Origin: Raja brachyura
Taxonomy: Eukaryota
Direction of reading: 5' to 3'
NCBI GenBank assembly: GCA_963514005.1
Contig: OY740784.1
Coordinates: 73,904,001-73,968,000, forward strand
Length of the DNA stretch: 64,000 nt
The translations under genes were made by a program, and so were the position numbers. How positions within the stretch are numbered: the first letter of the stretch is position 1; each line of letters begins with the position of its first letter. Below the pieces are notes generated by a model. The model was given only the letters and a program-made list of their open reading frames with translations. It made no database searches and was not told where the DNA came from. Below are positions 1 through 64,000 of this stretch, piece after piece.

Positions 1-199
1 GGAATATGTGACGTTTCTGGTCGAGATTCTTAATCAGATTGAGAGTCAGGGAGGGGGGAAACTAGAAGTATTGTATTAGGTAGAGAACAAAGGAGATTCT
101 GTATCGATGACTCAGGAAAGGTGGAGTCAACAATGGTTCATTGTTGGCAGGGGACGAAGGGATAACGAAGGAATCCAAATTATGAAATTAGCAAGAGGA

Positions 200-390
200 T
201 CAGGGTTGGAGAGGGAGGGAATGCAAGGGTTACTTGAAGTTAGGAAAATAGATAGGCTGGGTTGTAAGCTGCCCAAGTGAAATATGAGGTGCTGTTGCTC
301 CAATTTGTGTGTGACTCTGACAGTGGAGGAGACTCATGGCAGAAAAGTCAGTATGGGAGTGGGAAAGAGAGTTGAAATGTTTGGCAACTG
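200..390 (-). mobile_element. Degenerate Penelope-like element 3' region, interrupted at 390 by the hAT insertion
   Basis: Resembles 37290-37455 and 54850-55010 (gcccaagtgaaatatgaggtgctg...gagttgaa). The minus translation has a PAVAKHFNSLSHS-like GIY-YIG C-terminal remnant. The sequence resumes briefly after 5237. Confidence 0.75.
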
Positions 391-726
391 CAGGGCTATC
401 AACTCTCACGCTTTGAGCGTGAGAATCACGCATTTTAACAAATTATCACGCCTTCACGCTGATCAGAAATTTCTCACGTTCTGTGGTGAGAAATTCTGTG
501 ATCAATGAAAATTTCAAAACTTAGATAAACTGCATGGTTTGCAGGTGTTGGAGAGCCGGGGCTGAGGGAGGGATGGAAGCACAAGCAGCAGCGGAGACCG
601 ATGTGGACGGGGATCCGGGGTTGGTGAGTGTTTGCCGGGGCTGGTGAGTGTTTGGCGGGGCTGGCGAGTGTGGCGGGGCTGGCGACTGTTTGCGGGGCTG
701 GCGAGTTGCTCGCTGCAGCTCCGGCC

Positions 727-795
727 ATGGAGCAGTGCAAGAGTCCTGGGCCGTCGGAAGCGTTGTGCCGCTGCCGTGAGAGTCTCCGTGCCGAA
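727..795 (+). pseudogene. Truncated first copy of TDP2-like exon 1 (MEQCKSPGPSEALCRCRESLRAE)
   Basis: GCCATGG start context. Paralogous to 1816-1890 and broken off by the GA tract. Confidence 0.55.
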
Positions 796-796
796 G

Positions 797-1571
797 GGAC
801 AGAGACTCTCAAAGGGAGGCGGAGAGAGAGGGGGGAAGGAGACAGGGAGATGGGGGGGGGGGGGGGGGAGAGAGAGAGAGGGGAGAGACGGAGAGTGGGG
901 AGAGAGAAGAGTGAGAGGGAGAGGGTGGGAGAGAGGAGTAGGGAGAGAGGGGGAGGGTGAGGTGAGAGAGGGGTGGGAAGAGAGAGGGGTGAGAGGGAAG
1001 AAAAAGGGAAGAGAGAGGGTGGAGAGGGAGGAGTGGGTAGGAGAGAATGGGAGAGAGAGAGAGGGGTGGTAAAAGAGAGGGGAGAGAGGGGGAAGAGAGA
1101 AAGGGGCGAAAGAGAGATGGGGGCAAAGAGAAAGAGGAGATAGAGACGGGAGAAAGAGAGAGGGGAGAGAGAGCAAGGGGAAGAGTGAGGTGGGAGGGAG
1201 AAATTGGGGAGAGAGAGGGGGAGAGAGAGATGAGAGAGTGGGGAGAGGAGTTTGTGGAGAGGGAGCGAGGGGGTAAGAAAGAGAGAGGGAGAGGGAGGGG
1301 GGGAAGCGAGGGTGAGGAGAAAGAGACGGGGAGAGAGAAGAAAGAGGGGAGGGAGAGAGAGGAGAGGGACGGGAAGAGAAAGGAGAGGGAAGGGGAGAGA
1401 GGGGGGTGAGAGGAGAGAGAGCGAGATACACAGAGGGGGAGGGGAGAGATAGAGGGGGGAGGGGAAGAGAGAGAGAGAGAAGGGAGAGAGAGAGGGAGGA
1501 GAGTGAGGTGGGAGGGAGAGAGAGGGGAGAGAAAGAGAGGTGGAGAGAGAAGAGAGAGGGGGATAGAGAGG
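797..1571. repeat. Polypurine (GA-rich) low-complexity tract
   Basis: About 775 bp of almost pure G/A. It accounts for the Pro/Ser/Leu and Arg/Glu/Gly junk ORFs. Confidence 0.95.
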
Positions 1572-1890
1572 CAGGGCTGCCAACTCCCATGCATTGAGCG
1601 TGAGAATCATGCATTTCGCCAAATTCTCACACTGATCACAAATGTTGCATGCTCTGTCGTGAGAAATTCTGTGATCAACAAAAATTTGAAAACTCATATT
1701 AACTGCATGGGCCATGGGTGTTGGAAGCAGAAGCAGCAACAGGGACAGATGCGGACGGGGAGCGGGGCTGGCGAGTGTTTGTCGGGCTGGCGAGTCGCTC
1801 ACTGCAGCTCCGGCCATGGAGCAGCCTCAGTGCTCAGTGCAAGGCGTCAGAAGCGTTGCGCCGCTGCCATGAGAGTCTCTGTGCCAAATT
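1572..1890 (+). repeat. Internal duplicate of the transposon left end (copy of ~391-795)
   Basis: Starts CAGGGCTGCCAAC, the exact reverse complement of the right TIR, and runs colinear with 391-795. Confidence 0.9.
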
Positions 1891-1960
1891 CGCCCAGGTG
1901 ACCAGCATGGATCAGGCTGCGGCTCGGTGCATCCTGGAGGACAACCAGTGGCTGCTGGAA
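1816..1960 (+). pseudogene. TDP2: TDP2-like exon 1 fragment (UBA-like domain N-terminal part), frameshifted relative to its ATG
   Basis: Encodes LCAKFAQVTSMDQAAARCILEDNQWLLE, matching recalled human TDP2 LCVEFASVASCDAAVAQCFLAENDWEME. Followed by a phase-0 consensus donor GAA|GTAAGT at 1960/1961. No downstream TDP2 exons were recognised. Confidence 0.72.
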
Positions 1961-2069
1961 GTAAGTACCAAGCACTGGGTAGAAACGGTGGAAGATAGTG
2001 GACTTCAAATGGGGCTGGTTGGAGAATGCATCCTGCTTGCCTGCTCGATTTTCACTTACTGTAACTGCA

Positions 2070-2410
2070 GGAAAAATGTTCCCGATGTTGGGGGAGTTCA
2101 GAACTAGGGGTCACAGTTTAAGAATAAAGTGGGGGGGGGCAGTTAGAACTGAGATGAGGACAAACTTTCTTCACGCAGAGAGTTGTGAATCTGTGGAATT
2201 CTCTGCCACAGAAGGCACTACAGACCAATTCACTGGACGTTTTCAAGAGAGAGTTACATTTAGTTCTTGGGGCTAATGAAATCAAGGGATATGGGGTAAA
2301 AATAGGAAAGAGGTACTGATTTTAGATGAATAGCCATGATCATATTGAATGGCAGTGCTGGCTCGAAGGGCTGATGGCCTATTCCTGCACCTATTTTCTA
2401 TGTTTCTATG
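2070..2410 (+). mobile_element. CR1 LINE 3' fragment inside the hAT element
   Basis: MFPMLGEFRTRGHSLRIK motif and a ttctatg tail. Confidence 0.85.
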
Positions 2411-4603
2411 CTTGAGCATATGGCAATAAAACTCGATTTTGAAGCATTCATGCATGGTGGAGGTATAATGTAGTCACAGATTGATACAGTGTGAAAACAG
2501 GCCCTTCGGCGCAACTTGCCCACACCCGCCAACATGTCCCAGCTACGCTACCTGCTTTTGGTCCATACCTCCAAACCTGTCCTATCCGTGTATCAGTCTA
2601 ACTGTTTCTTAAATGTTGGGATGGTCCCTGCCTCAACTACCTCATCTGGCAGCTTGCTCCATACACCCACCACCCTTTGTGTGGATAAAGTTACCCCTTA
2701 AAAAGTTACCTCTTAAAAATACTTCATACAAAAAACATTGAAATCATACTTCTACAATGCACTAAAACATGATTTTAATACATCAAATTTCAAAAGGTTC
2801 TTACCCTGGGAGGGGGGAACACCCTTCTTCCACACCCTCTCCCCACTCGGTTGCTCCAGTCCCTCACCGGGTACCCCTAAGGCCAGTGATCAGTGATCGC
2901 TCAGCCTCCCCACTTTCGAAAATGCTCCGCGGCCCCTGGTTCAGACGGAGAACACTGCCAGATGTGAGCGGGGAACTGAGGCCAGTTGTCCGTGATGTCT
3001 GGATCCCAATGCTCAGCGCTTCATGTTTCGGAGTTGGCTAATGTTATTGATTTGTAATTAGTTGACAAAACCGTAATTTATTAATCCGGAATATCCTTGG
3101 GGATGGGATAAATGTAATATTAAATGACATGCAAGGTGTCAGGCTGTCTGTCACAACATACAACCCTGATAATACATTATTTCCTTCAGTTAAATATTGG
3201 GAAGGTAGCACTATTGTCATTTGCCACTAAATTATTATGTTTGTTTACCTCACTAACTATTTCTAACCCCCCCCCCCCCCCCAATTCCTTTGACAAGTTG
3301 AATAGAAATGCCCCCAATCTCGTTGTTTTATTAATTGAACATGTAGATGAACATGCTCAAGGAGTGTAATCATATGGAAACTGATTCAGATGCAATATTT
3401 AAGAGCTTGTTCATAGAAAGGGCATATTTTAAAGGAGTGACAGATACCTGCAGGGGAATGTGTGAGGAGATTATTATTTGTCTTTAGTTTTTGCTTGAAC
3501 CAGGACATCTGCAGATTCAAAGTTTAATATAGTAATTGTGCTGATACTGACCCCCAAGCAACCACGTAATGAATATCATCCATTCTGGAGGTTTTACTTT
3601 TATGATGCCATTTAAACTTCACTTGGATTTCAATCACTGCAATGTAAAAGTGATTGGGAATGGGGAGCATTGGAACAAACATTTGCCCTTGGTACATATT
3701 AACTGTAATGTAATAATGTATGCATGTTGGTAGGTGCAATCAAAACAAAAATATTTTTTATCATTGTTGTGTTATGAATACCACAGAAAATATTATGTAC
3801 TTTCAAGATCACAGTTAATAGAATAATATTGCTTAAATATATAGTTATTGGACTTTGCATTTCGGAAAAGTCCCAGCTGAGAGGAAGAAAGCAAAATACT
3901 GAAAATATTGGGGGTGAAAATGACTTCAGGACAGTTTGTTACGAAAATGAAAGAAATTGTATCAGAATACTTATACAGTTGAGTGAGATTAATTTCATGG
4001 ATGGGAATTGTGTTCAACCAACTTCTTTGACAAAGTAACTGGCATGTTAGATAACAAGGAAGCCAATGAATGTAGCAAATTTTCTTATCCATAATTTGGT
4101 CTGTGAAGTGCCCCATAAAGGATTACTGCATTAGATAAGCACCTGTGGACTTGAACGTAATAGGTTAAGTCCAGGGGGTCAGATATGGGGCTTTATGTGT
4201 GGGCCAGATATATTGTCAGTGCAAAGGGGCTAGGAGCAAGGTCAAGTTTGCATCCAGAATCAAGGTCTAGAATAGTACTAGGTGTGCAGTCAAAGCTGGG
4301 ACCAAGGGTGTGTTCAGCACTGGGAACCTAAGCAGGTAAGCAGCTATGATCAGGGTAGAATAGGGGGCCAGGTGTAAGGCTGGACTCGGGGTCAGGAATG
4401 AGAGACGGTATGCAACTGGAGTCAGGGCCAGGAGTAGTACCAGGTGTGCAGTGAGACCCAGGTTGGTCAACATGGGCCAAATGCTTGATTATAATCTGAT
4501 TTCCATTAATGAATACACTAAGATCATTCATGTGCTGTACCTGGTGATCAGATCCTGGGCTCTACTGTGGAATGTAATTAGGAATGTAATTTACTCTAAC
4601 CTT

Positions 4604-5154
4604 AAGGGCCTGTCCCATCAGCATGCGACTCCATGCGGTGAGCGCGACCTAACGTGGTCGCATGACGCGTCCGGTCTCGCGGGGCAGGTCCCACTTCGAT
4701 CACCGTGTGTAGTTGTGCGGAGCTGTTCCCGACACCGCGCGGGGCTCCGAAAAACTGACCGTGTTCAAAAATTCCGCGCGGCAACGGCTTGTCGGCTCGC
4801 AGCCGCCGCAACGCATTACGCACCGCCTCGACGTCGTGCCTCCATGACCCTCTCTATATGTGCCTCTGTTACCCTCTGTGTGTGTGCCTCCGTGACCCTC
4901 TCTGTGTGCCTCCGTGTCCCTCTCTGTGTGTCCCTCTCTGTCCTTGCGAAATTACCGCGGACATCGCTCCAACTTTGCGCCGCGTCGCACCACTCACCCG
5001 ACCTCCGCGCGGCCCCCGCTGCCGGTTTGGTCGCGCTCGCCGCATGCTGGTGGGACCGGTCCTGTACGGGGATCACCCGACCTCCGCGCGGCCCCTGCTT
5101 CCAGTTTGGTTGCGCTCACCGCATGGAGTCGCATGCTGATGGGACAGGCCCTTT
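4604..5154. mobile_element. PIF/Harbinger-like MITE nested in the hAT element
   Basis: TIRs AGGGCCTGTCCCA...TGGGACAGGCCCT with TTA/TAA flanks. A homologous copy lies inverted at 19776-20355. Confidence 0.8.
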
Positions 5155-5802
5155 ATTCATTGCTACTCTCCCTCAGGTTTGGTCTCGCAATTTCTCACTT
5201 CCAACTCTCACCCAATGTTGGCAGCCCTGGGCAACTGGGAGATAGTTACTAAGGTCCTTCACACTCAAGATTATTTCTCTACTTCCTTCTTTTCTTGCTT
5301 ATCATGCTTATCATGTTTTTGGCTGATCAGTTACTATTTTCTGGTGTGTTTTTGTCAAATGTGGTTAATTTTCTAGGGAAGTGCATGTTACTATGTTCTG
5401 TTGTGCTGCAACAAACAAGAATGCTATTGTCCCATCTGGGACACATGACAATAAACTCTCTTGACTTGAAGTGCCTGGAGTGTTGTTCTATTTTAAAGTT
5501 GCTCTCTAGCATAGTTATTATCAAGCTTATAATTGTAAAAGAGTACTGTTCTGTGGGGACACATTATTTACTGGGATAAATGCCAGGGGGCGGAAGAAGA
5601 GAACAGTTTATTTCTCTTTTACTATATGATAATTTGTAATTGCAGATTTCCACCAATAAGTTGTACACTTTTACATTCATTCAAGTCTAGTTAGTTTTAT
5701 TAAATTGTTTTAACTCTGCACTCCTGAGCTCTTACCTTTATGTTCTTTCGTAGCTTGTGGTGATGCTGAATCTGTTGATGATTGGCGCCAGGCCCTTGCA
5801 GG

Positions 5803-6027
5803 ATGAGCAAATTGCCGACTGGCCCGGAAAATGCTGGAGTCAATTCCTTTGGTCACAGTGCCTCCATCAGTACTATGCAATCCATCACCGCAGCCCAAGT
5901 TGCAGCTAGGTTAGACTCGTATAAACCAATTGGTAAAAGAAATATTTCTGATGTCAGGAGGACTTTCTGTTTATTTGTTACGTTTGATCTACTATTTGTT
6001 GGTTTGTTGTGGATAATCGAATTGAAT
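5803..6027 (+). CDS. STARD3NL: STARD3NL (MENTHO) coding exon 1
   Basis: MSKLP...ISDVRRTFCLFVTFDLLFVGLLWIIELN, the MENTAL domain start. Acceptor TTTCGTAG ends at 5753, ATG at 5803, donor GTAAGT at 6028. 225 coding nt. Confidence 0.95.
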
Positions 6028-7173
6028 GTAAGTACTAAACTTTTTATTGATTTGCATTCTGATGAACGGGTTTTAATAATTCTGTTGTTTATTGAAACGA
6101 CCTTGTGGATATAATTGTGGGGTTAAGTAACAGCTGAGAGAAGGAGTCGGTAGGAGGCTTGGCTTGTGGCGAAAGCATAGAGGGCAGGATCTCACCAAAA
6201 ATGGATGGAGAGTAGTTATACACAAGCTTTCCTTCGGAACAGATGGGATCAAGGCCTACAGTTTCTGGTTATGTTTTATGCCTTTGTCAGGAATGCTCAT
6301 TTTATATTTCATATGTCAGCAATGATTTGGTCAGAAAGTTTCTTATTGCAAAATCAGATATTACAATCAGGTCATGTTTTTATTCATCTAATGACGGTAA
6401 CTTTTTTGGGAAGTCACAGTAAACTATAGATAACTTCTGTATTTATAAGCTTTGTGTTGATATTTCTCCCCCTGTTCCCTTTTCTATCCTGGTTCCGCAC
6501 CATTAGCATCCTTGCTCTTTGTCGAGAAAGAGTTGTAAACCAAATTATGTGCAAATTCTTCTGCTGGTCTGTGCCTGACGACTTTAGCAGTTTTATCTCT
6601 TTTTCTCCTGACAGTAAATTCTGTTTTCCCTATTATTTTCAGCCAGCAACTTTATTTCAGTAGTTAGTTGACCAGAATTGCACAACATGATTTTTTGTGG
6701 ATCTGATTTATTTTATTTTGTAATATTCTGGGAACCTTTGCTTTCAATTTTGCAGTTGAGCCGATCTCCTACTTTCATTTTTTTTAACTGGGTGGCACAG
6801 TGACGCAGTGGTAGACTTGCCGCGTAACCGCGCCAGAGACCCAAGTTCAATCCTATGACTGTGAGTTTTCCCCGTGGTGCGAAACTATATGGGGGGGGGG
6901 GGGGGGGGGGGGAGGAGGACCTCAATAAGCCAATCACAAATAAAGATCATATCATACATTTATTGACAGTCCCTAACCCAGTCACAAAGTACCCCATTAC
7001 ATAGTTTCCACAGAAGACAGTTCACCAAAGTAAAGAAACATTTCCCAGGTAATATAAACAATTTGAACAAGGCTCATACATTGACCAATCATAAGATAAC
7101 AGCACAAACACTCTGCAGCATAATTAACAATGCTTTACAACACCCCAATCTATAACCAATCCATTTGCAACCC

Positions 7174-7304
7174 TGTTAAAGAAGGAACTGCAGATGCTGG
7201 AGAATCGAGGGTTACACAAAAAGCTGGAGAAACTCAGCGGGTGCAGCAGCATCTAAGGAGCGAAGGAGATAGGCGACGTTTCGGGTCGAGACCCTTCTTC
7301 AGAC
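7174..7304 (-). mobile_element. Solo Penelope pseudo-LTR with hammerhead motif
   Basis: Near-identical to the termini of 36954-38426. The minus strand reads CTGAAGA-AGGGTCTCGACCC-GAAACGTC at 7275-7304. Confidence 0.8.
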
Positions 7305-8295
7305 GCCCTGCCCAGCTCTTTCTGCAAAACCCTCATACATATTAACAATAGGGAGGACATCTGGACATCACCTTGTACTTACTTCCTCCCAGGGTCCAGA
7401 CACCCTGGAGCCATGACTTATGGCCTTGTAGCTTTTCACAGAAAGAAAACAAGCAGGCTTTGCAAGTGCAGAGATCCTCCATTTTGTGACATATATATTT
7501 GGCCAATATTATCAATAAGATCCATGGAGATCTAGCAAACTGGATACAGAATTGGCTTCATGGAAGGAAGGCAACGGTGGCAGTGAAAGGCTGTTTTTCG
7601 GACTGGAGGCCTGTGGCGAGGGGTATGACTCAGGGATTTGTACAAGGCAAGATTTAGTAAGTTTACAGCTGACATTAAAATGGGTGGTATCGTAGATAAT
7701 GCAGAAGATTATCAAAAAACACAGCAGGCTCTTCATCATCTCACCAAGAGGGCTGCAGAATGGCTTATGGGGCTTGATGCAGATAAGTGAGATGTATTGG
7801 TTTGGACACGATGGGCAATATTTAATATGAACCTAATATATGGACAACCACCCTCTGATTGAAAAAGTTGCCCTTCAGGTGCAGCAGTTGAGACAAGTTC
7901 TATAACAGCATTTAAAACACACTTGGACGGGTATGTATAGGAAAGGTTTTGAGAGATATGGACCAAGCACAAACAAATGGGACTAGCTATGATAGAGCAT
8001 CTTAATCGGCATGGATGACTTGGGCTGAAGGGCCTGTTTTCTTGCTGTATAACTGTGACAATGTGGCATTAATAGCAGCACTGTTTAGAATCCCACAAAC
8101 AGAACATTAATTTTGTTGAAATCATTATTAATAGTGTTGTCACTTTGACTGGTAAAAATTGCTATGTGTATTTGATCCACATTTTAAATTAAAAAATAGT
8201 TGCCAAACATTTCTAGATGTAACATTATTTCACTCAGTTTCATTAACAACTGTTAACAAAGTGATTCTACTTATCTTTCCTTTTATGTTTTCCAG

Positions 8296-8373
8296 GTAGA
8301 TGGAGGCATAATTCATAGTTTAAAGAATGAAGTTATTAATTATAAATTCAAGAACTCTTACTTCGATATATTT
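8296..8373 (+). CDS. STARD3NL: STARD3NL coding exon 2
   Basis: ttccag|VDGGIIHSLKNEVINYKFKNSYFDIF|gtgagt; 78 nt, phase 0. Confidence 0.95.
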
Positions 8374-8466
8374 GTGAGTAAATGTTCTCATTTCCCTTGA
8401 AGAACTTGCTAAATGCTACATTCTAAATCTGGTGTGAGTTTTATGTATCTGTCTTTGTTTTTGCAG

Positions 8467-8544
8467 TTACTGGCAGTATTTCGATTCTTTATGCTAGTTT
8501 TTGCATACGCACTGTGTAGGTTACGCCATTGGTGGGTGATTGCG
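8467..8544 (+). CDS. STARD3NL: STARD3NL coding exon 3
   Basis: ttgcag|LLAVFRFFMLVFAYALCRLRHWWVIA|gtgagt; 78 nt. Confidence 0.95.
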
Positions 8545-8984
8545 GTGAGTGACTCTTCTTGGCTGTTATGATGGGAAATTGACTTATTAAATGTCGCCCA
8601 GAATCGCGACTCTTTTCAAATCAGGCAAAAATTAGAAAAATATTGTACACATCTGATTTTTAGGTTATGGCACTCTATTGCAGGGGAATGAATCAACGGT
8701 CTTAGTGCTAACTGTCCACATTGACAACTATCCTAAAGGATATATTCTCTACAATCACCTGAGCAATAAACTTGCCTTTTGCCTGGTTGCCAAGGCAAGT
8801 CTAATACAAGGTGATTATAGACGTTGTATCCTGACAACCAATAATCAATAATTATCGGTTGGATGAGAACATTAGCACTTTCCTCCAAATGTTGTTTTCT
8901 CACTGCATAGACAACAGAGCAGCCTGAACATGTTGGAGACAGCGGGGGTATTAGAAATGGTAAAGTTGCTTTTATATAAGGTTA

Positions 8985-11210
8985 TAAGGAATAGGAGTAG
9001 AATTTGGCTATTCGGCCCATCAAGTCTACTCTGCCATTCAATTATGGCTGAGCTATCTCTCCTTCCTCACCCCATTCTCCTTCTCCCCATAACCTCTGAC
9101 ACCTGTACTAATCAAGAATCTATCTCTGCCTTAAAAATATTCACTCTTGACTTGGCAAAGAATTCCACAGATTCACTACCCTCTGACTAAATAAATTTCT
9201 CCTCATCTTCCTAAAAGAACGTCCTTTAATTCTCTGGCTATCACCTCTAGTCGCAGCCTTTCCCGCTGGTGGAAATTTCTCTCCACATCCACTATATCCA
9301 AGCCTTTCACTATTCTGTATGTTTCAATGAAGTCCCCCCTCATTCTTCTGAACTCCATCGAGTACAGGCCCAGTGTCGACAAATGCTCATCATAGGTTAA
9401 CCTACTCAATCCTGAATTATTCTTGTAAACCTCCTCTGGACCCTCTCCAGAGCCAACACATCCTTCGTCAGATATGGTGTCCAAAATTGCTCACAATATT
9501 CCAAAGGCAGTCTTACCAGCACTTTATAGAGCCTCAATATTACATCCCTGTTTTTGTATATAAGCCCTCTTGAAATGAATGCCATTCGCATTATGTTTGC
9601 TTTCTTTGCTACCGATTCGACTTGCAGATTTACTTTTTGGGAATCCTGCACCAGCACACCCAAGTCCCTTTGCACCTCCGATTTCAGGATTCTCACCCCA
9701 TTTAGAAAATTGTCTACGCCATTGTTCCTACTACCAAAATGCATGACTGCACACTTTGCTACACAATATTCCATCTGCTACTGCTCTGCCCACTCCCAAC
9801 CTGTCCAAGTCCTTCTGCAGAGTCCCTGCTTTGTCTACACTACCTGCCTCTCCACCTATTTCCGTATCATCTGCAAACTTGGTCACAAAGCCTTCAATCC
9901 CCTCGTCCAAACCATTAATATAAAATGTGAAGAGTAGCGGCCCCAGCACCGACCCTTGTGAAGCTCCACTAGTCACTGGCAGCCAACCAGAAAAAGCCCC
10001 CTTTATTGCCACTCTTTGTCTTCTGTCATCTAACCAACCTGCTATCCATGCTTGTATCTGCCCTTTGATACCGTGGGCTCTCATCTTCCTTAGCAGCCTA
10101 ACGTGTGGCACCATATCTAAGTAAACAACATCTACTGACACTCCTTTGTCTGTGCTGCTATTTACTTTTTCAACGAATTCCAGCAAATATGTTAAGCAAG
10201 ACTTCCCCTTCACAAAGCCATGCTGACTTTGGCCTATTTTATCGTGAACTTCTAAGTATTCCGTAACCTCATCCTTTATAATGGACTCTAAAATCTTACC
10301 AACTTTTTTGTGCTGCGGGGTAATATTGGCAATTTTCCAGTCATCTGCGACCCCTCCTGACTCTAGTGATTCCTGGAATATCACTATCAATGCCTCCACA
10401 ATCTCTAAAGCCACCTCTTTCAGAACCCTAGGGTGCAGTCCATCCGGCCCCAGTGACCTATCCACCTTCAGCCCTTTCAGCTTCCCAAGCATCCTCGCCC
10501 TAGTAATAGCCACTCCACCATCTTTGACTCTCTGATTCTCTTGAATTTCAGGCATATTGCTGGTGTATTCCCCTGTGAAGACTGATGCAAAAAAAGTTAT
10601 TCAACTACTCTGCCATTACTATATTCCCCATTATCACTTCTGCATTATTCTCCAACGGTCCAATGTCAATTCTTGCCTCTTGCTCTTTATATAACTGAAT
10701 AAACTCTTGCTATCCTATTTTATATTATTGGCTAGCTTACATCTGTATTTCATCATTTCTCCCCTTATTGTATTTTTAGTTACCCTCTGTTATTCTTTAA
10801 AAGCTTCCCAATCCTCTGGCATCCCACTAAACTTTGCTATGTTATACGCCTTCTCTTTTACTTTTATTCTGTCAGTGACTTCCCTTGTCAGCCATGGTTG
10901 CCTCTTTCTCCCCCTAGAATCTTTCTTCCTCTTTGGAATGAAAATATCCTGCTTCTTCCGGATTATTCCCAGAAATCTGTGCCATTGCTGTTCCACTGTC
11001 ATCCCTGCTAGGGTCCTTTTCCAGTCAGCTATGGCCAGCTCCTCCCTCATGCCTCTGTAGTCCCCTTTTGGCAAGCTGCAGTACTGACACATCCAATATT
11101 GCCTTCCCCCCTCAAATTGCAGATTAAAACGTATCACATTGTCGTCGCTACCTCTTAATGGTTCCTTTACATTGAATTCCTTTTTCACTGTAAATATGCC
11201 TTCATTCAAA
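8985..11210 (-). mobile_element. CR1 LINE, 5'-truncated and degenerate
   Basis: RT motifs (GPDGLHPRVLKE, QHGFVKGKSCLT, QGSVLGPLLF, KFADDT) in broken ORFs. Confidence 0.93.
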
Positions 11211-11284
11211 TCGCATTTAGATTAGGTGTGAAAGTTTTCATAGCCGCAACTCTGCGGTAACAGGGAATTCTTCTTCTGTTCCAG

Positions 11285-11338
11285 GTTACAACTGCTGTTA
11301 CCAGTGCCTTTCTAATTGCAAAGGTCATCATTTCCAAG
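11285..11338 (+). CDS. STARD3NL: STARD3NL coding exon 4
   Basis: ttccag|VTTAVTSAFLIAKVIISK|gtatga; 54 nt. Confidence 0.95.
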
Positions 11339-11440
11339 GTATGAAGTAATCATTGAAACTTACGTTCTGTCCAAAAGATTTATGCTGAGATATACCTGCA
11401 GCTAATTTCTTTGACCTAAACATGTTGGATTTCACTTTAG

Positions 11441-11561
11441 CTCTTGGCGGAAGGTACAGCCTTTGCCTATTTGCTGCCAATAATCTCCTTCATACTGGCC
11501 TGGATCGAGACGTGGTTTCTGGATTTTAAAGTTTTGCCACAAGAGGCGAAGGATGAAAACA
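11441..11561 (+). CDS. STARD3NL: STARD3NL coding exon 5
   Basis: ctttag|LLAEGTAFAYLLPIISFILAWIETWFLDFKVLPQEAKDEN+A|gttagt; 121 nt, ends phase 1. Confidence 0.95.
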
Positions 11562-12189
11562 GTTAGTAAAGTTACTCTATTTACTTTTAAGTTTACTATC
11601 CCTCAGTACACTAGGTAGAGCAGATGATATACAAAGTCCTGATAAAAGATGAATCACGAGTATTGAAGTCTACACTTTTCAATGTTGCCTGTCTGGTCTT
11701 TTGCTTTATTTAGAACCTATTCCCGGTTTATTCAACTTACACTACCATTTTTGAATGAGAAACAAATTTTCCACTGCCACCTCCTCCCCTGGGGTTACTA
11801 ACATCGTCACCGCTCTGCTTCCGTTGCCTTCTCCTCCTCAAGGTGGAAGATGTCGGTGACTAGGTGGAGGGGGGTGGTGGCAGAGTGGACAAAGTAATAG
11901 CCGACTGGAAGAAGCAGCACCTGGCGAGAAGGGAGGAAGCCCCATGGTGACCAAGCGCCTCCTGGTGGCAGCCTAAAGAAGGCCCTGTCGGGCAAGGGTT
12001 AGAACGTAAACTGCAACAGAAGCGCATCAACCAGTCGGTGTGGCAGCTGCTGAAGATGGGCTCACTGGTGCAGACCAGCAGTATTGGTGCTAGTTTTAAG
12101 ATACAACAACACAAAGTACTAGAATAACTCAGTGGGTCAGGCTGACCTGCTGAGTTACTCGAGCACTTTGCGTCGTTTTGTGTTATAAC

Positions 12190-14446
12190 CCAGAGGCTGC
12201 TAAACAAGATGAGAGCCCATGGTATTAGAGGGAAGATACAAGCATGGCTATAAATAAGTAAGTTTATTGGCCAAGTATTCACATACAAGGAATTTGCCTT
12301 GGTGCTCGCCCCACAAGTAACAACATGACATACAGTGACAGTTACGAATGACTCAGAAAACACTAAACATTAATAATAATAAAACATTAATGATAAAACA
12401 TCATTGATCAAGCTTTTTCTGGTGGGCTGCCAGTAGATAGTGATGTTCTGCAGGGGTTGGTGTGTGTCCACTGCTTTTCACGATTTATGTTAATGATTTG
12501 GATGATGGAATTGATGACTTTGTAGCCAAGTCTGCAGATGATACGAAGATATGTGGAGTGGCAGGTTGTGTAGGGAAAGCGGTGAGTCTGCAGGAGGAGT
12601 TGGGCAAGTTGGGAGAGTGGACAAAGAAGTGGCAGATAGACTGCAGTACAGCAAAATGTGCAGTTATGCACTTTGGTTTTAGGAATACAAGTGTAGATTA
12701 CTTTCTAAATGGGGCGAGAATTCAGAAATCAGAGGTGCAAAGGTACTTGGGAGTGCTGGTGCAGGATTCCCAAAACATTTACAGTTTGAATCTGTAGTGA
12801 AGAAGATAATTTGAGAGGACTAGAACACAAAAGCAGGGAGGTAATGCTGAGGTTTTATAAGGCACTGGTCAGACTACATTTGGAGTATAGGTTGAACACC
12901 AAATTTTCCGACACCCTCGATTCCAAAGCCTTTCTGGATTATCTTTTTTCTGGACTAACAGGGGTCATGTGACAATGAATCGACAATACACATCTGGCTT
13001 GCTAATGACTGTCCTCCCGTGTCGCTAAAGCATCATTGTGTGCCAGAAACTTAAATAAAACAAATGTAAAATGGAAACTGAATGTCAATGGAAGGACCTG
13101 CCAACCTATCCCAAATACAGTTACATGGCCGTTTAGAGCCTCCGAAACCACCCCTAACTCGCACTAGCGCGCCCTTCTTCACCCACACAAAGTGCTGGAG
13201 TAATTCAGCAGGTCAGAATCTCGGGAGAACATGAATAGACAACATCGGGACCCTTCCTCAGTCGGCTGCGTCACTCCAGCACTTTGTGCTGCATTATGCC
13301 CTCTTGGTCACCATGGGGCTCCCTCACCTCTCACCTGCTGTCGTTTCTAAGGTGGGGTATATCGGTGACTCTGGGGGAGAAGGATGAGGTGGGGGGGAGG
13401 GGAGGGGTTTGGCCACACCTTCCGACCTATAGGTAGCCACTTTCATCTCCTCCCCCCTGCCCCCTCCTCTCCACCACTACTGCCATCTCATCCTCCCCAG
13501 GAGTCGCAGATATACTCCACCTTGGAAGCAACAGCGGGTGAGAGGAGAAGGAGCCCCACGGTGACTGAGAGGGCACACTGAAACACAAAGTGCTGGAGTA
13601 ATTCATCTGATTGAATGAATCTGAGGAAGGGTCCTGATGTCACCTATCTATGTTCCCCAGCGGTCCTGACCTGCTGAATTACTCCCGCACTTTGTGTCCT
13701 CTCGGTAGGTGAAGAAAGGCTCGCTGATGCACCTTGCTAGGCTGGAGTGGCCTCGGAGGCCGGGGCTCTAAACGGGCGGGGAGACAATGTGAGCTAAGCA
13801 TGGATCGGCTGGTCCATCCACTACATTCAACATTTGTTAGAACGGGGCTTAGGAGAGAAGATTACGAGCATAGTTAATTATTTCACGATGGTGGGACACG
13901 ACCGGAAAGAGCGTTCCCCACTTGTAATGCCATCTGGACACTCAGGCAATTTCAAATGAGCTCTCATAATTTTGTACAGATTGTAGGTGTGGGTGGACTA
14001 TCAGTTGCTGGAAAATAGGTGTTCAACCTTGATTGTGAGCAGTTTTTGGCCCCATACCTCAGGAGAGATGTGCTGGATTGGAGGGGATCCCAAGGAGGTT
14101 TATGAGAATATTCCCAGGAATGATTGGGTTAACGTATGATGAGCATTTGTTGTCTCTGGGCCTGTACTCACTGATGTATTGAATGATGAGGGAGTAGATC
14201 TCATTGAAACTTACCAAACAGTGAAAGACCTGGATCGAGTGGATGTGGAGAGGATGTTTCCACCAGTGGGAGAGTCCAGGACTAGAAGTCAAAGCCTCAG
14301 AATGAATGTATGCACCTTGAGAGGAAAGGAGGAGGAATGACAAGTCAGCGGATGGTGAATCTGTGGAATTCATTATTGTGAAGGCCGTCTTTGAGTAGTT
14401 TTAAAGGGGAGATCAGGTTCTTGATTAGTAACGGTGTCAAAGGTTA
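12190..14446 (+). mobile_element. Degenerate CR1 LINE split by a MITE; its tail resumes near 18800
   Basis: PLLFTIYVNDLD...ADDTK. The HLEY|CEQFW motif is split at 12887/14033. Confidence 0.8.
12888..14031. mobile_element. Tc1/mariner (pogo/Tigger-like) non-autonomous element
   Basis: Inverted ends AGGTTGAACACC / GGTGTTCAACCT, inserted at a TA in the CR1. The right-hand TSD is imperfect. Confidence 0.65.
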
Positions 14447-17400
14447 CATAGAAACATAGAAAATAGGTGCAGGAGTAGGCCATTTGGCCCTTCGAGCCTG
14501 CACCGTCATTCAATATGATCATGGCTGATCATCCAACTCGGTATCCTGTACCTTCCTTCTCTCCATACCCCCTGATCCCTTTAGCCACAAGGGTCACATC
14601 TAACTCCCTCTTAAATATAACCAATGAACTGGCCTCAACTACCTTCTGTGGCAGAGAATTCCAGAGACTCACCACTCTATGTGTGTAAAATGTTTTCCTC
14701 ATCTCAGTCCTAAAGGAATTCCCCCTTATTCTTAGACTGTGACCCCTTGTTCTGGACCTCCCCAACATCGGGAACAATCTTCCTGCATCTAGCCTATCCA
14801 ACCCCTTAAGAATTTTGTAAGTTTCTATAAGATCCCCCCTCAGTCTTCTAAATTCTAGTGAGTACAAGCCAAGTCTATCCAGTCTTTCCTCATATGAAAG
14901 TCCTGACGTCCCAGGAATCAGTCTGGTGAATCTTCTCTCTACCCCCTCTATTGCAAGAATGTATTTTCTCAGATTTGGAGACCAAAACTTTACGCAATAC
15001 TCCAGGTGTGGTCTCTGCAAAACCCTGTACCACTGCAGTAGAACCCCCCTGCTCCTATACTCAAGTCCTTTTGCTATGAATGCTAACATACCATTTGCTT
15101 TCTTCATTGCCTGCTGCACCTGCATGCCTACTTTCAATGATTGGTGTACCATGCACCAAGGTTGCACCTACGCTTTTCCTAATTTGCCACCATTCAGGTA
15201 ATAGTCTACCCTCCTGTTTTTGCCACCAAAGTGGATAACCTCACATTTATCCACATTATACTGCATCTGCCATGCATTTGCCAACTCACCCAGCCTATCC
15301 AAGTCACCCTGCAGCCTCCTATCATACTCCTCACACCTAACACTACCCCGCAGCTTAGTGTCATCTGCAACTTGGAGATGTTGCATTCAATTCCCTCGTC
15401 CAAATCATTAATATATATTGTAAATAGCTGGGGTCCCAGCACTGAGCCTTGCGGTACCCCACTAGTCACTGCCTGCTATTCTGAAAAGGACCCGTTCACT
15501 CCTACCCTTTGCTTCCTGTCTGCCAGCCAGTTCTCTATCCACATCAATACTGAACCACCAATACCGTGTGCTTTAAGTTTGTATACTGATCTCTTATGTG
15601 GGACCTTGTCGAAAGCCTTCTGAAAGTCTAGAAATAACACATCCACTGGTTCTCCCTTATCCACTCTACTAGTTACATCCTCGAAAAATTCTATAAGATT
15701 CGTTAGACATGATTTACCTTTCGTAAATCCATGCTGACTTTGTCTAATGATTTCACCACTTTCCAAATGTACTGCTATCCCATCTTTAATAACTGACTCT
15801 AGCAGTTTCCCCACTACCGATGTTAGACTAACTGGTCTGTAATTCCCCGTTTTCTCTCTCCCTCCTTTTTTAAAAAGTGAGGTTACATTAGCTACCCTCC
15901 AATTCTCAGGAACTACTCCAGAATCTAAGGAGTTATGAAAAATTATCACTAATGCATCCACTATTTCTGTGGCTACTTCCTTGAGTACTCTGGGATGCAG
16001 ACTATTTGGCCCTGGGGATTTATCGGCCTTTAATCCATTCAATTTACCCAACACCTCTTCCGGGCTAACCTGGATTTCACTCGGTTCCTCCACCTTATTT
16101 GACCCCCAGTCCCCTGTTATTTCCGGCAGATTATTTATGTCTTCCTTAGTGAAGACCGAACCAAAGTAGTCATTCAATTGGTCTGCCATGTCCTTGTTCC
16201 CCATGATCAATTCACCTGTTTCTGACTGCAAGGGACCGACATTTGTTTTAACTAATCTCTTTCTCTTCACAGATCTATAAGAACTTTTGCAGTCAGTTTT
16301 TATGTTCCCTGCCAGTTTTCTTTCATAATCTATTTTCCCTTTCCTAATTGAGCACTTTGTCCTCCTCTGCTGGACTCAGAATTTCTCCCAGTTCTCTGGT
16401 TGGCTGCTTTTTCTGGCTAATTTGTATGCTTTATCTTTTGTTTTTATACTATCCCTGATTTCCCTTGTTATCCATGGATGCACTACCTTCCCTGATTTAT
16501 TCTTTTGCCAAACTGGGATGACCAATTTTTGTAGTTCACCGATGCAGTCTTTAAATACCTTCCATTGCACATCCACTGTCAACCCTTTAAGAATCACTTG
16601 TCAGTCTATCTTGGCCAATTCACGTCTCATACCTTCAAAGTTACCTTTGTTTAAGTTCAGAACCCTTGTTTCTGACTTAATTATGTCACTCTCCATCCTA
16701 ATGAAGAACTCAACCATATTATGGTCACTCTTGCCCAACGGGCCACGCACAACAAGACTACTAACTAACCCTTCCTCATTACTCAATACCCAGTCTAGAA
16801 TAGCCTGCTCTCTCGTTGGTTCCTCAACATGTTGGTTTAGAAAATTATCCCGCTTACATTCCAAGAAATCCTCTTCCTCAGCACACCTGCCCATTTGATT
16901 CACACAATCTATATGTAGATTGAAGTCACCCATTATAACTGTTTTACCCATGTTGCACGCATTTCTAATTTCCTGTTTGATGCCATCCCCAACTCCACTA
17001 CTACTGTTAGGTGGCCTGTACACAACTCCCACTAGCGTTTTCTGCCCCTTAGAGTTTTGCAGCTCTACCCATATCGATTCCACATCCTCCAAGCTAATGT
17101 CCTTTCTTTCTATTGCATTAATCTCCTCTCTCACCAGCAACACTACCCCACTTCCCTCTCCTTTCTGTCTATCCCTCCTGAATATTGAATATCCCTGGAT
17201 GTTCAGCTCCCAGCCTTGGTCCCCTTGGAGCCACGTTCCATGATCCCAACTATAGGATAGTCATTAATAGCTATCTGCACATTCAACTCGTCCACCTTAT
17301 TACAAATGCTCCTTGCATTGAGACACAAAGCCTTCAGACTTGTTTTTACAACACTCTTACTCCTTAAAAAATTATGTTGACAAGTGGTCCCTTTTGATTT

Positions 17401-18797
17401 TTGCCCTGTAAACCCACCACCTCTTATTCTCTGTTTATTTTTTTTCTTCTTTCCCCCCTACATGTTGGGTCTGAGTGCTTCCCTTCTCTGCCTCCTGCCT
17501 CAGACCCTGTCTACCGGCTTTCTCTATTTGAGTCCCTTCCTCCAACCGTTCTAGTTTAAAGTCCCCCCAGTAGCCTTTGCAAATTTCCCTGCCGGGATAC
17601 TGGTTCCCCTCGGGTTCAAGTGCAACCCTTCCTTTTTATACAGGTCACTCCGTCCCCAAAAGAGGTTCCATTGATCCAGAAACTTGAATCCCTGCCCTCT
17701 GCACCAGTCCTTCAGCCAGGCATTTTTCCTCCACCTTGCTCCATTCTTACTCTCACTGTCGCGTGGCACAGGAAGTAATCCAGAGATTGTTATCTTTGCG
17801 GTTCTTTTCCTTAACTCTCTTCCTAACTCCCTAAATTCACCTTTCAGGATCTCTTATCTTTTTTTACCTATGTCATTGGTACCAATATGTACCACAACCT
17901 CAGGCTCCTCTCCCTCCCTTTTCAGGATATCCTGGACACGTTCCGACACATCCTGGACCCTGGCACTAGGGAGGCAAACTACCATCCGGGTCTCCGGACT
18001 GCAACCACAGAATCGCCAATCTGACCCCCTAACTGTAGAGTCCCCTATTACTAATGCCCTCCTCTTCTTTTCCTTACCCTTCCAAGCAACAGGGCCGGTG
18101 TCTGTACCGCAGGCCAGGTCGCTGTTGCTACCCCCAGGTAGGCTGTCCCCAACAGCACTCAAACCGGAGTACTTATTTCTAAGGTGTACAGCCACTGGTG
18201 TACTCTCTTGCACCCGCCTCTGCCCCTTGCCTTTCTTAACCGTGACCCACGTGTCTGCCTCCTGTGGTTTTGGAGAGACTGCCTCCCTGTAACTCCCCTC
18301 TATGACTATACTCGCTCTCCTTGACTAGATGGAGGTCATCGAGCTGCTGCTCCAGGTTTCTAACACACTCCTTTAGGAGCCCCATCTCAACACACCTGGC
18401 GCAGGTGGACGTCTGGAGGGCTACCCGACTCCATGACGTCCCACATCTAACATCCAGAACAGTAAGCTGCCCTGGCACTCATACTTCCCGTACCCTAGAT
18501 ACAACTCAAAATACAATATACTATACAAAAAACACAGTACAGTACACTAGAAACTGCTGGAATCTGACTGCCAATCAGCTGTGTGCTCAAGTCCACCAAT
18601 CAGCGGCTTCCTCAAGCTCAGTTAATTGAATGGAACATTACGGATTTAGAACGTTACGGATTTCCCTTACCGCTCGGACGTCGCTCGTCCCTCACCAACG
18701 GCTCCTGGGCCTCTGTAAAAACAAAGCCCCGCGCTGGGTTTTTACACTCACCACTCGGACGTCGCTCCTCCCTCACCATCGGCTCCTGGGCCTCTGT
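14447..18797 (-). mobile_element. Near full-length CR1 LINE (ORF1 with SGNH-esterase, ORF2 APE-RT), frameshifted
   Basis: ORF1 ALVIGDSTVRG...VVVHIGTND. APE motifs VYRPP, GDFN and SDH. RT motifs present, a (CATAGAAA)n tail, and a duplicated ~45-bp 5'UTR unit at 18670-18797. Confidence 0.95.
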
Positions 18798-19093
18798 CAC
18801 AGGAAAAAGGCAGTAGAATGGGGCTGAGAGGGAAAGATAGATCAGCCATGATTAAATGGCGGTGTAGACTCAATGGGCCGAATGGCCTAATACTCCTCCT
18901 ATGAACTTATGAACTAGAAACTGCAGTTTTTTGTTTCTATCTAGTTTTAAGGTGATTCTGTCTTGCGTAAAATGTGACGCGTAAGGATTTACAGAACATA
19001 ACCCTTACTTAGGACGGGGAGTGTCTGTAGTTTCTATGTAATGTAATAAATCAGTTGGTGTCTTTCATCTCAATGTTACCCTTTTTATTCCAG

Positions 19094-19192
19094 ATGTCTT
19101 TACTATATCTGATTTTTCAGAACAAGCACCTCTCATTCTACCTGGCCCTATCTCAGATGGCCAGTTTTATTCTCCTCCTGAATCTGTTGTGG
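19094..19192 (+). CDS. STARD3NL: STARD3NL coding exon 6 (FFAT-like motif QFYSPPES)
   Basis: ttccag|(N)VFTISDFSEQAPLILPGPISDGQFYSPPESVV+G|gtgagt; 99 nt, phase 1-1. Confidence 0.93.
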
Positions 19193-19775
19193 GTGAGTAT
19201 TGCTGAAGAATGCTGGAAATTTTAGCCTCATCTCTAACTGCGTTTGATTTCGTTAAGCTAATAACAGCTTTTTATGGGAAATGTTGGCCATTAATTTCCC
19301 GTAGCTTGTGTTTATTGTGCAGCAATAACAAGAAGAATATGGAGGATTTGATTAATTCATTTTGAAATATACATTTGTGCGCCTACATGAATTGACAACA
19401 TGGAGCAAAAGCTCCATGAGGTGTTGATGAGCCAGTTATTGCAGCAACTATACATGTGGAACAAACAGGGACATTCAGCAGAAATGTAGTAGCAATACCC
19501 TTTACCCCCTGTGCCATTCTCATTGCTAGTGCTCCTCATGGTGTCTCAATGCCAAAATAAATGCTAAGAAATTACAACGCCACTCCAATTATCTGAGAAC
19601 ATTTCACAACTCTTCACTGTACTGTTTTCTCTCTTTGTTGCATGATATGATGCAGAATGTCTCAAACTATTGACCCTGTTGCCAGAGTGCCTTTCACTCC
19701 AAACTTGTTTTATGGTTTTCATCACCGTATAAACCACTTGCAATCTAATGATCTCCTGGAACCTATTTTCTTGCT

Positions 19776-20355
19776 TAAGGGCCTGTCCCACCAGCATGCA
19801 ACTCTATGCGATAAACGCGATCAAACTAGAAGCGGGGGCCGCGCGGAGGTCGGGTGATCCCCTGTACAGGGCCGTTCCCACCAGCATGCGCCTGCATGCG
19901 GCAAGCGCAACCAAACCGGCAGTAGGGGCCGCGCGGAGGTTGGGTGAGTGGCGCAACACGGCGCAAAGTGAGGCGAACCTGGAGCGAAGTCTAAGTTAAG
20001 TTCGCCAGGACAGAGAGGGGGCACCGAGGCACACACACACACAGGGCCACGGAGCCACACACATAGAGAGTCACAGAGGCACCTACAGATAGGTTCACGG
20101 AGGCACGATGTCGGGGCGGTGTGTAAACGTCGAGGCGACTGCGAGCCGGCAAGCCGTTGCCGCGCAGAATCTTTGGACATAGTCAGTTTTTCGGAGCCCC
20201 GCATGGTGTCGGGACGAACTTGGGACGAACTCCGCACAATTCCGCAAGGCTCTGGCGATCGAAGTGGGACCGGCCCCGCGACGCCTGACGGCTCAAGCGA
20301 CCACGTTAGGTCGCACTAATCGCATAGAGTTGCATGCTGGTGGGACAGGCCCTTT
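19776..20355. mobile_element. PIF/Harbinger-like MITE
   Basis: TIRs AGGGCCTGTCCCACCAGCATGC / GCATGCTGGTGGGACAGGCCCT with TTA/TAA flanks. Confidence 0.82.
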
Positions 20356-20359
20356 AGTT

Positions 20360-22641
20360 TATAGAAACATAGAAATTAGGTGCAGGAGTAGGCCATTCGG
20401 CCCTTCGAGCCTGCACCGCCATTCAATATGATCATGGCTGATCATCCAACTCAGTATCCCATACCTGCCTTCTCTCCATACCCTCTGATCCCCTTAGCCA
20501 CAAGGGCCACATCTAACTCCCTCTTAAATATGGCCAATGAACTGGCCTCAACTACCCTCTGTGGCAGAGAGTTCCAGAGACCCACCACTCTCTGTGTGAA
20601 AAATGTCCTTCTCAACTCGGTCCTAAAGGATTTCCCCCTTATCCTTAAGCTGTGACCCCTTGTCCTGGACCACCCCAACATCGGGAACAATCTTCCTGCA
20701 TGTAGCCTGTCCAACCCCTTAAGAATTTTGTAAGTTTCTATAAGATCCCCTCTCAATCTCCTAAATTCTAGAGAGTATAAACTGAGTCTATGCAGTCTTT
20801 GTTCATAAGACAGTCCTAACATCCCAGGAATCAGTCTGGTGAACCTTCTCTGCACTCCCTCTATGGCAATAATGTCCTTCCTCAGATTTGGAGACCAGAA
20901 CTGTACGCAATACTCCAGGTGTGGCCTCACCAAGACCCTATACAACTGAAGTAGAACCTCCCTGCTCCTATACTCAAATCCTTTTGCTATGAAAGCTAAC
21001 ATACCATTCGCTTTCTTCACTGCCTGCTGTACCTGCATGCCTACTTTCAATGACTGGTGTACCATGACACCCAGGTCACGCTGCATCTCCCCTTTTCCTA
21101 ATCGGCCTCCATTTAGATAATAGTCTGTTTTCCTATTTTTGCCACCAAAGTGGATAACCTCACATTTATCCACATTATACTGCATCTGCCAAACATTTGC
21201 TCACTCACACAGCCTATCCAAGTCACCTTGCAGTCTCCTAGCATCCTCCTTACAGCTAACACTGCCCCCCAGCTTAGTGTCATCCGCAAACTTTGAGATA
21301 TTGCCTTCAATTCCCTCATCCAGATCATTAATGTATATTGTAAATAGCTGGGGTTCCAGCACTGAGCCTTGCGGTACCCCACTAGTCACTGCCTGCCATT
21401 GTGAAAACGGCCCGTTTACTCCTACTCTTTGCTTCCTGTTTGCCAGCCAGTTCTCTATCCACATCAATACTGAACCCCTAATGCCGTATGCTTTAAGTTT
21501 ATATACTAATCTCTTATGTGGGACCTTGTCGAAAGCCTTCTGGAAGTCCAGATACACCACATCCACTGGTTCTCCCCTATCCACGTTACTAGTTACATCC
21601 TCGAAAAATTCCTCAAGATCCACAACCTTTCGTAAATCCATGCTGACTTTGTCCAATGATTTCACCACTTTCCAAACGTGCTGCTATCCCATCTTTAATA
21701 ACTGACTCTAGCAGTTTCCCCACTACCGATGTTAGACTAACTGGTCTGTAATTCCCCGTTTTCTCTCTCCCCCCTTCTTAAAAAGAGGGGTTACGTTTGC
21801 TACCCGCCAATCCTCAGGAACTACTCCAGAATCTAAAGAGTTTTGAAAGATTATCACTAATGCATCCACTATTTCCGGAGCTACTTCCTTAAGTACTCTG
21901 GGATGCAGCCTATCTGGCCCTGGGGATATATCGGCCTTTAATCCATTCAATTTACCCAACACCACTTCCCGACTAACCTGGATTTCACTCAAGTACTCCT
22001 TTGACCCACGGTCCCCTGCTATTTCCGGCAGATTATTTATGTCTTCCTTAGTGAAGACGGAACCAAAGTAGTTATTCAATTGGTCCGCCATATCCTTGTT
22101 CCCCATGATCAACTCGCCTGTTTCTGACTACAAGGGACCTACATTTGTTTTAACTAATCTCTTTCTCTTCACATATCTATAAAAACTTTTGCAGTCAGTT
22201 TTTATGTTCCCTGCCAGTTTTCTTTCATAATCTATTTTTCCTTTCCTAATCAAGCCCTTTGTCCTTCTCTGCTGGTCTCTGAATTTCTCCCAGTCCTCTG
22301 GTATGCTGCTTTTTCTGGCTACTTTGTACGCATCATTCTTTGCTTTGATACTATCCCTGATTTCCCTTGTTATCCACGGATGCACTACCTTCCCTGATCT
22401 ATTCTTTTGCCAAACTGGGATGAACAATTTTTGTAGTTCATCCATGCAGTCTTTAAATGTCTTTCATTGCGTATCCACCGTCAACCCTTTTAGAATTGAT
22501 TGGCAGTCAATCTTGGCCAATTCACGTCTCATACCCTCAGAGTTACCTTTCCTTAAGTTCAGAACCATTGTTTCTGAATTAACAATGTCACTCTCCATCC
22601 TAATGAAGAACTCAACCATATTATGGTCACTCTTGCCCAAG
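20360..22641 (-). mobile_element. Young CR1 LINE, 5'-truncated
   Basis: Long RT and C-terminal ORFs (20451-22445), near-identical to 41853-42920. Confidence 0.95.
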
Positions 22642-25020
22642 AGGGATCATTGTTTATGGCAGAATTATATAATTGTTTATGGCAGAACATGTCCAAGAAG
22701 CTAACCAGTGAAACATTTTTACTCTTTCTTAATTCTAAAGTGTGTAAGTTTTAATATAACTGACAGATTATTGCTTTAATGATTCTTCCTGCCAGTTACA
22801 TCCAACTGGCGCTATTGGGCCTATTCTGTTGGACACCCACGCGGTATTGTTGTTATCGTAAAAATTACGATAACCTGACTCTTATCTGGCACCACCAATA
22901 GTCTCCTAAGATTCCTGATGACAGCACATCTCTGTATTTGCACAAGCAGTTTCTGGATTTCTTGCTTTTCCCTTCACCCAGATTTCGATCCACTTGTCTG
23001 TCTATCTGCACTTGCGTCACTTACCCCTTCCCACGGACTTAATTATTATCCCATTATCACTTTCCTGGCTTGCCCATTCATGGGAACAGGATATTTTCCT
23101 GCGATAAGGACAAGGTTGGAACTTTCTAAAAAAAATTGGGATTAGAAATATGATCACTTCTCAACACTCTTGAAATCTAAGAAGGGTGGTAATGTTTTAA
23201 GTTGAATATTTTGGCTTTTGCAATGCTTTACGTTTGCTCTAGTGTAGCTACCAGATCTCTATCTGTGATGAGAGCTTATGCACGGTCAATAAGCAATAGC
23301 CTTATACAAAATATTATACACAAATATTCAGCAATTTATTTGGATCAACATTATTTATTTTCTGCAATAATAGGAATTTATTATTTCTAATCAATAATAG
23401 GAATCCATTATTTCCCTAAGTAACCAAGGAATTTCCAGAAATAGTGTTCATTCCTATAACTGTAATTCTTAAACAGTGTTTAAATTTTATTTTGTAAGCA
23501 TTTGCTGAATCAATCAAACATATAGTGTGTCAACTAAAATCGGCACTTCTGCTTTCTGGTGGTTGGTTTTTTGTATTAATCCCGTTCTTGTCACTACAAG
23601 GAAAACTGATGGTGATTCTCAGAAGTGTAATTGTAGAATTATAAATATGTGCTGAGAAATGAATGGGCCTTCAGCATATTCAAGCGGATGTCTGTCAGAT
23701 TTTTGGCCAATCACCTTCCCACTTTAGACTGCAGTGTTAAGGTGCACAGTTTAATGCTGTCTGTAGGGTGAGTTTGAACTAGCATTTCACTCTTCATTGA
23801 ATTTGACTTTGTGTTTTTCCACTGATATCCTGATTATGTTTTGCAGGTTTTTTTCTTCCACTGTCTTGCACAATTTGTGTATGTTATGTTTTGTTCGCTG
23901 TCTGCATCTATGTTTATGTAATGCTACTGCAAGCAACATTTTCATTGTACCTCTACCTCATTGCCCTTGTGCATGGCACAAAAACAAAACTTGACTGCCC
24001 TAGAATTTGAGAAGTGCTGCAATTAGATAGGTCTGATAACCACATCCCCTGGCTTGCAAATATTTAGTGCAGAGATTGGTTGAAACTTCTAATGATACTG
24101 ATCCTCTGATATGGGGCCTTGTTTCTCAAATGAGCCAATTTCTGCATTTGTGGTTAAACCACAGCAGTCTTTGCTACGTGTTAGGACTCTTGACTCTGCT
24201 GCCGAGGCTGAGGTTTCATTTTACAGGTGTTGATTATAAGGGAATGTAACTGTTTTTACAGCCACTTTACCAAGCTTGGGTCAAACACATTAACATTGAA
24301 CTATTTTTTTCTCTACCTATTTCTCTTCTATTTTCTTCTTTCCCAATTTGCATGTTCCTACTGCTTTTGTGCCCGCTGTCTATGCGGCCCTCACGCCTTC
24401 CTTCCTGCCCACCGCAGCATTACAAATTTGATCAGTAAAGATACAAATTTTCAATACCCGGCATTAAAGTAAATGAGGGTGGACAAGAGGTCACCTGTTT
24501 TGGGCTCTGCTGCAGAAAGGATGTTGATGCAACATAGGATACGCCATTGATTCTCTAGATTGCTGTCTCGTCTGAAAACATTTAAGAAAATATATTTTTG
24601 GCAACATAGCCGTAGTCATAAAATGATAGCACAGAATGTTGATGAAAAGTAGAGAATTTATGTTGTGCCTATGAACTTTGGGTATAACAGGGAAATAGAA
24701 AGCTGAACTGATAAGTTGGAGAGATGACCCATTTCCACTAAAGCAGCTGGCAAAATGACATTTAGTTATTTAAAGAATCCTGGAATAAAAAGATAGCAGG
24801 GGTACTGATGGCCTTGGGACTATTCGATTGTTTTAAAAATATTTTTCTTTTTGTAAAGGAAACCTGTTGTTTTTGTCCAATCTGTGACTCCATCAAAGTT
24901 ATATGATAGCTGTCCCAAAGGCAGTTTTTGCAGGCATGAATACAAATTGCCAAACAACCATTTTTATGTCACAGATTTCTATGATCTGGAAACTGATGTT
25001 AATCTGCTCTTAATTTGTAG

Positions 25021-25061
25021 GTTCTGAAGAAGAAGATGATTCTGAGTATCCAGTGCATTAG
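25021..25061 (+). CDS. STARD3NL: STARD3NL last coding exon
   Basis: ttgtag|(G)SEEEDDSEYPVH*, with TAG at 25059-25061. No START domain follows, so this is STARD3NL and not STARD3. Confidence 0.85.
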
Positions 25062-28000
25062 CAGGTGTGGAAAATAGTGCATCAGTTGACTCCTGTTTGC
25101 TTTGCTCAACTACAGGCCCGTGAGTGAATACAATGATTGAGAGCTGCATGGTTTCACAATTATTCAGGAGGACAGATGTCTTCCTGAAATAATCCTCACA
25201 TCTCTCTTGGGATGGAATTGAAGGGGTCTCGTATTTCAAGCACTCTTTATTGCTTTCCTGCCACCAATTTACATTTTTTTCTTTCTCCTTTCTGCCCCCT
25301 TCCCACGGCATTCTGACTGCCTTATATAAGCATGATATTTTAATTCTGCATCCAAGAACACATGCATTAATTTTCTTGGAAAGAAATATGCTGAACATTT
25401 CAGTTCATTTTTGAAGCAAAAACTCCTCCAAATGTGGAAATCTGAAACTAATGCAGAAAGCACCAAAGAACATTCAGCAGGTCAGACAGCAACTTGCAGA
25501 GGAAAACAGAGTGGATGTTTCAGGTCAGGGAAATCTTTCATCCACCAATACTGCCAGACGTATGTTTTTTTTTCTGGCATTTTCTGTTTTTCCTCAATTT
25601 TGTTGTTTTTCTTTGAAATTGTATGATGAATCCCTTGATCCACTGGGATTATCTAAGGTGAGCAGCAAATCAGCTGCTGGCTGCCACTAAAGTTAATTAA
25701 TTCCTAATACTTCAACTGGGATGAGTAGAATATGCGTGTGTCAATAGTTCCTAATACAGAAGTTCCTAATACAGAACAGATGTTTTCCATGTGACTGTTT
25801 GCACCTGGTGATAGACTGTTGCGATGAATGTATGCAAATATCTTCAAAGAATTGAAAGTCCCTGACACCAGACTGCTAGGTTGTGTTCTAGTCGAAATGT
25901 ACAAACTGTCTTTATTTCCTGTTGTGGTCCACAGCCCACACGTCTTATTGCTTTAGATTCACAACTAGAAAATGCCTTCAGGGATGAACTTAATGATTAA
26001 TGCAATAACTGGTATTTAATGTACTCTGAGTGTGAAACCTCATTGGAGATTATAGTCAGGTTTTGGACTTGTATCTGCTGAATTTAGAAGTGAGAGATGA
26101 GATGTAATTGAAGCACAAATTCTTGAGGGGAACATGATTTCCTCTTGAGATAGACAATAGGTGCAGGAGAGGGCCTTTCAGCCCTTCGAGCCAGCACCAC
26201 CATTCACTGTGATCATGGCTGATCATCCACAATCAGTACCCCGTTCCTGCCTTCTCCACATATCCCTTGACTAGAATCCCATATCAATTAATCTAGAACA
26301 ATGTTTGTTTAAGAAGGAACTGCAGATGCTGGAAAATCGAAGTTAGACAAAAATGCTGGAGAAACTCAGTGGGTGAGGCAGCACCTATGGAGCGAAGGAA
26401 ATATGTGATGTTTCAGGTCAAGACCCTTCTTCAGACTGACCAAGGGATCTCTTTAAAACCTAGGGGTCTCCCATTTATACAGGCGAGGCAATAATTTGTG
26501 AAATCTTAAGAACTTAAGAAATAGGACCAGGCCAATCCATGCCTTGAATTTGCTCTGATATTCAGTAAGGTCATGGCTAATCCAGTTTCAGCCTTAGTGC
26601 TATTTCCTGCTCTTTCTCCATGGACCTTGAATATATTTAATAACTCCACCTCACAGCTCTCTGCGGCAGAGAATTCCAAAAGTTCTTGACTCTGAGAGAA
26701 GAAATTCCACCACATGTTATGTCTTTCAAACATATTTTCTCAAAGGACATTAGAAGATTCTTTGAATGTTTGTAAAGAAAAAGTGCAGAAATAGGCCATT
26801 TGGTCCGTCAAGCCTGATCTCTTCATTATGATTATGGGTGATCATATTCCATATTCCTGCACTTCCCATACCCCTCCATACATTTTTTTTATGCATGTAA
26901 ATCTACCTGTTTCTTGAAATATACTTAGTAACTAGGCCTCCATATAATCTATGGTGGCATATTCCAGAAGTTAATCACCCTCGAGTGAATACGTTTTTCC
27001 TTGTTTCAGTCCTATATTCTTGTCAAATAAACCAGAGAGTGTGACTCGTGTTTGATATCCCACCAGGGGAATCATCCTCCATGCATCATCAGAATTTGGT
27101 ATGTTTCCATTATATTCCCTCATTCTCATTGATGAATACAAACCTCAGCCACTTGACCTGTCATCAAAAGCCAGTTCTGCCATCCCAGAATGTAATAAAT
27201 AGGAATTGCAGATGGTAGTTTATACCAAAAAGTAAAAGACACAAAATGCAGTATCCCTCTTGGGATCCTAAAAATGTGTCCCTCGTAGGATCACACTGTC
27301 CCTAGAAGTTCGCAACAATGTATACCTCTTGGGATCGCACAGTCCTGAGCCAACCATCGGCCTATCGGGGAACCTCCCTTCCTGAGACCATTTGGTGCCT
27401 GCCCTGATTTGGCTTGGTCTTTTGCCTCCAGTCCTTCTCTCTCTCACCCCCTTCAACAATAGGTTTCAAATAGCTAAAATATTACTATCCATTTTCTCCA
27501 GAGATGCTGCCTGACCAGCTGAGTTACTTCAACTGGTGTCTATCTCTACCATCCGAGGAATTAGTCCTGTGAACCTCAAGCTTTGTCTGTCCTTTGTGTG
27601 ATTGGTGGAGCAGTCTTGTTTCAGGACCCACTCCCTCAGTTCTTTTTCCAATACATCAACAGGGGCTCTGGATGGAAGTTAAAGGGAACGTGCAGGGATA
27701 TGTGTCATGATTGTATGGGAAATTCATGGCAAGGGCGTTTTACAGTTGAAGTGTCTGCCTGTTGAATATTTTTGGATTTCTTTTGGTGTTTGCTGCCTGC
27801 CTTAGCTTCTACTCTTCCAGTGCAAGTGTTGCAATCTAGTGTGGTTATTGTCCAGTATATATGCTTTCCTTTGACCCTGGTTTGCTGGTTCTATAAGCTG
27901 AATTGTCCAATAACTCCTCCATTGTATTAGACATAATATTGCAATTCAGAATTGTAACCCTCTGGTGCTGAAGGAAACTATTATACTTTGCATTTGTATG

Positions 28001-28125
28001 CATCAGGGGTGATATAAATTCAACCCCCTAGTGCATTGATTACATTGTTGCTCTTTGGTGTTTTGATCCAAGTAGAAGTTGTGCTAAAGTAATTTATTCT
28101 ATTCCCTTTCTACATTCTCCCTCAG

Positions 28126-29000
28126 CACTGGACACATGAATGAAGTTCAGATTGAAAGAAACAATGGAAATCTCTGACATTGTAGAATTTGAAGATTCGC
28201 CTGGCAATTGAATTATTCTTGGGCAAGATTTGTTGTAGAAAGAAGTCTGTGATTCACTGTGCTCAAGAACCCTTCAGCTGTTGGGAATTCATTACTGTAC
28301 TGCCGTCTGCCATCTCTGAAATGGCTTCTTTATCCTGCCTTTACTAAACCAGTGGTATCAATAGTGCAATCCATTCTGCACAAGATTATCTCACAATATA
28401 TTGTTTTGTTTGGAATCAATAATTTCAGTGTTAATCTACTTAAAATACCATTCAAAGATTACTGGTGTGATCAAATTACCTGCCCGCTGAGATAGGGCCT
28501 CTTCACTAAGCATTGTGTTGCACTATGATTCTTGATTATGTTTGTTTGGTCTTTCATTATTTTAAATGAAATTGGCCAAACACAGAAAACCATGTTAATT
28601 ATAATGTGTTCTGAACTATTTTCAGATTTTGCCTTATTTGTAAAGGTATGTATGAAAAGGAGCATTGCATGAGTGCTGCTGCATGTGTGTGTCAGCCCAT
28701 GTCCCCAGAGCGTTAATGAATGTCATAACTTCAGGCATCGTGAGGAGATTATTACTTTTTAATCATGTGTCAATAGCACCAAATTCTCTACAGAAGCTTA
28801 TAACAAGACTTAACTGACTGAGCACTCAGTGACCCTGTTCCTCCTGTGTTTAAGAGTGCAAAAATCCCCTCCTTGGTTTAGAGAATGTCTTGCTTTTTAA
28901 TAGTTGAAGCTGTAGAAGTTTAAAAAAAACTTAGTAGCATTTTAATTATTTGCAGTTATAAGTATTAAATAGCTCTCTAATTTAAAAAAAAAACATCTGG
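28126..29000 (+). other. STARD3NL: Probable STARD3NL 3'UTR exon (end uncertain)
   Basis: Strong pyrimidine tract and CAG ending at 28125. Candidate donor CAG|GTGTGG just after the stop codon (25064/25065). Repeat-free AT-rich sequence follows. Confidence 0.4.
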
Positions 29001-30459
29001 GCACCTGCAGCAGTTGCTCGCTCCTCACTCAGGATCCTGGACCTGTAGAAAATATTTTTAATTGCATATGTTGTAGTGATGTTGTACCAAAGTTGGCTGA
29101 CCTCTACACCAAGCAAGGCAGCAGCCTTTTCAACCTCCCTTGCCCAAAGAGAGCATGCTATCTCCAAGGAAGCCGGCTTGCCTTTGACCTGTAGATAAAT
29201 GGCTTAACCTAGATCTTCTCCTACAATCCTATACAATCTTTATCCAGCAATTAAGTCTTCGAATTCCTAACCACCACTCACTAAGAGTGCTGCCTATTGC
29301 CGGCGATGAGAGTAAAGCTTGTTTTTTACTTCACATCAGATTTTAGCTATTTGAGACTCTGAAATAATTGAAAAAGTTTGATTAGAAATAAGACCTCGTA
29401 AAATTGATGCACATTCTCTTCCCAGGACCGCTAGAGACAATGAAAGTGAACTAGTAACATTGCAATTTACTAGATAATTGTGTTTGTGTTAATTTGTTGC
29501 ATAGCTTATCATGGGGCAAGTCTATTATTGGAGAACAGCGGGCAGATAATATAATGCATTTAAAGACTATTTGCATGAAATTAATGGTCTGTCCAAAATT
29601 GAGAAAATAATGTAATGCATTTAAAATTTGAAGTGAATTTATTCATAATTTCACTTTATTAACGTAGTTTAATGTTTTCAGTAAAGCTCTAGTGTAATTA
29701 TGTGAATCACTAATTTAATGTGAATGGATTCAGCGAGATATTAGTGTGTTGCAGCTCATGCTTCGTGCATTTACACTAAATTGCTTTGAGGCTATTCCAA
29801 TAGCTTTGAATTGGCATCATATTTCATATTTTGACATCCATTTTTAATTACAATTGAGAATTGTTTTCAATTTAATTCAGATGATTGGAACATTAATTGT
29901 TTTATCTCAAATTACTTCAAGAGCAGGCTCTTTGTTCAACATGATTGAGTAATTGTTTAATTATTAACTGACGTGCTCTTTCTGTCTGCAGCATCAGACT
30001 GTTTTGGATTCTAATTATATTTTTAAGGTAAAGTTCCAATTCTGTTAATATTCTGAATGTATCCCTTCCTTTGCATAACTAACAGTAAGTCATGGCCCAG
30101 TGATTATTCTTTTAGTCTCTTTACCTATTAATTCAATCTTTCTATCCTGTCAGCTGCCTTTCAAATAGGCATTGTACTGTGGGAACAAGATTGAGTATTG
30201 ATAAAATAGAAGCAGAATGGCCTTGCTTCGTATTGATGCTAGGACAAATACAATTCTACACAAATACAATTGCTGTCTCCTATTTCAAACTCACAGTTTG
30301 ACCACTTAAGATTAGTTGATAAATAATTGTTGGAATTAAAAACGATGAACAAATGCAGAATCTGTTCTCAGCTGCTGTATGTAATACCTGCATCTAAAGT
30401 TATGGCTTGTTTTATTCATGAAGTAAATGGATTATCTTTATTTATTTACATGTAGTACA

Positions 30460-30655
30460 GATCTGCGTGGGTTTTCTCCGAAATCTTTGGTTTCCTCCCA
30501 CACTCCAAAGACGTACAGGTTTGTAGGTTAATTGGCTTGGTAAATGTAAAAATTGTCCCTCGTGGATGCAGGATAGTGTTAATGTGAGGGAATTGCTGGC
30601 CGGCGTGGGCCGAAGGGCCTGTTGTCGGCACTGTATCTCTAAACTAAACTAAACT
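30460..30655 (+). mobile_element. SINE 3' part with (AAACT)n tail
   Basis: Core gcgtgggttttctcc...ttcctcccacactccaaagacgtacaggtttgtagg, also seen at 63530-63600. Confidence 0.7.
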
Positions 30656-31522
30656 GGGTAAATGGGCTGAAGAATGACAAATAGAATTTTATTCAGATAA
30701 TTGCAAGATGTTGCATTTTGGGAGTCAAACCAGGATAGGACTTTCACAGTGAACAATAGGGTCTGGAAATTGTTGTCAAACAGAGGGATCTAGAACAACA
30801 GTACACAATTCCCTGAAAGTGACATTACAAAAGAGCTTTTGGCATGCTGGCCTTCATCAGTAAGGACATTGAGTACAGAAGTTAGGAGTATATGTTGCAG
30901 TTGTACAAGACATTACCAAGACCTCACTTGGAGTATTGTGTCTAGTTTTAGTCACCCAGTTGTGGGGAACATACCATTTTGTTGAAGAATGCAGGAAAGA
31001 TTTCCAAACATGTTGTTAGGGCTCAGTGGATGCACACAGATTGGGGAATTGAGAATTATGGGCCTGTCCCACTTAGGCGTCGTTTTAGGCAACTGCAGGA
31101 GACTATGCGCTCGCCACATGGTCGCCTCATGTTCGCGGGTGGTTGCCGGGGAATCACCTTCATGGTCGTGAGGAGTTCCCGCATTCTGGGAACATGTTGA
31201 AAAATTAGCGGCGACTAGAATAAAGCCGCCATTGAGAGTAGCGAGAATTCTCGTGCCGTAGGTGGGTCGCCAGGAGGTGCAAGTGGGTTGCCAGGAGTCT
31301 AAGGTTCTCATAGGTTCTTGTAGGTTGTAGCCGGTGCTGACCAGTGAATTTAATTGGCTCATTGGGGGGAAAGAAACGTAAGCAGTAGTTTTCGGAACCA
31401 AGGATACCCAACCGGTAAGCTTCACAGCCGTGTATCTCTGGCTTGGACTTGAGCTGAGGCAAATTGTGAGCTAACCGTCAGGGAAATGTGCTGATGGAAA
31501 TTCTAACTAACTGTTGTAGATT

Positions 31523-32012
31523 ATAGAATCATAGAAAATAGGTGCAGGAGTAGGCCATTCGGCCCTTAGAGCCTGCACCACCATTCAATATGATCATCCA
31601 ACTCGGTATCCTGTACCTGCCTTCTCTCCATACCCCCTGATCCCTTTAGCCACAAGGGCCACATCTAGCTCCCTCTTAAATGTAGCCAATGAACTGGCCT
31701 CAACTACCTTCTGTGGCAGAGAATTCCACAGACTCACCACTCTCTGTGTGAAAAAAGATCTTCTCGTCTCGGTCCTAACAGACTTCCCCCTTATCCTTAA
31801 ACTGTGACCCCCTTGTTCTGGAGTTCCCCAACATCGGGAACAATCTTCCTGCATCTAGCCTGTCCAACCCCTTAAGAATTTTGTCAGCCTCTATAATATC
31901 CCCCCTCAATCTCCTAAATTCCAGCGAGTACAAGCCACGTCTATCCAGTCTTTCTTCATACGGAAGTCCTGCCATCCCAGGAATCAGTCTGGTGAGCCTT
32001 CTCTGTACTCCC
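31523..32012 (-). mobile_element. CR1 LINE 3' fragment
   Basis: VQRRLTRLIPGMAGLPYEERL motif and CR1 tail. Confidence 0.9.
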
Positions 32013-32796
32013 TGTCCAGCACAGGTGATCACATTGTCCAAATAAGCATAGAGTGATTTAAGATTCTCCTCGTTTGTATCTGCCAAGGATATTGCGTGGC
32101 CTTTTTGTGCCCCTAATTTATTTTGAGCTACTCTCCTGCACCATTGTTATTTCTCAAATGACTCACTTGATTGCAACTACACAAACCTGTTATATGTTTC
32201 CTCCCCTCCCCCCCCCCCCCCCCCCCGCCGTCAAATATTTAATGGCCATGTTGCCCAATGCATTAAAGGGTTCTAAAGAGAATACGAGGAGCAGCATTGA
32301 AGAGTGAGTGTTAAGGTGGTGAGGATACAGCAGTGGCGCCCTTGCACATTAGAGGGATAAGCAACCATCCAACGAACACAATCAACACCTTACATCTTGT
32401 CGCATTCATGCATGGTTGCTGTTGGTCGCTGTACGTGTGTATTGGGACAGGGATAGGTCATGCTCAAAGATAAGAGTAATAATCTGTAGTTGGTCTACAT
32501 TTTAACTGTATAGTTGAATAGCCACGGTGTCTTCTGAACTCCATTGATATGCAGCACTCATAGAAATTGCTATAACAAATAAATAAAATGGAATTATTAC
32601 AATCAATACAGGCAGCGAGTGAATAGGTAGAATGCAACCCATTTCAAAACCCATTATAAAATATGATACAATTTAAAAAATAATAAAACCTCACTAAACA
32701 AATGTTTCCACGTTATTTCACGATAACCTAAGGGCCAAGACCACCGGTGAGATGTAATATTTCCTATAATGTAGATAATTTAACTAGGGGATGGAA

Positions 32797-32832
32797 CCAA
32801 AGATTATAGAGGAGCTCCTCTACAATCTTTGG
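32797..32832. mobile_element. 36-bp palindromic mini-element with 6-bp TSD
   Basis: CCAAAGATTATAGAGGAG|CTCCTCTACAATCTTTGG (one mismatch), with ATGGAA on both sides. Confidence 0.7.
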
Positions 32833-34079
32833 ATGGAACTAGTTGGCCCGTGAGCTGCATGCTACACACAATTAATCACAGCAAAAAGATGCACTCGCTC
32901 TTTTAAAAAAAAGTGATTTATAAGGTGCACCTTTAATCTGGTATGAATCTAAAGTCAAAATGGCAATTTAATGAAAATTCTCCGAGATATTGAAATGCCA
33001 TTTGGCGACTTGCCTATGGGATTAAAACGTGCGGAAAGGGCATGCTTGTCCAAAGTGACAGCGAGGCGCAAGAGCACGAGAAACAAGGGAGACTTCAGGC
33101 CTGGGGTTTATAACGAAAGTGGTTCACTTTGTTTAGTGGGTACTGTTTGAGGATATTTTCTTTATCCTGCTGTGTACTCCAGCACAATGCCCTTTTATCT
33201 GTTAACCAGCACCTGCAATTCTTTATTTCTCCATGTCAGTGCTCTCTGCCGCTTTACCTTACTCCACAACAAAGTAGCCACAAACCCAGTTCCAAACTGC
33301 CGTCAGCTTCCAAGAAAGGGTAATTTTACTTTGGGATTGCTTTACATTCGTTTGATTTCAGCTGCAGCCTGGGCCTCAAATCATCTTAAAGCCGTAACAA
33401 CTAGCAATACGCTATGAAATCACTGATTCCACACAAATCTCACCCCACGCCTCTCAAATACCTACTAGTGTGGATCAACAAAATCCAAACATGGACCCTT
33501 AGAATTTGCTCATTCATGTGGAACTAGAAGGATAAACTGCTTTCTCAAACGTACCTTACGCTTTAGTTCATCAACCCAATACATATTCTGCAAATAAACT
33601 AACAGAAATATTTGACCAAAATGTTACAAATGTTACTGTGCACTTGAAAATTACTTGATATCGGTACCCCAAAAAAATGGTCCTGGACCATAATCATTAA
33701 CCTGTTTCCTTTCTGTTGAGCGCTAATGTTTTCAGCAGTTCTTCAAAATCCCCAGCATTTGAGGATGGGGGAAGCAAATTGCTTTTTTAGCTCCTTTGCT
33801 GTTGTTATGTGCTCGTTTTGTTTTAAATGTGCCATTATAGGCAAGGCTATTTTTTTTGTTATTTCTGTAAATACAGATTGTAAGCTGCATAAATATTCCA
33901 CGTCGGCCATAGTGGGATTTGAGCTCAATTCTCGAGATTAGCAGAGGGATAATTTAATCACAGTCTCATCACTGAAAATGCCCCTCCCCACGCTTCTGCC
34001 ACACCGTTTTTGGTTTAATTTGTGAAAGTTACACTTTATTTATATTTGATCCCGTAATCTTAGGACATCCCAATGTGTT

Positions 34080-34660
34080 ATGTAATATATATAAATTAGA
34101 AATACATAATAAAAAGCATTTTGTTCGTTGTCATACATTATCAATATTATTTATATTAACAATTGTATGGTAATTGTACTTTTATATATTTTTTCAATTT
34201 TTATAAAGATAGAAATTAATAGAGAGAAAACAAAAAAAAGGAAACCAAGTTGAAGAATGGAGTGTTCAATAGATGCATCGTTGGAGATATATCCGCGTCT
34301 TATAACATGTAATTCTTCATCTATTCATTGATTCAGGTTTCAGTCGGGTTCTCCTGCCGAAGCAGTTTGCCCCTTCAAATATTCAATAAATGGGGACCAT
34401 ATTATTGTAAATAGTTCTTATTTGTCAATTAAGACAAATCTTAATCTTTCCAAATATAGGGTCTCCAACATTTCCGTAGTCCACATTTTAATTGTGGGGG
34501 TTATAGGGCCTTTCCAAAATTGTAATATTAATTTTTCCCAATTATTAAACTATAATCGATAAAGGTTCTTTGATTCGTTGTAAATAATTGATTTTGTTCT
34601 ATTATTCCTAATATTATTAATTTTGAATCGGGGACCAATTTGGTATTGACGACTTATCTT
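34080..34660 (-). mobile_element. L1/Tx1-like LINE 3' remnant
   Basis: AT-rich. The minus strand encodes a WSPFIEYL-type C-terminal motif. Confidence 0.5.
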
Positions 34661-36953
34661 AAAATAGAATTATCTTTAAAAAATGTAATATACCAGAAGA
34701 ATTAAATGTTTATTGAAGTCACACTTGAAGCGCCCATTTTGCGAGTTCTCACAAACAATATAATGTACATTAAATATTCTGTTTCGGAATGTTGACGGGG
34801 ATAAATACTGAAATATTAGCTTCGACACGCGAAATAGCTTTTCCCTCTACTCAAAGGTTGTAGTAGTATGAAATATATTTAAGTTCACATGTGGACCAAA
34901 GGGGCTCGGAAAGACGACGTCGCTTGTAGCACATGAGCACCATACCAGATTGTCAGCCTGGATAAAGGGACTCGAGTCTCTGGAATGGTGTTGGAACAAA
35001 ACTTACTAAAGCCTAAAGATAAAAGTGCATATTGACTTGGCACTAATGTCCCCATGTTTTTGATCCATTATGGAAGGATCATTTTCAATGCAGTTACCCG
35101 AGCAAATCGTGTTAATTTTGTGAACGCCTTAAATCAGATCATACCCCATTCGTTTGTATTTGATAGAAAAGAAAATAAAGCCCACAGGGAAACATTTTAT
35201 TCCAATATTGTCACGTTATTAATTTGTCTTCGTTTTTTTTAAACTATCATCACTTATTTGCTACTTTTAACATGTTTTAAGGGAGGGTGAGGCATGGAGG
35301 AAGTAAGAGAAGAATAAACAAATGTGCTAGGTATTCGTGGCAGAAAGATGTAAATTCTCAAGTAACTGAACAGAACAAAGATGGACGAGACTCTATAGGT
35401 TCAAACACGACCTATCTGATAACTAGGGTAAGAGCTGAAGATTAAACTTTACGATTAAATGAACATTATTTCCTGTTTTGGCAACTTCGCGGACGGTTAA
35501 TCAGATTTGCTAATGCAGAGGAAGTGGCATGCTGTGAACAGTTAAAATAACCGTTTGCCGTTCTGTAAAATATGTCAAACCTCTCCATTTGTTCCACACG
35601 GCACTACTAAACACATACACAGATATTGTCACAGCATGCAGTACTTTCCTATGCTTATCTAGTTCCCTTTTCACGATTGACTACGTTCCCATTTGATTTA
35701 AACTAGTGAATTCCACATCACATCAACTCATTGTTTAAAATTAAATAATATGATTTTAACTTGCCCCGACTATTTTCCCCAGAATGTAGGAACGTAGAAA
35801 TAGGAATGAATTGGTAATTTGACCTTTGAACCCGCTCCAAAATACATTAGGACCATGGCTGATGCACTGCTGTATCTGCATTTTCGCATCCCATCTCTAT
35901 TTCTTCCAATTCCATTACTGTCTAAAAAACCATGAACCCCAGTTACATACATAGACAATAGGTGCAGTAGCACCGCAGTTCAATGTGATCATGGCTGATC
36001 ATTCACAATCGATACCCCGTTCCTGCCTTCTCCCCATACCACTTGATTCCCCCAGCCATAAGACCTCTGTCTAACTCTCTTTTGAATGCATCCAATGATC
36101 GTCCTCCACTGCCTTCTGAGGCAGAGATTTCCACAAATTCACGACTCGTGTAAAAAGTTTTTCCACATCTCAGTTATAAATGGCCTACCCCTTATTCTTA
36201 AATTCGATAATAGAAGATAACTGAGCATGCACAGCAGTCTTACATAATGTCAGAGTAGGTGTAACTGTTTATATGGAGAAATGTCTCATCGTGTGAACCC
36301 TAAATGCTCACCCCTTTTCTGAGATTCTGCACCCAGATGCAAACTCTCCACTCCGAGGAAACAGCCTTGTAATGTTCACTCTGCTAACCACCCTCTCCCT
36401 CAAAACCTTCCTCCATGAGATTACCCCCCCCCCCCCATATTCCCAACTCTAGTGTGTATTGGTCTTAATCTCGGCCCGTGGGACATTCTTTCCTATCCAA
36501 ATATCAATGTAGAAAATCTGCACCACATTGACTTGGAAGGAAATGAATTCCTCCTTCGCTGTGAGCATCAAAACGATTTAAAATAATGGCTCACTAAACC
36601 CAAACTTTCTAGCTTCTCTTTTTTCAACCTTTGAACAGTTGTACTACATTTTCCATTCGAAAAGAGCTGCCCAGTATTTCCGGACTAAGCACGTGATTTA
36701 AGGCTTATTTCCCTCGTGTTGCCCTTGTGATTCCCATCTGTAACGTTTCTCAAGCCTTGACATCCTTCCTAGAGTACGGTGCCGAGACAGGAAACAATAT
36801 TCCACTTGAGGCAAACCAATATTTTCTGTATGTATAAACGTTTGGTTAACAGGATTAAGCTCAACAAGTAACTGAACATAGCTCAACAAGTAGCCATTCT
36901 TTACAACTAGTCCTTATCAATGCTCCACATGAGCCTGCTCTCATCTAAATCTC

Positions 36954-38426
36954 GGGGGTTACACAAAAAGCTGGAGAAACTCAGCGGGTGCAGCAGCATC
37001 TAAGGAGCGAAGGAGATAGGCGACGTTTCGGGTCGAGACCCTTCTTCAGACTGGTCAGGGATCAGGGAAACGAGAGATATAAACAGTGATGTGGAGAGAT
37101 AAGGAACAATGAGTGAAAGATATGCAAAAAAGTATTGGTGACAAAGGAAGCAGGCCATTGTAAGCTGTTTGTGGTGTGAAAATGAGAAGCTAGTGCGACT
37201 GGGGAGGGGGGGGGGGGGGAGATGGAGAAGGAATGTCAGGGCCAGAGGGCTGAGGGAGAGGTGGGGGGGAGGCAGTCTGGGTTAACAGAATTGAGAAAAT
37301 TCAATGTTTAAGCCCAGAGGATGCAGACTCCCCAAGCGGAATATGAGGTGCTGTTCCTCCAACTTGCGGTGTTGATCACTCTGGCCGTGGAGGAGGCCCA
37401 GGACCGAGAGGTCGGATACGCAGTGGGAGGGGGAGTTGAAGTGCTGAGCCACCGGGAGGTCGGGTTGGTTATTGCGGACCGAGCGGAGGTGTTCGGCGAA
37501 ACGATCGCCCAGCCTCCGCTTGGTCTCACCGATGTAGATCAGCTGGCATCTGGAGCAACGGATGCAGTAGATGAGGTTGGAGGAGGTGCAGGTGAACCTC
37601 TGTCGGACTTGGAATGACTGCTTGGGTCCCTGAAAGGAGTGGATGGGGGAGGTGAAGGGACAAGTGTAGCATCTCTTGCGGTTGCAAGGGAAAGTGCCCG
37701 GGGAGGGAGTGGAGCGGGAGGGAAGGGAAGAATTGACGAGGGAGTTGCGGAGGGAGCGGTCTTTGCGGAAGGCAGACAGGGGGGGAGATGGGAAGATGTG
37801 GCGAGTGGAGGGGTCACGTTGGAGGTGACGAAACTGGCGGAGGACTATCTGTTGTATGCGCTGGCTGGTGGGGTGAAAGGTGAGGACCAGGGGGACTCTG
37901 CCCTTGTTGTGAGTGGGGGAATGGGGAGAGAGGGCAGTGTCGCGGGGTATGGAGGAGACCCTGGTGCGAGCCTCATCTATAGTGGGGGAGGGGAAACCCC
38001 GTTCTCTGAAGAACGAGGACATTTGCGATGACCTGGTGTGGTACACGTCATCCTGGGAGCAGATGCGGCGTAGACGGAGGAATTGGGAATAGGGGATGGA
38101 GTCCTTACAGGAAGCAGGGTGGGAGGAAGAGTAGTCCAGGTAGCTGTGGGAGTCAGTTGGTTTGTAGTGGATGTCAGTCAGGAGTGTATCACCTGCAATA
38201 GAGATGGTGAGGTCAAGGAATGGTAGGGAAATGTCGGAAATGGTCCAAGTATATTTGAGTGCCGGATGGAAGTTGGTGGTGAAATGGATGAAGTCAGTCA
38301 GTTCTGCGTGGGTGCAGGAGGTGCGCCTATCTCCTTCGCTCCTTAGATGCTGCTGCACCCGCTGAGTTTCTCCAGCTTTTTGTGTAACCCTCGATTCTCC
38401 AGCATCTGCAGTTCCTTCTTTAACAA
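36954..38426 (-). mobile_element. Young 5'-truncated Penelope-like retroelement with inverted pseudo-LTR
   Basis: Open frame 37282-38322 covering the RT C-terminus and a GIY-YIG nuclease (NLIYCIRCSRCQLIYIGETKRRLGDRFAEH). Inverted repeat between ~36956-37022 and ~38324-38390. 14-bp TSD CTCATCTAAATCTC at 36940-36953 and 38427-38440. Confidence 0.93.
37022..37051 (-). ncRNA. Minimal hammerhead ribozyme motif in Penelope pLTR
   Basis: Minus strand reads GU-CUGAAGA-A-GGGUC-UC-GACCC-GAAA-CG-UC: both catalytic boxes, helix II, a minimal helix III and a GUC cleavage triplet. Confidence 0.7.
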
Positions 38427-40924
38427 CTCATCTAAATCTCTCTAACTGGTTATTCCTGCCTCTCTAGGACGATTGTCTGGTCTACTTTATAAACCTATCA
38501 ATAGAACGGAGGCAGGCGCATTGACCAATCAAGGCCGCTGTATGATTTTACAAGATTATGGTTGATTTTTTTTTTGAAATCCCAACATCATTTTCTTGTC
38601 CTACCCCAATATTCCTCGATTCCCCTAATATCTAGAATTTTTTGGCCCGAGCCAGATACGATAGTGGCATTTAAGCGGATTTCAACTGATACATGGATAT
38701 GGAGGGATGTCGATGATATAGAGGAGATTAGTTCAACTTGGCACCATGTTCGACACGGACGGTGTGTTGTACTGAGTGGGATAGGTTGAATGCAGCAGAT
38801 TAAAAATAATTTCCCTATTTTACCCATCAGAAGATAAACTTTGTGCAAATTTTAGACTGAGAAGTATATATGTGATCCCTTTATGCCTCTACCCACCAGG
38901 TAATAACTTGTCTCCATATTCTTCCTAGCAAAATGTACCACTTCACAGTTATCACTATTCCAGTATTTGTAAATGAGGCATGTCAAGTGCACACACTGTA
39001 ATCGTGTTAACAGCAAGTCGTGTGCGTGCTCCGGGGTGGATTTAGCAGCAGCTCGTAAGCATGACATTACTACTTCACCTTCCGCGGAGCTGATCACACC
39101 AACTTATTCGATGTTTATTATATTTTCTTTATCATAATTATTGCACAAAACTCAGACAAATAACTTCAGTAATTTGGATTTATTTTTTGTGATTGGGAAT
39201 CGGTTTCACTTTTCTGTCTAATCTCCGGATGAGATTAACGTAAGTGGCTGCAATTAGATAAAGCCAAATGACGAAGAAGGCAAGTAGGAGAGGATTGAAT
39301 TCCGGAAAGCGTGTTGTACAATTCCATGCTGGAAATTTTCAATACACATTGGGTTTATATTTCGGCGGTAAAATGGGATTGAGAGGGAAAGGTAAATCAG
39401 CCGCTATTGAATGGCAGATTAAAATTGATGGGCCGAATGGCCTATTTCTGCTGCTTGAATTTATAAATGTATGATATGAACTTGTATTTCATAGAACACA
39501 TAGTGCTGGAGTAACTCGGGGCCAGGCAGCATCTCTTGAGGACATGATAGGCGACATTTCATGTCGGGACACTTCTTGTATTACTGGACTTTGTATCTTT
39601 TAGCACGGGTGAATTCCGTTGGATAAATGAACCCACAAAATTCCAAAGCTAGATAAACGCGTTCGCCTGTTTGAGGAGATACAAGAGGCCCAATTCACCC
39701 CCAGCCCCTTCTCTGGCATCACGCCAGCGCGGTGTTCACGGGATTTCGGTCTCTGAAACGGCTGTTAAGGTTCAAATCCTCACAAACAATCTTCCCAGAA
39801 TTCACATTCACTTTCTTGAGAGGATGTCAATTCCTAGGTGAGATTCGAAAATATGACAGAGCAAAGAGATAAAGTCAGGCTTTCCATTGCGCTTGCTAGA
39901 TCATTTATGATATTTGTGAGTTTTAAGTTCCATTATGTATATTTTCTCGACGAAACTATCATTAACAGCATGCTTAATAAAAACTGTCGATTTATTAAAA
40001 CTTACCTTATTACACGCTTAGGTTTTACCAAGCAACATCCGCGGAAAGAGAAGCAGTAAACGTTGCAAGTCGAGGCCACTTCGAAATTAAACGTTATTTA
40101 TTTTTCTTTCATGTATGCTGCTTGGCTTTCTGATGGGTTTTTTTTCTATTGTTTCCGATTTACCGTATACGCAATTCTTTTTTTTTATTAGTCTCCTTTA
40201 GGGGCAGCTGCACTTTGTGTTAAAATTATCATGAACTCAAGCAATAGCATTAAACACTCACGGTGGATGTAAGGAAGATGGAGTGTGTAGTCACTGTCCC
40301 TAAAAAAGGTGCTAAATTGCAACTATTGGGAAGATTTAAAGTATAATGGATTAAAACATCTCCATGTCTTATTGTAGAGAGGCGTCAACATTAACCCCAC
40401 CTACACTTCACGCTATCGTGGGAAAGCATCGAACAAAAATCGGGGACTACTTTCACCATTGTCATTGCCCGCTTCTTCTATCGGATGAAATAAACAAAAG
40501 CTTGCGCACATACTATGAGATTCACAAACAGCTTCGTCCTTGCTATTATCAGATTACTGAATGTCCTCGCGTAAACTAGGATGTACTCCTGATCTACCAA
40601 ACTACGTCATTGGGAATCTTGTACTTTCTCTGCACCACTAATGCTGTACCACGATAATCTGCACTTTGATATTTTTTTCTCTTTGCACTGCCTGCTGTAC
40701 TTGTATATGGTTTAATTATACTTGTGCGTGGAATGATTTGCAATATAGCATGCAAATAAAGTATTTTACTGTATCTTGGTACATGTGACAAAAAACCAAC
40801 TCCTAAACATAACATTCAGCCTCACCATCAAACATTTCGAGTGTCATATTAATAATCACCATAAGCAAAATTAAACTGAAATTGATCTCGGTTGTTAAAT
40901 ACCCAGTTACTGGTGTACAATAGA

Positions 40925-41690
40925 TTAGAATACTTTCTTTATTGTCATTGTAACATGAACCATGTACAACGAAATTTAAAAATGTCAGCCAGTCAGTGCA
41001 ACATTCAAACCATAAAAGCTAACCATACATACAAGGTAAAATATTAAAAAGATGATAAACAACTAAAATAAATATGAAATATGAAAACAGCACGCATAAA
41101 CACCCAACCCAACATCCTTCTGTCGATTTCACAGCGTACCAACCACAGTCCCTTAGTCCCGGCGTTCCTTGGCGGCTACATTTAGTGCCTTTATAGCAGT
41201 GGGGTAAAAACTGTTTTTAAGTCTGTTTGCCCTTGGCCTTGTAGATCTGCACCGTCTGCCTGACGGCAACAGTTCAAACAGGGAGTGTCCGGGGTGGGAA
41301 ATGTCCTTTATAATATTCTGGGATTTTTTGATGCAGCGGGAACTGTGTAAGTCCTCCAAGGTAAGGAGAGGGCAGCCAACAATCCTCTGGACGTTGTCAA
41401 TGGCCCACTGGAGTGCTTTCCTCTGAGCCGCTGTGCAGCTGGTGTACCACACACATACACAGTGTGTTAGGATGCTCTCAATGGAGCACCGATAAAAGGA
41501 CAGCAGCAGTCTCTGTGATGGTATTCTTCCTGAGCACCCTCAGGAAGTGCAGTCTCTGCTGGACCTTTTTCAGCAGCGTAGAGGTGTTCCTGCTCCACGT
41601 CAGGTCCTCCTCAATATGGATTCCCAGGAAGCGGAAATCCGCCACCCTCTCCACACAGTCCCTTCTGATGATTAGTGGTACCATTTCCGT
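40925..41690 (-). mobile_element. Rex1/Babar-like LINE 3' fragment
   Basis: VERVADFRFLGIHIEEDLTWS...QQRLHFLRVLRK and HPGHSLFELLPSGRR motifs. Confidence 0.8.
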
Positions 41691-41852
41691 TGTCAACATT
41701 GGAATAGAGTTTTAGAGTGGTATTTGGTTAGAGTCATAGAGTGATACAGTGTGGAAACAGGCACTCCGGTCAACTAGCCGACGCCGGTCAACATGTCCCA
41801 GCTACACTAGTCCCACCTGCCTGCACTTGGTCCATTTCCCTCCAAACCTGTC

Positions 41853-42917
41853 ATAGAAACATAGAAATTAGGTGCAGGAGTAGGCCATTCGGCCCTTCCA
41901 GCCTGCACCGCCATTCAATATGATCATGGCTGATCATCCAACTCAGTATCCCGTACCTGCCTTCTCTCCATACCCTCTGATCCCCTTAGCCACAAGGGCC
42001 ACATCTAACTCCCTCTTAAATATAGCCAATGAACTGGCCTCAACTACCCTCTGTGGCAGAGAGTTCCAGAGACCCACCACTCTCTGTGTGAAAAAATTCC
42101 TTCTCATCTCGGTCCTAAAGGATTTCCCCCTTATCCTTAAGCTGTGACCCCTTGTCCTGGACCTCCCCAACATCGGGAACAATCTTCCTGCATCTAGCCT
42201 GTCCAACCCCTTAAGAATTTTGTAAGTTTCTATAAGATCCCCTTTCAATCTCCTAAATTCTAGAGAGTATAAACCGAGTCTATGCAGTCTTTGTTCATAA
42301 GACAGTCCTGACATCCCAGGAATCAGTCTGGTGAACCTTCTCTGCACTCCCTCTATGGCAATAATGTCCTTCCTCAGATTTGGAGACCAGAACTGTACGC
42401 AATACTCCAGGTGTGGCCTCACCAAGACCCTATACAACTGAAGTAGAACCTCCCTGCTCCTATACTCAAATCCTTTTGCTATGAAAGCTAACATACCATT
42501 CGCTTTCTTCACTGCCTGCTGTACCTGCATGCCTGCTTTCAATGACTGGTGTACCATGACACCCAGGTCGCGCTGCATCTCCCCTTTTCCTAATCGGCCT
42601 CCATTTAGATAATAGTCTGTTTTCCTATTTTTGCCACCAAAGTGGATAACCTCACATTTATCCACATTATACTGCATCTGCCAAACATTTGCCCACTCAC
42701 CCAGCCTATCCAAGTCACCTTGCAGTCTCCTAGCATCCTCCTCACAGCTAACACTGCCCCACAGCTTAGTGTCATCCGCAAACTTGGAGATATTGCCTTC
42801 AATCCCCTCATCCAGATCATTTATGTATATTGTAAATAGCTGGGGTCCCAGCACTGAGCCTTGCGGTACCCCACTAGTCACTGCCTGCCATTGTGAAAAC
42901 GACCCGTTTACTCCTAC
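41853..42917 (-). mobile_element. Young CR1 LINE 3' fragment inserted in an older CR1
   Basis: Intact 312-aa RT C-terminal ORF (41943-42881), with CTGTC on both sides. Confidence 0.95.
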
Positions 42918-44100
42918 TCTGTCCTATCCATTTACCTGTCTGACTGCTTCTTAAACGTTGGGATAGCCCAACCACAACTATCTCCTCTGGCAGTTTGTTC
43001 TATACACCCACCACCCTTTGTGTGAAAACGTTACCCCTCAGATTTTGATTAAATCTTTTCCCTTCACCTTGAACCTATGTCCGCTGGTCCTCAATTCCCC
43101 CACTCTGGGCAGGAGACTCTGTGCATCTACCCGATCTAGTCCTCTCATGGTTTTGTACACCTCTATAAGATCACCCCTCATTCTCCTGCACTCCAAGGAA
43201 TAGACCCAGCTTACTCAACCTCGCCCTATAACGCACACCCTCTAATCCAAGCAACATCCTCGTAAATCTTCTCTGAACACTTTCAAGCTTGACAATATCT
43301 TTCCTATACCATGGTGCCCAGAACTGAACACAATATTCTAAATGCTGTCTCACCAATGTCTTATACAACTGCAACATGGCCTCCCAACTTCCATACTCTA
43401 TACTCTGACTGATGAAGGCCAATGTGCCAAAAGCCTTTTTGACCACCTTACCTACCAGGGACTCAAGGAACCATGCATCTGCCTTCCTAGATCCCTCTGC
43501 TGTACAACACTCCCCAGAGGCCTACCATTCAAAGTGTAGGTCCAGTGTTCTTGTTCGACATCCCAAATTGCAAATCCTCACACATCTCTGTATTAAATTT
43601 CATCAACCAATCTCAGCCAGCTGGCCAATCAATCCAGATCCTGCTGCAATCTTTCACAACCATCTTCACTATCTGCAAACCCACCCACTTTTGTATCATC
43701 AGCAAACTTGCTAATCTTGCTCTGTATGTTCTCATCCAAATTGATGTAGATGACAAACAGTAATAGGCCCAGCACCAACCCCGAGGCACACCACTAGTCA
43801 TAGGTCTCCAGTCCGAGAAGCAACCTTCCACCATCACTGTCTGCTTCCTCCCATGGAGCCAATTTGCTATCCATTCAGCTATCTCTCATTGGATCCCATG
43901 CCTTCCAGATCAGCCTACCATGCGGAACCTTGCCAAATGCCTTACTGAAATCCACGTACACAACATCTACAGCTCTGCCCTCCTCGACCTTTTTGGTCAC
44001 GTCTTCACCACACGTGAGACACGACCTCCCACTACAAAACCATGCTGACTATCCCTAATCAGCCCTTGCACGTCCAAATGCCTGTATAACCTATCCCTCA
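42918..44100 (-). mobile_element. Older CR1 LINE fragment
   Basis: HLEYCVQFWAP and TSGVP remnants. Its 3' tail is at ~41730-41852. Confidence 0.85.
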
Positions 44101-45846
44101 GTTTGAAAATGTACAGGCTTTTATTACCAAACCCTACGTTCCCTCTTATTGAAAAGCATCAAGCTGCAACCAAGACAAACGTCCCAAATTCTCTCGGAAC
44201 CTGGTCGATGTATTTAGGTGTAACGTAAAATAACAATAAGGGAGTGCACCAGCTTTGTTTTCCCATTCTGGATTAGCCGATGGCCAGCACATTGGAAGGT
44301 GCCGAGACGAACAAACTCTTAATGTAGGGAATGTCTGGTGTAACTTTGCAAAATGATGTTCTGTTTCCAGCATTTTGTTTTTACTTCAGGCTTCCAGCAC
44401 TTAAGGATTATTTAATCACTGATATCTGTGCCGGGGTTAAAGGGATCGACTTGAGATGTTGCAAGGAGTTTGTTTGTGCGGCCACTGGCCATGTAATATA
44501 AATATTATAACCTTAATCCGTTCACTTCTTGCCGTTTCCGAGAGAGTGTTTTGCGTTCGGTGCAGTCAATTGCAATTAAATCTCATTTATCATTTTGTAA
44601 AAAAGCATCGTTATATCACTATACTCGTTTGGCAAGAGGCCAATGTCAAATAAGTTAAAGTAATATATATAAAGGGATAGAATTGCTGATGTCGGGTTGG
44701 AACAATAGTGTCGTGAAGTTCAATATAAATCATTTCAAATCGAACATTTTCGATTCCATGTGCAAAGTGCCAAAGTAACTAACTCAACGGGTCTACCTGA
44801 CCCACTGACTTACTCAAGCACTTTGTGTTTTGCTCGATTCCCAACAGTTGCATTTCCCTATGTTTCAATTTAAAGTGACCGGGGTGCTTTGGCGTTGATG
44901 AGTTTTTAGCAATTTTGACCATGTCTGCAAACCAACCGGGGCCAGAGAGATATAGATGAGCGAGGTTAGCTATTATTTTGGAAAACTCGAGATACATTGG
45001 AATTAATGGTCATGGGGAATGTTCTTCTCATCGAGTCCACATTGCAAGATTAGAAATTATTCGGCCACAGCTGAACACACTTATCGGCATCTGCTGCGAT
45101 CGCGACCTGCGCTTTTTGTGCTTCTTGTGCGTGGTGGTGGAAAGTTTGGTGGAAACAGGGCCGTGACGTGAACGCTCTTTCCTTGACCCCTGGGATTTAC
45201 TGAGAGTCAAGTTTTGATACTTGTCTGACGAAACAATGAACAGCATATGCTGGTTTACACAAAAAAAAAACAAAATGCTGGAGCAGCTCAGCGGATCCAG
45301 GCAGCATCTCAGGAGAGCATGGATCGGTGACGTTTCGAGTTGGGACGATTCTTTAGTCCCGACCCGAAATGTCACCTATCCATGGTGGTGGTGAGAAGTT
45401 CTCCAGAGATCCCGCGTGACCCACTGTTTTACTCCAGCACTTTGTGGCTTTTTTTTACCCTTGCCCCGCGCCTCGGTATTTCCATCCAGTCCTGGACCCG
45501 GTTGTTCAATTATTTGATTGGTAAAAGACTACTTTTCAGGCAAATGGTATCGTAATTTAACAAATTGGCGGAAGTTGTCGGAAGCAGTTCAGAAAATGTT
45601 TACTGGTATCCGCTGGATTTTAGAAGAGTGAGCGAAGATTGGGTTGAAATATACAAGAAACCGAGGGACCTTAACCGGGCGGATGTAAAGAGGTTATTTT
45701 CTCTCTTGGGAACATCTAGAACTAGGTGTCCCCTGTTAAAAAATGGCGGATCGCCCATTAAGTCAGAGATGAGGGGATTTGTATTTCTCTCGAGGAGGGG
45801 GTGGAAGCATAGCTTTTGAATAATTTCAGGTCGAGATAGATAGACT

Positions 45847-45933
45847 GGGGTCTCGACCCGAAACGTCGCCTATCTCCTTCGCTCCTTAGATGCTGCTGCA
45901 CCCGCTGAGTTTCTCCAGCTTTTTGTGTAACCC
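45847..45933 (+). mobile_element. 87-bp Penelope pLTR mini-insertion
   Basis: Matches the pLTR at 36956-37041. TSD ATAGATAGACT at 45836-45846 and 45934-45944. Confidence 0.85.
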
Positions 45934-46288
45934 ATAGATAGACTATTTATGAGCAGGTGAGTGAAAAGTTGCCGGTGGTGGTGTTGGGGGGCGGAGATTA
46001 CAGTCAGAATAACCATGCTCCGCATTTATCAGAGAGCTACATTGTCGAAAGTGCGTCGCTGTGATGAATCTTTATGCAGTGGGCCTCTATTATCAGAGAC
46101 GTGTCTTGACGAACAACGTTCCACCTGATGATTACCTAGTCTATTTCATGGGTATATTCCTACAAGTTAGCTGCTAATTCCCAATGTAATATTTCGTGCT
46201 TCCTGGATTTTATTTATTTCGGAAATAAACAACTCACCGGTCACAGAGCAAAGCATTCAAAAATTCTAAAGTCAATCTTACCAACTCG

Positions 46289-46294
46289 TTTATT
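46289..46294 (-). terminator. Candidate TRGC polyadenylation signal AATAAA
   Basis: TTTATT on the + strand about 350 nt past the TRGC stop. Another copy lies near 46210. Confidence 0.45.
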
Positions 46295-46643
46295 GTCCGA
46301 TTTATAGAATGATACATGCAGAATCACATGATTTTTTTTAAGGCGGCAAATTAATGTTAGCAAAGATTTCAGCAATAAAAGTGATTTGGTGAACACCTAA
46401 CCGGCACCCCCACAACAGTCTATCTGGCATTAGATTAACGCTGCTCGTTCTCTGTATTTTGCACTATAATCACCTGGATATATGCTTCAACACGCGGCTT
46501 TCATTAGCCTCTTACAAGCCAACACATATTTTGCAACAGGATGTACAATCCCTTTGTACGTAACGAAGACATAGACTGAAGCTGACAATGAAATGGAAGA
46601 CATTTATCAAAATGTACAATGTACAAAATGTACAAAATACGAG

Positions 46644-46777
46644 TTACAATGGCTTCTTCGTGCCCCAGTATTCCATCTTGTAAAGTATGCACGAGATGAT
46701 ACCGCAGTACAACACACTCTTCATCAACAGAATGGTATATGTCAATGTCGCGACTTGCAGTGAGCTCACTGGTATTC
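46644..46777 (-). CDS. TRGC: TCR gamma constant exon 3 (transmembrane + cytoplasmic)
   Basis: cacctag|(G)IPVSSLQVATLTYTILLMKSVLYCGIISCILYKMEYWGTKKPL*. It carries the TCR beta/gamma-type TM motif Y-xx-LL-x-KS-xx-Y with the CD3-pairing Lys. Confidence 0.93.
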
Positions 46778-48355
46778 CTAGGTGGAATTGGAAAATGCAA
46801 AAATCGTTAGCTTCCGGTTTATTAGCAGAAATTACGATTCTAAGTATTTACAGATATATTTTGCTGTTTTTCGAAGCGATGGCGTGTATAACGCCACTAT
46901 AAAAATAAGATTAGCGAACGTTTGGGCAAATGTCTCCAACAATGTCAACTTCCCATGATCAGTGGCTCAATTCGGCATATTTTCTATTCAGGATGGATGT
47001 AATGTTGAAATGAATGTAATGTTTACCTGCTTTGCTGGTACAAGCGAAATTAGTGTCACCATACATATTCAATGATGGTGTTGAGTTTTCTAAATATGGA
47101 CGTATTATATACAGCAAATAAACGGGAAAATCTACCCAACTAATTCATGCTCGTGTTCGTGTTGTTTTTTTTAATTACAATTTCGTGGACGTCTTAAAAT
47201 AGAAATGTCCTTTAATGATACATGTCTACATGTATGTAATGGTTTGCCTGCCATCCTTTCCCCAACTTTTAACATGCGCAGGTATAATCCACGTGAGCCA
47301 ACAGACTCACAATTCATTACTTAATAACTTATTTCTTAAACGTGTTTATTTTCTTATGTGATTTAATCTCATGTTATATCAACCCATTTACATCTTTGTA
47401 AGTACGTGGGTAAAACGATATTAAAAATATTGTACTACTTTGATGTTTTATTGGGTGAGTGTATGAAGATGTGCCCCTTATGGTACTTCGTATTTCACTG
47501 TACTTTAATTGGTACATGTGACAATAAATTGACCTTGAAACGTTGAAGATGTGCCCCTTAATGACAGTGATCGACGGGGTTATGGTGGGGAAAGAATGGT
47601 TTGTTTCTGTGACCCAATGACTACACCTACAGTGTCTTGGTAGCTTCGGTCGTTCTTATGTGTTTGCAAACTTCTTTATTTCTTTTACATTTCTCGTTAA
47701 CTTAATTTTGGCGTTTCTAATTGCCTTTTCAACTAACCCTCTCTCCATATTTGCTAATCTATTTCTATTCCTTTTCATCGTCCTCACTCTTGTTCGTGCA
47801 CCGAATATAACGATTTCCTTCAGTTTTCATTTTCTTCAATTCTTCAACTGGATAGTTTGATCGTGCATTTAAATTGTGTATCTTTCTGTGTTGACCGTGA
47901 CTTCAACTGTGTTACATTGCGGTGTCCTTTGTAATAAAATTTATATTTTAAAATGTCAAAATACATTCCAGTTTATTTGTGTCCGTTCCATTCTAATTCT
48001 GATTTTCTGAGCAACCTGTTACAATAAGCAGGTCTATCTTTCATTTCTTTCCACAAATGGATATTGCTGGATACCTATCTAAGCCGCTTCAAATGACAGT
48101 GGGGGTCAGCCGATTGTACCTTAGTTGGTACATGTGACATAAACGCTTGTCCTCATTGTCACCTTGCTCTTTCTAAGGACATTACATGAACCGCCCCGTC
48201 CTGTGACAAGGTAAAGATTGCGTTGATTATTTCCCTGTGCTGATAATTGGCAGATTTATTGAGCTATAGTATCACCATTTGAGAGGCTACGATATTTGAC
48301 CCGGCTAGGAGCCGAATAATACCCGGACCATCGTTTGATTTAGAACAGGAATTAC

Positions 48356-48433
48356 CTTCTTCCGTGTTCTCCTGTAATTCCTGGACACTCGGCGGGCAGG
48401 TGGGACCTCCAGGATTACCAGCATTGGGAACCT
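48356..48433 (-). CDS. TRGC: TCR gamma constant exon 2 (connecting peptide)
   Basis: ctttag|(E)VPNAGNPGGPTCPPSVQELQENTEE+G|gtaatt; 78 nt, phase 1-1, with a single interchain Cys. Confidence 0.85.
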
Positions 48434-48557
48434 CTAAAGGGTCGTAAAGAAATACAGAAACATTCATTGGAAATAATCGACAAATTCCGCAACGCGGGGC
48501 TGGATTGGAATAAGGAAATGAAACGCGCGAGCAGCCAGGAATTGATGTCCAGGCTTA

Positions 48558-48637
48558 CACAAAAAGCTGGAGAAACTCAGCGGGTGCAGCAGCATCTAAG
48601 GAGCGAAGGAGATAGGCGACGTTTCGGGTCGAGACCC
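48558..48637 (-). mobile_element. 80-bp Penelope pLTR mini-insertion in TRGC intron 1
   Basis: TSD TGTCCAGGCTTA at 48546-48557 and 48638-48649. Confidence 0.85.
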
Positions 48638-49240
48638 TGTCCAGGCTTATGGGGAGAAGGGAGGGGAATGCGGTTTGCAGGAAGAGACAGATAACCATAT
48701 AACCATATAACAATTACAGCACGGAAACAGGCCTTCTCGGCCCTTCCAGTCCGTGCCGACCATTTATTTTCCCCTAGTCCCATCTACCTGCACTCAGAAC
48801 ATACCCCTCCATTCCCTTCCCGTCCATATACCTATCCACGAGATCAGCTATGACTGAATGGCGTAGACCTGAGGGGCCGAATGGCCCAATTCTGCCGTTG
48901 TTACTATCGGGAGAACACTACGAAATTAAATGACTCTCCAATGAAAGGTTGCCATATTTCCGTTCTGAATTTCAAGTGTGAGAGTATTTCTCGATCCATT
49001 TGTAACACTAAACGCCTGCCGAATCCTGGATCTGGATCTTAATTCACATATATAGCATGAAACAGGAAAGTACATCTGGTGTCGGCGATATCAGAACCGA
49101 TGTAGTTACCAAAAAAAAGACTATTATTGTTGGATGCAATTGGTATATATTTATATAGAAAGTAATTGTGGGGTGGAAGATTGCAACCTTCACGTGGTCC
49201 GCCCTGTTTCAACTAATGCAATCAACTCGACGTGCACAAA

Positions 49241-49594
49241 NNNNNNNNNNNNNNNNNNNNNNNNNNNNNNNNNNNNNNNNNNNNNNNNNNNNNNNNNNNN
49301 NNNNNNNNNNNNNNNNNNNNNNNNNNNNNNNNNNNNNNNNNNNNNNNNNNNNNNNNNNNNNNNNNNNNNNNNNNNNNNNNNNNNNNNNNNNNNNNNNNNN
49401 NNNNNNNNNNNNNNNNNNNNNNNNNNNNNNNNNNNNNNNNNNNNNNNNNNNNNNNNNNNNNNNNNNNNNNNNNNNNNNNNNNNNNNNNNNNNNNNNNNNN
49501 NNNNNNNNNNNNNNNNNNNNNNNNNNNNNNNNNNNNNNNNNNNNNNNNNNNNNNNNNNNNNNNNNNNNNNNNNNNNNNNNNNNNNNNNNNNNNN
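49241..49594. other. Assembly gap (354 N) in TRGC intron 1
   Basis: Run of N. Confidence 1.
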
Positions 49595-49929
49595 TATATA
49601 AAATTAGAAATAAAAGAGTGTACCCCACCAGAATTATGTTGTGAGTATTGGGTTCTGACCGACGCAAGGTACGAAGGGGAAAGGGGGTCGGAGGGAAAGG
49701 AGCGAGTCTGGCGGGAAACTTCATTCCGATTGACCCAGCGTGAGCGTTATTTGGGCAGCAACTATGTAATGTTATTATCGCTGCTATGGGGGGGGGGGGG
49801 GGGGGGGGGCGTCTGGTGGTTAAACTGCACTTTGAAGTGTTTGGTCTAAGATTTAAATTTAGGAGAGCTGGTGAATTAAATGGATTTGCAAACATTCTGC
49901 CACATTGGCCGCGGAGCCTAGGACAGTAC

Positions 49930-50250
49930 CGTATTTTGAATCCTTTGTAATCTTTAATCCTGGGACGTCGATTTCATGTTTCGCGTGGCAAGTAATGGGT
50001 TGATCTCGCCATTGCAGCTTGCTGACACTGAGTCGGCTAATCAGCGAATAAGTATTTCCTTTCTCCATTTTCGTCACCGAATCCGTCTCAACGTTATCGT
50101 TCTGCACCACGTCACCGATTTTCCACTCGACCTTTATCACCTCGGGGAAGAAGTCGGTCATCAGGCAGACCACAACGGATTTGCTAGTGGCGCGCAGCTC
50201 ATCGCTCGACGGCGGGAAAAGACGGATTTTCGGAGCCTTGGGCGTTTCAT
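49930..50250 (-). CDS. TRGC: TCR gamma constant exon 1 (Ig C1 domain)
   Basis: aatcag|(D)ETPKAPKIRLFPPS...VVVCLMTDFFPEVIKVEW...YSLISRLSV...ITCHAKHE...KY+G|gtactg; 321 nt, phase 1-1. It has the C1-set Cys-Trp-Cys and lies next to STARD3NL as TRG does. Confidence 0.95.
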
Positions 50251-51944
50251 CTGATTGTAAAATATATTCTGCATTAAAGTGATTATAAATTCCAATAATC
50301 GCGCTGAAAATCAGCGGCTGCACATGTGAGAAAACAGTTAGAAATTTAACACCGACAAATCTGAGGGGATTCACTTTGCAAAGAATAAACATAATGAGAT
50401 TATCTAAAATTATAGCAATGTTGAGATTAAACAGACAAGTGCTTCCAATTCTGGGAGCGCCGGAGATTGGGTGGATTTAAAGAGCTGTGGAAAGGGATTT
50501 AACACCTGTCCGACATGCTGAATGTCCTTGTCCTCAAAGTCATACAGTGGATTTGTGAATACCACGAATTTGACCGCCATTAGATATCTATGCTAATCCG
50601 ATTTTCCACCACTTGGCGCACAATTTCAATGCTCACCCAATAATTTCCCTGACAACAAGAGGCCCTGTCGCCACGAACCCTTCTCGTGGTGTGCATTCCA
50701 GATTTCAACCACCATTTGAGTGACACTTTTTCCTTCATATCGTCTTCAACACTTTATTTTTTAATAAATGCACTGCTATTGTAGGGACTGGTTTACCTAC
50801 GCGGCCAATGTGCCACCACATTTTGTGGACGTCAAGCAGGTCCCGCATCACCTGTCTCAACTCCCAGTGGAATGAACCCAGCCTCTCCATTTTCCTCTCG
50901 TAACTCAATCGTTTCTTCCCAAGCTACATCTCATTGCACCCTTCATGACCAATCGTGTTCTTCCCATGGCGCGCCGACCGAAATATGCACAAATATTCCA
51001 GCGGTGTCTTAACTAGTCTTTTATATACACGTATCATTATCTCTCTGCTTTTATATTATATACCCCGGCTGATGAAGGCAAGTAGTCTTCCTAACGACTT
51101 TAGTAACTCGTGTTGCTGGTTATAGACATATGTACGGAGACACCACGATTCATCAATACATTCACTGTTCCCATCAATCGTTGGGTATGCCCTAGCCTTA
51201 ATAGTCCCAGAATATATGATTTCATTTTTGATCCAGTATTAAATTGCATTAGCCATTTCTTTGCACATCTGATGAATGGATCCTCACCATTCAGAACACT
51301 GTCGACCTTGGTGTCGGCAGCAAACTCGCTATTCATATACACCAAAAAACAAAGGTCCAGGCACTAATCCAAGGTTTCCAATTTGAAAAATACCCTTCCA
51401 TTACCGCCCCTACCTCATATTATCAAGCACAATTTAGTCCAAATTCCCGTATTACCCTGGATATCAGGAGAGGCATTTCTCCACAGCTTTACTGTCTGGC
51501 ATTTTCAATTTAGAACTAGTGCCATTGCAGTTCACAGAAGCTATAACTCGGTCGAATTTACGGGTTAATATCTTGGGTAGCAGCAACTCTGGGCTTTCCA
51601 CTAAAATAAATGAATCAATTTCTGAACCGGGCGAACTACTCTGCTGGAAATCCCGATACAACCTCCGCCTTAAGACCGGGTCCTGGGTTTTTTCCTTTCC
51701 TCACAACCATCTCTCTGGGGTTTGCAAGACTTCAAACTGATAACCTGGTCAAATTATACCCGCGGCTACCTTGTGTGCAAGCTGCTACGGAACATAGAGC
51801 GTGCTTTCCGCGATCACAAGGATTTGCAAGAGATTCGACATCCGCAATTCACCATTTTTTCGCCGTCAAAGAGCCCAGAAAGTCTCACTGAAACCCAATT
51901 TTGTAAGTCGGTTAAATCTTCTGCCATTTTCAATGAAAATTAAT

Positions 51945-52361
51945 AAGTTTGTTCTTTATTCTTTGGAGCGCAGAAGGTTAAGAGGGGACTTGATTGAGGT
52001 CTTTAAAATGATGAAAGGGATAGACAGAGTTGACGTGGGTAAGCTTTTCCCATTGAGGGTAGGAAAGATTCAAACAAGAGGGCATGACATGAGAATTAAG
52101 GGACAGAAGTTTAGGGGTAACATGAGGGGGAACTTCTTTACTCAGAGAGTGGTGGCTGTGTGGAATGATCTTCCAGCAGAAGTGGTGGAGGCAGGTTCGA
52201 TTTTAACATTTAAAAGTAAAGTGGATAGGTATATGGACGGGAAGGGAATGGAGGGGTATGGTCTGAGTGCAGGGGGATGGGACTAGGGGAAAATAAATGG
52301 TCGGCACGGACTGGAAGGGCCGAGAAAGCCTGTTTCCGTGCTGTAATTGTTATATGGTTAT
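51945..52361 (+). mobile_element. CR1 LINE 3' fragment in the J-C intron
   Basis: LYSLERRRLRGDLIEVFK motif. Its tail is the reverse complement of 48690-48835. Confidence 0.88.
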
Positions 52362-53843
52362 AACGAACGTCGACAGTGGTTATGTTTGAAGCTGGTGTTA
52401 AATCGTTCGGGTGTGATCTCTACAACAGATGTTGGATCTGAAAACCTGCGGAAGACCACCGCCGCCAAAAAGCTGAACTACACCTCGCTATCCCGGCCAC
52501 TTAGCACCAACACGTAGCGTGCCCTTCCAACGACAGGGCCGTTATCAAAAACACAGCCTCGTGCAACTCAGCGGCCAGAAATACTATCCAACCAGCAGCT
52601 ACACAACCAGCTTTTGCAGATATTCTGAATCAATAAACTACAGATAACTATAACCACCTGTTAACTGAAAACAGTTAACTTTTTAATTCGAAGAAGCATC
52701 CTCAATTTGTAACATTAACCCTGTTTCTCTTTCCACAGTAACTGTTTGACATTCTGAATGCTACTGAGTTTTCTATTTTTAATTTCCTGCATCGTATTTT
52801 TAATGTTTGTGGCGGAGATGATCGCGGGCCACTCTCGTTAACCTCTTCTCGAGCAGAGTCTGATGAAGGGTCCCGACCCGAAGCGTCACCTATTCCTTTT
52901 CTTCAGAGATGCTACCTGACCCGCTGAGTTACTCCAACACTTTGTGTCTATCTTTTCCAGCAAACCTGGCTTCGTACAAGATTCACAATAAATGACGGGG
53001 ACACGCCGCAGGGATGCATCTCTCAGTGGCACCGAATATACAACATCACCGGCCTCTCATGAAAGGAGCCGTGTGTTATAAATGTAAGCGAGAGGCACGC
53101 TACTGAATGGGCAATAGACAATAGGTACAGGCGTAGTCCTTTCGGCCCTTCGAGCTAGCACCGCCATTCACTGTGATCACGACTGATCATCCACAATCAG
53201 TACCCAGTTCCTGCCTTCTCCCGATAGCCCTCGACTCCGCTATCTTTAAGAGATCTATTAAACTCTCTATTGAAAGCATCCAGAGAATTTGCCTCCACTG
53301 CCTTCTGAGGCGAATTTCACAGATTCGCAACTCTCTGGGTGAAAACGTGCTTCCTCATCTCCGTTCTAAATGGCCTACCCCTTAGTCCACTTGACTGGTC
53401 AGAGTCGTGTACTCCCTCGGAGTTTGGTAGATGTATAAGGTATCTATTTTTTTTCTATCCCTTTCGCACCGCCAAATTTCCAGCGAGGAGATTAAAATTG
53501 ATGGAGGTAAAATTGGTGTCAGTCAGTCTGGACCATGCCCCCGAGTCCCTTCCCGCCCCAAATCATTGCTTCAATATAGCACCCGGGAACCGATTTACAA
53601 GTCTGCGGACGGGAGCACGGAGTTTTTTCTTTGGAAAGCTAGCACCCAACCCATTGCTGCAAGCCCTCCCGCACTCTTTGTTCTTCATGCCCTCCCCCCC
53701 CCCCCCCCCCCCACGTACCCTCTGCTGCCAACCCCCCCCCCCCCCCCCCCCCCCCAACCCTCTCCCACCCTCCTTCCAACCTTTCCCTACAGTTCGCGAA
53801 GAGTTGCTACCCCTGCTCCTGGATGCCCCCACTCCAGACGTAC

Positions 53844-53900
53844 CTGTGACGATGAGCCGAGTCCCGCCGCCGAATATTTTTCTCCATGTACCAGATGTGG
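53844..53900 (-). CDS. TRGJ: TCR gamma J segment (C-proximal): TSGTWRKIFGGGTRLIVT
   Basis: FGxG motif, phase-1 donor ACAG|GTACGT, and an adjacent 12-RSS. Confidence 0.95.
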
Positions 53901-53928
53901 CACGGTGTTCAGTGCATGTACAATAACC
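53901..53928. promoter_or_regulatory. 12-spacer recombination signal sequence
   Basis: On +: CACGGTG, 12 nt, ACAATAACC. Confidence 0.93.
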
Positions 53929-54055
53929 GCCCGGCCCTGAATCTGCACTGTGCGAACCTACCTCCCCTCTCCCAAACCTTTCGCCCGACAATCCTCGCTA
54001 GTAATCCGGTTATCTCGTGAGTCCCAGTAGGTTCCAGTTATGTCCAAAGACTCAC

Positions 54056-54112
54056 CTGTGACGAAGAGTTTGGTTCCAGTGCCAAATATCTTGATATATG
54101 CATTACTGGTCG
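54056..54112 (-). CDS. TRGJ: TCR gamma J segment (middle): TSNAYIKIFGTGTKLFVT
   Basis: YIKIFGxGTKL is typical of Jgamma. Donor ACAG|GTGAGT. Confidence 0.95.
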
Positions 54113-54140
54113 CACGGTGTTACACCGTCTGTCAAGAACA
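54113..54140. promoter_or_regulatory. 12-spacer RSS with divergent nonamer
   Basis: On +: CACGGTG, 12 nt, TCAAGAACA. Confidence 0.85.
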
Positions 54141-54649
54141 TCGCGCCCAACACAGGCACCGGCATCGGCACCGGCACCGGCACCTGTCAGACACTAACTG
54201 AACTAAGATAGACACAAAAAGCTGGAGTAGCTCAGCGGGACAGCCAGTATCTCTGGAGAGAAGGAATGGGTGACTTTCGGGTCGAGACCTTTCAAGGGTC
54301 TATCAATGTGTCTATCAAAGTATTTCAATGTGTCTATCTTCGGGTTAAACCAGCATCTGCCATTCCTTCTTACACACTAACTGAACTAGTTCATCTCGGT
54401 AAATCCCCGTACCCGGGTCAGCCAGATTCAAGCACTCATCTGCAAAATACCCACGTCCTCGGTGAGAGTTGGTGATCCCATGATTTCCTGGTTGGAATGG
54501 AAGTTCCCACTCTGCAATCTGCAGCAACACGTAGCTCGTAACTCAACCCGTTAACCCTAGGTCTCATGGGAAGTCCAGAAAAATTGAACAGAGATCCGGA
54601 GCAGGACAGATATTGTGGCGCATCGACAGCGGTCTTCTTATTGTCTTGG

Positions 54650-55205
54650 GTAGACGAAAATGCTGGAGAAACTCAGCGGGTGCAGCAGCATCTATGGAGC
54701 GAAGGAAATAGGCAACATTTCGGGCCAAAACCCTTCTTCAGACTGACGTGAGGGTGAAGGGGGGCGGGGGGGTGTAAAGAAGAAAGGAAGAGGAGGAGCC
54801 AGAGGGCTGAGGGAGAGCTGAGAAGGGGAGGAGACAGATGGGACTACCTGAAATTAGTTCATACTGCTGGGGTGTAAACTGCCCAAGTGAAATATGAGGT
54901 CCTGCTCCTCCAATTTACGGTGGTCCTCAATCTGGCCGCAGAGGAGGCCCAGGACAGAAAGGTCGGATTCGGAATGGGAGGGGGATTTGAAGTGCTGAGC
55001 CACCGGGGGATCAGGTTGGCCATTATGAACCGAGCAGAGGTGTTCAGCGAAGCGATCGCCAAACCTACGCTTGGTCTCACCGACGTAGATCAGCTGACAT
55101 CTAGAGCAGCGGATGCAATAGATGAGGTTTGAGGAGGTGCAGGTAAACCTCTGTCGCACCTGGAAAGACTGCTTAAGTCCTTGAATGGAGTCAAGAGGGG
55201 AGGGG
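54650..55205 (-). mobile_element. Penelope-like 3' fragment (GIY-YIG + pLTR) between J segments
   Basis: NLIYCIRCSRCQLIYVGETKRRFGDRFAEH. Homologous to 37282-37650. Confidence 0.9.
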
Positions 55206-55762
55206 TGTCTTATTGTCTTGGTCGTGGTATGAAAGAGCTTAGAGCAGTACCTTATGCCCTCCGTGTCTACACAATCCACCGAGCACTCCTTTATTCTAAA
55301 TCCCACATCAATCCCATTTGTTCGACTCACATTCCCACCAATTCCCCCCAGATTCTCTCATTCATCTCACAGTCGGAGCAATTTCTGCAGTGGCCTATTA
55401 CCCAACCAACCCGCACGTCTTTGGGGTGTGGGAGAAAAGCGGAGCGCCCATCAGAAATCACGCGGTCATAGGGAGAACGTGACAACTCCACACAGTCAGC
55501 AGTGGAGGTCGGGTTTATTAAACTGGTCCATTGGAATATGGAGGCAGCAGCTCTATAACCTTACATAAAACTCCACGCAACCATTATTTGAAGGAGCAGC
55601 AATGGGCGTCTCCTACAAATCTCCTATCAATATCTATCCCTGAAACACGTGACAAAGAAAGAATGAATGGTCCTCACCATGATCCAGGCTGCAGTTTCTA
55701 CATCACAAGTGCTTAGGAAAATGTTCAAGAGAGGATCGGGATGCAGGTTGAATCACGTGTAC

Positions 55763-55821
55763 TTGTTACAACCAGTTTGGTTCCAAATCCGAAACAATAT
55801 TGTTTCCCATCGCTCGCACAC
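55763..55821 (-). CDS. TRGJ: TCR gamma J segment (V-proximal), atypical: CASDGKQYCFGFGTKLVVT
   Basis: FGxGTKLVVT motif, phase-1 donor ACAA|GTACAC, and a correctly spaced RSS-like element. Confidence 0.8.
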
Positions 55822-55849
55822 CACAACATTAAATCAGCTCATAATAACT
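55822..55849. promoter_or_regulatory. Non-canonical 12-spacer RSS
   Basis: On +: CACAACA, 12 nt, ATAATAACT. The essential CAC is retained. Confidence 0.7.
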
Positions 55850-58454
55850 GATTGCTCATTGTTTAACCTCACAATCTCACATCCCCAGAATATCACATTG
55901 AATGGCAGTGCTGGCTCGAATGGCATACTCCTGCACTTATTGTCTATTGTCTATTGTCTATTGTCTATTGTCTATAGCGGAAATGACCTAGGACCTGATA
56001 CAATAATTCAAGAATGTACTGATTGTCCAAGCAGAGAGTCAGAAAAGTCTGTCAGACTATCACACCTATGCCAGTTCCAATTCAGTTCAGTTCAGTTTAG
56101 TTTATTGTCATGTGTTCTGAGGTACAGTGAAACGTTTATGTTATGTGCTATCCAGCCAGTAAAAAGACAATACATGATTACAATCGAGCCATATAGTGTA
56201 CACAGCATTTACAATGTATTACAATGCCTTTACAATGCAGTTCAAGGGAATAACGTTTAGTGCAAGGTAAGGCCAGCAAAGTCCAATCAAGGAATGCCCG
56301 AGGGGCACCAAAGAGGTACAGAGTAGTTCAGCACTACTCTCTGGTTGTGGTAGGATGATTCATTTGCCTGATAACAGCTGGCAAGAAATTGTCCCTGAAT
56401 CTGGGGATGTGCGTTTTCACACTTCCATATATTTTGCCTGATGGAAGAAGGGAGAAGGGAGAAGAGGCCAGGGTGTGACTCATCCTTGATTATGCTGCTG
56501 GCCTTGCTGAGGCAGCGCGAGGTATAAATGGAGTCAATATATGGGAGGTTGGTTTATGTGTTGCCCTGGGCTACGTCCACAATTCACTGCAATTTATTGT
56601 GGTCTTGGATGGAACATTCCTTCGAAGAGGCGTCCAATTAAATTTTCTAATTCCAATTAAGAGGCATCCAATTACATTTTCTAATTCAAATTAAGAAGCT
56701 TCCACCATTGACTGTATACCCAAAGGTTCAGTTGCATTGAGTGCATAATATGCACTGTATGCCAATATGGGAAGCCACGTTGAGGCAGGACGATGAGCAG
56801 ACGTGGGACTGATTTTAATGTATTGTAACCAGATAATCATTGAATGGCTGCCATTTAGTCCATTTGTTAAATCACACCCAATTATTCCCATTCCCAGTTC
56901 TGTCGATGCCTTGCCAATTATCTCCCTTGAATGGCTACCACGACACCTTACTTATTTTTGAGCTCTACCCATTTGGTCACGTGGATGTGCCTTTCGTTAT
57001 ATTGTCCCTGGGTACCACTGTTGCATACTCTCTGATTAGAAAGGCAATTCCTCCACCTCTTATACCTTCCTCTCAATCATGTCTAAAACATTGAAACTCC
57101 AGAACGTTGAGCAGTTAGTCCTATATCTCTCGTAACCAAGTGTCCAAGTGGCCACAACTTCATAGTCCCATGCACTGATCCCGGCTCTATGTTCATTTGC
57201 TCCACCTATAATAAGCCTTTATTGAAGTAACCAAGGTGTGCCCATCGGTTTCACTATGTTTACTTGTGGGTCCTGAAGACATTACCATGGACTAATGCTT
57301 AATAAGGAAGGTGAGTTGGTATTTTTTGAAATTCTGCATTCTTCTGCCTTTTTATTGCGTTCCTAATGGAGACCATTCACCCTACTAAGTCCACGCCAGC
57401 TACCTGCAAAGCAATCCCATCCATTCCATTCTCCTTCTCCTTATTCCCCTGTAAATGCAATTATTCTCTATCAAATACCCTAAATGACCCAATTTTGTTG
57501 ATTTTGCCATATAATGCATACAAATAGCCAATTAGCTTACCAGTGTGTCTTCGGGATGTACAGGGAAACCAGACCACACGGGAAACACATTTGGACAACA
57601 TGCAAGTAACCAAGGTCAGAATCAGGCCCAGGCACCTGGAGCCCTGATGCAGTACTGCTCACTACTGTGCCACCTCTCTTTACAGTTTCCCTCAATTCAC
57701 TCGATCACTTTCCCTCTTCTGCTGCCAAACGTGCTGTTCTATTTGGCACAAAGAGCTCAGTGACATCCTGGGAGCTCTGCGAATATACTTGAAGTGCCTT
57801 ATTTGACCTCCTGGTAGTCTCTTGCCCTGGTTGAGTCTGGAGCAGAATGTCTGGCATGCAGGGAGATCTGGGTTTCCTAGAACATGATTCACAAATGGTG
57901 TACAGCAAATAATAAGGAAAATTAACAATGTTTTGTTTTACTACAGATGCATAGAGTGGTTAGATTGACTTATGGGGGAATGATTGCATAGGCTTGACTT
58001 GCATCTGCTGGAGCTTAGATGATTGAAACTTGTAAGATCTTCGAGGGTGAAAGCAGAGAGGTTGTTCCCTCTTATGGGAGAATCTAGTGCCATGGGTCAG
58101 TGTTTATTAAGAAATGTCACTCAGTTAAGAAGAGGTAAGGTATATTTTTTCTCTCCCAGATGGATTTGTGCGTCCTTGCAACTTTCTTCCTGAGAGAGTG
58201 TATTTTTAAGACAGAGGTAGATAGACACCCGATCAAAACATTTCTCCTCATCTCAGTCCTGAATTACTTATATCAAATACTGACACTATGACTCCCAGTT
58301 CCAGAATCTCTCAGCGAGTGGAAATATTCTCACTGAATCCAGCATATTGAGCCCTGGTAGATTTTTGTATATTTCAATGAGATATCTAATTTTACTGATT
58401 TTGAGAGAATACAAACTAATCAACCAAATCTCTTTTAATACAACAGTACCATCA

Positions 58455-58880
58455 AGAGTCAAGAGGCAAGAGTATTTAATTGGCACATGCACTGAAAACA
58501 AAACAATAAAAATCTCACTTGCAACAGCACAATAGGCCTGTGTATATAATACTCATAGATAACATATAATAAAGAAAAAAATAAATTAAAAAAATAATAA
58601 CCTCAGCAGTATTACATAAAACCCCAAAGTCCTTCGTATTTTGGCATTTTGTAGTGTTCAAGAGCCTGATGGTTGTTGGGAAGAAGCTGTTTCTTAACCT
58701 AGGGATTATGTTTTTCTGACTCATATACCTTCTTCCTGATAGTAGCAGTGAAATTAAAGGATGGCCAAGGTGGTGTGGGTCTTTGATGGTAACTGGCTGC
58801 CTTTTTAAGACAGGACCTTCTATAGATCCCTTCGATGATAGGGAGTTTATAAGCCTAGGTACTGTCCGATCCACCACTAC
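58455..58880 (-). mobile_element. Rex1-like LINE 3' remnant
   Basis: IKDPHHLGHPLISLLLSGRRY...RLRNSFFPTTIRLLN. Confidence 0.7.
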
Positions 58881-60151
58881 CCCATTGAGGACATTGGACT
58901 TTGCCTAAGGAACTGAGAAGGAACAACGCTACAATGCTGAAAATATATAATTTGCATTTTGTGGCTTCCCCTTTGCTCTGCCTATTGTACTTGAATTTGA
59001 ACTGATTGTGTCAATGTATGGCATATCTGATCTGTTTGGATAGCATACAAAACAATGCTATTCACTGTACCCCAGTACATGTGATAATAATAAACCTAAA
59101 CCTAAATCTCGCTCATAATGATATATGGACACACTGCTCTGTTTTGTAGTAAATGTCTACTATGTTTTGTGTGCCGAAGCAAAGCAAGAATTTCATTGTC
59201 CTATCAGGGACACATGACAATAAACTCATTTGAACTTGAACTTGAACTATGGTCCAACTCATCATCGTTACTTTTTTGCATATATTTCATTCATTGTTCT
59301 TTATCTCTCCACATCACCGTCTATATCTCTCATTTTCCCTCATCCCTAACCAGTCTGAAGAAGATTCTCAACCCAAAACGTCACCAATTCCTTCTCTCCA
59401 GAGATACTGCCTGTCCCGTGGAGTTACTCCAGTTTTTTGTGTCTATCTTCGGTTTAAACCTGCAGCTGCAGTTCCTTCTTACCAGTAATGTGTCTAACAA
59501 CTGTGATGTTGCGGCAAATATAAGGATGGTGTTGGAATTGTATCTGGCTACACAGTCATGCAGGAGTCGTGCTCCTGTGCAGATGGTTATTGAAGAGGAA
59601 TTCTTGTCAATCTGTACTAATTGTGGTCTATTGATGAGGAAGTCAAGAACCCAGTTGAAAAGGTATATACAAAGACCCAGTTCTCTGAACATGATAACAA
59701 GTTTGGAGGAGATGATGGTGTTAAACTCGGACGTAGTTGACAAATAACAGCCTGATATAATAACCTTTTTATTATTACCACGAGATTACTGTGCCATGGG
59801 GCATATTGGTGTTCTCCCTATCAGACCATGTGTAGAAAGCATTTAGCTCGTGCTGGGAGTGTTGCCTCACTACCGTTTGAGCCACCACTTGTTTTTGTCT
59901 TCCAGGAAGTGACGGGATGCAAACCCTGCCACAGCTGCTAATTGTCCGAATCACCCTCCAATTTAGAATGAAAGTGTCCCTTTGCAGTTTTGATGGCCTT
60001 ATTAAAGTCATACCTGGACTACCTACACAAACCTACATTGCCAGACTGGAATGCCTAAGATCTAGTCCTCAGTAATTGCAGACATCCTGGTTCATTCATG
60101 GCTTCTGGTTGGGGAGCACTCGGATGGTTTTGGTGGGAACACACTCCTCCA

Positions 60152-61880
60152 CATATTTTAATCTGCCAGAAATAGCAGGGGACCGGGGGTCAAATGAGAT
60201 GGAGGAACTGAGTGAAATCCAGGTTAGCCAGGAAGTGGCGTTAGGTAAATTGAATGGATTAAAGGCCGGTAAATTGAATGGATTAAAGGCCGATAAATCC
60301 CCAGGGCCAGATAGGCTGCATCCCAGAGTACTTAAGGAAGTAGCCCCAGAAATAGTGGATGCATTAGTGATAATTTTTCAAAACTCTTTAGATTCTGGAG
60401 TAATTCCTGAGGATTGGAGGGTAGCTAATGTAACCCCACTTTTTAAAAACGGAGGGAGAAAATGGGGAATTACAGACCAATTAGTCTAACATCGGTAGTG
60501 GGGAAAATGCTAGAATCAGTTATTAAAGATGGGATAGCAGCATATTTGGAAAGCGGTGAAATCATTGGACAAAGTCAGCATGGATTTATGAAAGGTAAAT
60601 CATGTCTGACGATTCTTATAGAATTTTTCGAGGATGTAACTAGTAGAGTGGATAAGGGAGAACCTGTGGATGTGTTATATCCGGACTTTCAGAAGGCTTT
60701 CGACAAGGTCCCACATAAGAGATTAGCATACAAACTTAAAGCACACGGTATTGGGGGTTCAATATTGATGTGGATAGAGAACTGGCTGGCAGACAGGAAG
60801 CAAAGAGTAGGAGTAAACGGGTCATTTTCAGAATGGCAGGCAGTGACTAGTGGGGTACCGCAGAGCTCAGTGCTGGGACCCCAGCTATTTACAATATATA
60901 TTAATGATCTGGATGAGGGAATTTAATGCAACATCTCCAAGTTTGCGGATGACACAAAGCTGGGGTGCAGTGTTAGCTGTAAGGAGGATACTAGGAGGCT
61001 GCAAGGTGACTTGGATAGGTTGGGTGAGTGGGCAAATGCATGGCAGATGCAGTATAATGTGGATAGATGTGAGGTTATCCACTTTGGTGGCAAAAACAGG
61101 AGGGTAGATTATTATCTGAATGGTGGCCGATTAGGAAAAGGGGAGATGCAACAAGATCTGGGTGTCATGGTACACCAGTCATTGAAAGTAGGCATGCAGG
61201 TGCAGCAGGCTGTGAAGAAAGCAAATGGTATGTTGGCATTCATAGTAAAAGGATTTGAGTACAAGAGCAGGGAGGTTCTACTGCAGTTGTACAGGGTCTT
61301 GGTGAGGCCACACCTGGAGTATTGCGAACAGTTTTGGTCTCCTAATCTGAGAAAAGACATTCTTGCCATAGAGGGAGTATAGAGAAGGTTCACCAGACTG
61401 ATTCCTGGGATGGCAGGACTTCCATATGAAGAAAAACTGGATAGACTCGGCTTGTACTCGCTGGAATTTAGGAGATTGAGGGGGGATCTTATAGAGGCTT
61501 ACAAAATTCTTAAAGGGTTGGACAGGCTAGATGCTGGAAGATTGTTCCCGATGTTGGGGAACTCCAGAACAAGAGGTCACAGTTTAAGGATAGGGGGGAC
61601 GTCTTTTAGGACCGAGATGAGAAGATCATTTTTCACACAGAGAGTGGTGAGTCTGTGGAATTTTCTGCCACAGAAAGGTAGTTGAGGCCAGTTAATTGGC
61701 TATATTTAAGAGGGAGCTAGATGTGGCCCTTGTGGCTAAAGGGATCAGGGGGTATGGAGAGAAGGCAGGTACAGGATACTGGGTTGGATGATCAGCCATG
61801 ATCATATTGAATGGCGGTGCATGCTCGAAGGGCCGAATGGCCTACTCCTGCACCTCTTTCCTATGATTCTATGATTCTAT
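60152..61880 (+). mobile_element. CR1 LINE, 5'-truncated, between V and J
   Basis: RT ORF pieces from 60076 to 61685 and a (TTCTATGA)n tail. Confidence 0.95.
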
Positions 61881-63412
61881 TTCATTATGAAGTTGGAAAA
61901 AATCATGGCATAATCTTTTATGTCCAATGCCACGTCCTCGAAATTTGCCCACTCTACTGAACCCAAGCAATTATGCAGTGGGTTCTCCCCCCCCCCCCTC
62001 CCCCCTCTCCCCCACCCCACTCCTTAACCAGTTTTGTGCTGTTCTCACAACTGGAGCTGCATTCTTCAGTCGCTGCCTATTTGCAGAAAGAAGAAGCAGA
62101 GCAAGGTGATCTGATTTCCAAAAGTGAGGGCAAAGAGGAAGCAATAGGCACCTTTGATAAGCAATCCAGATATCAGCTCTATGAACCTGGAATGTGGAGA
62201 AGATGCTACAATTAGTTCAACAACTGAATGGCAGAGTAGGGAAGGGGTCTATCATTGCTCATAATGTGTATGTGGGTCTGTTTGTATGTCTGTGTTGTGA
62301 GCCTGTTGCAAGTGATGTAACCTCGCCTTTATATTAGGAAGCTGGCCAAGTGGATGACACTGATGTTCCTTTCTGGCTTATCTGGCTTGTGAATTTAAAG
62401 AACTTTGCAGAGACAGCATGTGTAACACGTGTCCAGTGCTATAGATAATCTGTGTGTTTGAAGACAGAAATATTAGGGCAAATATATAAGAAATAAGTGC
62501 AGCTAAAGGGCAAATGCACCACTGGGACAACTGTCCTGTCATTGAATGAATTAATGACAGATCTAATCTTGCCCTTATTCTCACTTTCCTGTTTCTGCCT
62601 GCTATTTTTTAATTGACTCTGGCCAAAATGACAAACAATAAGGCCCGCAGCACCAACCTTGTTTTACATAACTAGCCACAGGTTTCTGGTGACAAAAACA
62701 ACCAATCATCCATCATTACTTTCTGCGTCTTGTTCCCAAGTCAATTTGTCAAATTGCATTGGATCTCATCAACTCTAAACTTTTGGGCCCTCGCGATGTG
62801 CCCAAACATCGTGGATATGATGTTTGGACACATGACAACGTGGACATTAATATAGGAAGTATGATAAGTTAGTTTACAAATTATGTAAATACTAGTGGTG
62901 CTGTTGTTAGTGTGGAGGGTAGTCGGATTGCTGAAGCTATAGATCATTTGGTAAAATAGGAGAGGACATGGTGGATACAACATAATGTGGAAAATATCAT
63001 TCACTTTGATCAAAATAGAAAGCCGATGTTTTTTTTTTAATGGTGAGAGATTGAAGGATGTTGGTGATGAGATGGTTCAGGGGGGGCCCTTTGCACAAAA
63101 ACCGTGGATGCTAATATAAAGATCTAACAAGCAAATATTATGTTAGCCTTTCTTGGTAAGGGGATTTGAGGCTTTCATGTAGTGCCCTGGTGTAATCACA
63201 CCTGAAATATCTCCTTATTTAAGGATTCGAGGAAATTCACAAAGGTTTACCAGACTGAATCCTAGACTGGCGGGTTTGTCCTCTTAAAAGGCATTAGGTG
63301 GACAAGATCTAAACTCTCTAGAATTTAGAAGGATGGGAGGTAATCTCATTGAATTTACACATTTGTAATGGGCAGGTGACATTGATGTCGCCCTTGACTG
63401 GATTATATGGAA

Positions 63413-63675
63413 GCATGGCGTCACAGTGGCGCAGCTGTAGAGTTGCTGCCTCACAGCGCCAGAGACCTGAGTTGGTACTTGTGACCGCCAACGGGTGCTG
63501 TGTCTACGGCGTTTGTACATTCTTCCTGTGACCGCGTGGGTTTTCTCCGGGTACTCCAGTTTCCTCCCACTTTCCAAAGACGTACAGGTTTGTAGGTTTA
63601 AAAAAAAATGTAAAGATCCCTAGTGTGGAGGGTAGTGCTAGTGTACGGAATGATCGCTGTTCGGCGCAGACTCGA
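63413..63675 (+). mobile_element. tRNA-derived SINE
   Basis: Box A-like cacagtggcgcagctgtagag head and the conserved core also seen at 6790, 30460 and ~55400 (inverted). Confidence 0.7.
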
Positions 63676-63903
63676 GAGTTGAAGCGATAGTCCCAATGCA
63701 CGATCTGTAACCTTTTCGCGAGCGACAAATAATTGACTCTGTGTAATTGCTTGAATGGCCGACGAGGCTCTCGTTTGGTACTTTGGTTGCATTAGGTTGA
63801 AAACATGTTCATTTGAAGAGAGACGAAGGGGGTTTTCTTGTCATTTGCGAATTCTGTGTGAGTCGGAAGTGGTATGTGTGATAAATGCATTGAGGTGCGC
63901 GAA

Positions 63904-63942
63904 GGTTTTTGTAAGCGACGCCGGTTGCTGTTTAACTCTGTG
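63904..63942. promoter_or_regulatory. 23-spacer RSS of the V segment
   Basis: On +: GGTTTTTGT, 23 nt, CTCTGTG. On -: CACAGAG, 23 nt, ACAAAAACC (consensus nonamer). Confidence 0.95.
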
Positions 63943-64000
63943 TATCCCAATATGCACAAAAGTAGGTGGCGGAGTCTTCTGTCTTGAGTTTGTGCACCGT
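63943..64000 (-). CDS. TRGV: 3' end of the J-proximal TCR gamma V segment (continues beyond the window)
   Basis: TVHKLKTEDSATYFCAYWD, a D-x-A-x-Y-x-C plus the Vgamma-typical CAxWD, directly abutting the 23-RSS. Confidence 0.93.

What the first reader, a model, noticed from the sequence alone, without database searches (positions are those of the whole stretch)
383..5237. 4.8-kb gene-capturing hAT transposon carrying a TDP2-like first exon
Seen in the sequence: 13-bp TIRs, a perfect 8-bp TSD (GGCAACTG), insertion into a Penelope remnant that continues on the far side, and no transposase. The cargo is a GC-rich 5'UTR-like stretch, a Kozak ATG, a UBA-like coding segment, a consensus donor and about 3 kb of intron-like DNA with nested repeats. 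Established: 8-bp TSDs and CAGGG termini are typical of hAT elements, and TIR elements can capture gene fragments (Pack-MULE/Pack-TIR). Inference: the whole unit moved as one Pack-hAT and duplicated the 5' end of TDP2, a DNA-repair gene, into the STARD3NL locus.
Basis: partly seen in the sequence, partly recalled or inferred. Interest (0 to 1): 0.85.

Follow-up and report, generated by a model that had tools for sequence, protein, structure and literature searches.

The report
High-copy hAT element with TDP2-like exon
This stretch is a genuine transposon insertion, but it is one worn, rearranged copy of a repeat family with roughly thousands of copies whose members all carry a TDP2-like exon piece, so it is not a fresh copy of the TDP2 gene's start placed at this locus.

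Summary
The 8-bp duplication GGCAACTG flanks 391-5229. The ends are CAGGG-type inverted repeats, matching at 11 of 13 positions. Removing the insert and one duplication copy restores the reading frame of a Penelope-like (GIY-YIG) remnant on the minus strand.

The peptide at 1847-1960 is UBA-like. Its only significant solved relative is the TDP2 UBA domain (E 1e-4 alone, 1.3e-5 as a profile). It ends at a GTAAGT donor.

The interpretation needs correcting in three ways:
- **Doubled 5' end.** The 5' TIR, subterminal motifs, GC-rich repeats, ATG and exon start occur twice (391-797 and 1572-1890, 82% identical), split by a 770-bp GA-rich array. The inner TIR matches the 3' TIR at 13 of 13.
- **Broken exon.** In the complete inner copy the ATG is out of frame with the UBA segment.
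- **High copy number.** Contigs from four public runs cover the interior, including the exon and the intron-like DNA, at about 2,400-13,000 times single-copy depth in the three runs with a single-copy reference, with dozens of variants per site. Three database ORFs come from other copies.

So this is a high-copy non-autonomous hAT family carrying the exon module family-wide. Any capture was ancestral, and the parent gene was not found. Earlier scan notes mention "TDP2 first exons" on two other pieces of this genome. Interest is modest.

The parts
383..390 (.). Left copy of the 8-bp target-site duplication GGCAACTG
   Evidence: On the minus strand it encodes the PVA of the Penelope-like frame.
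391..797 (+). Copy A, a 5' fragment of the family. It holds the outer TIR CAGGGCTATCAAC (391-403), TCTCAC(G) subterminal motifs, 4.8 copies of a 20-bp GC-rich tandem repeat (615-706), an ATG at 727, and the first 23 or so codons of the exon module in frame. It is cut off at 797.
   Evidence: It is 82% identical to 1572-1890 and has CpG o/e 0.89.
798..1571 (+). GA-rich low-complexity array separating the two 5' ends
   Evidence: GC skew about +0.9; TRF period-2 and longer arrays.
1572..5229 (+). Copy B, a complete non-autonomous element. Its 5' TIR CAGGGCTGCCAAC (1572-1584) is 13 of 13 complementary to the 3' TIR (5217-5229).
   Evidence: Its interior is covered at roughly thousands of times single-copy depth in four runs.
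1816..1960 (+). Exon-like module. The ATG at 1816 has a good Kozak context, but its frame closes after 18 codons. The UBA-like segment (helices 1-2) is 1847-1960 in the +1 frame relative to the ATG.
   Evidence: The TDP2 UBA (6q00) scores E 1e-4 and 1.3e-5. A sister copy carries PF14555 UBA_4.
1961..1966 (+). GTAAGT splice-donor consensus directly after codon GAA (phase 0). Similarity to TDP2 ends here.
2066..2410 (+). SINE-like repeat inside the element. It is extremely abundant and has seven or more further copies in the window. Contigs of other family copies cross the 2065/2066 junction, so it was already present before the family amplified.
   Evidence: and table 8 (records 2, 9, 10).
2472..2700 (+). 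Second short interspersed repeat inside the element
2701..4590 (+). It is repeated at about the same level as the 5' end. Deletion variants that skip about 3061-3920 occur in other copies.
   Evidence: tables 2 and 5. No credible ORF. CpG o/e 0.26.
4605..5152 (.). Nested MITE with 50-nt TIRs (96% complementary) flanked by TTA/TTA. It is specific to this copy.
   Evidence: (I1). A second copy lies at 19777-20367. An X15 contig of another family copy departs at 4604 (record 23).
5154..5229 (+). 3' subterminal region with TCTCAC motifs (5193, 5206) and the 3' TIR (5217-5229)
5230..5237 (.). Right copy of the target-site duplication GGCAACTG
1..382 (-). Penelope-like element remnant, left part: the C-terminal end of the GIY-YIG endonuclease region (...KHFNSLSHSHTDFSAMSLLHCQS...)
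   Evidence: The paralog 37285-37848(-) gives a weak GIY-YIG hit, TIGR01453 at E 0.045.
5238..5300 (-). Penelope-like remnant, far side (...RKEGSREIILSVKDLSNYLP), continuing the same frame
5754..6027 (+). Context: first coding exon of a STARD3NL-like gene. An AG acceptor sits at 5752-5753, the ATG at 5803 and a GTAAGT donor at 6028. It has the same orientation as the element and lies 525 bp downstream of it.
   Evidence: The identity rests on my memory of the human STARD3NL motif ISDVRRTFCLFVTFDLLFV.LLWIIELN. The tool checks were blank.

Best explanation
The interval 391-5229 is one insertion of a non-autonomous DNA transposon of the hAT superfamily. The family has of the order of thousands of copies in this genome and in relatives.

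The family unit, best seen in 1572-5229, consists of:
- a 13-bp TIR, CAGGGCTGCCAAC;
- subterminal TCTCAC(G)/GTGAGA motifs, the likely transposase-binding sites;
- a GC-rich 20-bp tandem repeat;
- an exon-like module: an ATG, then about 50 codons whose last 30 resemble helices 1-2 of the TDP2 UBA domain, closed by GTAAGT;
- about 2.5 kb of non-coding interior that already contained a SINE;
- the 3' end.

The element has no transposase. It must have been moved in trans by a hAT transposase through cut-and-paste, with a staggered 8-bp target cut that gave the GGCAACTG duplication (inferred from hAT biology).

The UBA-like module is family-level sequence. The likeliest origin is a single capture of the 5' end (exon 1 plus the start of intron 1) of TDP2 or a close relative by the family's founder. 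That event was followed by amplification and neutral decay.

This particular copy is composite and dead:
- an extra truncated 5' end plus a GA-rich array precedes the complete unit;
- the exon is frameshifted;
- a MITE is nested near the 3' end.

The composite arose in one of two ways. Either the outer 5' end and the distal 3' end were used together (macrotransposition), or gap repair with template switching occurred at the site. This is inferred and unresolved.
For: - **Insertion is real.** The TSD and TIRs are. The paralogous empty site restores the Penelope-like frame only with exactly one TSD copy (blastp E 1e-9 and 1e-6).
- **Family level: depth.** Summed contig depth across 401-800 and 1601-4600 is about 2,400-6,000 times the single-copy flank in X1 (97) and X2 (7.8). 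It is about 8,000-13,000 times in X10 (39.8), whose flank is about 4% diverged.
- **Family level: variants and subfamilies.** In those three runs, about 30-100 distinct contigs lie at most sampled sites inside the element, against 1 in the flank. Deletion subfamilies are visible.
- **Two diverged 5' ends.** They have the same TIR-to-ATG layout inside the element.
- **Other copies.** P0001, P0002 and P0003 are ORFs of other copies, 75-84% identical, read through the same donor.
- **UBA and TDP2.** 6q00 (TDP2 UBA) is the only PDB hit below E = 0.1: E 1e-4 for the single sequence and 1.3e-5 for the profile. P0002 carries PF14555 UBA_4. The Atlas neighbours are UBA_4.
- **Neutral decay.** The frameshift is. 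Between P0001 and P0002 the exon differs by 20%, against 25-28% in the translated flanks.
- **No transposase.**
Against: - No autonomous partner and no transposase were seen. The superfamily call rests on TSD length, the terminal motif and subterminal repeats only. The TSD does not fit the weak nTnnnnAn preference.
- The parental gene was not found. Among 1.84 billion representatives only another TE copy scored, so derivation from TDP2 rests on 30 residues at 40% identity.
- Depth ratios from summed contigs are rough, and the tool itself warns that they are not copy numbers.
- Colinearity of the whole 3.7-kb unit in other copies is inferred from even depth and a few junction-spanning contigs, not from a full-length second copy.
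Confidence: 0.72

Rival explanations
1. Deletion derivative of an autonomous hAT element, analogous to Ds from Ac. On this reading the GC-rich leader, ATG, UBA-like exon and donor are the 5' UTR, first coding exon and first intron of the family's own transposase gene, and the rest of the gene has been deleted. The resemblance to TDP2 would then reflect an old domain acquisition by the transposase, or convergence.
For: - The module sits about 245 bp from the 5' TIR in every copy seen, where a transposase gene would start.
- It has a Kozak ATG and a phase-0 consensus donor.
- Internal deletion variants exist in the family (joints 3061-3920).
Against: - The profile-free scan of 1.84 billion representatives found no long protein carrying this exon, only a 110-aa TE read-through ORF.
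- No transposase remnant lies in the interior.
- To my knowledge hAT transposases start with BED or similar zinc fingers, not UBA-like domains.
- The exon evolves no more slowly than its flanks between copies.
Confidence: 0.17
2. One reading: a single, recent Pack-hAT event in which a 4.8-kb unit captured exon 1 and about 3 kb of intron 1 of TDP2 and carried them into the STARD3NL locus as a unique duplicate.
For: The TSD, the TIRs, the TDP2-like peptide and the donor are all present.
Against: - The exon and the 'intron' are covered at about 2,400-13,000 times single-copy depth, with dozens of sequence variants in three organisms' runs.
- The 5' TIR and exon start are already duplicated and 18% diverged within the element.
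- Independent copies exist in protein databases.
- Other scan notes report 'TDP2 first exons' on other pieces of this genome (unchecked leads).
Confidence: 0.05
3. The UBA-like module was captured from a UBA_4-family gene other than TDP2, such as a UBX, FAF, DCN1-type or lineage-specific gene. TDP2 is then merely the nearest solved structure.
For: - Only 30 residues align, at 40% identity.
- The Atlas neighbours are generic UBA_4 clusters.
- No TDP2 representative passed the threshold.
Against: - At E up to 10, no other UBA-type chain in the PDB appeared.
- The matching residues (LC.FA.V...D.A.A.C.L..N.W.E) are spread over both helices.
Confidence: 0.06

Closest known systems
Pack-TIR elements of animals (Tan et al. 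2021, Nat Commun, PMC8277862), e.g. Pack-hAT-N8_XT carrying a CAPSL 5' UTR fragment in Xenopus tropicalis
   Same: A non-autonomous hAT with TIRs and 8-bp TSDs that carries a fragment from the 5' end of a host gene and no transposase. Exon-containing fragments are over-represented among such captures.
   Different: - In that survey only 4 of 370 Pack-TIRs were multicopy, and the example had three copies. Here the carrier family is of the order of thousands of copies.
- The capture here is old and no parental locus is identified. It would therefore not meet that study's definition, which needs an identifiable parent.
Ds-type deletion derivatives of Ac (maize hAT) and double or composite Ds structures
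   Same: Short CAGGG-type TIRs, 8-bp TSDs, subterminal repeated motifs, internal deletions, and composite elements with an extra end that can arise by aberrant transposition or gap repair.
   Different: No autonomous partner is known here. The retained exon resembles a host DNA-repair gene rather than a transposase. This is an animal (cartilaginous-fish-like) genome.
TDP2 N-terminal UBA domain (PDB 6q00/6q01)
   Same: Residues ESLCAKFAQVTSMDQAAARCILEDNQWLLE align without gaps to RLLCVEFASVASCDAAVAQCFLAENDWEME.
   Different: Only two of the three UBA helices are encoded. No further TDP2 exon follows. The copy here is frameshifted. The module is a dispersed repeat, not the gene.
hAT-Charlie-type MITEs of vertebrates (TIRs of the CAGGGGT..CAAAC type; recalled from memory, not tested)
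   Same: Terminal sequence CAGGGCTGCCAACTC, 8-bp TSD, high copy number, no coding capacity.
   Different: This unit is much longer (about 2.5 kb without nested repeats) and has an exon-like module. The subgroup assignment is untested.

Membership tests
hAT superfamily DNA transposon | 8-bp target-site duplication | tested here: met
   GGCAACTG lies on both sides. Exactly one copy restores the interrupted Penelope-like frame.
hAT superfamily DNA transposon | Short TIRs (about 10-25 bp) beginning with YARNG | tested here: met
   CAGGGCT(A/G)(T/C)CAAC. The outer pair matches at 11 of 13 and the inner 5' end matches the 3' end at 13 of 13.
hAT superfamily DNA transposon | Transposase with an RNase-H-like core and a hAT dimerisation domain, in the element or in an autonomous partner | tested here: not met
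   No credible ORF lies in 391-5229, so the element is non-autonomous. No partner could be searched for, because no eukaryotic genome or Pfam scan was available.
hAT superfamily DNA transposon | Weak target preference nTnnnnAn | tested here: not met
   Neither GGCAACTG nor its complement CAGTTGCC has T at position 2 and A at position 7. This is a weak preference, not a requirement.
hAT superfamily DNA transposon | Repeated subterminal motifs at both ends | tested here: met
   TCTCAC occurs at 404, 472, 1625, 5193 and 5206. GTGAGA occurs at 419, 486, 1600 and 1659.
Pack-TIR (gene-fragment-carrying non-autonomous TIR element) | Internal sequence derived from a host gene with an identifiable parental locus | tested here: inconclusive
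   The similarity is to the TDP2 UBA at protein level only (E 1e-4 and 1.3e-5).
Pack-TIR (gene-fragment-carrying non-autonomous TIR element) | TIRs and TSD enclose the fragment; no transposase | tested here: met
TDP2 gene (true exon 1) | Single-copy exon followed by the remaining TDP2 exons (EEP phosphodiesterase domain) | tested here: not met
   The exon is covered at about 3,500-13,000 times single-copy depth. It is frameshifted. No further TDP2-like ORF follows, and the next exon downstream is STARD3NL-like.
UBA-like domain (Pfam PF14555 UBA_4) | Sequence match to the family model or a solved member | tested here: met
   The sister copy P0002 carries PF14555. The TDP2 UBA is the best PDB hit. 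The Atlas neighbours are UBA_4 at scores of 0.87-0.89, which counts as a lead only. Only helices 1-2 are encoded.
Penelope-like element (flanking remnant) | C-terminal GIY-YIG endonuclease domain following the RT | tested here: inconclusive
   In-window paralogs carry ...LIYIGETKRRLGDRFAEHLRSV.... TIGR01453, a GIY-YIG intron endonuclease model, matches weakly at E 0.045. The RT part was not examined. The architecture is as described in PMC8557442 (abstract).

The most novel reading that the evidence does not exclude
A hAT family has spread a ready-made 'first exon cassette' through the genome in thousands of copies. The cassette has a CpG-rich leader, a Kozak ATG, a UBA-like coding piece and a strong 5' splice donor. 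It would be by far the most amplified exon-carrying Pack-TIR reported in an animal. Some copies may act as alternative promoters or first exons that splice into downstream host exons. Here the donor at 1961 lies in sense orientation 3.8 kb upstream of the acceptor of the first coding exon of STARD3NL. Another scan note reports such an exon in phase with butyrophilin exons.
Probability: 0.12. Interest if true: 0.6.

Novelty: new member of a known kind. Interest (0 to 1): 0.3.

Why it matters
The finding turns an apparent one-off gene capture into a repeat-family feature. Anyone annotating this genome will meet thousands of 'TDP2-like first exons'. These should be masked or treated as transposon sequence, not as TDP2 paralogs or chimeric genes. 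If the module does derive from TDP2, the family is an unusually successful animal Pack-hAT, since multicopy cases were rare in the only broad survey (PMC8277862). It could also be a source of alternative first exons. Beyond that, this is an ordinary, dead transposon copy in the 5' region of STARD3NL.

Tried and rejected
- **Protein-pattern scan of JGI metagenome contigs** for other copies: 94 pattern matches, none related.
- **The search of protein representatives** with the 38-aa peptide: only another TE copy passed. True TDP2s would score below threshold for so short a query, so this says little about the parent.
- **The search for homologous proteins** with P0001: this search sees only proteins of 60-192 aa, so it is blind to full-length TDP2 or transposases.
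- **DNA-level test** that the left-flank repeat continues on the right flank: not significant. The protein-level test succeeded.
- **Empty site in other individuals or species:** contigs break in the repeats flanking the junctions, so no verdict.
- **Rfam and tRNA scans** of 1-6100: nothing.
- **Atlas and PDB checks** of the STARD3NL-like exon: blank.
- **Literature:** no paper links TDP2 to a hAT element. The human TDP2 exon 1 boundary could not be found.
- **CpG asymmetry between copies A and B** (11 versus 5 sites) was considered as an age difference and rejected as not significant.

Full report
**What is in the sequence**

The 8-mer GGCAACTG lies at 383-390 and again at 5230-5237. It occurs only once more in the 64 kb. 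Directly inside these two copies the sequence starts CAGGGCTATCAAC (391) and ends with the reverse complement of CAGGGCTGCCAAC (5229). This is an 11 of 13 inverted repeat of the CAGGG / YARNG kind.

Both ends carry repeated TCTCAC(G)/GTGAGA motifs. No ORF in the interval looks like a transposase. The only long ORFs run through low-complexity or GC-rich repeat DNA.

**The insertion is real**

The left flank (1-382, minus strand) encodes the tail of a GIY-YIG-type endonuclease region typical of Penelope-like elements. Two fuller paralogs lie in the window, at 37285-37848(-) and around 54800-55400(-). One of them gives a weak GIY-YIG model hit.

In a local script I removed 391-5229 and kept exactly one copy of the 8-mer.
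- The minus-strand frame then reads through the junction (...EIILSVKDLSNYLPVA|KHFNSLSHS...).
- One ungapped-frame alignment to the paralogs spans 21 residues of the far side and about 25 of the near side (E 1e-9 and 1e-6).
- With zero or two copies of the 8-mer the frame breaks.

This amounts to a paralogous empty site. The joined flank was used only for that local comparison and was sent to no search tool. A DNA-level version of the test was not significant.

A second 5' terminus lies at 1572, and it matches the 3' TIR at 13 of 13. From it, 1572-1890 aligns with 391-797 at 82% identity. The alignment runs through the subterminal motifs, the GC-rich 20-bp tandem repeat (4.8 units in the first copy, about 2 in the second), the ccggccATGG start and the first codons.

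The first copy ('A') breaks off at 797, inside the exon. A 770-bp GA-rich array follows, up to the second TIR. The interval is therefore a composite: a truncated 5' end, filler, and a complete 3.66-kb unit ('B', 1572-5229). All of it lies between the two TSD copies.

**The exon-like module**

In B, the frame starting at 1847 reads SEALRRCHESLCAKFAQVTSMDQAAARCILEDNQWLLE and is followed at once by GTAAGT.
- Against all PDB chains, the only hit below E = 0.1 is the TDP2 UBA domain (6q00). It scores E 1e-4 with the single sequence and 1.3e-5 with a profile of four copies. The alignment is 30 residues without gaps, and it stops at the donor.
- A sister copy carries Pfam PF14555 (UBA_4).
- The language-model neighbours are UBA_4 clusters, which is a lead only.

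So 'UBA-like, closest to TDP2' holds. The module is not intact, however. ATG 1816 is out of frame with the UBA segment and runs into a stop after 18 codons. In copy A the ATG is in frame, but the exon is truncated.

**It is a high-copy family, exon and 'intron' included**

I laid Logan contigs of four runs on 1-6000.

| Run | Organism | Single-copy flank (5600-6000) | Differences from the window in that flank |
|---|---|---|---|
| X1 | A | one contig, depth 97 | 3 |
| X2 | B | one contig, depth 7.8 | 0 |
| X10 | D | one contig, depth 39.8 | 23 in 592, about 4% |

Inside the element the summed depth is far higher (table 2).
- Bin 1801-2000, which holds the exon: 341,000 in X1, 35,000 in X2 and 533,000 in X10.
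- Bins 2801-4600 are similar: 296,000-572,000 in X1 and 22,000-48,000 in X2.
- This is about 2,400-6,000-fold in X1 and X2, and up to about 13,000-fold in X10.
- In X1, X2 and X10, most sampled sites in the element are covered by about 30-100 distinct contigs, against one in the flank (table 3).
- Deletion variants skipping about 3061-3920 recur in three runs (table 5).

The tool warns that summed depth is not a copy number, so I read this only as 'of the order of thousands'.

Contigs of other copies cross the 2065/2066 junction into the SINE-like segment (table 8, records 2, 9, 10). That SINE was therefore already in the founder. By contrast, a contig of another copy departs at 4604, so the 550-bp MITE (50-nt TIRs, TTA/TTA flanks) is private to this copy.

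Independently, the only protein above threshold among 1.84 billion representatives is a 110-aa ORF of another copy, read through the same donor (84% identical). Two more such ORFs exist.

Between P0001 and P0002 the exon differs at 20% of residues, against 25-28% for the translated flanks on either side. The module is therefore decaying like its surroundings.

Two earlier first-reader notes report 'TDP2 first exons' on other pieces of this genome, and one reports a Pack-type hAT with a BCL7A exon 1. These are unchecked leads that fit the picture. The scan has thus probably met this family before on other DNA.

**How it most likely works**

- **Shown:** a non-autonomous TIR element with an 8-bp TSD inserted into a Penelope-like remnant.
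- **Inferred from hAT biology:** it was mobilised in trans by a hAT transposase that binds the subterminal motifs, excises at the CAGGG ends and integrates at a staggered 8-bp cut.
- **Inferred about the module:** it entered the family once, most simply by capture of the 5' end of TDP2 (leader, exon 1, start of intron 1). It then rode along during amplification without function.
- **Composite structure:** one route is transposition using the outer 5' end and the distal 3' end of two linked copies. The other is double-strand-gap repair with template switching at this site. The data do not decide between them. The CpG asymmetry between A and B (11 versus 5 sites) is not significant.

**Rivals**

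- **Ds-like rival (confidence 0.17).** The module could be the first exon of the family's own transposase gene. This fits its position and signals. However, no long protein with this exon exists in the representative library, no transposase remnant is present, and the exon shows no extra constraint.
This is contradicted.
- **A UBA_4 donor other than TDP2 (0.06).** This cannot be excluded.

**Comparison with what is known**

The nearest described class is the animal Pack-TIR (PMC8277862).
- That survey found 370 cases in 100 genomes, 208 of them hAT.
- Exon-containing fragments were enriched among them.
- Only four cases were multicopy.

The present family works like such an element. It differs in being amplified by orders of magnitude and old, and its parent is unidentified. 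Membership in 'Pack-TIR' therefore remains inconclusive. Membership in hAT rests on structural hallmarks only.

**Context**

A STARD3NL-like first coding exon lies at 5754-6027 on the + strand, with its ATG at 5803. The identity comes from my memory of the human protein, because the tool checks were blank. The element sits in sense orientation 525 bp upstream of it. A splice from 1960 into 5754 is conceivable, but it would be out of frame with the STARD3NL ATG, and none appears among the rows shown.

**Limits**

- No eukaryotic genome search was available.
- Organism names are coded. The cartilaginous-fish impression comes from the repeats and is memory-based.

**Verdict**

This is a real transposon and a real TDP2-like exon piece, but an ordinary, decayed member of a very abundant non-autonomous hAT family. 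It is not a locus-specific duplication of TDP2. Interest 0.3.

Noticed in passing
window 4605-5152 (second copy 19777-20367): A 550-bp GC-rich MITE (CpG o/e 1.12) with 50-nt TIRs that are 96% complementary, flanked by TTA/TTA. This is a Harbinger/Tourist-like TSD. It is nested in the 3' part of the hAT element. It carries internal 24-nt and 79-nt direct repeats.
   Followed up: partly
window 5752-6027: A STARD3NL-like first coding exon (ATG 5803, donor 6028). In run X15, which is small, is labelled 'RNA? (probably DNA)' and which I read as RNA, a 3,121-nt contig of depth 173 begins at 5752, two bases before the exon start. This is what a graph break at a splice junction with alternative upstream exons would give.
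   Followed up: partly
window 798-1571: A 770-bp almost pure purine (GA-rich) strand array inside the composite element, with GC skew about +0.9. Its origin (filler from repair, or a captured microsatellite flank) is unexplained.
   Followed up: no
window 2066-2410 and 14447-14787, 20361-20700, 31523-31853, 41852-42192, 53114-53381, 61532-61876: A very abundant 345-bp SINE-like repeat, with at least seven further copies in the window and millions-fold summed depth in the runs. At 20361-20367 it abuts a copy of the MITE. The same SINE-MITE junction (2408-2410 joined to 4600) recurs in contigs of three runs.
   Followed up: partly
window 37285-37848 (-) and about 54800-55400 (-): Two further Penelope-like remnants with an open GIY-YIG endonuclease region (...NLIYCIRCSRCQLIYIGETKRRLGDRFAEHLRSV...). 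The first has a 188-codon open frame.
   Followed up: partly
window 615-706 versus 1757-1795: The copy number of the 20-bp GC-rich tandem repeat (CCGGGGCTGGCGAGTGTTTG) upstream of the ATG varies between family copies: 4.8 units here against about 2. A 79-nt skip is seen in contigs of other copies. Each change shifts the upstream reading frame.
   Followed up: no

Follow-up and report, generated by a model that had tools for sequence, protein, structure and literature searches.

The window, i.e. the whole stretch of 64,000 nucleotides that was analysed (G000:C4:73904001-73968000), holds the 3' part of a cartilaginous fish TCRγ locus. A survey of V, J and C segments that took in a further 112 kb of adjacent DNA showed the locus to consist of 7 V, 3 J and 1 C, on the minus strand. 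The seven Vγ end in CAYW, CAHW, CASW or CACW, each with a 23-RSS, and the relatives of the Cγ include nurse shark TCRγ cDNAs; a protein search with the C exon in its longer mode gave 0 of 60 candidates. Downstream of Cγ lies an exon resembling that of STARD3NL, the gene that flanks TRG in other vertebrates. The features of the locus are as follows (window positions, except for the last).

5782-6111, plus strand: MENTAL-domain exon, STARD3NL-like
46647-46778, minus strand: Cγ transmembrane/cytoplasmic exon (approximate, tblastn)
48342-48422, minus strand: Cγ connecting-peptide exon (approximate, tblastn)
49930-50250, minus strand: Cγ exon 1, C1-set domain
53844-53928, minus strand: J3 with 12-RSS (coding part 53844-53900, SGTWRKIFGGG)
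54056-54140, minus strand: J2 with 12-RSS (coding part 54056-54112, SNAYIKIFGTG)
55763-55821, minus strand: J1 coding segment, open frame (G + CASDGKQYCFGFGTKLVVT + A)
63904-64000, minus strand: 3' end of the J-proximal Vγ (…YFCAYWD) with 23-RSS; the other six Vγ lie outside the window
G000:C4:74011620-74011950 (L006), minus strand: Vγ outside the window, at a distance of 44 kb; it ends in YYCACWM (Cys106) and its 23-RSS is good

The Cγ domain of a relative (P0154 / P0103) carries a tandem duplication of seven residues (VETDSVAK repeat), which is absent in the present Cγ.

The V-proximal J (J1) translates in an open frame as CASDGKQYC-FGFGTKLVVT. The features for which the sequence-only reading had singled it out, viz. 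a C-x7-C arrangement before the FGxG motif of a TCRγ J, are all present, and J2 and J3 are, as it had also stated, of the usual xxKIFGxG type. The elements of J1, all on the minus strand, are:

55751-55756: alternative in-frame donor, GTGATT after AC, which would add Ser-Thr
55757-55762: donor at the normal J position, GTACAC after AA (last coding base 55763)
55782-55793: FGFG, followed by TKLVVT
55794-55796: Cys2 codon, directly before the J-Phe (IMGT 117)
55817-55823: site B, second heptamer-like word CACACCA, in the usual phase 2
55818-55820: Cys1 codon, inside the second heptamer-like word
55822-55828: site A, RSS heptamer CACAACA, the sole heptamer with a nonamer at 12 nt
55829-55840: RSS spacer, 12 nt
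55841-55849: RSS nonamer ATAATAACT (read from the coding end), sharing 7/9 positions with that of J3

Both donors lie inside a 6-nt near-repeat (ACAAGT/ACACGT; 55751-55768), perhaps a second small duplication.

The signals of J1 were compared with those of Js from the TCRα/δ J region (contig C15), for which 101 of 108 candidates, all on C15, were kept; the rest, namely the three γ Js and four non-J matches of low score in the γ region, were left out. Because the filter asked for a GT at the donor and an RSS of fair score, decayed Js are under-sampled in this set, and about 45 of the 101 stem from a single recent expansion (41 distinct RSS, 17 distinct donors). These near-identical tandem TCRα Js (G000:C15:1163800-1199500) vary in their CDR3 codons, and nonamer AGTTATTGA and heptamer TACTGTG recur nearly throughout the array. 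Two short Js on another contig (G000:C32:20062686-20062711, minus, and 20092101-20092126, plus) have heptamer/nonamer-like signals spaced by 23 nt and stand in opposite orientation, as light-chain-like clusters. When scored with a profile from the TCRα/δ Js, the RSS of J1 reaches 9.8-10.9 bits, which is attained by 8-18 of 5082 background GTG sites. J1, which is single-copy in the genome by DNA search, is placed between a V with 23-RSS (63904-63942) and the C1-set exon, in the V-J-C arrangement without D that marks a TRG J segment. Based on this score and this placement, it is clear that J1 is a real J and not a chance occurrence.

The sequence-only reading had regarded the heptamer, nonamer and donor of J1 as all weak, and had proposed a scoring of the RSS. 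The score obtained lies below the 5th percentile of the controls, but it exceeds that of 99.6% of the background, and the three signals fare differently. The nonamer is close to AGTTATTGA, which is used by 41 of the 101 control Js. The heptamer is less weak than claimed. SARP-seq (PMC9723617) used mammalian core RAG in cells, with heptamer positions 4-7 and 2 spacer bases randomised, and in the ranked sheet of its supplement the J1 9-mer CACAACATT stands at row 172 (4096 variants being possible) with 0.136% of the products, as compared to 0.925% for CACGGTGTT of J2 and J3; CACAGCATT, a heptamer type present in 7 control Js, lies below it at 0.098%. The assay employed another nonamer than that of J1, and what is active there is the heptamer with its two adjoining bases. 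These figures make the use of J1 by RAG plausible and argue against the idea that all of its signals are poor; its RSS is weak yet probably usable, with about one-seventh of the efficiency of the J2/J3 heptamer. The claim of a weak donor holds for the normal position, where GTACAC (-4.8/0.3 bits) falls below all 101 control donors (minimum 0.7/5.7), and the minor use of J1 that had been anticipated is probable. However, a better donor 6 nt downstream (1.9/6.7 bits, near the lower limit of the control donors) shares its phase and could rescue the splicing of J1; with either donor the frame into C is kept.

With respect to the two cysteines, the 101 TCRα/δ Js, whose 99 distinct peptides comprise 842 codons, have no Cys in FR4 or ahead of it, as compared to 2 among 9 codons in J1. 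Elasmobranch TCRγ proteins give the same result: among 27 records from 12 species, a J motif is present in 26 from 11 species (22 gene models and 4 nurse shark cDNA translations, which do not make up each species' whole J set), and Cys at 117, whose conservation across related species would be expected of a VNAR-type cysteine, occurs in 0 of these 26. The earlier statement that such Cys are not typical of Jγ is thus borne out, and the comparison of orthologous Js which it had proposed is answered in part, since the Cys are absent in the 26 records, but near relatives and full germline J sets lie outside their range. The records fall into three classes, viz. WRKIF (J3-like), AY(V/I)KIF (J2-like) and non-KIF, the last with Gln or His before the Phe (6 of 26 records, including two nurse shark cDNAs). 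The non-KIF (shark xLQF) class is the most plausible one for J1, an assignment made by exclusion and by FR4 and protein likeness, with the DNA of relatives and locus position forming no part of its basis. Phe at the x of FGxG, as in J1, is seen in 0 of the 101 control Js. A search of the own genome for the pattern Cys-FGxGT(K/R)(L/F) gave 5 matches versus 4 in a reversed control, with J-like flanks on inspection only at J1, and a metagenome scan with a J1 20-mer gave 0 matches.

The first of these cysteines can be related to the RSS itself. The RSS is in phase 2 in 96 of the 101 control Js, and also in J2 and J3, similar to the 134 of 137 zebrafish Jα given in PMC10322711, and in 92 of the 101 controls the heptamer itself reads Cys (TGT) in the J frame. 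In J1, site A is in phase 1, and its heptamer is repeated 5 nt downstream with 6 of 7 bases identical, a repeat found in 0 of the 101 controls. The repeat, site B, gives a common length (23 nt, as in 13 of 101 controls) and is followed by CG AGC (cf. CG ACC in J2); Cys1 is the TGT of site B. The 5' end of J1 is 5 nt longer than in the xLQF / SLHF class, of which the manta model reads HR-DNDNSLHF; here heptamer-like codons stand in phase 2 and position 117 is a His. As Cys1 occupies the usual position of the in-frame heptamer TGT, and the 5-nt repeat is absent in the controls, it is likely a remnant of a duplicated heptamer. Site B as a working RSS is ruled out, a nonamer being absent at 11-13 nt (-17.3/-8.1 bits versus 10.9/9.8 for site A), and its 9-mer was not among the SARP-seq supplement rows searched, possibly a partial file (PMC9723617). 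The Cys1 codon lies, as noted earlier, 1 nt from the predicted cut and is retained only if trimming does not exceed 1 nt; hence, its loss in many joints is likely.

C exon 1 was found in 7 sequencing runs, none of which is recorded as RNA, and the contigs of 4 were compared; two of these (X1 and X3) are taken as transcript-derived only because the exon match is followed by other letters. The own-species contig X3 (depth 151) matches C exon 1 exactly, without differences, and then continues for 49 further letters; the depth over the J3 bin corresponds to about 54 letters of this contig, and J3 is its main path. The donor of J3, GTACGT (53838-53843), is non-consensus and weaker than that of J2. 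The bin of J1 (55758-55950) is filled by a repeat, and contigs drop rare forms. Further, J2 is uncovered in both X1 and X3, and J3 in X1, though both segments look intact, and the lack of cover therefore says nothing on function. Contig X1 ends 9 letters beyond the exon border, the length shared by the 3' ends of J2 and J3, which is no more than a weak hint. The check for rearranged transcripts that had been called for thus led from C to J3 at the contig level, with the J1 bin masked by the repeat, and by these contigs the use of J1 is neither shown nor excluded. A DNA contig of a related organism (X7) spans 55416-55917 with 6 differences in 502 bases and without a gap, from which it follows that the layout of J1 is not an assembly indel. 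Its divergence of 1.2% over the J1 region falls within the intron background of 1.1-2.4% and thus indicates a shared layout rather than selection; at this divergence chance alone would leave both Cys codons untouched in 93% of cases, the 6 differences being a count for the stretch as a whole.

The sequence-only reading had suggested that the two Cys would fall within CDR3 and could either close a disulfide loop, reminiscent of IgNAR, or pair with a Cys of the V region. In favour of the loop, both codons are in frame and are present in untrimmed joints, and the Cys of ultralong chicken CDR3γ have been linked to loop disulfides by the suggestion of the authors (PMC8456604). However, Cys1 survives only minimal trimming and resembles a heptamer copy in position, phase and sequence, its position (110) would not be a neighbour of 117 in the hairpin, and Cys2 is located at the base of the CDR3 and not at the loop apex. 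The untrimmed J1 CDR3 has 14 residues by IMGT, or 11 by the GXG rule, which is above the mean of 9.1 (range 6-12) given for nurse shark γ (PMC5278385). The Cys are also absent in the likely orthologous J of nurse, zebra, epaulette and sevengill sharks and of the manta, and a fixed partner of the VNAR type was not found in FR2, CDR1 or FR4, as the FR4 of J1 is without Cys and none of the Vγ has one in CDR1 or FR2, unlike VNAR types I-III (PMC4622739). A selected C-x7-C loop is thus very improbable. Positions 106 and 117 of a V domain face each other across the F-G hairpin, and a bond between V and J is therefore a better candidate than this loop. Cys106 (CACWM) is present in one of the seven Vγ, and J1 without trimming continues the frame of 4 of the 7 V ends, the CACW V included. 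An extra FR3 Cys (KSCTL) occurs in another Vγ (G000:C4:73973280-73973600, minus), and a smooth-hound V has KLCTL similarly placed. J1 could then be a selected specialist, whose Cys117 (with or without Cys1) bonds Cys106 of the CACW Vγ, or a Cys of the δ chain, and stabilises the CDR3 in a γδ subset; a framework-4 Cys pairs with CDR3 in type I VNAR (PMC4622739). However, CACW is also present in two carpet shark models with Gln or Ile at position 117 of the Js on record, which shows that Cys106 needs no J partner, and a J-encoded Cys117 partner for a V Cys106 was found in none of the elasmobranch records compared. With Cys106 absent in six of the seven V, a weak donor and no transcript seen in the contig data, a specialist role for J1 is unlikely. 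We would also give little credence to the view that J1 and the CACW Vγ are germline partners matched to each other, which define an innate-like γδ subset. In this view, joints with little trimming would give a γ chain whose Cys106 and Cys117 (with Cys110 if untrimmed) staple the CDR3 base or bond the δ chain, the extra Cys having arisen by capture of a part of the RSS heptamer into the coding end. A PDB sequence search was of no use for the geometry, as the best 60 of its 4154 matches are antibody chains.

The reading that we moderately favour is that J1 is a genuine old third Jγ (non-KIF, xLQF-type), which is now minor and drifting, and that its Cys are lineage-specific by-products and not a selected disulfide. 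It is likewise somewhat probable that one Cys derives from the heptamer and the other arose by substitution, the pair being real and unusual but probably incidental. The off-phase RSS, the decayed donor, Phe at the x of FGxG and the absence of the Cys in the relatives' records all speak for drift. On the other side, the frame is intact, and silent differences in FR4 outnumber replacement codons versus J2 and J3 (4:2 and 5:3), which points to constraint on J1, in the past at least. Further, two Cys in nine codons are a lot for drift alone, whether or not one is explained, the RSS is workable, and the untrimmed segment fits more than half of the V ends in frame. A possible, if doubtful, alternative is that J1 is a pseudo-J or ORF, which may rearrange, but in which bad splicing or an unpaired Cys blocks the surface receptor and the Cys are neutral decay. 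The donor, the RSS phase and the Phe mentioned above would all suit it, as would Cys117 and the intron-level divergence of J1, which gives no visible constraint in a test that is powerless at such a distance. However, J1 is without a stop or frameshift, its heptamer is usable and an in-frame rescue donor lies within the control range. If J1 is instead an old but drifting Jγ, a 5-nt duplication of the heptamer would have left the nonamer at 12 nt from the outer copy and shifted the cut outwards. RAG would then cut at site A about one-seventh as efficiently as at the J2/J3 heptamer, and the TGT of the inner copy would be left as the first J1 codon and usually be lost by end trimming. Splicing would likely proceed via the donor 6 nt downstream, in frame and with Ser-Thr added, and the resulting chain, rare as it is, would have a single Cys, at 117 in the CDR3 base and likely unpaired. 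Such a lone Cys would likely be better tolerated by γδ than by MHC-restricted αβ cells.

MHC-restricted αβ repertoires are purged of free cysteines in CDR3 (PMC6399321), and a Jγ that keeps a Cys provides a small natural test of the exemption of γδ receptors from this purge. On present evidence J1 is an oddity whose use is likely minor, and it illustrates how RSS slippage can make a coding codon of signal DNA. If the V106-J117 bond is real, a TCR would have a disulfide between V and J that is encoded in the germline, and no description of such a bond was found in the literature searched. The same literature, including the accessible parts of PMC8656973, PMC2275272, PMC6795676 and PMC6857471, holds no description of this J, which may be in print in the primary shark TRG papers, these being outside its scope. 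The motifs YCFGFG, QYCFG and CFGFGTK gave no literature match, and the J sequence was not found in the searchable PMC5931798 supplements, nor in 11 of the 19 supplement files of PMC10322711.

Among known systems, the type I/II VNAR of IgNAR belong, like J1, to an antigen receptor of cartilaginous fish and have an additional Cys within CDR3 or adjoining it, but in VNAR the partner Cys is fixed in FR2/FR4 or CDR1 and is matched by the CDR3 Cys (PMC4622739), whereas the Vγ of this locus offer no CDR1 or FR2 Cys and the disulfide in the J1 chain is putative. Several mouse Vβ families encode in the germline a CDR3 Cys that lies outside the FG loop (PMC6399321). The Cys106 of CACW-type TCRγ, present in one V here and in the two shark models, is V-encoded, unlike Cys117 of J1. 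Stray-Cys J alleles are found in mammals, viz. human TRAJ35, IGKJ2 alleles and rabbit b9 Jκ, and these are usable segments. They share with J1 a germline Cys codon in a J, but in other loci and positions and not at 117 of TCRγ. The xLQF / SLHF segments of TRGJ (nurse shark ADW95913 and ADW95914, and the zebra, epaulette, sevengill and manta models) are, like J1, non-KIF and form a third class next to a J2 and J3 of the same KIF type, with an FR4 reading GT(K/R)L(V/I)VT; however, they have Gln or His at 117, Thr or Ser at the x of FGxG and no J Cys, whereas J1 has Cys117 and Phe at x.
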